A stretch of 63,888 nucleotides of DNA, the filler included, from Sluysia triapertura (Eukaryota), in the NCBI GenBank assembly GCA_046118255.1. It is 5 parts of 5 records of this genome, joined end to end, with 100 filler letters (N's around TTAATTAATTAA, not from the genome) between each part and the next. Parts side by side here need not be neighbours in the genome. Positions count along the whole stretch, not along the records: positions 11,210 to 22,744 come from JBJNIA010183601.1; 4 more parts are not named here. One strand, given 5' to 3'. How positions within the stretch are numbered: the first letter of the stretch is position 1; the number at the start of each line of letters is the position of its first letter. The notes beneath the pieces are model-generated. The model was not told the DNA's origin. It saw only the letters and a list, made by a program, of their open reading frames with translations, and made no database searches. Below are positions 1-63,888 of the stretch, in pieces. A program made the translations under genes and the position numbers.

Positions 1-12085: not shown

Positions 12086-13870
12086 GTTAGTAGTAATATT
12101 AAATAATATAATTTAATTTTTCAGAAATATTTTTTTAAATATTAAATTTTTACGGAACATTTCGATTTATTTTAGCGATTAAATTGTTTTTAAATTTGGT
12201 TATTATTTTTATTTATCACTTTTAATGACTTTTATATAAATTATTTTCTGATTTTTAAATTATCGTCATAATTTAATTAATTAAAATAGTAAAAATAGTA
12301 TACCATCTTAACAGAGTAAAAATGCAAATAGCTACAAACACATTTAATTTTATTTAATTTTATTTAATTTACAAATAAAAAGATACTGTTGATTAAGAGA
12401 TTGTTTATGATGAAGAATTTTTCAAAAAATCAATAATTTTAAATTTAAATTCTAAATATTTTTCTAAAAGCGCACTAGTAGAAGAAGAAATAAGAGAGAA
12501 AGGAGAGAAAACAATTCAGAATTTCCAAAATAAATCATCCCAGACAATTCATCTATTATTATTTCTTCGTAATTATTATTATTATTGAGTGACTTTATTT
12601 CGGAATAAAAATATTAAGCAGCTTATTTGTATAATAGAACAATAAATGAAAATTTTAATAAATTATTATTATTATTTTAATTATATTATTATTATTAAAC
12701 AATATATAAAACCTAAAATTCATCTTTATTTTTTGACCAAATATATTACTTTTAATAAATGTAATTATGCGATGATTGATGAGTACTCTTCGATCTATTT
12801 TTATCATTGCTAATTGTTAAATCTGCACTTTTAATGATATATAATTCATATAAATTAATCTTGGGATAGGTTTAGCTTGAACATAATTTTCAGTGACCTG
12901 ATTGGTTGATTGATTATTTGGTTTTATTAAGGTATGAGTATTATTTTAAATTTGGAAATAATCCTCTTATTTTTCGTAAAACGAATGGATGAAAACATTT
13001 TACGAAAACGTTTAAAAAAGGATGATCTGGAATTTCATTATATCTATAAATTATATCTTAAAAAGGCATTTGATACGAATGAAACATCATAGTTTTTGAC
13101 ATTTGTATTTCATCTTTCATAAATGCATTGATCAGATTATCTAATTATGGGTTGCTCTAAAAAATGGGTTGTCTATTTTCGGACAATCAGAAAAATTGCC
13201 CATTCCAATTGTGTGCTTGCATACATACAATGAAAAATTTTGTGGATAGAAAAAATTTTTCATATTTAAACAGGGTGAAGAAATTATTTCATCATTTTGT
13301 CATATTTTAGCAAATATTAATTAATAATGCATTAATTAATTAATTCAATTTAAATTAATCCGTGGGAATCGAAATAGCATTGCACACAAATTAAACATTA
13401 TTTTTCAAATGTTAAATGCGGAGTTACGGGTATGATAAATATAATTTCATATCCAATCAGGATCCAGATAATGCAGAGTAAAATTCAAATGGACTAATCA
13501 ATTAAAATTTATATCTTCTTACACTGCTTGTGAAGTAATTAATTTTAGGGTATGAGCATTTGCAATGAAGATAAATGTGTAAATAATTAATTATTTTATA
13601 TCCGCGTTTCTTTAGATTTATTATAAACATGTTGTGATAAGTTAAGTTTAAAAATGAAATTAAATAATACTAGTGCAACGTACCAAATTGTAGGCCTAAA
13701 CTGTAGTAATAATTTTAATAAAATATATGAGCACCAAGATGGATATTGAAAGCAGGATTATCTGAAAACGAAAAAGAAGCCAATCAAATGATGCTGTTAA
13801 TAATTTATTCACTAAAATAGTTAAAGATAGAGAAATTACTGTGATTGTCACAACTCAAGATCTGCCTTGT

Positions 13871-15935
13871 TGTAGTTGGATATAGTTTAATACAAAGAAT
13901 GATTTTAATTTATATGAAAATAGGTTTTACAACTATATGTTATCTTGATTTTTAAAACTTTTATTCTTAGGTTAATATTCATAGAATTAAAAAGGAGAAT
14001 GAATTTAAAAGTTTATAAATAAAGAACGAAAATCTGTAAACACAAAAATTTTACTGAACATATAAAATTTAAAAATTCGAACATTTAGTAAAATCACTCT
14101 GTATGCGATACTGTCGATTAGCCACGCTTCGCTATCTAAAAAGAAAATAGAAGTTAAATTGTCTTTGGTGTAACAACAAAAAGTGATTACTTTAGCATAA
14201 TCAATATAACCAATGTTGTCGTATATTTCCGAAGTTGGTATTCCAATGCATTTAAGTAAATTCGTAAGTCGGGACAGATGATCTGTGTGACATGTATATT
14301 CGGATTTGTGATTCAATAACTGATTAACTGCGTTTGCATATACACAATTAACTCCAAATTTTGTGCATATACCATTTGTGTCATACTATATGGGCAAAGT
14401 GCTGTTCTAATACATTGATTTGAACTTTATGAATTATTGAAATAGTTCTGAGAAATTGAATTGACATTAACCGATGGAAGGTACATTAAATTCTTGAACG
14501 TATAGCTAAAATGACGATGTTTATAAGGATCAGTATAACGATATACAGAACGTATTTTCAAATCTTTTTTACATTTGTCTTTGTACTCGATGCTTAAGTG
14601 GGATGCATTAATTCGTAAAACTTTATTTGAAATTAAGTTTAGGCATGTATTGATCGTTCTTATCTTAAAAGGTTTGATAATATTTATGTTCAATACATTA
14701 TTTTCTTTAACTCGTATATCGGCCATGAGAATTCTTTTACATGGAACAGAGTAATCAAAACCTTACCAGCAACTATTGGCGCGAACTTTACACTTTGATT
14801 CAGAATCAATGACATCAACATGACTAATTATATTTACTCTTATTCGAAAACTCATACTTCCTTGAATTATTTCAAATTTATCTTTATTATTTTCAAGTAA
14901 TTCTGTACGAAATGGTATCATAAATTCATAAAATTTTCATTTGATCTATTCACTTTTAAAATCGAATAACATTGAGAAAATATACTGATATAGCTGTGAA
15001 TGCTTAATCTCGTTTTGTTGTCGAAACTGGTGGTGAGAGTTCTCAAATTACAAACTTCACGTTAATTATGTTGAATATATTTTCATAGCAATCTATAGGA
15101 GTAATAGTCTGCTCTAGATATTGATTAGTAAATTCTTTTGAAACATTAACATCGAACCTAGGATAAAGAACATGTAAATAAATGTTATAAATGAGAATTT
15201 CTTCAATTTTTTCTGGAATACTAATGCATAAGCTTTTCTGTCGTTCATGACTATAATGTTCTTGATCATTGTTACATGGATTTAATTAAAAACTTTCATT
15301 TGGTGAAGCGGTAATTTCCAACTCAGTTGTAGAAGTCATTATAATCATATTTATAGGTTTGATTGTCTGAGAAGTATGATCTAGAGTTGATACTCGTTTT
15401 AAGAAAGTTTTATCTATCATTAAATCTGGATAATCTATTGTCTTTAACGATGTGATTATAAATGAATCGAAAATTGTCATTTTTCGTTTTGTAAATACAA
15501 TACTAGTAGTCATCCAATTTATTTGTTAATTTTTTAAAACACAAATGTTATTTTTAATTATTTTAAAAGTATATTTTTTTGATCGAATTGCTATTATAAT
15601 TGTCAATCAGTCCTTTTCATATTATAATTGGCTGAGTGTATGATTCAGAAGCAACACTTAGGATGCAATAATAAATATTATTTTTATTATCAAAAGCAAC
15701 AATAGTAGTTACAAAATAATATACAAAATATAATCTTCAATATCACTTGTAATTGGCTGTCCAACCAGAAAACGATCACTCTGGTTGGACGAATATTAAT
15801 AACATTGAAATGAATAAAACTGACAGACAGGCCGCTATCAATGGTGACAATAATTTATACATAGTAACAAATAGTGTCACCATTGATAGTGGTAATTACT
15901 AGTTAGATTATAAAATTAAAATTAAAAATAATGAA

Positions 15936-15984
<49 letters not shown>

Positions 15985-16472
15985 TTATTATTGTTATAAA
16001 TGCATAAAATTTTCTTAATATTGTTAATATTTCTTGACATATTTGAATCTATTTAAAGTAGTTAAATGTCTTTAGATGTCTGAAGGTTAAATGTTATGAT
16101 GTTGAAAACTTACGATTTAAGTATTTTGAAATGATATAAATGTTTTGTGTGGATTTTTAAATATACATTGATGTTTTGACCGAAGGTAATGTTTGGATGT
16201 TAGAAGATTGTGATTTGCAAATATATTGAGAGTAGTTTAGTGTATGTGAATAAGATAGATTATAGACTGTGTTTTGGTACATTCTAATAGGTAAATATGT
16301 GATGTTAAAAAGATATGATTTTGAATATGTTAATATTTAACTATGTAAGAAAGTGTTTATAATGAATTTTAAAAAATGTGAATTGTGGAATTTGAAAGTA
16401 AATATGATTTTTATAGCATTGTAAAGAAAAATTTTAATAAGATTTGTAAAAAGTAATGGGTTGGCCACCACA
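13871..16472 (-). mobile_element. Family A copy 1 (2602 bp), TG...CA element with 5-bp TSD CTTGT
   Basis: CTTGT at 13866-13870 and 16473-16477 flanks TGTAGTTGG...GGTTGGCCACCACA. Twin hairpins at 15759-15892, (TAA)n, skewed segment. Confidence 0.85.
14005..15513 (-). pseudogene. Family A copy 1 cargo: ~500-codon intronless orphan ORF broken by stops and frameshifts
   Basis: Track ORFs 15286-15513, 14427-14726 and 14005-14316 link through readable intervening codons. Distant similarity to cargo 24074-25235. Confidence 0.6.
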
Positions 16473-17092
16473 CTTGTCAAGGTGGTAATTATCGTGTTTA
16501 ATATTTAAAATATTAGACTTTTAGCATTTCCACAAATCAAATTATTCCGAATAGATAGTTTTCATGGTGCAACAGAAATACTATATGGATACTTGCTGGA
16601 AGATTATGAAATATTTAAGAAAAAGGTAAAGTTCTTTCTGTTTCAGAAATATTATAGTAAATGATTTATTCTAAACGCTTTTGAGTACTTACTTTGCAGT
16701 AGATATGAGTGCAACATAAATTAATATTGAGGGAGATACTTAGAAAACTGTGATAAATGTGAATTTATTGATAACGTTTGTTATTTGTGCACAAACGAAC
16801 AATATGAACAAAAACATAAATCATTGGCTACAGGTTTATTATTAGTAGATTCGCAAACGGATAAATGTGTCGTATGTTTTATAAATAAGATTGAATAACT
16901 TGTTCAAAATATAGAAAGAAGCAATGAATTTAACTAGGTATGAACAATTTCAGTTAATAGAGATATTAGAGACGTGTAAGTTTTGTGATTGCAAATTAAG
17001 AATATGAAAGTAATTGTCTGTTATTTTTAAATTGTCACCATATTAGACTAAAACAAGAAAAATATGTTTTTATCTGGTTTTCTTAATATTAG

Positions 17093-17328
17093 CAACCCTG
17101 GGCTGGAAACTCTTCAGACATGATTCCCGTAGAATATCTGTGGGAGATTATCAAAAGGAGAATTTCTATCCATAAACAAACCACCAGGTCGGAACTTATT
17201 GAAACCCTGATAAAAGTATGACATCACGTTGACGAGATCAAAGACTTGTGCCCCAAACTTATCCGTGGCATACGTCTTTAAGGATCAGGAAATTATTGGA
17301 TAACAAAGGAGGGCAAACAAAGTACTGA
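17093..17328 (+). mobile_element. Tc1-family transposase C-terminal remnant
   Basis: QPWAGNSSDMIPVEYLWEIIKRR...TTRSELIETLIKV*...LCPKLIRG...RI..LLDNKGGQTKY* corresponds to the Tc1 WP.NSPDLNPIE.LW...KGG.TKY motifs. Confidence 0.88.
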
Positions 17329-18327
17329 TACAACAGTTTGTACATATTTTATTTGTAGTAAATTGTGTTATCACATTCTACATGAATAAAATTTCTGTAT
17401 GTTTTGGATTTCAGTATTTTTATCTATTATTTTACTTTCAGCAGAATTGTTTGGAGAAAGTAGTTATTTTCGAACATTTTATATTTTCCGTGACGTTTTT
17501 ATACACTTTTGATTAATAGTTTCATAGTATCCTTGAAGAATGTTTAATTTTATCACAAAAATGGTTTTTAGTCTAATAATGTGGCAACTACTATCTCTTT
17601 CTCTCAATTTATGATAAGCATTATTCAATTTATAAACTATTAAAACATTTATATTTCTAAAAGTGGACTTAAGGTCCTTAATCATGTAAATCGAACAAGA
17701 AAAACACACAAAGTCCTTAAATATTATTCGAATTGTCAAAATAACTATAATAAAACGAAAATAATAGATAAAATAACAATGTTCATTTGATTATTTAAGA
17801 AACCATGTACAACATAGGAAATGAAGCTTCGACAATCAGCGACGTTTTCGGCAACACAACATAGAGGTTTTGATATATTTTCCGAGGATTTTCTTGCTTA
17901 GTTAGCAATTCTTCGATACTATCAAATGCATTTATACTAAAGCTCAATAATTTAAATGACTCTAAATAAAACATAACCGTATCGTGTGCTCCAACTGATA
18001 TCATGAACCGTCCAAAAGTTTGTTTCATTAAAATACTAGTCTTTTCTTACAAAACAACACAAGAATATACTCTTTTAGTCCTTAATTCACGTAAATTCAA
18101 ATTTTAAATTTGAATTTGTGTTTCATTTTTAAAGGCAGTACTACTATCGACTTATTATGATTAATTAATTTAATGTTATACGATGTTCTTAGTATTGCAC
18201 GTGCGTTACATGTTTCACAATTGTTTTCAAATGTGCAACGGACTTTACATATTTTGCTCAATAACTCTTTGAAAAAAGAAACATGGAAATTCAGTAAGTA
18301 ATACACTTTGAGAACATTCATTATAAT

Positions 18328-20552
18328 TTTGGTAATGTTGTTTTTAATTGAATGTTTATGTTTAGGTTTTGATCTTGTTTTAAGAAATTCTCTAAGTTTA
18401 GAAAAAGATTATTCTTTAATTTATTTAATAAGTAGTTTAGATTATCTTTGACTGTTACTTCACAATTTGAAATGACTTTATGAAATACGTTAACTATAAA
18501 ATAACTATAAAATAACTTAACTATAAAATATTTATTTTAAAATTGACAATTTATATTTATAGTATATAGACGTTTACTTCTGCATAAATCCCTTAGAATA
18601 CAATTTGTTCCGCTATCTAAAGAAAATTTAGAAAAATGATCATTATTATTTAAAATTACATTAAATATTACTTTAATAGATTTTACATTAAGATCATTGA
18701 TTGAGACTTGTCGAGCCGCGGAGTTTATACTTTTATATAGTTCAATGATTTGGCTATCACTCATAGTATGTACATATTTACAGCTATTGCCATACTTTAA
18801 GCAAACCCCTGATTCGTTTGAAGTAAAAGGAGAAAAGGCGATGTCACTGTATTGATGAAAAAAGATATCAATTTTGTAATTTTTTTATGTTTATCGTCAA
18901 TGACATTGATTGGTTGAATTACTTTGAAATCTTTATTCTCTCTATTTACAAAAACTTGATCATAGTATTTGTCTTTGTTATGATCTAGGATTGAACTAAT
19001 AAACACTTTAATATTTTTAAATAAATTATTAAAATAAATATTTTTATAAAATTTTAAATAATAATTAAATGATAGTCTAACTAAAGTTTTATCATAATCT
19101 TGTTTATATGCTAGGTAACTCACCGATAGTTTCGTTACGTCTTTACGATCAGCTTGATAGTGTACGAAGCGGCTCGTAGGTAGTCTGACCAAAACTGTAT
19201 CATCTCGTTCATATGTTAAGTAACACATCGATAGTTGAATTACATTTTTATGATAGGTATGATAATGCACGTAACGACTCGTAAATAGTTCGATCGACTC
19301 ATTATCATTGTCTTGGTTATGCACTAAATAACTCAAAAATAGTTTAAGTGTATCTTTCGATTACGATGATTAAGTGCTAAATTGCTCAAGAATAGTTTAA
19401 TTAAGTCTTTACGATTAACTTGATCAAGTACTTAATAATTCAAAGATAATTTATTTACATCATCATGATTGTCTTTATGGAGTATTAAATAATTGAGAGA
19501 CAATTTATTTACGTGATTACGATTATCCTTGTCGATCAAGTCATACAGAATTTTGAAATTAGACACAATCCCAATTAATTCTGTTTATACAAATTACTTT
19601 TATGAAATGATTTTTAAATTTTTTTGTGTATAAAATTTTTATGACGTTCTTACCTATGTTTGGTCATCCAACCAGAATCGTTTACAAGAAAGCAGAGTGG
19701 TTATTAATCTGGTTGGATGGCCAATAGAGTAAATATTTTGTACTGAAAATTGATGAGCAAACCACTATCAGTGATGACGTTAATTAAATTGTATTTAGAT
19801 GAATTAGCCACTGATAGTTGTAGTTACTTATTTATGTTACATTTAATTAAATTATGTTTAAAATAATGATAATAATAATAATAATAACAACGAAGTGTTA
19901 TTATTATTAATCGAAAAATGCATGAATTTCTTTTTCTTTAGAATTCTAAACATGATCTGTCTTTTATTTTTCACCTTCTGAACATATTAGGCTTAAAAAG
20001 GAATTTGTAGTGTTACGGCTTAATGTCAAATGTAACGGTTAAGACTTCGAGGTGTGATAGTGACGCTGATGCTGTGGAATAATGTATAAGACTTTTTAGT
20101 GTAATTTCTTAATGCTATTTGTTTATGTCAATTGAAAATTCATTTAAGTGTAAAATATTTTGAAACGCAATGAGTGTTTGTGTGGAAGTTAGAATACTTT
20201 TTAATGTTTTTCATGGGGTAAAATTTCTGGTTAAATATATTATTAAATTATGAATTGTTAATATGTTATAAAGACGTCGTTCACGTATAAAAGAAGGTGA
20301 TTATAGACTGTTGAGAATATAGTTTAAATCGAATTGTTTAAGATGAAAAAGCTGCAAAATAAAATATTTTGGATTAGTTTTTAATGTACATTGATGCTTT
20401 AAGACGTTCTTGTGATTTGGATGTTGTGAGGTGTTGAATAAATATTTTTTGATGAATTACCTAATGTGAAATGATGGTATTATTTGTTATGAGATTTCAG
20501 TATGTTTGAATTTTAGTGAAAACTTTTTAAGCTTAGTGAGTTGGCCATCACA
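18328..20552 (-). mobile_element. Family A copy 2 (2225 bp) with 5-bp TSD ATAAT
   Basis: ATAAT at 18323-18327 and 20553-20557. The paralogous empty site has a single ATAAT (10042-10046). Ends TTTGGTAATG...GTTGGCCATCACA. Hairpins at 19660-19821. Confidence 0.88.
18537..19570 (-). pseudogene. Family A copy 2 cargo: orphan protein with ~9 tandem 18-aa repeats
   Basis: KLSLNYLILHKDNHDDVN / KLSLNY*VLDQVNRKDLI / KLFLSNLALNHRNRKDTL / KLFLSYLVHNQDNDNESI / ELFTSRYVHYHTYHKNVI and so on. One stop and frameshifts. Confidence 0.65.
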
Positions 20553-20733
20553 ATAATATTTTAAATTATCTTCCAAATTAAGCAAATTGTTGGATTTAAC
20601 TACATTATTTAACATACAATAAATATAATCAACAATCATCCACATTCTTTTATCTGCTTGAGGACAATTTTCAAAATTACTGATATCGCTAATAATGTTT
20701 TGAATTCCTCCAGAACCCTTCACAGATTGCATT

Positions 20734-20825
20734 CTGAGAAATGTTTCATCTCTGTCAACGTTAATCTGAGAAATGTTTCATCTCTAACAACGTTAATCTG
20801 AGAAATGTTTCATCTCTAACAACGT
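20734..20825. repeat. Three tandem copies of a 32-bp unit (ctgagaaatgtttcatctctaacaacgttaat)
   Basis: Directly visible. The paralog near 10192 has a single copy. Confidence 0.9.
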
Positions 20826-21650
20826 CGTAATATATTTTAAATCTATTTAAAACTTGCATAAGAAAACTCGTAATATTAGAAATTAAAGTCTCATTAGCTT
20901 TCATTGTGAATAATGTAACATGTGAGAAATACTCTCTATATTCGGCTATTTTTAAAATACGCAGAAATATAATAATAAAATTAAATTGTATAATTTTTGA
21001 ATACTAAAAACTAAAATTGAAAATAAATTATAATAAAAATAATAAATAAAAAGTAATAAAAATAATATTATAATTGTAATAAGGAAGTAATCACGCATTC
21101 AAACAAATTTTTAATTAATTCACAGTTTTTTTGATTAATATATAATTTTTAATTAAAACCTAATTTTTAATAGAAACGTTCATTTATTACGTAGAATTTG
21201 AAGTCCTGATTGTTCCATGCTTAAAATTGTCTTATCTTAAAATTATGTCTTGAAGGTTGGTATATAAGTGAAAAATAAAAAACGATGATAATGGCGATCA
21301 TGAGGACTCGTACAACAAAAAGCATAATATTAACATATTTGGTTATTACATTTTGATCTAATTGATTTGATTTTATTATAAGATTGTGGATTGAAGTTTT
21401 ATAATTCATGAATTGTGTTGAGTACAATGAATTAATAATGTGTGACGTTTATTGATAATTGTGTGTACAAATGCTGATAATTTTAGCGGTTAATAACTTA
21501 AATATATTTTATTATAGGATTTTTGTGTGGAGTATGTTGAAGTAGTGATATGTAGAAAATGTTTTTTATGCAAATTATGTATGACTTGAATTATGACTTG
21601 TACGAATTTATGTATGAGAACGAGACTGATATTATAGTGCGTGGTTGAAA

Positions 21651-21837
21651 CATGTGCCCCTCTGACAATATTCTAATAATTGTTTTCTACTCCATGAATT
21701 TGCTGTTTATTTTTTATTTTTACAAATACTTTTTAACATGCATACTGTTCGTTACAAATATAATTGTTTTTTAATGCCATAGGATCCCGATTTTAATATC
21801 TTGCAGAGGGCCCGTCAGAGGCTAGTTACGGTACATG
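21651..21837. mobile_element. Degenerate MITE, probably hAT-type
   Basis: Imperfect TIRs CATGTGCC..CCTCTGAC / GTCAGAGGCTAGTTACGGTACATG. No TSD seen. Confidence 0.4.
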
Positions 21838-22744
21838 TATAAATATTTTGTGGTTATTAATTGAAATTCTGATAATTTTTAGCATTTTTGAATTTCATAA
21901 TCCTCTTGTTATCTTCTCGCAGATAATACATGTTCCAGTATGAATCAGTGCTCTTCTTTAATAACTTGTTTACTCGAAAATCAGTCACATTTCAAAAAGT
22001 AAGACCCATAAATGGTACCTCGAATATAAGCCGTAAAATGAGTCATCATTTTATTTTGTTCTACCTCTCCTTATCATTAGTTATCGCGCACCTATTATTC
22101 TCAAATACCTTACTAACATTTTCTATTACATACTTTCTCTGAACTCGTCAATGTGTGTCTTGATTTTGTGTTAGAAATATTTTCAAGAATTTCCTAACGA
22201 AATTTACTTAGTAAGGAAAACATAAAACCGATATTTGTTTTAATAAAGATGTAAATATAAAAATAGAATATAGAAAATAATAATCAGATCAAACATAAAA
22301 CAAAGTCGTGTGATTTGTTTAAATTTTTCATTTATTGAGAAAAATATACAATAAATATAAATTAAACTATCTATCTTTTACCTTTGATTTTAATTTTATT
22401 ATACATATACTTTGATGAAGAATGTTTACTTTGGAAAATATGCTTGTCTAAACTTTTCTTTTTTGTCTCGTTTACTTGAAGTTTNNNNNNNNNNNNNNNN
22501 NNNNNNNNNNNNNNNNNNNNNNNNNNNNNNNNNNNNNNNNNNNNNNNNNNNNNNNNNNNNNNNNNNNNNNNNNNNNNNNNNNNNNNNNNNNNNNNNNNNN
22601 NNNNNNNNNNNNNNNNNNNNNNNNNNNNNNNNNNNNNNNNNNNNNNNNNNNNNNNNNNNNNNNNNNNNNNNNNNNNNNNNNNNNNNNNNNNTAATAATTA
22701 TAGCAATATTGATAATAGTAATACCAATAATAATAATAATGATG

Positions 22745-22844
22745 NNNNNNNNNNNNNNNNNNNNNNNNNNNNNNNNNNNNNNNNNNNNTTAATTAATTAA
22801 NNNNNNNNNNNNNNNNNNNNNNNNNNNNNNNNNNNNNNNNNNNN
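22745..22844. other. Artificial scaffold-joining spacer
   Basis: 44N-TTAATTAATTAA-44N. Confidence 0.97.
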
Positions 22845-23434
22845 TAACGTCTTAAACATTATTAATTTTGGCAGGTTCAGGATGCACAAAGTTGAGTTAG
22901 TATTTAGTGCGAATTAATTGAACAAAAATACAAGTAATGGTCAAGAATTGTATATTAATTCATTGTGGATGAATTAAGGTATCATTTGTGAATAAATTGT
23001 CAGAAAATTTTGAATAAATCGTCAAATAATTGTGATAAAAGATTGACAAAACTGTGAAATGAAAACTTGTCAAAATTATGGTAATACGTGTTGTGGTGGC
23101 CAACCTTTCAAATTTTATAAAAATTCACCTTTTTTTATAACATTACAAAATCATCAAATCAACACATAAAATCATACCCTTTAACATTTTAGCATTATCA
23201 CATTTATCTTCTCTAGGTTCACCAAAACAATTTATCTATTAAAGTCAATTATATCCACACTTACAGAACATATAAACCACAATAACACTCTAAATCATTA
23301 AACTACATTAAAAAAGTATCTAAAGTAAGGTACCTCTCATCACAGAACAACACGAGAATAATATTCCAAGGTATTTAGGCCCCAATCAACTACATTTCGA
23401 TAACATTTCAACTTGTAATGCTATTTTAACAATA

Positions 23435-23556
23435 CACCTATCCCCCGATTTACACGATACTTATTTTACACGTTTTCGTTTTACACGGTTTTCCAAATAA
23501 GTTTTTTTTACGTTTTTTTCAGGAACATATCTACCGTGCAAATTGGGGGATAGGTG
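23435..23556. mobile_element. 122-bp pogo/Tigger-like (Tc1-mariner) MITE nested in Family A copy 3
   Basis: TA TSD. TIRs CACCTATCCCCCGATTTACACG / CGTGCAAATTGGGGGATAGGTG. Confidence 0.88.
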
Positions 23557-24073
23557 TAATGAGGTGGCATTAGAACTTATGGGGTAATCATAAAATATCA
23601 TGTTCTTTCTTTGTCTAACTTTGAATATGTTGAGAAATTAAAGATTATCAAAGAAAGTTCATGTACAGATCTTTTTACAAGAATTTATGTATTTTAAATA
23701 TTTTATTTTCAATTAGTATTGATAATAATAACAATATTATTGTTATTATTGTTAATATTAACTTATTAACTTTATGCACTTTATAAATAAGTAACTACCA
23801 CCATCAATGCTGACATTACTGATTACTATACATGAATTCATGTCAACATTGATGGTGGCTCATCTTTCAATTATCTAGTTTGCAATCTTTAGTATTGGTC
23901 GCCAAATCAGTGTTATTCTGACCATTAATTTTATACGTTTCCTGGTTGGGCGGCCAATCAGGTTGATGCTTAGTACAAAATTTTGAGGTAAAAAAATTTT
24001 TCAAATATAATGTTCACAAAAATTTTATTAGCGTAATAGAATCAGAAACATTAAAATTTTATCCATATCAGTA

Positions 24074-25235
24074 ATGCTAAAGAAAATGGATTCGCAATAT
24101 GATGAAAGCTTTCAAGTTAATGATCTTACTAGTTTAACAAATTTAGAAATTTTTATATCTCAATTAGAAGTATTTCCTACCATTGATAATGATAGTTTAA
24201 CAGACAATGCTGATAATAAAATATATTATGTGAAATACCAAAACTTTGCTTCTAATATCAGTTTTTGCAAACTAATATGATACCTTAAGTAATAATGCGG
24301 AATTTATCCAAGATGATATCAATTATATGCCGAGCCAAACATTACTAATTAAAAAAGTTGGTCGTTAGAGTCAGAATTTGAACACGACTATGAATGGAAT
24401 ATGACAAAGTGGTTTCTTAAAGTGAAAAATACTATTATGGTACCAACAACCAATATATGTGTTTATGGTTATGATAACATGAAACAAATCCTGGATTCAT
24501 TATCGATTACTATAGCTAATATAAAATGTCAATATCTAACGGCAATAAAACATGGTTCAAAAAATTGGCCAGATTGTGATGGAATAATGATGGAGAATGT
24601 TTGCAAGATTACTTTTCAAAATGATATCAGGCATAGTTTCCAGCTAAATTTAAAATTCGTGATTATTCCAATGGAATGTACAATAGCGCTGAACTGAATC
24701 TAAAACAAATGCTCAATGCCGTTACAACTATTAAAGTAATTATTTGCCAATTGCCCAAGCAACATAGTGTACATGATAAACATTACAATAATCCAATCTA
24801 TTAGATGCATATAATCCAAACAGAACGATAATTTATTCAAAAGAAGCGAATAGAATTAAATACAACGCAAGATGCCGAAGACTCATGTCATAGGAATATT
24901 AGAAGAATCAAAGGTTTATCGATAAATCACAACAAGGACATTATGTTTACAAGAGTCAAGATTGTTGCCATCGAACACAAACTACATATTGTCGCAATAT
25001 AGAAAGGTATCTAATTGTTGATGCAGATAATGAGATCCTGTTTTGTAACGTAATTAATTCTTTTACTTATTCAACACATAATTTAATTTCTTATTTTATT
25101 TTAGACGTTGAATCACCGACTCAGTTACTTGGCATGTACATAAAAGAACCATTAAATTTAAAACTTTTTACTTTGTTTGATAATAATAAAATTTCGTTTG
25201 TCGATCATTTTCTAACTGTTTTGTATAATTTTTAG
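24074..25235 (+). pseudogene. Family A copy 3 cargo: ~385-codon orphan ORF, broken; distant homolog of 14005-15513
   Basis: C-terminus NVINSFTYSTHNLISYFILDVES...LNLKLF...FVDHFLTVLYNF* parallels KVITFCCYTKDNLTSIFFLDSEA...LNVRIF...FTDFRSLFINF*. Confidence 0.6.
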
Positions 25236-27604
25236 CTGTAAAACATTACAAAGAGTTTAATGTAAAACTTTAAAAGATTGTGTAGAAATTTTCAAATATT
25301 ATGAGATAACCAAAGTTTTCATTAATGTAAAGACGAAAAACAAAAAGAATAATCAACAATTAAACGTATGTACTCTTTTGTTACTGGCTAGTGAATAATT
25401 CAACTGACTATTTCGTTAATATGATATTCCTGAGTGCAAAAATCCAGGCTATAAAGCCTTATTATTATTATTATTATCAGTATTACTGTAGGATATTATT
25501 AAGTATTGGTATAACTATTATGTCCTGCTATATTAAAAGTCCACTATAAAAATAACGAATACTTGATTGATTAAGAATTTAAGAGATGAAATATTAAATA
25601 TTAGTCACCTTTTTAAAGAAAACGAGTTATCTCGTACTAAGCCAATATTTTTTTCCTGTTTGGAGATGAATTTTTTTAAAACCTATAAAATATTTGAAAT
25701 TAGACATTTGTAAGCTAGTGTTTAATAATTATAACATGAATTAAAAAGAAATTCATTAGTAGCTGTCCTTTTTATGTTTAAAAAGTATTGTTAGTCGAAC
25801 TTATTCTAATATTCATTATGCTAATAGAAATAAGTAAAGTTTCATAATTATAGTTTCAAGGTATACACTAAATGCATCACGACCGTTTTAGTTTTTACTT
25901 TAAAGGAAATTTTTTTACCGTTTTGTAATGTGACTGTTATATTTAATTGTATATATAGGTACCGGTCAAATGACCGGTGATGGTACGAATATGATTGTAT
26001 TTAACCGGATTCTTTATCCTTGGTAGTAATTTCGTCGAAACTTCTCTGTTTTATAGTTAGTAAATAGTTATATATACCTTATGTGATTTGTGCTTTAAAT
26101 CAAGATTCAAGAATCTAAATTATTATTAATGTAAACTTTCTGACTAATTTATTTTACAAATGATATCTATATTCTATATATTATATTTATCTTATCTGAA
26201 AGTGTGAATTCGAATACTCGTCTCAGTGCTTCTTTACTAAAGTATTCTTTTAAATCTTGTTAATGTTTTAAATATCTCTTAGTTAAATCCATATAATCGT
26301 GCTTTATTGGAATCAGATTTTATTTCTTATCGATTTAAAAATATTTATTTTTGTGACTCTATCACAAAGGAATTTTTATTTTATATATTCCACTGTTGTA
26401 TACTAGCTCAGTTTCAAATCCCTTTATTCAAAAAGACAACAAAATTACGCACGATTTATTTCAATAATGAAAATAATATAATATAAATGAAGCAAAAATG
26501 ATTAATTTACTTTATACATATAAAGAGATTTTAATTGCAATTTTATATTTATTTTTATTCAGGCAGAAAAATAAACAATTCTTACCACATATTGAATAAA
26601 TTTATTGTAATTAATTATATTAATAAATGTAGTTAAATAAAAATTTAAAAAAGTGAATTTTTTAAACCCTTTTATCAAAAAACCCTACTGTTAAGTAGTA
26701 AATAAGGCACAATTTAATATAAAGCTTTAAAAACTCGAGGGATAGCTTTTATACATCTAGTTTAATTCCATTTCTTATTTAGTTTAATAGATTTGAATCC
26801 TTTCGCAAAAATGTCTCTTTATATAATGGTTTTTCTAATACTAAATTACAGCCAATGATTTATTTGCATATATTCTATAACAATAGCTATATATTCAAAT
26901 TTTCCTTCAATTAATTTCGCCTCAGAGACATATTTTTCATATTACAGTGTACTTTTACTTATATGTATGTATGTACGCATTATTATTACTATTACTATTA
27001 TTATTATTATAGATTTGGATTGACATACATTTTTACACTTACCATTTATAAAGATTATTGTTAAAATTATGTATGAAATGATGTTATGAAAAACATAGTT
27101 ATTATTGCCAAATATTGGTTGTCTATATGTTACATTGATAGGAATATAATTTCGTTAATTTATTCTATTTATTAATGATGTTGTGTGCACACTGCCAGTG
27201 TTATTTTTGTGCACGCGAGCAAAATAAATTAATTAATGGGTTCGACTACAATGTATCTGTAACTGTGATGGTTATTTATTAATTATTTATCTTCAAACTC
27301 CTATTAACTTCAACTTAATTATCTTCAGTTAATCACAAGATGTAATCAAAAACTTCATCGATTAATATTTTTAACAAAATGATTCTTTACATTTAATACC
27401 CAACAATAAAAATAGCAAACAAGTACAACTTAAAAGAATAAATAAATTTCGATTTTACAAACTAAAGTTTTAGGCTTAGATTAAAAGATTTTAGCGCGTA
27501 TTAAATCGGGTAATGTGAAAATAATTGTAATAATAGCTTTTTTCTTATTACTTTACAAATATATAATTTATTATTTTTATAGTTTCACAACTTATACACT
27601 TACG

Positions 27605-28220
27605 TGAAAATCTGTCTTGGTCTTTAACCTTTGTCTAGATTCGATTATATCTATATTATAAAAGTCCACACTATATATTCTTCAATTCAACTTTCTTTAT
27701 AAAACTTGTAACTACCTTAAGATAATATTACTTTATATCAAACTCAGTTGGAGGTACGATTCGATATACTCGTCCTTGTTGTTAGGATAGAAGCGCTTAA
27801 TAATTTACTTTTTACAATAATGTTAATCAAAATACTTTTAGCAGTGATACCACTCTAACTTTAACGTTTTAATTTAAACACAAAAGGAAAACTAAATGAC
27901 CGATTATTTATTTACTGTTATAAAAATAAATGTAATTTTACAATATAAATCCAATAATAAAATAACAAACAATTACTTACTAATTTAGTCACAATATAAA
28001 TTTCTGTTAGTAGTTCGTCTAAGAATAATTCGAAGTCTCCGTTAGATAATTCAGCTGCCAATTTCGCAATATTCGGAGTTGATGAAATATTACCAATAAA
28101 TGTCACCAGTCCAGTAAATTATTAAAATCGTTGAGTTTATCACTGCTGCACAAATTAATCGCCAAATTGTTGTTCAATTTCAAATCGTTTTAACTATTTA
28201 TAATTCCAACCACTTGATCG
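27605..28220 (-). pseudogene. Degenerate exons of an unidentified gene
   Basis: GC-richer blocks ending in gtaagt donors (about 27980 and 27604). TFIGNISSTPNIAKLAAELSNGDFELFLDELLTEIYIVTKL is open, the neighbouring blocks have stops. Confidence 0.3.
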
Positions 28221-28603
28221 TTAACGCGTGTGTTTTGTTACCGTGAATTATTTCTTTTTATACTGTTTGCATAAATAATTCTAATAGTATATTCCGATAA
28301 TAATTCCAATTAATTCCAATAATAATTTATGTAAATAATAATTCAATAATTTATACACTGTTATAAATTTATACGCTGTTAATAATGATAATGAAACATT
28401 TACTATAATAATTCAATAATTTATACACTGTTAAATAATAATAGTACACTATAATTTTATACGCTGTTAATTCTAAATTCTAATAAGATAAAATTTATTA
28501 TACAGTAATTTAATCAACTATCTATTCTAAATAATTTGCACACATAGTAATAATCAGTCTAATATTTACATATATCAACACTTATCATAATAATAATAAT
28601 AAC

Positions 28604-28649
<46 letters not shown>

Positions 28650-28850
28650 GTTTTATTTTTAGAATATTTTTAATAGAATTAAAACATTTATTGAAGACGT
28701 AAAATAATGGAATATTATTTATTAATTGATGATTTATTCAAAATGAGAAAATAACAATTCTAACAATAGAAAACTTAACAAAAAGATAAATGAAATGAAA
28801 AACGCATTGTTTAATGACAATATTCCATAATTTGTGTATAGAAAATTCAC

Positions 28851-28893
<43 letters not shown>

Positions 28894-29393
28894 TAATGAT
28901 AGTAATAGTTATTATTTCATTCTTGGATTTAAAATCAATATTCAATTTTATTAAAATGTCATTAAAATATTACGTTAAAATATTTTATTAAAATTATTAT
29001 GTTAATATTATGTTAACAATAGCATTATTTAAAACAATGATAGTCTTTGTAAATTTTTTAAGTTATAAAACAGCAATTGCTTCATGCTCAAGAAAATTCA
29101 AGTTATTCCAAAATTTATATTACTTCAGCTATATTTAAATATTTTTAGATTCACCTTATCCATGAATATTTTAAGATAAATGTGCTAACATAAATATCGT
29201 TTAGGCACGAGATCGTCTAATAATACTTATCAATAACTAAAATAATGTTTGCATTTTGCAAAAAATATCGTTTAGCCTACTGAAATATTGTGAACTTCTT
29301 TAAATGATATATACATAATAGTGATTATATATAATAGGTATAGTGAATGAAGTTTATGAAAAGATTGTGAAATGTTTTCTATTTATTATTAAG

Positions 29394-29692
29394 CATTTCC
29401 AGTAACTACCGTGTCAAATATTACTGGTTCTAACTCGACAATATCAACTACAGTTTCATCTAATAATCAAACACAGCAATCATCTAATAATAATACAGCA
29501 ACTATTGCGCCAATTCCTGCATCAACTCTCCCACCGCCGCCGCCGCCACCACCACCACCACCACCATCAACATTATTACCATCAGTAAAAAATACGTCTG
29601 GCAGATCCCAATTACTGAATTCTATTCAAGATTTTTCTAAGAACAATTTAAAAAAGACAAAAACAAATGATCGTAGTGTACCAAAAGTGTAA
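29394..29692 (+). CDS. Terminal exon encoding polyproline + C-terminal WH2 actin-binding motif (WIP/MIM-type)
   Basis: P12 tract, then GRSQLLNSIQDFSKNNLKKTKTNDRSVPKV*. LKKT.TNDRS.P is the WIP/MTSS1-class WH2 signature. AG acceptors at 29393 or 29402. Confidence 0.85.
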
Positions 29693-31785
29693 TTTCTATC
29701 ACACATCAACTGCACTCATTTATTTATTGTATTACTAATTAACTTACTGCCAGACATTAATTATTTAAATTTATATTTTCCAATATAATGTTTTTAACGA
29801 AATGTTTCTTAAATCACATTTTCTATTTAAGTTTAAATGATTTTATTGAATTAGATTTTGATTGTATTTGTTAGTAAATTTTATATCATAACTAATATTA
29901 ATAACGAAACCGTCATATTTGGAATTATTTTTCTAAAATGTTTTATTTTTACAACAGATGTTACTTTCCAGTTGTTGAGAATTGTCTTTCTATAATTCAA
30001 AACATAATACTTGATTTAACTAATATTTCGTCAACTAAAACAAATAAAATGCATAAATTTATTCTAACATTTTATAACTGATTTATATACAATGCACATT
30101 TTTATTTGCAATTGTCGAAATATTAAATATTAAAATGGTTACTTTCAATTTTTAGTAAATGCAAAAAACATAAATTAATTTAAATTGTGCGACATAATCA
30201 TATTCATACGACTTTCTGAAGAAAAAGTGTTACAATATTTAAAAACTGGTTTGATTTTATAATTGAAAATATCGAAAATATCAATAGCATTAAATGTAGT
30301 ATTATTTAAGCTTGTTTATTTTTAATATTAAATGTTTAAATAATTAAATATTTGCATGCACAGCTTCTTAGAAAAATATTTCATTTAAATTTGAGAATCG
30401 TTCGAGAAACTCGCGTTGTCCCTACCAGAGCTAATTTTGACAAGATATCTTTGATCAGCAGTTGTTAGATGTCATCTATTAAATACTCGATTTAATAATT
30501 ACAATTTTTTATAGAAATAACAAATAAATAGATTAATTAAATTTTAATGAATTAATAGTGAAATCTATTTCAAGTGATATCTGATTGTGAAAATATATTA
30601 AATTTGTATTGTCGCAAATATAAAGCCTGTGAACTAAATTAAAATTGTATGAATGGATTTGTTTTGTATTTTTCAAGATTTTAGAAGTTATTTGAAATTA
30701 TTAGATTGGAAAGAAAGCTTTTACATAAAAGAAAAAACATGCATTTATAAATTCGGAATAAGTATAGTCAAAATTTTTACCTCTCATTTCGATGCTAACT
30801 TTATTATTCCATTGCTGTAAAAATATTTCGATTTTGAACCGAAATAGTAACAGTGCCATACTTTTCTTCAAATCTTGTGTCTTAAGAAATGTATCGAGAG
30901 CAGAAAGTAATCCGACGAAGCAAAATCTCATTAAACTCTGTTAATACACTTGGAGTGATCTTAATTATGTGGTCTTGAATTGTAATTAAGAAAAATTAAA
31001 CCGTTTCTATTGATTAATGCTGGTCGAATATATAATATGTTCTAGCGAAAGCAATGTAATTATTGACAATAATCTTATAACGTATGCAATGTCGAATATA
31101 AACTATCGTAAAATAATAAAATTTACGTTTGAATTTTTAATAACTGAATATTTAAACATTTTGTTAAAGTTAAGCTATTTAATTTTCCTTAAAGTCTTTC
31201 TTTCCAACCTAATAATATTGTTTTCTAACTTTTAGTTTGATTGTTATCTGATTATTTGAATATTAGTATAGTAAAACTATATGATAACAAATAAGACATT
31301 GATTTTTAAATTGTAATGTAACTTGATAATATTGATTTTTGATACCACTAAGTAAACATATCCAGAAAATTTGGACTTTCGAATTTTCAAACTTTGGTCC
31401 TTTTGATCAATTTTAATTTAAAAAAACGTGTTTATGTTATTTATTTTTCTTGATAAGAAAGATAAAATTTGTGCTGTAAATCGTTAAATTTTTATTTTGT
31501 ATTCGGTAAGAGTTCTCCACTTCTACTGGAGAAATAGTTTCTCTATCCAATTACCATCTTAATATTTACTAGTTCAACCAGGTGTAGTAGAACTATCAAT
31601 ATTGATGATGGTAAAAGTAAAGTTAGTTACACATCACTCCAGCGTTTACCATTGGTAGTTCATGAAGACAACACTGGTATCTTATTATAAATAAAAATAA
31701 CATTGTGGCATAACTTGTTTAATTTATTAGTACAATACCGCAACTTATTACCAATTAGGTGGCAATCTTATTACTTTTATCACAC

Positions 31786-31844
<59 letters not shown>

Positions 31845-31959
31845 AATTTTGAGAACAGTAAACAATACTAGAAACACAGTTAGATTATTTATGAAAATAA
31901 TAATCTTTTCGTATATGAAAAAATTTACTACGGCATTTTAATTGTACAGTATTTAAAAA

Positions 31960-32120
31960 ATTAATTGTTGGATTTCGGGAATATAACATGTGGCATCCGA
32001 ATCTCGGGTTCTTGCTGTGGAGTTCGATGCTCTGACCACTCATCCTTTAGTCCAGTATAATTTATTTTCATTATGGTCAATTATGAATTTTTAAATGGCA
32101 CTTTTTAAGTCTGTATCTCA
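31960..32120 (-). repeat. Second, more degenerate copy of the tRNA-cored repeat
   Basis: gctgtggagttcgatgctctgaccact and the downstream flank align with 32330-32440. Confidence 0.6.
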
Positions 32121-32182
32121 TTAATGAGTATGCTAACAGTTAAACTGGATCAGAAATTATGCTAAAGTATTGTAACCCAACG

Positions 32183-32234
<52 letters not shown>

Positions 32235-32441
32235 GAGGCATAGGCCTAAAATGCCATTTAGAATATTGATAGCGTTACACTTCAATAAATGAAGTGATCG
32301 AAAATCGAACCCGGGATATCTCGCTTCGCAGCTGTGCAGTTCGATGCTCTGATCACTGAGCCATCAGTACCGCTTAACAATTTTGTTTTATTATAGTCTA
32401 TTGTACAATCATTATTTTAAAGCACTTTAGGCCTGTACCTA
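32235..32441 (-). mobile_element. tRNA-derived (SINE-head-like) core bracketed by ~28-bp imperfect TIRs
   Basis: Minus strand has A-box-like TGGCTCAGTGA and B-box-like GGTTCGATT. Ends AGGCATAGGCCTAAAATGCCATTTAGAAT / ATTTTAAAGCACTTTAGGCCTGTACCT. Adjacent (AAT)n. Confidence 0.6.
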
Positions 32442-32805
32442 TGTACGTTAGTAAAAGTCTAATTATTGTTATATATTGCTGAAGTTTTTGTAATTGATTG
32501 TGCGTATTAAATTCAATTAATTTTGTTGTTTCGTATTGAGCTCATTTTATATTGATTTAAGCCAAATTCTACAGAAAACTAACATTAAGTTTACGAAGCA
32601 ATAATTGAATCTATCTAAGCTATTTAACAGAAACATTCAAATGTAATTCTGGGAAATCGTATCTAATGCATAAGGGGACTAACGAGAATTTACAAAAAGG
32701 TTTACACAATAAGTCTCGTTATGAACAAGATAGAGTAAGTTCACAAAGTAAACAAATTTAAATCCCTAGAAGATTTTAGTAAAAATAAACGAATTATTAG
32801 ATAAG

Positions 32806-33947
32806 TGTGTTGGGTTATACATATTTGTTGAGTTGTAAATTTAAATTGTAAATTTGTATTATTTTTAGTTAAATTTATATTATTTTTATGCAATATTATT
32901 TTTAAATGCTATAAATATTATAATTGTTTTCGCAATAAAATTATGAAAATATTTAAATACGCAAAATTCTTGTGTGTGATGCTTTTTAGAAATGTAATTC
33001 ACATGAGTAATTATAGTAATAAAATTTACCAAAGTTAAAAATTTTACTTATATTTTATTAAATATTTTTAAACTTTGAACTTATTAAACTGTATAAATTA
33101 ACGGAGAAAATTTGTTTTTCAAATAAACTGATAAGAGATAAATTGATAAACTGGTTTTTTCAAATGAATTGATAAAGAATGAAGTTAATTCTGATAAACT
33201 GTATATTTATTAAATTAAATCAAATGATCAAACTGAAAATTAAACTAAATTAACTCTAATCATGTTTTTTATCTGTACTTATGCGTTGTATTTATAATTG
33301 ATTTAGACATGCACTTTTAAGATGATAATAATATTTATCTATACTTTTATGTTAATATAATAATAGATATACTAGTCTGGATGGTTACTAATCAATAATA
33401 ATAATACTCTTTATTAATGCAATAATAATAATTAAAATATTAAAATACTAAACAACCATTTTTCTTATTATTTAACTTTTTCTAAAAATTTCTAAATTTA
33501 CGTGATTATCTACATGCTTAATTACATTAATTATAAATTTGCATAATTACAATATAACGTTTACATAATTATAATTTATATAATTTACATAATTATACAT
33601 TTGCATAATTTCATTTATTATACATTTACAATATTATGCGGTTGCAAACGGTGACGTAAATTTATAATTAGATTAATTGATTTATGATACCGTTTTCAGT
33701 ATGCGGTAGAAAAATCCTACTTAAATTACCACCTATTAAATTTTAATTATTAATTTTTATCATAATTTAACAAACAAATTTCAGAACATAATATTAGATA
33801 TTAGAATTATCATTGAAATAATAATTATAGATTACATCAACCTCCATTAACCATTCATATTGCTACTTACGACTTACCCCTTAAGTGTATAAGTCTAAGA
33901 TTACAGGGCACTCACGAATCTCACAAGCACAAGATATTGCATCCACA
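32806..33947 (+). mobile_element. Family C solo-LTR-like repeat (subfamily 2)
   Basis: 33680-33947 is the reverse complement of 55183-55420. TG...CA ends. No clear TSD. Confidence 0.55.
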
Positions 33948-34164
33948 TTAAAATAAGATTTAATTTGAGCTACATAAAGGACTAATTTAACCCTTACTAA
34001 AACAACTCTTATTTTTGCAACTTATTGTAAACTCTAATAACACGTCTTCTGAACTGATATAAATCGTGTTTATTCGGTGTACTTGACATTCATCTTATTT
34101 TGTAAGTTTAAATTTTCTAATAAAACACATACAAGTGTTAAAAATGAGCATTACAATAGTAATA

Positions 34165-34221
<57 letters not shown>

Positions 34222-34278
34222 TTTGTTAATTCTAATAAATTAATTAGTGAGATGAACAAACATTTCCGTATATATATA

Positions 34279-34378
34279 NNNNNNNNNNNNNNNNNNNNNN
34301 NNNNNNNNNNNNNNNNNNNNNNTTAATTAATTAANNNNNNNNNNNNNNNNNNNNNNNNNNNNNNNNNNNNNNNNNNNN
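34279..34378. other. Artificial scaffold-joining spacer
   Basis: 44N-TTAATTAATTAA-44N. Confidence 0.97.
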
Positions 34379-34900
34379 GAGAATTAATCTTGCTGCTTGA
34401 TTAATTATTAATTGTAATTTTTTCACTTTTCTATCTGAAATTGAGTACAATAAACAATTGTTAAAATCTATGTTGCTACTTATCAATGAGTGAACAATAA
34501 GTTTAGCTGTTTCTTTGTTAAAAAATTTTCGAATATGTGATATTTTACTTAATTGATATTTACACTTTTTAACAATACAATTAATATTTTCTACCAATGT
34601 TCATTTTTGAATCCATATAACAACCTATATTTCGTACTATTTGCTTCGCTTCTAGTGTCTTTACTTCATTTATTTTGGTATTGTCGCTATTTTTATTACT
34701 GATGATTATAAATTCTGACTTTTCTTCATTGATTTTCAAGTATTTATTTTAAAACCATTTTATCAATTCAGATAGATAATAGTATTTTTTATGTTGTTCA
34801 TTTCAAATTCAGTATATATTTTTACGTCATCAGCATGTATGTGATATTTAAAACCATATGATTGGATTACACTAGAAACATCATTGATATATGTATTATA
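34379..34900 (-). mobile_element. L2/CR1-clade LINE ORF2 remnant (RT YADD region and C-terminal part)
   Basis: YGFKYHIHADDVKIY and IRKFFNKETAKLIVHSLISSNIDFNNCLL...KLQLIINQAARLI. More degenerate LINE sequence probably extends to about 35900. Confidence 0.85.
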
Positions 34901-37872
34901 AACAATAATGGAAAAGAAATTTAGAAAAGAAATTATATTCCATGTAAAGATTTTATTGAAAAATGCGTGAATTTATTCTGCAAAGAGAACAATTTTGCGA
35001 TTGTGACTATTGTTAAAATATTTGATCATTTTGAAGAAGTGGGAATTTATTATATTGATTGTTTTCTAATTCCTATGAATTCTATTATTACCAAAAAATA
35101 CTTAGATTTTTCAGGAACAAATTTCCTGTAATTAATATCTGGAAATCCTTTATTTCACTTTCATTTTTAAAATTGCCTTTGTTAAATCATCATTAAATTC
35201 GGAGGATTTTATATTTATTTTTTATAAATTATCGAAATTCGATTTATTCATTAAACATTGCCATATATAATTTGTATTTCATTATTTTCGTTTACAGAAT
35301 ACACCAGTAAATGCTGAAACATTTTATTTTAGTATTGTAAAATTGTAGATGAAATAAAATTACTTTCACAAGTATCATTAAATGATAAAACGTTTTCAAG
35401 TGAACATTTTCTTATTTTGAAAGCATCTTCTTAATGATCCTCCACAATGAATTATGAATTATTTTTGTTTTTACTAAGGTAACTTTAAACTTCCAAACTA
35501 TCACTATCAGACCACAAATGTTCATTCATTAGTCTAATTTATTTTCATATTCCAGACTACTTTTAACTTCATTAATATGAATTTAATGTTTTCATTAATA
35601 AACCGAGATCTTACACTGAAATATCTGCACTGACATTTTTAATTTTTGACGATGTTGGAAAACATCTTGATTACATATTTTCATTCACAATAATAATTTG
35701 TTTTTTATTTTCCACGTATTGATATAATCTTTTACAATATTTGAAAATTTCATAAGTGAATTCTTTCGTGTCCAAGTAAAGCCATAAAATTTACTTTGAA
35801 TCTATCTCATAATTTAACTTCGCTACTTCAGTTCTAGATTTTAAATATTCAAGATTTTTCATTAATTCATATTTCTCTTGGTCTTCGGCCCCTTTTCGGT
35901 ACATCTTAACATATCCACACTGGCCAAACTATTCGTCAGAGATACTATTTTGGAAAATGATATTTACAGTAGTACTTTTAGACATTACTTAAAATTAATT
36001 ATTAAAAATCTGTAATATCATTCTAATATCAAACTTTTACTTTTACTTAATATTGATAAAAATGATAATTAAGAGCTATGAAATCAATAAAATGAAAATT
36101 AAAAATGATAAATATAAAAATATGGAATGCTGGATTAAAGTGCTCGATCGTCAGGCTACTACTTAGTTTCTATATTTATTTCCTACTAATTTCCATCGTA
36201 ATATAATCTGATATATTGGTCTTCATTTAATAAAAATCTTAATAAAATTAATTTAATTAATATTTTAAGGGACAAGTTGCTTTGTGTAAAGGTTTGCTTC
36301 ACATACTTGAAACTCAAAATTTGCTAGATCATCATATATGCCCTCTAAAATCATTTTAAAATTAAAATTATTTAATATTAGACTAAACCTTTTAACACTT
36401 TAAATTAGATGTACAGTTTTAATATAAGTTGTAATGATTTCATTCCATTTATTTATATTTTACACATTTTTGTTAGAATAAAATTTAAGGTATTTATCTG
36501 TTGTATTATTGATCACTGTCGTATTTATAGCGGACTGTAAACGGACACATAACATTAAAATTTAAACATTAATCTTTAAAAGTAAAGAAGAAAAATTTCT
36601 TTAACACATATTACATTTTATTTTTTACGTTATCATACTTCTTACATGAAAAGTAACTTTTATAAATGTTACTTTAAAAGTTTTTTAATTTTTAATAAAA
36701 TTTATTTTATTAAAAATTTTAAAGCTTTTAAGTTTAGAAACTTTTTGATTCGATGATAATTTAAATGTGTTCAAACAATTGTACACGTATTCCTATACTC
36801 ATTTAGACACCTCTCACGTATGGTCAACGTTATTATATTATTATTACTATAACAATAATAATTATTATTATTATGTTAATTTTATTATTATTTTAATTTT
36901 CGACGCGAATAAATAGATAATAACCCAGTGTACAACTCATCTACATTGTTTATTTTTCAACTATGAATTTCTTAGTATTACTATTATTCAAACACAACAA
37001 TTAATTTTTTAAAATACCATCTAAAACATAAGATACATAAAATCAAACAAAAAAGCATTATTTATCTATTCAATTTTTAAAATCTACTGAGGATTAAAAA
37101 TCAATAAATAATTAAAAGATCATTTATCTTTTAAAATATAGTTAAGTATAGTTTTAAGTTTGATTTTATTTTTTATTTATTGGTAATTTCAATAAATAAA
37201 TTTTCAATATTTTAATATAAAACTTTAGATGTATTGAATGTGTAATTCTACTTAGATTAAATGAATTAATAAAATCAATAAGAAAATATCGAATATTATA
37301 TTAATTTTTAATAAAAATAAGTCAAAATTCATTCAACATTCATTATTATTCTAAATTTCACATTAAAAAATGCGAAAATTGCAGTAACTATTGAATCAGT
37401 AAACAAGAATGCTATTTCAGTTGAAATGGAGATCTCGTATAACACTAATTATTAATAAAATAGAGAGTCAGGTTTAAAATCATGATGGTAATTTCGGAAG
37501 TCCTGAATGCATTTTGGAATTAATTAAAATAAATATCTAGTAGGTTTTATCTATTTTAAATATTTTTTAAAATAGATATTGGAGCTACATAATTTAATTT
37601 AATTTATTATTATTATTATATTAAACTTGAAAAGTTACTTATAAAATGAAATAATTAAATAAAAATATTTTAAATAATAAAAATTAATAAAATAATTAAA
37701 AATTTTCCAAAATACTTTATAAATATTATGTATATTTTATATACTTTTTAAAAATTTTATACCCTATTAGAAGAAATATAATTTATGAATCACTTACATT
37801 AACTTATTTCAATATTTCGTCAAATCATGGAACAATTAAAAAAATAATTATAAGATATATTAATATATTAAT

Positions 37873-38200
37873 TTATATTGCACTCATATCTACTACAAAA
37901 TAAATACTCAAAAGTAAATCATTCACCATAATATTTCTGAAACAGAAATAATCTTCCAGTAATTTGGCATTCTCTTGTAACTGGTTATATATTTTTGAGA
38001 CATAAACGATATAAAACCTATCATCTATTTTATTATCACTGGGGATTTTGTATAGATTATTATGTCTCAATGAAATATTCATCTTGGTTTCCAATTCGGG
38101 ACTTCCATAAAGTCAGCATTTGTAAATTATTGTCATGTTTTTGAATTCTATTCTTGATTTTATTGGCAACCAATGTAATTCCTTAAGATAAAGTTTATTT
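37873..38200 (-). mobile_element. L2-clade LINE ORF2 3' end remnant
   Basis: LKELHWLPI.SRIEFK.MTIIYKC..YGSPE. Paralog at 41830-41995. Confidence 0.82.
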
Positions 38201-38210
38201 AAGATTTTAT

Positions 38211-39180
38211 TGTGTCTATTTAAATTTTACGTGAATCCCTTACGATATTAGGCTTACTCACTTAAGGACTAATACTTAAGTGGCGTCTAAAATAGCTATT
38301 TGGAGGTTAAATCAAAGAACGTTGCTAACCTAGCTTAAACAGCTAATGCAGTAGTATCAAGATTTAGTTCCTGTCTTCTTGCAATAACAGATTAAAACTA
38401 TATAGCTACATAACTTTTTTAAACTTCAAAAACCAGTGAACGAAAATAATTCGTATGAGTTAATAAATATATTATGACAAAAACTAAGTAACAACAAGAT
38501 TATAAAAAGTAATAATAATGATATAGAATTTGCATTTTATTCGCATTTTAAAATATATATATATTACTTCAACTTTTTAAACGGTTGAAGAAAAACAAAT
38601 AAAGATTTTAAGTCGATTTTACATACTACTAAATTTTAAATTTTAACTTATAACAAAATTAACTAATCGTTAAATGTTGTTTTTGCCAAATAATAAAATT
38701 TCTATTGATTTGAAGAGTCTCGAAGTCTTGTAAAAGAGATTTAAAAATAATCGTGTCAGAATAATCAGAATATTTAAAATTAATGAGTTAAAACAATCGT
38801 GTCGCACTATTTATGTTGTTTTTTCGACGTATGGTGATTGACACAAAGATAAAATATTTGTAAATTTAAAAATAAAATTATTATAATATTATGTTAATCA
38901 ATTTTTTTAAAATTTATCAGAAAATTATTAAAAATTATTATATAAAATTATTAGAATAAAATAAAATTACACTTACAAATACGTTAAAATGTTAAAATAT
39001 TCCAAAAATTATAATTATTGATTAAATTAATCTATGCACACAAACAGTTTTTTAAAATTAATTTATAAATATTATACAAGAATGTGTGTGTAATTTGACA
39101 TGTACATGAAATCTTTTCACTGAGATTATTAGTCTTGATGTTTGATTAATTATTGATTTTTTATTGATTAATTATTGATA
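38211..39180 (-). mobile_element. Family C solo-LTR-like repeat (subfamily 1)
   Basis: Colinear with 49763-50876. Conserved cttaaGTGAGT..cctaatatcgtaagggATTCAC near the end. Confidence 0.65.
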
Positions 39181-40143
39181 CTTTTTATTCCATTCCAATT
39201 TAAATTCATTTTAGATTTTAGTATTAAAAAATAAAACTTCAATTGGAACTCGATGTTCTACATGACGTTACCTTTTTTGGTAATTAATTAATAATAATGA
39301 ATAACAATACGAATAATATTGAATTATTCTTATTTTACAATTATCTCCTTTCTTTATTTAACTTTTTTGAATTTCAGTCATATTTTTAATATTTTCATAA
39401 ATTTTTTTATTTTTTATTAATATTTTTATTAATTGAAAAACAAGAATGAAATAAGTCTAATTCTTATGTCGATATCAGATCGAGTTTTCAATAATTACAC
39501 CAAGCAATGTTTACTGAAAATTATATCTCTAATTATCTAAATAAAGTACTTTTGTTATTTGCACATGACAACAACTTAATCCTCATCTAAATAAAAATAA
39601 TATTTTAATTTTTCATTGGTTACCTTATTAAATTTTGTAAATTTTACAGTTTTTATAATTATAAGTTATTCTTATTTTTATTTGTTTTATTACCTTTTTT
39701 TGTTTTTACAAAATATATAAAGCAAAATAATTATGATATAAGTAAAAAAAATTGTACCTAATCTAATTTTATAATTTTAAATTTGTTTTCCATTTTATTG
39801 TTATTAAAAAGTGCCTACGGATTTGTTTTTTATTTAAATTGATAAAATCACTTAAATTTCTTAGAAGTATTTATAATCTATATGACATTTTAAATGTATT
39901 TTTAATTAAGCTAAATATTATATGAAATTTTTAGCAATATACACGCGAATACCATTATCTGTTAACATGTGTCCTACAAAAAAACACAAAAATTAAAAAA
40001 TTAGATAAATTAGCTTTAACAAAACCTAACAAAAGCAAATATTTCACTTACTGATTTTCATTAGATGAAATATCAAGCTTAATTGTATTTCACCTTTCTT
40101 ACGAAGTAGCCATTGTGTGTATTATGAATTCATTGCACAATTA

Positions 40144-40295
40144 GTTTTATAAACGCGAATCCATATGGTAAGAAAGGTTCGAAAAGTTATTAAAAAGAGA
40201 TTTATGATGAGATTATTTCAGTGTTTACGAAAAAAAGGTCAAAGAATTAACGAAATATCGTCATCTCTTCAAATTATTAAACAAAGTGAAGCTGA
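40144..40295 (+). mobile_element. Possible Tc1-like transposase N-terminal HTH remnant
   Basis: MVRKVRKVIKKEIYDEIISV..KGQRINEISSSLQIIKQS after frameshift correction. Weak. Confidence 0.3.
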
Positions 40296-41829
40296 TGACG
40301 TTTCAAGAACGAAGTACTATGGAGAAAATTAATGTGTCAATTTATGTGTTAATGTAGGACTGAACAACTGTAATTATTTGAATGTTAATTCTAATATCTT
40401 TCGGAATTATTTCTCCAATTATCAGAATAGTTTTCTTTTCTTTAATTTTTAATGTATTCTTTTATTTTCATTATTTGGTCAGCTAAATAATTGCTTTTGT
40501 ATCATTATAGAAATGAAAAACAGATTTCTCAATATATTTAAACATAATTTTTGAGAGACATCAAACATAAGTATTAAATATTATCCAAAAAGATGATTTA
40601 AATTCGATTTAATTAGCATGGTTTTTCATCTATTATTATATAGTGATTTTATATTCTTAGGGTATATTCTTATGAACGACACAGAAAAGATAAAGTTTGT
40701 CACTCCAGTTACATTAAAAATAATGAAATTTAATACTTATGTTTTACTTATTCTTACGAATTAAATTCAACTTGTTTATTTTTGATACATACTTAATCAG
40801 ACTGATATGAAGGAATCTCAGCTATTTTAAAATATTGGGCATTAATTTCTTAAGAATAAAATAAGGTTTAAATCAAACGTCATTATTCATTATCAATATG
40901 GAATGTAGGGAATATCAAGCTCTGTCACTTAGACTAATTTTGATTTAATAGTTTCGCTGAGCCTATTGTAATAACAGGATAATAATAGAAAAATACCAGA
41001 AAAATTAAAACATAAAATTTAATTTTATTTCACTTTAATTTCATAAATTTTTTATCAACATTCTTGTACCAAAACTAACATCATTTTCTAAATTATAACA
41101 TCATCCATGCGATTTAATAAAATGAGTTAACAATGAGTTGAATATAATATAAATTATATTTATATTTAATTACAATTAACTAAGAAATTACAATCATAAA
41201 TTGATGTACAATGAAATGTTTTAATTAGTTTATTTCCACATATATAAATTATGACAATTAAAAGTTTGTGTATTACTTTGCTAGTAATGGTTTATAAAAT
41301 AATATGATTTTTCATGTTTAGTATGTAATCGTCTTTACTTGCTAATTAAATATGGTGAGTTCTACTTCATGAATGTTACATTCAATTTTTGATATTCGTT
41401 TCTTAATTTCTTTGTAAGGTACTAATATAATTTCATTTCAATTTTGTAATTAATTAAGTTTTACAAAATTTAAATAAATGAAATAAAGATTAATAAAATT
41501 GAAATTGAAATAAATTTAAAACTTAAATTTAAATTTTGTAAAACTTCGTTATTCTTTTTCCATTGAAAAAGACAAAATTGAAATAAGGGTGAAAAACCTG
41601 TAAATAATTTTATTACATCAGATAAACATTTTTCGTAATAATATTTTATTAAAACTACGTCATACACTCAACAAATATGATAAGAATAGTCCAAACATAA
41701 TGAAATTACTTTACAATATAATAAAACTAGAGATACATATTTTTTATTTCATTTTGTTTAAATAAAGTGAAACATTTTTATAATTTCAATACGATCAGTA
41801 AAATGTTGAAGTTTATTGAGGGTTTCTGC

Positions 41830-43870
41830 ATAGATTATTATTATGTCTCAGTGAAATATTCATCTTGGTTTCCAATTTTTGTATTATTTCTAAAAGATAT
41901 TCAGGACTTCCGTAATGTAAGCATTTGTAATTTATTGTCATGATTTTGAATTCTACTGTTGTTTTTATTGGTAACCAATGCAATTCTTTAAGATCTTCTT
42001 ACTTGGAAAATTAATCTTACTGATTGATTTATTATTAATTGTTAAAACCTATGTTATTAGTTATCAATGAATGAACAATTGATTGGTGTAGCTAATACTT
42101 TATTATTAAATTTTCGAATAATTGATATTTACACTTTTTAACAATAGAATTAATACTTTCTTCCTTGTTCATTTTTGAATACATACGAATCCTTTATTTT
42201 GTACTTTTAGTTTCAATTTCAGCTTATTACCACCTACAATTAACTTTGTTTCATTTATTTTGGTATTGTCGCTATTGTTATTACTGAAGATTATAAATTC
42301 TGACCTTTCTTCACTGATTTTCAAGTATTTATTTCCAAACTATTTTATCAGTTCAGATACTAGTTCTTCTATTCTTTGAATGGTATTTTCTACATTATTC
42401 ATCTCATATTCAGTACGTATTTCTACATATATACTTTATGCTTTATATATACCTTATTTGCTTTCACATTATTCAATAAAATGTATTGCCTTCTTCCTTT
42501 GAAGTACAAAGGAATTCAAACAAAGTATAACATTAAAACAATTTTATTGCACTAAACGAGAAACACATTCTTTGGAGATTACTGCAGTGGCTCAACTTAT
42601 AGCGTTCAAATTATTACTCAAAAAATTACATAAACATAAATATCTAAATAGAAATTCTATATGTAAAAAAGTAATATTGATTCATTGATTTATTCATATT
42701 GATTTAAGTAATACTGACTTATTCATATCAGTAATGTTTAATCCTTAATGTTCAAATGATTGATATTTAATTGAAACAATATCAACTAAATTAGCATATA
42801 TTCTCGATATTTATGAAAAAATAAATATCCATTTAGAAGAAATAATGAATTAAATATTTTATCATTTTTGATTCAAGTTTCTATTAAACAAATGTAAGCG
42901 CTATTTTCATACATAATCTCAATAATTTCCTTAATTTTATATTGAACAATCTTAACATTTTGATTACCAAATTTAATGTAATCATTTTTTAGAATTTTTT
43001 CAGAACTTTCAGATTTAGAGCCACTATTTTTTGTTATATTATGAACTTGTGGCACAATATACACTTGTAGATCCGTTTATTTTGTTTATTTTGGCAAGTT
43101 TTAAAACAGTGTAAACAGATTGCATCATTTAATTTATTTCTGCAATTATGAGCGTGTCACCAAAGGATTTACATCTTTGAAAACCTTACCAATCATATCA
43201 AAATAGTTTTTGATTTTGTATCACGCCTTTTTAAAAAAGCCACTTCAAGTTTAGAAAACATGAAGTTAGAACTTTTCAATTTAAATATATTTTTAAATAT
43301 ATCTTTCAATTTCTATATTTTTATTAGTTATATCAGTGATTATATCACTATCACTGATAACATAACTTATATCTTTAATTACAAGTTCGGCAGAACCGCA
43401 TTTGGATTTTCAAACTTGTAATTAAGATGAGCTTGGTTAATAACCATTTAAGCTTATTTAATACTTTCTTTATCAGCAAAGTCAATTAATAAGTTGCCAT
43501 TTTAAGTTATTTTATAATTACTTATTAAAATCTAGAACACTTTCAATAGTTTAATCTTCATTCGTTTTTTTTTGATTAAATTTAATTTTTTAAGTTTTGA
43601 TTTGAAATTTTGATTTTTTTTCATACTTTCCATAAAACTCTCTAATTGAATTACGTGTCGGTCTATATAAAACTAGAATTCGTATCCAAACGTTCAAATG
43701 AATGATATTTAACTGGAACAATTTGTGATACCGACCATCATTATATCCTCCTGGACAATATCCATTTAGCAAGAAATAATATTTGCTGCTAAGCAAAAAA
43801 TATCAATTGTATATTCGTACATAATTTCAATAATTTCCATAATTTTATTTTGGATACCAAGTCTAATGTA
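41830..43870 (-). mobile_element. Fragmented L2-clade LINE (APE endonuclease start at 42870-42990 and 43790-43870; RT C-terminal part 41830-42430)
   Basis: GNQNVKIVQYKIKEIIEIMYENSAYICLIET resembles the APE N..S..K...D..ET motif. 42000-42420 is a paralog of 34380-34830. LHWLP at about 41980. Confidence 0.72.
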
Positions 43871-43999
43871 ATAATTTTTCATAGTTTTTTCATACTTTTA
43901 ATTTTTTTGATTCAGTCACATTTTCTCTTTGCAAAACGTTCATTTGTGAATCATTGACTTTAGAACTTTGACTTATAGAACTTTTCATTTTTTTGTGTT

Positions 44000-44095
44000 G
44001 CAGAACCCTTAATCTACGGCAAAATAAGTTTTATCAGAGTCCTGCTGAAGTAAACGACTTATAACACGAAGTGAGCTTATTCTGTAACTAAAATT
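44000..44095. repeat. Dispersed repeat shared with 63795-63888
   Basis: aacycttaayctacggcaaaataa...gtcc..tga..aacg.cttat...tgtaactaa occurs in both. Confidence 0.65.
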
Positions 44096-45170
44096 ACAAT
44101 ATTCAATGCAAAAATTTCTCTTAATTCTTAAAGCTTCTGTGTCTTATTCCGACACTTAATTATTTGTATAAAGGATCCTATTATAAACTTTATTTATAGA
44201 AATTAATTAAATAACTTTTTATTATTATAATTTCATCTCATTTTAATACTAATCCTCAACAAGTAATCAATAAAAGAAAACTTATTATGAAATATAAAAA
44301 ATTAATACATACAAGTAAGAATTACTAGACAAATATAAGAAAGAATAAAAATTATAAATTTAAAATTGAGCCTTTGATTTTTTCAACTTTAATGAATTTA
44401 AAAATATATTTTGCCCCTCGTTAAATCGGAGTTTAAAAAGAATTTGATCTTGGTAGATTGGATCTCTAATTTTAATAGAAAATCAAAATTATTAATTTAT
44501 ATTGTAACTCAAAACTAAGAATTTTTCGAAAATTATAACCAATTTGTTGTGAATAATAATGACGCGTTTCTAACTTGGTGTTATTAAATTGAGAATTGAT
44601 TGAATTGTTGTTAGTATTGTATACCAGTCAGCAACCAATCAGAAAACATTCTAGAATTTTCGATTTCTTTTTTAATAAATGTTATTAAGAAAACTTATTT
44701 TCTTTTTTGGAAAATTAATTCTGTTTTTGTGTTTTCTAAGATTTTAAAGGGTTGTAATATTGGGATTGCCCAACTGTGGTACAAGAAATAAGTAAGAGAC
44801 CAATAGAATTACGAAGTATATGGATTAATACAAAGTAATGGATAGAACATTATAAACATTGTTGGAGTAAGAATGATTAATAACTGAATAATACCTCGGA
44901 ATCCCAAAGATCTATATAAGGTGTTAAGACCTTTCGGAAGCTTGAGATGGCTTTGGAAAACCCTTAGAAGCTGTGGTGTTTTAGTCTTACACTAGTGATA
45001 ATATAATTCCACCAACATTACTTAAGTTTGAACACACATATCAAAACATATTTCACACGTACCATTATTTTACACCACACAAATTCATACATATTCATTA
45101 CTAAATCCTCTTTTAAATTAATAAATCTATAAAGTTTTTAAATAATTTCAAACTATTGCTTTCGTTTAAT

Positions 45171-45342
45171 AATGCTATTAGACTTTAACTTCACAATGCC
45201 ATTGCCATCATACTGTTGTTATCGTCTTTTCTGTTATCTTTATATTTTATTTTTATTATCCTGTCTATATTAACGGGCTATAACAACAATATGGTGACAA
45301 TGGTATTGTGAAGTTTTATAAAAGTTAAAACCTAATAGCATT
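45171..45342. repeat. Long imperfect inverted repeat (34-bp inner arms, outer 11-bp arms)
   Basis: 45189-45222 versus 45280-45313 match at 30/34. AATGCTATTAG / CTAATAGCATT outside. Confidence 0.85.
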
Positions 45343-46580
45343 GTTAGGTTGTCATCACAATTTACTAAAATCGTTTAAAATACCATCACATCTATAAAAC
45401 CATTTAGAAATCTTATTTTCTAAAAATAAAATTGAGTTTCTAAAATTGAGTCATCTATAAATTGATGACCAGTGTATAAACAGCATCAGTTCAATAATAG
45501 CAACCATTTTTACATTCGCCATTTAGCTATTATTTTGTCAAACTTTTGCTATTTTTTAACATTATCATTTGACAGTTATTTCGACAGTCTTTTGATTTTG
45601 GTGACTTACAATCTAGCAAGTTCAATTCAATTATCGTCCAATATTCTTGGTATTATTGTTAAAGTTTAACATCATAAAATACACTTAAAATACACTTAAG
45701 TACCTATTTAATTTCCAGACATGCTGAGGGTTAAAATCGACGTAAATTTATATTTATTAGATAAAATAATTACAGATCTAATTAATTATAAATTTCCATT
45801 ATTATCACTTCATCTGTTTTCTGTCTTTAGTGTTATAATTGATGTAATAGAATATTTTGTAAAAGTATTAAATGCTACTTTATGTAATTGACTAAAACAC
45901 AATTGTTGATTATGACTATAAACACTAAATTTAATGAACATTGAACATTAATTATTAATTCATTGATTATTTTGTAGTATTGATTTTATTTTATAAATTT
46001 TAAAAACAATTTATTTTAAACGATTTTATATTTTGACAAAGGAATTAATTAAAGAAAGTAAGAATTTAGATTATTTTCAATAAAATTATGTTGAATTAAA
46101 AAAATTAATTTGAATTTTAAATTTGTTTTAATAAAATATATTTGTTTTGTTTTAGTCTGACCGAGGACAGACACAACAAAAAACAACGACAACAGCAACA
46201 ATAATTAGTAATCTTGACGTTCAAAATTTGAAGATTAATATCCAGAATTGAAGAAATTTAACTTTTCTTATTACATTACTTGCGTTAGTTTATTTTTATA
46301 AGGTATTGATATCGTTAAGATATCTCGTAAAATCTTAAATTTTATTTGTAATTATTTTGGATCTTATAATAGATCCGTCGAAAAATCATCTTTAAAATTA
46401 TTTTGAAAGTGAAGAATTGATTAATTCTGTCGTAACACTGTATATTTTGTTATCATATAATTTTATTTTTATATACATACAATTTTTTTGTAAATAATAA
46501 ACCTTTATATCATATTCATTGTTTTTCGATTTATAATAACTTTTATAGTTTCAACTATAAAATCACCACATAAATAGATT

Positions 46581-47473
46581 TGTTAGAGTATAATTCTAAC
46601 GGCGTAAACTAAGTGTTCCCGTTCCTGTTTCAAAGGATCCTCGAAAAATCATATTTAAACTATTGAGTAAATTTTATAGACAGATACAAATACTTTTAAA
46701 TATTTGACATAACCTTAAGATTTTCTGAATTTTGTTAACCTCCGATACTTTCACTCCACAAACCCAACGGCTGGCCCTAGTTGGTAAGTCCAGTACGTTG
46801 GTGAACTCACAGTTTTAATTCAACTTTTATTCTGCTTTTTCTCACAAATTGATAATCTAAAAATAAAATAATAATAATAATATTAAGAAATAATAATAAA
46901 TTGAACTAACCTCAGATAACCATATCTAAATGAAAATAAATAATGATTAATGTTGCTAAAAATAGTAAATAAATAACCTCATTTCAACTGACTTGATTAG
47001 GAATCACCTAAAATAAATAATTATTTCTAAAAATAAGTACTTATTATAAAATAAAGTCTCTTTGAAATTTTATTGGCAATTAAAATACTAGACGATTGAA
47101 ATTTACAAGGAATTAAAAGGTTTTTTGGTACTTAATCAATTTCTTTCATTTAGAAATCAAGATAATTAAAATCAAGTTATTTAGTAATCATTCGATCGCT
47201 TTTGTTGGTTAAACGATCTATCATTTGGAAATCAAGTTATTTGGTAATTATTGGACCACTTTTGTTGTTAATTTGTAATTAATCGATTGTTTGTGGTGCG
47301 ATCAACGATTTTTGGTGTTCATTCCAGCTGATATTCGTTGATTTGGTGCCGGTGATATTTGATCGAGTTCATTTTTTATTTGTGCCTAATTTTAAAATTT
47401 ATCAATAAGTTTTTCTTGATAAGTTCTATCTCCTTTAGGAGATACATAATATTGCGTAAAATTTTGAATTACA
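46581..47473 (-). mobile_element. Family B copy 2 (893 bp), TG...CA with near-TSD AGATT/AGTTT
   Basis: Contains the AATAAA-GTGAGT-hairpin module on the minus strand. Ends read TGTAATTC...CTCTAACA on minus. Confidence 0.6.
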
Positions 47474-48116
47474 AGTTTAATTTAGGCTAAACATAAAATC
47501 TTCAAAGATATTAGAAATATTTCTAGTAATAATAATAAACTATTTTTATCATCGTGGATAATTTGTTATTTATTTTAAACCATTTTTATATTTGTTTTTT
47601 GGTAATACATCTTCGAATCTCAATGTTAATCTATCATTGATTTTTAATAATCAAAATCTTTAGAATATTTTGCTTTAGTAATTATAAAAATTAAAGAAGT
47701 AGCTTATGTAACTTAAAGAATTAGTCGTAGAATTAAACTATAGAAGAAAACTAAAGTTCAAACAGAATATCTTAATTATAATTTCGAAATTATTAAGATT
47801 TAAGGAAAAATTATTAAGGTAGTAATTTAAATAATATTTCCGAGTAGAATATAAGTAGAATATAAATAAATTGACATTTAATTAATTCTTGAAACAAATT
47901 AAGTTTTATAATCTGTTGAAAAAATGTTAGGTAAAGTTTTATTAGTTGGGATTAATTAAGTTACATAAAACTAAAGGTCAAATTATTGAAGAGAAAAGTG
48001 TAATACATCAAGAAATAATGTAGAATTATAATAGTTTACTCATTGTTTGAAAAGAATGAGTAAATAATTAAAGTTTACAAAAAGTAAGAGTATTTAAGAA
48101 ATAATATATATATATA

Positions 48117-48522
48117 TAAGGTGACCAGACGTCCCGATTTTTCACAATTTGTCCCGTGTCTCGCTACGTTTTTCAAAAGTCCAGATTTTTAGAATTAAGT
48201 TAAATTTTACATTTATGAAAATCATAGTTTTGCGTTCTATTTCATCATTTGGAAACAAACTTTGTTCCATACAATAATGTATTAAAAATTGTGGAATGTG
48301 AAGTATCTTTATCTCGAAGTAACGCTGCGACTGAACGCGTTTTTTGGATAGTAAATCAAATGTGGACATAAGAAAAATCAAAATTAAGTGTTGAAACTTT
48401 GAAAGCCATTTTATGTGTCAAATATAATTTGAAAAATTCTTGTGAAGATTTTTACAATATTTTAAAAAATAACAACAATCTACTGAAACAAATTCACTCA
48501 AATAAAAAATGTCAAGGAATAA
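48117..48522 (+). mobile_element. Internally deleted hAT (Blackjack-like) element: left TIR plus C-terminal dimerisation domain remnant
   Basis: TIR TAAGGTGACCAGACGTCCCG. Peptide SNAATERVFWIVNQMWT*EKSKLSVETLKAILCVKYNLKNSCEDFY...LLKQIHSNKK. Confidence 0.88.
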
Positions 48523-48589
48523 AATATTGTACATTTTTTTATATTTATAAATTGTACTTATGTTAAAAATAAAAAATATTACTATATTA

Positions 48590-49657
48590 TTGTGAAAAGT
48601 AAAAGTGATAGAATAAAAGCTTATCTTAAGGTGAGTTCACCAACGTACTGGACTTACCAGTTAGGGCCAGCCATTGGATTTTTTATGGATTTAATATTTG
48701 AAATAAATGGAGGTTATTGCTTAGCCTTGATTGTCTGTAAACTCCTAATAATAAATTTATCACTTACACAAAAATAATTAATTCAATATATTTTAATAAG
48801 GTTCTAAAATTGAACCTTTGAAATGATTTTAATAAGGTTCCTAAATTGAACCTTTAAGAAATAATCCAAGATTTTAATGAATGATTTTAATAAGGTTCGA
48901 AATAGAACATATGACGTTATTTATAATAATAAAAGAGGTCAAATTTAAAATATCTTTATTACAAATAAAAACTTTATATAAAATCGAATAAATAGGATAC
49001 ATATTATTGAAATAATAATGATAATACAAAAAATGATTACAAAGATAATCCACTTACCCAAATTTTAAGTAACTGATTTTAATAAGCTACTCTGAAATGG
49101 TAGCGCAAGTAGGAATTGATTTTAAGTGTCAAATTAAATATGCAATCTTATAGTGTCTGTGCAAATCGTAGATGAATCCTGATTTTAAAGTATGGTTTCC
49201 TCGGAGCTTATTAACGATCTCAGAGTAGTCGCGAATTTATTAGTGTCAATTTGAGAGCAAAAAATCGTGTGAAAATGTTCAAATTTAATACTTATATACT
49301 TTAAAAGGGTGACCTTGAGGTCACTGTATTTTAAAACTAAAGGTTTTTTTAATAATTTTGATAATAATAAATAAAAATAATAAATATTATATTCCCTTTA
49401 AAAAAATTATTAAAAAGTACTATTAAATTAAAAAATAATTAAATCTATTTAAAATATTCAAAAATACTCAAGTTTTGTTAAAAATTTCCAAAAATTAATT
49501 AAATGAAATATTTATTAGACATATATTTAGAATTAACACAAATTGATTTAAAATTAATATAAATAGATTTAATTTACGATAAATAAATTAATTTAACCAA
49601 CTTGAACTTATATTTAATTTAAGTAAATTGAACTTTAATTTAACCTTTAGCCTAACA
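48590..49657 (+). mobile_element. Family B copy 3 (5'-truncated)
   Basis: Similar to 3050-4458. Ends ...CCTAACA. Confidence 0.6.
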
Positions 49658-49762
49658 TTATTTTTATTCTGTATGAAAATTTTTGTTGATGCTTCAGAGT
49701 TGTCCCGCTTGGCCCATCTAAAAATCTAGTCATCTTGTATATATGCAAATAATTAATACAAT

Positions 49763-50872
49763 TGTTTTATTTAGATTTTGCGTGAATCCCTTACGATATT
49801 AGGTTTACTCACTTAAGGGCTAATACGTATGTGACGTATAAGATTTTTTGGAGGTTTATATGAAAGAATCTAGCTAAAAGACCTAATGCGATGATGTCAC
49901 GATTTACTTTTGTCTTCTTGCAGTGATAATTTATAACTATATAATTTACATCAGATATCCGAAGGGTAATCTGTAAAACTTTGATTTTCTTATTAAAATA
50001 TATTTTACGACCATGTAATTTTATAACTGTCGTGTAAGATATGAGGAACAATTTATATGAATTTAAGAAATTTATATTAACAAAAATTTTAAATACCGAA
50101 TCAACGAATACGATGTGATAAAAATTATACAATTTACAAAAAAATTATACTAAAAGTAATAATTTTTCTTAATTTATTTTAGATATTATTTTTCAACATT
50201 TTAATCGGTTGAAGTGAAAAATTAAAATGAATAGTTTACGAGGATTTTGCAACTAATAAATTTAGTTATCTTAATAGGAAATTGACTAATGTAAATTTCA
50301 AATATATAGACAAATTTGTAGAAGTTTGTGTCCGAGATTTGACCAAGAAGTGGAAATTCGTGTCGGGAACCTTGTCCAAATAAATGTAAACGTATATGTA
50401 TAAAAATTGAATGTTTCTGTTGTGTTATTTTGAGAAATTCTACGTTCTTTTATATTTTTGACCTTTATTCATTAAAACAAACAAATTTTAATTTTTTAAT
50501 TTTTACAAAAAAATGTTAGTCAATTTTCTAATATTTTACTTAGTAAATAAAATTATAAAATTATTTTTTGAAAAAATAAAAATATTAAAATAAAAATAAA
50601 ATTACTTATATTAACACATTATGAGCGGGTATTCTTAAGTGACAGTACATAAAACGGGTAATAATACCCGCCCCGCTCATAATGTGTTAAACATAAATAT
50701 TATCCAAATTATTTATAATTATTGATAATAATTAAATATATAATCACAAATGAAACTGCTATTGACTTATAGAAAATAGCATGAATTAAATTAATGTGCA
50801 TCAATAAACCAATGTGTGTATAAAATTGACATAAACTTATTGATTTATAGAAAATATATGTACAAAATTATT

Positions 50873-50876
<4 letters not shown>
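49763..50876 (-). mobile_element. Family C solo-LTR-like repeat (subfamily 1) with nested piggyBac MITE
   Basis: Colinear with 38211-39180. TGT...TGACA ends. Confidence 0.65.
50615..50686. mobile_element. 72-bp piggyBac-type MITE
   Basis: TTAA TSD. 15-bp perfect TIR CACATTATGAGCGGG. Confidence 0.92.
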
Positions 50877-50907
<31 letters not shown>

Positions 50908-51005
50908 GTATAATAATTAGTGTAGTATTATTCCAAACGGTTTACATTATAAGGGTTTTTAGAGAATAGTTGCTCAAGCTGAACTTCTAACTTAAACGAA
51001 ATTAT

Positions 51006-51490
51006 TGTCACGAACATTTAAAAGGAATCAAATAAAGTAGTGTAAACGTTAATGACGTATATTATTTGTCATTATTATAATTAGGGCAGATAGAGGATAA
51101 ACCACCTTACGTTGACTGATTACATAGAAACCCTCAGAAATTTTAAAAGTTTAAATTAATACTAATCTGAAAAACCCTTGCTGTAAGGAGTAAATACGAG
51201 TAATATAACAAGAACATTTTCGGAGTTAATCTTTAGCTTATAACTGCAGTTACTTATAAATACGTCTTCTTAGGTTTAAACCGTATATCGTAGCGAACCC
51301 TTATTAATTATAAACAATTTGCACAAGTAAATAAGAAAAAAATGTAGCAATAGGAAAACAGTTTAACTCCGACAATGCTTTAAATCTGGCCTTCTAGCAA
51401 TTCATTGGCTCTTGTCCGTCATGGTTTTACACCACCTACTGCTTAAATGGCAAAAGCTAAGATGTCACAACTCTTGATGTTTCTATGACA
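51006..51490. mobile_element. Possible solo LTR (TGTCA...TGACA)
   Basis: Short inverted termini and a GC-richer interior. 51170-51240 resembles 26675-26750. TSD is not exact. Confidence 0.4.
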
Positions 51491-52382
51491 AATAATTCTT
51501 ATTTTTATATAAATTCTTATGTAGTGAAAGTGTAATAAATATAATAAATATGATTTGTTTTGTATTAATTGTATGAATTTGAATATTTTAATAGTTTTAT
51601 GAATATTTAGATAATTTTAATAAATACATTTGTAAAATAAATTGAGTTATAAAAATATCATAAATTTGTACTCACAACTGCAAAATTTTGAATTTAGTTT
51701 TTATGCGAGTTATTTTTAAAAGTTAAGATTAAAAATTATTTTTTTAATTAAAATTTAAAAATTAAAATACTTTAAAATATTTACAGAAATTAGTTATATC
51801 AAAGTATATATTATATTTTTACAAATATTTGTTATTTTAGAGCATCACAAGACATATTTTTACAATAAGAACGATTTAACAATTAATAGTGAACCAATAA
51901 GAATGATAGAATTTTTATGCTAAAATTAAACATTATAGAAATTTTATACTGAGGTTAAATTATATCACAAAAATCATCTAACTTGAAAAAGATTATATAA
52001 TAAATAAAATAATAAAACTTGAAATAAAATTATAATACAGAAATGTATATTAGAAATGTTTTGGGATTAAATACTATTAGGAACAGAAATAAATATAAAT
52101 GTCTCAACATTATCAATCAAACTCAGACAAAATATTATATCGAGTAATAATAAGTCATTTATCTATTGATCGAAGCACTTACGATATATGGATCTATTGT
52201 CATAACATATCGAATCTATATGAAAAATTTTTCAACCAAAGAAAATTAGTAATACACTTTTAATACAAATACCATAACAAACCAAACGTATTAAATTATA
52301 ATTATATTTTTTATCAAAGTGAGTTATTTAATTTCAGCATAAAGTGCATTTAAAATACATTGAGTGAATAAAAGTAGTTTAA

Positions 52383-52454
52383 CACATTATGAGCGGGGCG
52401 GGTATTATTACCAGTTTTATGTACTGTCACTTAAGAATACCCGCTCATAATGTG
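52383..52454. mobile_element. 72-bp piggyBac-type MITE, inverted twin of 50615-50686
   Basis: TTAA TSD. 71/72 identical to the reverse complement of the first copy. Confidence 0.92.
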
Positions 52455-52541
52455 TTAATTTAAAGTTTTTAGTAATAATCGAGATTGAGGATTGAGGATT
52501 GTAAACTTGAAATATTTTGGATTGATTTTAAGATGTAAATT

Positions 52542-52641
52542 NNNNNNNNNNNNNNNNNNNNNNNNNNNNNNNNNNNNNNNNNNNNTTAATTAATTAANNN
52601 NNNNNNNNNNNNNNNNNNNNNNNNNNNNNNNNNNNNNNNNN
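52542..52641. other. Artificial scaffold-joining spacer
   Basis: 44N-TTAATTAATTAA-44N. Confidence 0.97.
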
Positions 52642-53983
52642 TTTGTATTTGTTACTTACATTTGATAAATAAACTTTTAGCGAGTTTAGTTTATATTATT
52701 TGATTTTAAGGAGAAGAGCTTGACTTTTAACGTTTTTAGAATCTAGGCAATCACATTTTTGCACTTCCATCGTTCCATCTACGACAAGCGAACCAGCGAT
52801 CCCAGATAAGTATAAATAAGTGTAAAAGCAAGACAAGACAAAAAATATTTAAAACATTTCCAACCCCAAAGTTATTATTAAACTTATAATATAATTTTTT
52901 AATTATATATATAACAATTATTTCCAATTATTTGAATTCAAACGCAAAGATATCAAAAGACACTTTTTGGTCGAAATAGGTATTAATAAACAGAAATCGT
53001 TTCAATAAATACTTAGTAAGCAAAAATGTGACATTTCATACTATATTTATCATAGAATAAATAGCGATACGCTTGCTGAAGTTTGGAATGATTTGATATT
53101 TAATTCTGTATGTAGATTAATAAACACATTTTAACACATTGCAAACTGTATCCAATGGTCAGGCATTTATGTGTCAAATATTATTAAATTAGTTACGATT
53201 TCTTAAATAACAAGTTATATAAAAATCAAGTTAGTTTTATCACTTTTAACATATGGAACTTATAACCTCAATGAATGCGTTTTCCGTTGCATTATCCCAC
53301 TTATAATGAAATGCCACAAGCTCTGGACCGCAAAACACAAGAATTCTCATGTGCTAAGAAAATCTATATGAATATTTGTGGTTATTATATTATACAAAAC
53401 TTGAAAAATTATTCCATCTGAACGAAATTCGAATAACTGAAGACTATCAAACAATTATGTGAAAAGAGTTATCGAATAAACTTATGTGGATGAATAAAGT
53501 GATAAAGGAAATTAGAATGTAAAGTAGTGGTATAGGTATTAATATAGCCAAAAAGTAGTAACAATCACTGCAAAAAGTTTTTATTAATATTCTTACAGAA
53601 AGTTATTCTTTATTATAAATTGTCAAAAACTTTTACTTATATCAAATACTTTAATAGATATATCAAGAATAAAGAAATAAACACACTAAATGAATCATAG
53701 AAAATGAATAATTAAATACTTCAACAGAATTTAAATACAATTATTGTATCAAAAATATATCAAGAAATGCTTAAAGACATTTTTGTTTAGTTTATTTGTA
53801 TTACATATTGATATAAATTTTTGTATGGAAAAAAAACCTTTAAAGTTCTGTTCTGATGAAATGCTAAGGAATTTGATGTTAAATTATAATAGGAGTCGAA
53901 ATATTAACAAATTAAATAAATTATAATTTTTTGCTAGGCAAACACATTACATTACAATATTTAATTTAATTTTTATTACCAAC

Positions 53984-54890
53984 CTCAGATACTACTTCAG
54001 CTTGAATAACATAATTTATACCGTTGTTAGTTAAACTAATAATTTTGGAATTTTGATTACCTCCAACATCTTTTATTTCGACGAAATCTCTCATTTTATA
54101 TACTTCTAAAATATTAATCGATTTATGGTATCGCTTTTCGTATAATTCAATGAATTTAAAAATTGACAATGAATAACCAGCTACTGATTTTAATAAAGAT
54201 GCTACCTCTTGCTTTAACGTATTAGATATCGTATCTGTAGTAATAGTTAATAAATTAACGTGAATTCGTTTATAACAATTTTTTACGGTGAAATTGAGAA
54301 ATGGCCAATCTTGCATCTTCTAAACCAGTGGTGTCAAACCTTTTTGCTTTACGGGCCGCATGATTTGCCTCCACTTTGACACCACTGTTCTAAACTATTC
54401 AATTTAATTATAGCACAATTTAAACCATCAGTGTGAGACTGAATATAAACATTGATTACTCGTTTAATAACACTTGAAAATTGATTGTGTAAAAATTTTT
54501 TCATTCTTTAGCACTGATATTGTAATCCAAATTTGCAACAATTAATTCAACACATTGACCATTACTTTGTGTTTCACTAAATTCATCAGAATTTTGATCT
54601 GTTGTGTTTAAGAAATTCGGTCTATTGTGCACAAATTCATTTAAATTAGTTTGATTTTCTTCGAGTGAATCCAAGGGTAAATATATATTTTTGAAACAAT
54701 CTTTAAAATTAAAAATGAGTTTTTCATCGTTAATAGAAATGTTTAACTCAGCTTTATCCTCTTCTATAAAACAATTTGATAATTTGTTAAACCAATGTAT
54801 AGCTCTTTTTCTATTGTAAGACTCATTTACTGTTAAGTTACACAAAACACATTTCCGTAAAGTTGATGGATATAATGTTTAATGGTTTCA
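53984..54890 (-). pseudogene. MARF1: MARF1/Limkain-b1 fragment (RRM + first LOTUS domain), frameshifted and MITE-interrupted
   Basis: VELIVANLDYNISAKE..HTDG..AIIKLNSLEDARLAISQFHRKKL.YKRIHVNL...LKQEVASLLKSVAGYSLSIFKFIELYEKRYHKSINILEVYKMRDFVEIKD matches MARF1 RRM2-LOTUS1. Confidence 0.88.
54326..54387. mobile_element. 62-bp hAT (Buster/Charlie-type) MITE
   Basis: 8-bp TSD TTCTAAAC (54318-54325 and 54388-54395, central TA). 13-bp perfect TIR CAGTGGTGTCAAA. Confidence 0.95.
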
Positions 54891-55182
54891 TTGTACATAA
54901 AACATGATAAAAATTTACAATGTTGGTGTAACTGGGTGGGGCGGTATCGGCGGATTGGAATAATGTTAAGTGATAAGTTATCGTAATCTGAATATATTAT
55001 ATTCTATTTAAGTTAGGAAATATTAGTGTAACATGATTAAGATGTGTTATATTTTAGGTGTTGTTATGTGTGCAAGGTGTGGCAAAGGTGTACTGTGTAT
55101 TGACTATTTGTGATTGCGTTTGTTAGAGGTTCATGACTGAGTTGAACACTATAATTATTTGTTTATATAAATTTATTTATGT

Positions 55183-55640
55183 TGTATATTGCAAGATTTT
55201 GTAAGTTTTAAAAATATATTTTGGGATGCGAGTGCCCTACGATCTTAGACTTACACACTTAAGGGCCAAGTCGTAAGTGGTGGTTAATGGATGTTGATGT
55301 AGTCCAATATCTGGTATTTGATATGAATTCGTTTATTAAGTTACAGTGAAAATTAATTAAAAAATTAATAAGTGGTAATTTAAGTGAGATTTTTCTACCG
55401 TATACTAAAAACGATATCCTTACTAATTCACTTTTTCTATTTTTTAGGTTTCAATTTTGCAATAATCAATTTTTCAATAATTACTTATTTTGCAATAATT
55501 AATATTTAGGATAACAAAGCAAATGTATTAAAAATGTTAGTAAAACCAATAATAATATAAAATTATAAGGGATAATAATATTATCAGATTATTATATAAT
55601 CGTTTGTTACTAAAATTAGTTTAAATTTTACAACACCCAA
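55183..55640 (-). mobile_element. Family C repeat (subfamily 2), truncated
   Basis: Reverse-complement similarity to 32830-33947. Confidence 0.55.
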
Positions 55641-55742
55641 TGAAAAGGGGCGTATAAAAATAAAGTTTTTAAATTTTTTACTTATTAATTTACGGCCTAA
55701 ATTAAAAGGCTCACCTTATGCAAAATGATCTAACGAATAAAT

Positions 55743-56447
55743 TGTAGTGGCCAACCTTTTAACTTAAAAAAATTCAAAATAATTATCTCATATGTAATAT
55801 CACACTTACTCACATTATATGTCTTACTTTAGATTTATTAAAACCTCTTCGCATTTCAAAACATTTTAAATTCACAGCTTTATAACATTAAAATAATACT
55901 TACATTCAAACTATTAATGTACATTTTAAAATTCATTCAAAACATCTTAATTCATGATTTTACAACATCAGAATTACAAGTACTGATTAAACCATCAAAT
56001 ACACTTTAAAAATTAATCCAAAACAGTGCAGTTCACAATCCTTCAATACTCAATCATTAATATCATCGAAAAACATTAAAATCACAGTCACACCTTAAAC
56101 CATCGAACATAAATTTTAAAGTCAATCCAAAACATGTCAAGCTTGCAATATTTTTACATTCAGCCTCTAATGTCACCGATAAACATTATCTCAACACTTT
56201 TAAATCATTTTAGACTTTGCAATCAAATTTCTACCTTTTAATTAATTCCTCTAAACGGTCTTCTACTAACTCTTTCTATATGTTACATATTCTCAATAGA
56301 ATTCTATTTCACATTAGAAATTATTTCAATGAATTTTATTTATGTCAAGAAATATTTTTATTACTTATTATTAAAAGAACAATTTTGTTGAATAGAATTA
56401 AGATAGGTTTATGTGTTTTCTTTATTTTTCATCTTTATTATTACTAC

Positions 56448-56481
<34 letters not shown>

Positions 56482-57540
56482 TAATCTTCATATATTATTA
56501 TTATTATTAACATTAATTAACTCTATTTATACATTAAAAATATTATTTTATTATCATTATTATTATTTTTCATTATTAAGACCAGTATAACGGTCATTAT
56601 CATTTAATTAAATTTTCTATTTAATTATTCTACCCTGTTATCAGCCAACAGTTGATAAACTATTCAGCATGTCACGTTAACTGTCGACTGATGACAGTTA
56701 CTAAGTGTCATTGTGGTCAGTCATTTTATCTAAATATTTTTAGTAGTGTGACTATAATTTCATTGGTTGTCCAACCAAATCTACTATTAGTATCATTGTT
56801 TCTCGTTCTGGTTGGACAACCAGTGTATGTTGCTGTATACATTTAGTAAAAATTTGGCAAAAAACAAAAAAATTTATTATCAAAAATTTTTGTAGTACAT
56901 AGAAAATAAAGAAAAAGAACAAATAAATTATAATTGTTTCTACTTGAGATGCCTACGATAAAAGAAAACATCACAGAAATTATTAGATTAATTTTAGATC
57001 AACCACAAGATGTGTTAATTTATGTTAATGAAATTAGTAATGAAAGTGTACCAGAAGAAATTTTAGATTGTAATTTAGTTCTTTGGTCTAGATTCTTTAA
57101 GAAGTTTTCTGAACAGAATGACTGCCATGATTTTGAAGTTTGGTTGGAGTTATGTATTGACAAAACAATTAATATGGTACAATTTCCAATTCGTGTGGAT
57201 AGATTATTTTGTCGCATTTGATATGATCCTTTTATTGTGGAAATCAATGTAATTGAAAAAAGGCAATAAATATTCTTTTGTAAAATTTTTGAATAATGCC
57301 GTAATAATTACGTGAATCTTCAAATTTCTTATTATTTAAATAGTTATTGATCTCTCCTTGAATGTTGTTTTATTAAAATTTTAAATATTTTAATTTTTAA
57401 ATAAATTTTAATGTGACAATGTGATGATTTTCTAAATTTAATATTAAACTAATTTTAATAATAAATTAATTTTAATAACCATACATTATATATTCAGGGA
57501 AATCATATAAAATTCACAACCACACTTCATCACATAAGAA
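55743..57540 (+). mobile_element. Family A copy 4 (right end undefined)
   Basis: Starts TGTAGTGGCCAACC, then a C/A-skewed segment, (TTA)n, hairpins at 56635-56697 and 56761-56825, and a cargo ORF from 56949. Confidence 0.72.
56949..57360 (+). pseudogene. Family A copy 4 cargo: short orphan ORF remnant with no visible similarity to the other cargos
   Basis: MPTIKENITEIIRLILDQPQDV...RLFCRI*YDPFIVEINVIEKRQ*; reading continues through stops. Confidence 0.5.
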
Positions 57541-57817
57541 CATTTCTTACATACACAGAACATTAAATAAACTACTTGACTCATTGTTAATATAAATCCA
57601 ATCGTATTAAAATATATAATAATCATTACCATTGTTATATAATATGATTATCATGATTGTCATACAATAACTTTTATAACATTACAATATCATCAATATC
57701 ATCATATTAAAATATAACAATTATATCATGGTTATCATTATGATTTCTTTTTATTTTACGCTTCACCTTTCTTCTTCTTTTGTTGTATGAAATTGTTCGA
57801 GCAAGTGATTTACCAAA

Positions 57818-58678
57818 CCACTGAAAGGACTGCGATCAAATTTACTTCGATCTTACTTAAACGATCCTGATATCAGATAACAAATTCTTTGATGTATGCA
57901 ATGATAATGAACGATGGCACGAAATGTTATTCGGTTTATGTTTTTATGTTTTTTATGCTTTAGTGCAAGAATGACGAAAATTCGGCCCACTTGGTTGGAA
58001 TATTCTATACGAATTTAATGATTCTGATTTACGTATTAGTATGCGACAAATGAAAATGTTTTTAATTGAATACATTAAAATTACACTTGCCACTCCTACA
58101 TATTTAACTGGTGAATGTAACTACGGTAGTCATTTGACAGATGATAAAGACAGACGACTTCTTATATCATTGTTGTATATTTTTTTATAATGAACTTACT
58201 GTCATAGCTGCAAATTATGCATTTTCTGAAGTATCACATATTATTGTCCAAATGTTGGCACACCAAGATTTTATCGATTACATACGTTCATTACCACTGA
58301 ATCCAAATCCGGAAGTGTATGGTTTACACGAAAATGCCGATATTACAAAAGATAACCAAGAAACTAATCACTTATGAAATGGAATTTTGTTAACTCTACC
58401 TCGGCAAACTAGTAATGAAGATAAGTCATCTGAAGCAGCAATAGAAGAATTGGCTGAAGCATTCTTAAAAAATTACCAAACGATTTTGACTTGGAAACAT
58501 TTACGAAAACATATCCAGTTGTATGTAATGAACCAATGAACACAGTACTTCGAAAAGAACTTATCCGCTTTAAGAAGCTCATTTCTGGCGTGCGAAATAC
58601 GCTTCAAAATCTAAAAAAGCAATAATCGGCTTAGTGGTCATGAATAGTGAACTGGAAGATGTATTTGATTCCTTATAA
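57818..58678 (+). pseudogene. DNAH3: Axonemal inner-arm dynein heavy chain (DNAH3-like) fragment, AAA6 lid/C-domain, intronless, many lesions
   Basis: [102 protein letters not shown]. Confidence 0.92.
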
Positions 58679-59495
58679 ACATTATGTAAAAATTAGTCTC
58701 CAACAATTGGTGAGCGAGAATAACGAAACGAGTTGTATTTAGATAATATTTCTAAATTACAAGATCATAAAACGCAATCATAATCGGCACAAAATGCAAC
58801 AGTTGTTTAGTAGTCAATCTGAAATACCAGATATATTTTTATTATTATTATTAATGCCACTTATTGCTATATAATAATTTTTTTCGTTGGTATTACTAGT
58901 AGTCATTCCTCTGAAAATATTTACGGAGTCTAATTCTATTCAATATTTGTTGTAAGTAATTCATTACGCGAGTACATTTGTGAATTGGATTATATTTGTG
59001 TGTCAATAAACGAAATTCTTTAAATATAAAAATGCAAATATCATTATTACTATTAATAGAAATAACCAATCAAAATTATGTATGTTTCATCAGATCGAAA
59101 ACTTAATGATGCTTTAGCATTGGTAATAGTGGCAATAGAAGCAGTAGTAGTGAGTGTAGCAATATTATTTGAATGAATATCATCCATTTCTGTTGAATCC
59201 ATGTCATTAATTAGCATTTGATAAAGATTGTGTCGTTTTTGAGTAACAATTAATGGGTTATAATTTATTTTCATAGAAAAATAAATTAATCTTGGAATTA
59301 TAATAACAAGTGTTGAAAATTAAATATCCGATTAATGATTTTATTAGATCAAGCACAAGTGGTGCATTAATGAGTACTTTTGATAAAATTGTCACCATCA
59401 GCAATCTGAAATTATAAAAATTTAAGTTTATAAAAATTAATGTAAAAAAAAATAAATAACAGGCAACCAAAAATAAAAGATCGATAATTTAAATT

Positions 59496-60102
59496 ATGCC
59501 TATTACATATTCAGCAAATGTAACTCCTATTACGTTTATTAAAATATTGTCAATTTCGAGTGGTGGTATAATTAAGACCGTTAATTCCTCGTAACGAGTT
59601 ATTATTTTATTATTGCCGCTGAAAAGCTTTCTAAAGTACATAATTTCATCATAAATTCATGTAAACATGTTAATGGTACTTATGCTAATGTACCTATCTC
59701 ATTCATATTGGGTTTTTATCAATCGACAGTATTGACTAGATGGTACGATAAAATTCAATTGGTGCTATGGACAGATCATATTGCATTTCTTATTTCAACT
59801 TACATTCATTGTAATTAAGTTACAGCGTCATACTTACGTGGTAATATGATTCGCTATTTAAATACTTCATTTGTTTTATATGGTCGTGAATATTCGTACA
59901 ATATTTATCAACAATTTCCAGATAGATAACATGTAATTAAATTGCATTTTAATTGAACAAGAATATGCAGAAGTGCACAGCACATTGCAGTTTTAGTCAT
60001 TATTATGTTCCATGTAATTGGGCGATAAATTTGGCATATAAAGCTAGTGAAAACAATTGGATTTTGTCAGATCCTGAATTCGATAAAATAGCAACGATGA
60101 TT
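59496..60102 (+). pseudogene. BEST: Bestrophin N-terminal half, intronless, with stops and frameshifts
   Basis: MPITYSANV...VPISFILGFYQSTVLTRWY...WTDHIAFLIS...LRGNMIRYLN...QQFP...YYVPCNWAINL follows the bestrophin motif order. Confidence 0.88.
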
Positions 60103-62424
60103 GTAATAGTGAATCATAAATTATCGTTTAACCATACCTTAGTGTCAGTACGAAAAATTAATAAAACGATAGTTATCGCAATCAAGTTATCATAAATACG
60201 ATTTAAAATGAGTATTTAACAGTTTGTATCCTTTTGCAGTGATCGCTTTTTCGTTTCAATACACTAAAATAGGTTTTATTGGTTTTTTAATATTTTGTTA
60301 TCTATTAAGGATATTTCATTAATTTGTTACTTGTTTAAAGGCATTAAGCCTATTTTGTTAACTATTTTAAACGATTAGCTAAATTTGTTGAATAAGTTAA
60401 TTAATTGTTTTAATTGTTCATTGTTTTAATTAAGTTGTTAACGTTCTATAGTAAAAAGCCCTCCAGTATATACAATAATATAATAATAATACAATATAAT
60501 AATATTACAATACAAAAAAATACTATACGTTATTTTTACACACGATTTATTGATTTATTATCTAATTCGTTTATTATGAAATTTATTTATAATGTTGGTT
60601 TTATAAATAATTCAAACTTAATATTTATTCTTTGTAAAACTTAACTTAATGCTGGATACTCTTGTATGAAAAATTTAAATATCGTAACGTATTTTATTTA
60701 TGTAAACAATTAAATTTGTCAATGCAAACCTTATAAAACGTCTTAACAAATTTTTAACTTTATCAATATGTATTCTTGCTTCTTCGATGATAATTTAAAC
60801 TTATTTAGTTAAGCTCTTAGCTGTTATTTTATCTTATAAACTCTTAATCGTCTTATCTATAAAATTGTTTTATATAGAAGCGTGAGCTTGGATACTCGTT
60901 CCGATGACCGGGAATGGAAACGCAAACAAGTCTTTATTTTATTTCGAAATGGAATTTTACGTTGATTAATGAATGATATCAGATTCAACCTTATTCAAAT
61001 TGTTAGTGTGTGCTATAATAATTTTTCAAAATTCTAATAACTGTTTAATAATTGTAATCTATACAATTTGTTTGTAATGATAAATCATTAAAATATTAAT
61101 AATAATTTTAAATAATTTAAATAATAAATGAAATCTTAAATTGAAATTATTTTTAAATTATTATTATTATTATTATATTGTTCATTATTATCTAAAAAAT
61201 ACCATTATTTAAAAACAATAAACTATCAATAAATTCTACTACGATAAATACTATAAATACGTTGAAATTTTGTTTGCTGTCACAATAATAAAACACGTAG
61301 TTACATATGAAAGTTTTGTATTGTTTAAAGCGTTGAATTTAAAAGAAGATATTGATTTGAAATTTATTATTGGGAAGAAATTAATCGAATACGCTGAAAT
61401 TTTATTCAATTTGTCTCCTCGTTCAAATTATAGAGAATAAATACTAATTGATTGTTAAATAGATTGATTCTTTGTTTGAGAAAATAATGCTGATTGATTT
61501 GAAATCGTTAGTTTTATACGTTTAAGATAATTTTAAAAGGAGATAAATTGCACTTAAAATTAATCTAAAAAATCTTTGTAATTTTTTATTGCGATATAAA
61601 TTCCTTTTATAATATAATTATTATGCGAAATATTAATTACAAATTAATATTATTAATGAGCTTTCATTATGAAATTCTTATTACAATTTTTATAGTAAGT
61701 GTGACGAGTAAATATTTAGCATATCGTAAAATTTTATTAAATACTTTATTAACGTTTAATATATTCATGGATCAAACTTTATTCATATCATTAGTTTTTA
61801 TTATTAACGTTTTAATATTTTATGTATCGAATTTGATTCATATCGTATATTTCATTAGTTTTTATTCATAAATAAGTGTAATATTTTTGTGTGTGAATAT
61901 ATTTCATTGAATTTTGTTAATATAATATATTTTGTGAATTACATTCGTTATAATAAATAATTTCGGCTGTTCCTTCTTATTTTTATTTCTTATTTTTACA
62001 GCCTTTTACTTGTAATAAGGAGATTTCATTACACATTCAAAGTATTCAGATCACTTTTGATGATAAGTAAAAGTAGTCCGTTAAATTTAAAAACGAAACA
62101 TCCATACTATTTACCTCATACTCTCCATTCATTCTTACGACGCTGCCATCTATGCGGTGGCCCTTTAGTGAGTAAGCCCAGTGTCATAGAGAACTCATAA
62201 ATTATAAATAGTCTTCTGTAGAATATTTAATCGGTAAATCTTCGAAAAATTTTTTAACTCTTTTTCAAACGTATACTTGTTTATATTTTGAAAAATTCTG
62301 TATATATACTATTTTTAGTCAATGCTATTTATGTCGTAAGTAAGTTGCTAAATGTCGAAAAATAACTTACTTGCATAAAAATGGTTTCTTTCTGTTCCTC
62401 GGTTTATGAACTGTAGTTTTTTTA

Positions 62425-62477
<53 letters not shown>

Positions 62478-62490
62478 TATCAAATTTTAG

Positions 62491-62792
62491 ATTTACTCAC
62501 GACATTGAAGTTGGTAGCTGCGATGAATTATATTTAGATGTGTTAAGTATTATTCGGTTAAACAGCAATAGTACAAATAAAACAATTGTTATCGATCCAG
62601 AAGTATTCGCTAATCATTTGCGAAATTTAATCAAAACCGAAACCGATTGCACTGCTTCTTGTGGTATTGGATTGAACATTTTATCAGCTAAATTGGCAAC
62701 AAATTGTGCAAAACCAAATGGAGTTTACTGGATGAAATCTAATGAAGATGTGATAAATCTGATTAGTGAAAAATCGATACGGATTTTACCGG
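62491..62792 (+). CDS. REV1: REV1 (Y-family deoxycytidyl transferase) catalytic-core exon, isolated
   Basis: ttttag|..FTHDIEVGSCDELYLDV...FANHLRNLIKTETDCTASCGIGLNILSAKLATNCAKPNG...ILPG. SCDE is REV1-specific. Weak donor, and no neighbouring REV1 exons recognised. Confidence 0.87.
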
Positions 62793-62811
62793 GTTTTAAA
62801 TATTTATATTA

Positions 62812-63150
62812 TGTTAGATGCAATGCTGACACCATTGCGGATCTTTAGTGTAAAAACATGAGGTGTGTCTCGGTACAAACTATCAAATGTGAACGAAGAT
62901 AAGATTTGACCTAGTTTACTCTTTATCAAATATAGTCGTTTGAAGTAGTAATTGTACCGTAAAAAATGAAAATTAAGTAACTCGATGTTCAGCAGGAATG
63001 CGTGACGAAAAGACACGTACAACACAAACTAGTGAAAATCGTGGTTGTTTCGGGAACATTCAGTGATTCACGTGAACATGGTATCACAGTTATAGAGATG
63101 TCTTGTAGATTGTCTTAGAAAAGTTTAAGCTGAAATTTATCCTCTAGAAT
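62812..63150 (-). mobile_element. Possible LTR-like fragment just downstream of the REV1 exon
   Basis: Abrupt GC-richer block starting TGTTAGATG on +. Other end and TSD not found. Confidence 0.3.
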
Positions 63151-63888
63151 GATCGAAATTTTGCATACCGATTATTTGTATTTAAGCACGTAATTGATTC
63201 GTAAAAGTTATTGTCAGTATTGTTGGTGCAATTATTGTCGTTGACGAGCTCAGGCTTTGGAGTTTAATTTTAAAAATAAAACAGCATAAATTACTTTTAA
63301 AGCTTAAACAATGCTTAAAATAGTTTATTGTCATGCAAGTTAAAATTATTATAGGGTTTTAAATTAATAACCAACTTTAAATTGAAAACATAATTCGAAA
63401 TATTAAATTGAAAATAAAAATTAATTAAAAGAACAGCATAAAAATCTAGTAAACCTTATTATGATTTCATGAGAGTTAGTTCGATTAATTAATTGAGCAA
63501 TAAGAAACGGTGGTCAAGATGTTGAATCAATTTCTGAGTAAATTCTGAAGGAAAGAAAATTTATTAAAATCGAAATAAGAGTGAATTAAAACTATATTGG
63601 ATATTAGTTATAGCTATTTAAAGATTGTAAAATAAATGATGGATCAGCACAATTTATAAATAATTTTTTTATATTGACATGTAATTGATTTTTTAGATAA
63701 TTAAGTAATACAATAGTTTGAACAATAGATTTAAAAGATATACATAGATTATATTTTTAAATTATTTTTAAATGATTGTAGTTCTGTGGTTTTTCTTAAC
63801 TCTTAACCTACGGCAAAATAAAATTGAGTAGGGTCCGATGAGAGCTAACGTCTTATGTCGTAAATATGGCGTCTTTGTAACTAACACA

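Follow-up and report, generated by a model that had tools for sequence, protein, structure and literature searches.

What kind of mobile DNA starts with an integrase-type terminus, carries hairpins and a gene of its own, and stands in the genome as a single unit? The question is raised by four insertions of mobile DNA, old and decayed, in the AT-rich genome of an animal, all within one window, the whole 63,888-nucleotide stretch of DNA analysed here (Table 1). As a preliminary description had proposed, the four copies lie on three scaffolds (delimited by N44-TTAATTAATTAA-N44 spacers) and have a common terminus, TGT(G/A)(G/A)TGGCCAAC; a window scan found its 13-bp form at 16460-16472(-), 20540-20552(-), 23092-23104(+) and 55743-55755(+) and nowhere else, against a chance expectation of 0.0008. 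All four share one layout, in which the TGT start leads into a homologous C/A-rich 5′ segment, then a TAA tract and hairpins, and last a reading frame that has decayed; the element is genuine. We favor, with moderate confidence, the reading that these copies are solo LTRs, 2.2-2.6 kb in length, from Ty3/gypsy-type or Bel/Pao subfamilies that have diverged deeply, each with an accessory gene in U3 comparable to MMTV sag.

Table 1. Coordinates of the four copies and their parts (positions in the window).
Feature	Position	Strand	Remark
Copy 1, complete, 2602 bp, TGTGGTGGCCAAC ... CCAACTACA	13871..16472	-	terminus and TSD; end is best-scoring among 3200 positions
Copy 1 TSD CTTGT	13866..13870, partner 16473-16477	+	exact; 5-mer frequency 0.0009
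Copy 1 terminus and C/A-rich 5′ segment	15990..16472	-	C/G 3.9
Copy 1 TAA/TTA tract	15923..15983	.	20 units
Copy 1 hairpin 1	15835..15889	-	15-bp stem; z -7.4
Copy 1 hairpin 2	15759..15790	-	z -4.0
Copy 1 decayed ORF	14005..15483	-	about 490 codons; 6 breaks
Copy 1 C-terminal module	14008-14385	-	with CCCH-like motif
Copy 1 putative poly(A) signal ATTAAA	13886..13891	-	15 nt from 3′ end
Copy 2, complete, 2225 bp, TGTGATGGCCAAC ... TTACCAAA	18328..20552	-	terminus, TSD, empty site
Copy 2 TSD ATAAT	18323..18327, partner 20553-20557	+	exact
Copy 2 paralogous empty target	10042..10046	+	single ATAAT, flanks contiguous
Copy 2 hairpin 1	19764..19818	-	z -3.9
Copy 2 hairpin 2	19665..19719	-	z -5.1
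Copy 2 decayed ORF	18537..19584	-	4 breaks; N-terminal 18-aa repeats
Copy 2 C-terminal module	18540-18884	-	with C-x6-C-x3-H
Copy 2 putative poly(A) signal ATTAAA	18343..18348	-	15 nt from 3′ end
Copy 3, provisional 3′ end	23092..25394	+	13-bp terminus
Copy 3 hairpin 1	23798..23858	+	z -6.3
Copy 3 hairpin 2	23894..23958	+	includes GGCCAATCAG; z -2.3
Copy 3 decayed ORF	24074..25235	+	6 breaks
Copy 3 C-terminal module	24903-25232	+	
Copy 4, provisional 3′ end	55743..57592	+	13-bp terminus; candidate ends include 57401, 57534 and 57592
Copy 4 TTA tract	56435..56578	.	
Copy 4 hairpin 2	56762..56824	+	z -6.4
Copy 4 short ORF	56949..57269	+	90 aa to first stop; 106 codons including one in-frame stop

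Both copies with defined ends are flanked by exact 5-bp target-site duplications (TSDs), confirming the CTTGT and ATAAT reported earlier, and copy 2 additionally has an empty paralogous site in the window; it had inserted into an ORF belonging to another repeat. A TSD is by itself no proof, because a blind scan of TGTRRT...AYYACA pairs found exact 5-bp TSDs at 6 of 1029 pairs, most probably by chance; copy 1 is supported by its TSD together with its terminus, and copy 2 by its empty site. Around the candidate ends of copies 3 and 4 no TSD was established. The far ends proposed for them, ~25364 and ~57540, could not be confirmed. Copy 3 would end at ~25364-25394 if its spacing is that of copies 1 and 2; the 4/5 TSD match at 25364 has a probability of about 0.27 over 40 positions. 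For copy 4 there are several equally good candidates. A MITE lies within copy 3 at 23435-23556. Of the TG...CA ends described previously, the TG start is present in all four copies and the CA end only in copy 1 (CTACA); copy 2 finishes in CCAAA, and the candidate end of copy 3, also not CA, finishes in AAA like copy 2. The footprint of a retroviral-type integrase is supported by the TGTNR start (4/4), 5-bp TSD (2/2 defined copies) and empty site, and a CA end is established for one of the four copies.

These ends can be set against those of known elements. The TGTNR start is the pattern of Gypsy LTR elements in PMC2836005, and in PMC3601003 LTR att sites have a short terminal inverted match and Sushi LTRs an AATAAA near the 3′ end. 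Like solo LTRs of Ty3/gypsy (Metaviridae) and Bel/Pao (PMC3601003), our copies begin with TGT(N)R, match only briefly and imperfectly at their two termini, have a short TSD and carry a putative poly(A) signal near the 3′ end, as in the Sushi clade; they differ from those LTRs in their 2.2-2.6 kb length and internal ORF of 100-490 codons; the term 'ORF' does not occur in the main text of that source. The terminus CCAACTACA of copy 1 resembles the LTR end consensus YNYAACA. Terminal inverted matches amount to 6/10, 10/20 and 20/45 positions in copy 1 and 4/10, 8/20 and 12/45 in copy 2, counts that leave both copies without long terminal inverted repeats (TIRs). Ginger1 and Ginger2/TDD share the TGTNR termini, the 5-bp TSD (TDD-4, TDD-5) and a size of 2.6-7 kb; as described in PMC2836005, they have 40-297 bp TIRs, an integrase-like transposase and mostly 4-bp TSDs, which the copies here lack. 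Within these groups the 5-bp TSD of copies 1 and 2 is compatible with TDD only, and we reject identity with Ginger/TDD on account of the missing TIR.

The putative poly(A) signal is weak as evidence because A(A/T)TAAA hexamers occur 10-17 times per copy. An mRNA-like unit with ATTAAA 15 nt from its end would also suit mRNA-like retroposons mobilised by LINEs (retrogenes or long SINE-like elements), in which the 3′ end is a poly(A) site and not an integrase site, and the AAA ends of copy 2 and candidate copy 3 fit such an origin, as does the presence in the window of LINE-like fragments (under the family label that we presume for them). LINE-driven insertions of such length are usually 5′-truncated, whereas an identical, exact 5′ TGT end is found in 4/4 copies. 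Both TSDs are moreover exactly 5 bp, no A-tail is present, and the 3′ ends are unlike two LINE-like tails in 6/6 comparisons (16-185 of 200 shuffles scored equally high), and we judge LINE mobilisation to be quite improbable.

Behind the terminus, the C/A skew noted in the preliminary description is borne out. C/G ratios of the four 5′ segments are 1.6-3.9, the four most C-skewed of 44 TGTRRTG sites are those headed by the four termini, and five of six pairs of segments are homologous at 0/100 shuffles (the sixth at 3/100), with 30-nt motifs recurring within the segment. The notion of a fixed cassette does not survive this comparison: identity between 5′ segments is 48-56%, and it is shape that is conserved, not sequence. 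The two hairpins behind the TAA tract are upheld by folding z-scores of -2.3 to -7.4 in 8/8 folds. In copy 4, the stems upstream of hairpin 2 (about 56648-56722) could not be aligned to hairpin 1 from copies 1-3. Hairpin 2 is 87.5% paired across four copies with three pairs altered on both sides, and hairpin 1 has two such pairs across three copies; with four sequences, hairpin covariation falls short of significance (18/500 and 70/500). Hairpin 2 also contains inverted CCAAT-like boxes.

These parts could alternatively be read on the other strand, as solo LTRs in the opposite orientation, with the ORF antisense in U3, the hairpins as palindromic bidirectional-promoter sites, AATAAA supplied by the TAA tract, and the C/A-rich segment as a long G/T-rich U5 ending in the conserved GTTGGCCACCACA. 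A G/T-rich U5 of 480-690 nt would far exceed the usual downstream element, and ATTAAA is equally placed behind the ORF in both complete copies, an objection softened by the need of the ORF's own mRNA for ATTAAA whichever way the LTR reads. TG...CA is symmetric, antisense ORFs have been reported in HML LTR consensus sequences, and an AATAA-rich tract followed by a G/T-rich stretch is the R-U5 order (PMC3601003, in part). On balance we consider the reversed orientation unlikely.

The preliminary description assigned each copy one running ORF. None of the four is intact, the frames of copies 1-4 needing 6, 4, 6 and 1 breaks, yet these numbers fall far below the shuffle means of 20.2, 15.8, 17.4 and 5.0 (0/200 shuffles each as low), and the antisense strand needs 22, 15, 18 and 2; the broken frame is thus shown to have been coding formerly. 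The 18-aa period of the copy 2 protein is real (z 7.2), and so is the distant homology reported for two cargoes, those of copies 1 and 3, whose C-terminal modules align at z 7.5 (0/300). Copies 1 and 2 align at z 4.1 (0/300; 3/300 with BLOSUM45). These are the best two of 172 pairs compared, copies 2 and 3 falling outside the best ten, and the shared module lies at a similar distance, 278 and 302 nt, from the element end. Judged by alignment, the module is common to copies 1 and 3 and probably also present in copy 2, whose repeat protein had been set apart from copy 1 and is probably related to it. The ORF of copy 4 has no detectable likeness to the other cargo and looks to be the sole unrelated one; a by-eye likeness to the N-terminal parts of copies 1 and 3 fell outside the best ten of the 172 pairs. 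Interchangeable cargo behind a fixed cassette, as first proposed, is thus overstated. Because three of four ORFs apparently share it and the non-coding part is equally diverged, vertical divergence of subfamilies with variable N-termini would explain most of the cargo variety.

The preliminary description had left two options, large solo LTRs with an accessory gene, which we favor, and a gene-cassette system, to which we give a minor share of probability. Under the latter each copy would be a stand-alone, non-autonomous cassette that serves no autonomous element as its LTR. It would form one transcription unit of 5′ segment, hairpins, ORF and poly(A) signal with integrase-type ends, which a retroviral-type integrase or Ginger/TDD-like transposase would mobilise in trans and whose payload could change. 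Mobile genes of this sort would be new. Four copies in 64 kb with no interior or paired repeat, and an unrelated short ORF in copy 4 behind the common start and hairpin 2, fit this proposal, and the 30-nt motifs could serve as subterminal binding sites. Three of four cargoes apparently belong to one family, however, and non-coding sequence diverged as much as the cargo is a misfit with recent swapping. The copies also lack TIRs (6/10, 4/10) against 40-297 bp in Ginger/TDD, and we know of no animal integrase substrate that is without both TIRs and LTRs. The window also contains a second repeat family, with a TGTAGTG start, a C/A-rich segment and a different orphan ORF, which would suit a cassette system, but its 5′ segment has no homology to that of the four copies (z 1.3 or less).

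A possible function of the shared protein is suggested by a weak CCCH-like signal. Pfam zf-CCCH_UNK matches the cargo of copies 1 and 2 below threshold (E 0.0018 and 0.057; 18.6 bits vs a cut-off of 31.1), C-x6-C-x3-H lies within one frame in copy 2, PDB CCCH proteins match at E 0.1-2.1 (best 0.099), the Atlas gives a CCCH lead (0.87) that is a lead only, and the cargo of copy 3 has no CCCH match in Pfam. These scores are not independent, because all lie below the cut-off and reflect one motif. The accessory gene of each LTR is accordingly a predicted RNA-binding one, and we tentatively propose, at less than even probability, that the protein of copies 1-3 was an RNA-binding regulator of the element's own RNA or acted against host silencing, a function read from sub-threshold matches in copies that are all decayed. 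An F-x-L-D motif, which we take to be like that of a Tudor domain, retropepsin or DEDD nuclease, led to no match for alignments A2/A5 against PDB (E up to 10) or A5 members against Pfam, where profiles of this type, built from only three decayed sequences, are a weak domain test; we set the Tudor and DEDD readings aside.

The same motifs bear on a further alternative, that the copies are internally deleted LTR elements, their LTR being the first 500-700 nt and their ORF representing gag and protease. Nucleocapsid followed by protease is the order of the zinc-finger-like and LDSG-like motifs here, and copy 2 reads F-S-L-D-S-G-T, which is retropepsin-site-like. DSG is, however, present in only one of three copies, neither Pfam nor PDB gave a protease or gag match with E as high as 10 allowed, no PBS-like CA-TGG ends the 5′ segment outside hairpin stems, and copies 1 and 2 have no second LTR ahead of the TSD. 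A gag-protease remnant is largely ruled out by TSD-bounded ends without a direct repeat, and we hold it to be very improbable.

Searches for an interior and for relatives agree with the earlier finding of no gag, RT, integrase, long TIR or paired LTR in the window. Pfam identified no gag, RT or integrase in 150 of the window's 214 stop-free stretches of at least 50 aa, comparison of cargo pieces with Pfam and PDB gave no integrase-like transposase (H2C2, DDE), no PBS or PPT was seen in the window, and neither a direct repeat of the opening 500 nt of copy 1 or copy 2 nor an LTR pair in the window was found. Positions 57380-57800 behind copy 4, inspected as a second LTR, score z 0.0 against copy 4's own 5′ segment; they match the 5′ segment of copy 3 over about 70 nt (z 9.2). 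The cargo had no homolog in protein, structure, viral or metagenome searches: a screen of 1337 candidates (270-861 aa) with the copy 1 frame, X standing for stops, yielded no homolog at E 0.01, 0/231 pattern matches in viral contigs and 0/591 in metagenome contigs were confirmed (0 for the hairpin-2 pattern), the Atlas gave no usable match to the copy 1 module, and Rfam had 0 matches within the window. P0001, the sole match of profile A2 in 1.84 billion representatives, is a tandem-repeat ORF without real likeness. Such blanks are weak evidence of novelty because the host is poorly covered, a host Rev1-like exon being likewise without a homolog. AlphaFold models reached pLDDT 33 (A2) and 40 (copy 2 module), and the Foldseek comparison suggested in the preliminary description returned nothing under E 5 for the pLDDT 33 model.

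On the solo-LTR reading, a full LTR-gag-pol-LTR element would have been inserted by its own integrase with a 5-bp TSD, and recombination between its LTRs would have removed the interior, leaving a single LTR flanked by the TSDs. If its orientation is that of the ORF, this LTR would begin with a long U3, comprising the C/A-rich segment with its 30-nt motifs, the TAA tract, two hairpins and the ORF; R/U5 would be very short, and ATTAAA would stand 15 nt before the LTR end. Expression of the ORF could start at an internal U3 promoter (the CCAAT-like boxes of hairpin 2) or come from the 3′ end of the element RNA, giving in copies 1-3 a protein whose N-terminal part varies (in copy 2 it consists of 18-aa repeats) and whose shared C-terminal module is CCCH-like; each copy would represent a separate, deeply diverged subfamily. 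This reading is supported by the TGTNR start in 4/4 copies, the 5-bp TSD in 2/2, the empty paralogous site, the position of ATTAAA, the coding past and the shared module. Against it, no interior is seen, four solo LTRs in 64 kb demand a high solo-to-full ratio, and the ends of copy 2 and candidate copy 3 are not CA.

TRIMs are non-autonomous LTR derivatives with integrase-type ends. LARDs are likewise non-autonomous, with integrase-type ends and an ability to carry foreign DNA (PMC6431247, in part), to which our copies are alike. Both bear two terminal direct repeats, whereas in copies 1 and 2 the opening 500 nt do not recur within the element, and we reject TRIM/LARD identity on this ground. 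ORFs within retroviral LTRs include sag, nef and those of BFV and HML. The copies resemble MMTV sag in having a long ORF within the LTR at the U3 position and differ in their AT-rich host of invertebrate type, a length roughly double that of the MMTV LTR (1300 nt), and about 0.9-1.2 kb of skewed segment and hairpins ahead of the ORF; no sequence likeness was found. Among giant Ty3/gypsy elements, Ogre (LTRs of 1.9-6.5 kb) and Burro similarly combine very long LTRs with accessory ORFs or domains of unknown or regulatory function, whereas in the available text of PMC6431247 their extra ORFs are internal and not in the LTR. In bdelloid LTR elements, too, accessory ORFs differ among families of one clade and many partial copies are solo LTRs; ORF3 there is a third ORF beside gag/pol with known folds (env, GDSL, DEDDy), as described in PMC5408684, unlike the ORF here, which lies inside the unit bounded by TSDs and matches no known fold.

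Vertebrate retroviruses offer documented cases of accessory genes within LTRs, and the open literature, searched without Repbase, Dfam and subscription journals, yielded no gene of several hundred codons inside an invertebrate retrotransposon LTR. LTR recombination is the host's usual means of disarming such elements. If the solo-LTR reading is true, a transcription unit is present in full in each solo LTR of this clade, and LTR recombination would therefore leave the accessory gene behind. A bolder version, which we think improbable, is an animal retroelement clade in which the terminal repeat by itself makes up a gene cassette of promoter, RNA hairpins, CCCH-finger RNA-binding protein on a swappable N-terminus and poly(A) signal; it would remain functional after loss of the remainder and might spread alone as a single-repeat unit integrated in trans, its product being a trans-activator or a decoy for small-RNA silencing in the germline. 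That four subfamilies near saturation have kept their layout indicates that the design is old and selected and that the proteins form a new orphan family.

The terminus TGT(G/A)(G/A)TGGCCAAC occurs four times in the window, on scaffolds 2, 2, 3 and 5, where 0.0008 matches are expected by chance, and a terminus search placed all four where the preliminary description had put them. Each heads one copy of family A, a set of four decayed insertions, and among 44 TGTRRTG sites these four open the stretches with the strongest C skew. The C/A-rich 5′ segments are only 48–56% identical column by column and are homologous against dinucleotide shuffles (z 12.4 for copies 2 and 4, 5.9 for 2 and 3, 5.8 for 1 and 4), with weaker pairs at z 3.5 (3 and 4), 2.9 (1 and 3) and 2.8 (1 and 2). 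Within them lies a 30-nt motif, with as many as three occurrences in copy 4 and a single background match over 120,562 positions. Beyond them come a TAA/TTA tract and then two hairpins whose folds reach z −2.3 to −7.4 in 8 of 8 cases. Pairing of hairpin 2 over the four copies is 87.5%, versus 14–49% when partners are slid; three of its pairs are altered on both sides, which with four sequences is not significant by shuffling (18/500, 70/500). For hairpin 1, copies 1–3 show two such pairs, and that of copy 4 does not align to the others. Profiles of the hairpin block and 5′ segment found no fifth copy in the window.

Insertion is the one demonstrated step of the proposed mechanism. The repeat hosting copy 2 has a paralogue at 9313–10978 (72–82% identical) with contiguous flanks and one ATAAT at 10042–10046, and copy 2 was therefore truly inserted, with 5 bp duplicated. 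The ends of copies 1 and 2 each rank first of 3200 positions by a combined score of target duplication, ACA and poly(A) hexamer; ATTAAA lies 15 nt before the end in both, such hexamers being common here. The candidate end of copy 3 at 25364 rests on a 4/5 duplication match, a level with P about 0.27 over 40 positions, which leaves that end unfixed, as do two top-scoring candidates and several more for copy 4. Exact 5-bp duplications, as first described, were recovered for copy 1 (CTTGT) and copy 2 (ATAAT, with its single-ATAAT paralogous site); TG...CA at both ends applies to copy 1 of the four and fails for copy 2, the ends of copies 3 and 4 not being fixed. Two known classes were rejected: Ginger/TDD needs long TIRs, of which family A has none, and TRIM/LARD needs two direct repeats, which were likewise absent, with no second copy of the first 500 nt found in copies 1 and 2.

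Features of the window, by position and strand
Feature	Position	Strand	Observation
Copy 1	16472 to 13871	−	Ends CCAACTACA; CTTGT at both flanks
Copy 2	20552 to 18328	−	Ends TTACCAAA; ATAAT at flanks; inside second family
Copy 3	from 23092	+	
Copy 4	from 55743	+	
MITE	23435–23556		In copy 3 5′ segment; CACCTATCCCC inverted ends, TA duplication; presumably Tc1/mariner-like
Segment match	~57670–57745	+	About 70 nt match copy 3 5′ segment (z 9.2), not copy 4's
Second family	9240–10983	−	TGTAGTG start at 10983, where homology between paralogues stops
Second family, paralogue	17479–21652	−	
75-bp hairpin repeat	3057–3134, 46760–46833, 48610–48682		Shares TGGCCAAC and CCAAC...GTTGG with family A
Orphan ORF pair	1790–3136	−	Consecutive, 178 and 262 aa, behind 75-bp hairpin repeat; first with hydrophobic start
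Orphan ORF	5443–6084	−	Intronless, 183–213 aa; no Pfam match
LINE-like 3′ fragments	34331–34825, 37865–38226, 41816–42426, 16632–16727		Related; presumably L2/CR1-like; no Pfam match in scanned pieces
87-bp element	50606–50692, 52377–52463		Inverted copies, 97.7% identical; 18-bp perfect stem; probably a young MITE
MARF1-like fragment	53966–54878	−	Intronless, truncated; RRM start and LOTUS (Pfam E 3e-8)
Small inverted-repeat element	~54318–54395		8-bp duplication; splits MARF1-like fragment
Repeat	55230–55418, 33686–33913		First copy upstream of MARF1-like fragment
Dynein heavy chain fragment	~57790–58760	+	C-terminal, intronless; stops and frameshifts; immediately follows copy 4

None of the four copies retains an intact cargo ORF. 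Read-through of copies 1–4 requires 6, 4, 6 and 1 breaks on the sense strand (shuffle means 20.2, 15.8, 17.4 and 5.0; as few in 0/200 shuffles each) and 22, 15, 18 and 2 on the antisense strand; because the sense counts fall far below shuffles, the ORFs are decayed genes and not chance frames. Among 172 piece pairs, the best joined copies 1 and 3 by their C-terminal pieces (z 7.5, 0/300), the second joined copies 1 and 2 by theirs (z 4.1, 0/300; 3/300 with BLOSUM45) and the third was an upstream stretch collinear between copies 1 and 2 (z 2.6, 7/300); copies 2 and 3 paired outside the top ten, and the 90–106 codons of copy 4 matched no compared piece. A shared V-I...S-x-F-x-L-D motif lies 278 nt (copy 1) and 302 nt (copy 2) from the 3′ end, a spacing by which copy 3 would end near 25370–25394. 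The N-terminal part of copy 2 has an 18-aa period (z 7.2 and 4.3), with none above z 2.5 in the other copies. Judged by sequence, three of the cargoes resemble members of a single old family whose N-termini vary, copy 4's alone being different, and the interchangeable cargo initially proposed is overstated.

The cargo protein is an orphan in all searches made: no homolog appeared by word search, by profile against 1.84 billion representatives (where the only hit was a spurious repeat ORF), in viral and metagenome contigs, for copy 1 in Atlas, or by profile against the PDB. Both AlphaFold models were of unusable quality. The sole recurring lead is a CCCH-type finger where the C-terminal module begins, with below-threshold signals from Pfam zf-CCCH_UNK (E 0.0018 for copy 2, 0.057 for copy 1), PDB CCCH proteins (E 0.099, 1.2 and 2.1, among unrelated matches of like score) and Atlas neighbours at ≤0.87, mostly zf-CCCH-bearing, all resting on one motif. 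It is conceivable, if doubtful, that the predicted protein would be RNA-binding, with the element's own hairpins or components of the host silencing machinery as its targets. The F-x-L-D motif, which we take to resemble retropepsin, Tudor and DEDD sites, found support for none of them in profile searches. Descent of the ORF from a gag-protease remnant is very improbable.

The five scaffolds, joined by N44-TTAATTAATTAA-N44 spacers, have 20–30% GC in most 1-kb bins. Pfam finds pieces of dynein heavy chain, bestrophin, a discoidin-domain receptor, a WH2 protein and an IMS-family (Rev1-like) polymerase, and the host is therefore an animal; no homolog of the IMS-family exon was found in the protein collections, which thus cover this host poorly.

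Family A is real, old and mobile. A single unit between target duplications, whose att-like ends are short and unequal and which has a poly(A) signal close to one of them, has the look of a solo LTR; from this we infer long LTRs that hold a gene in U3. We cautiously favor the reading that LTR–LTR recombination would have left these units behind, each from another subfamily and each holding its own promoter region, ORF and poly(A) signal, with the promoter proposed at inverted, presumably CCAAT-like boxes of hairpin 2. Counting against this solo-LTR reading are the end of copy 2, which lacks CA, and the absence of gag, RT and integrase from the 150 of 214 stop-free stretches scanned. The second family, of like layout and without homology to family A, is also listed against it, and either model can absorb this. 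Movement in trans of a stand-alone cassette is an unlikely alternative origin. Still less probable are the LTR in the opposite orientation, its ORF then antisense, and a terminal repeat that would spread on its own as a self-sufficient cassette encoding an RNA-binding regulator. A LINE-driven retroposon is more improbable again, as the 3′ ends of family A do not match the LINE-like tails. The available text of published sources gives a TGTNR start, together with a duplication of constant 5-bp length, as the mark of retroviral-type integrases (PMC2836005, PMC3601003), and describes ORFs within LTRs of MMTV, lentiviruses, bovine foamy virus and HML groups (PMC2664473), multi-kilobase LTRs in Ogre (PMC6431247) and family-specific accessory ORFs in bdelloid elements (PMC5408684). 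In the open literature, repeat databases and closed journals aside, we found no comparable LTR-borne gene reported for an invertebrate retrotransposon. By analogy, family A may be likened in its working to a sag-type LTR, with Metaviridae and Belpaoviridae as candidate placements.

In the second family, TGTAGTG is followed by a C/A-rich segment, a T-rich tract and a decayed orphan ORF of ~300 codons; an exact AACAT pair bounds 10222–10983, perhaps by chance, or perhaps because this is a 762-bp LTR with a TGGTATC motif behind it. The MARF1-like fragment, 46% identical to P0002 (a protein with RRM and LOTUS), is preceded by an unrelated N-terminus bearing Cys and His and by a C-rich segment, and is possibly a captured piece of a host gene presumed to act in RNA silencing. 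The dynein fragment is a pseudogene or a captured piece, with copy 4 as its possible owner.
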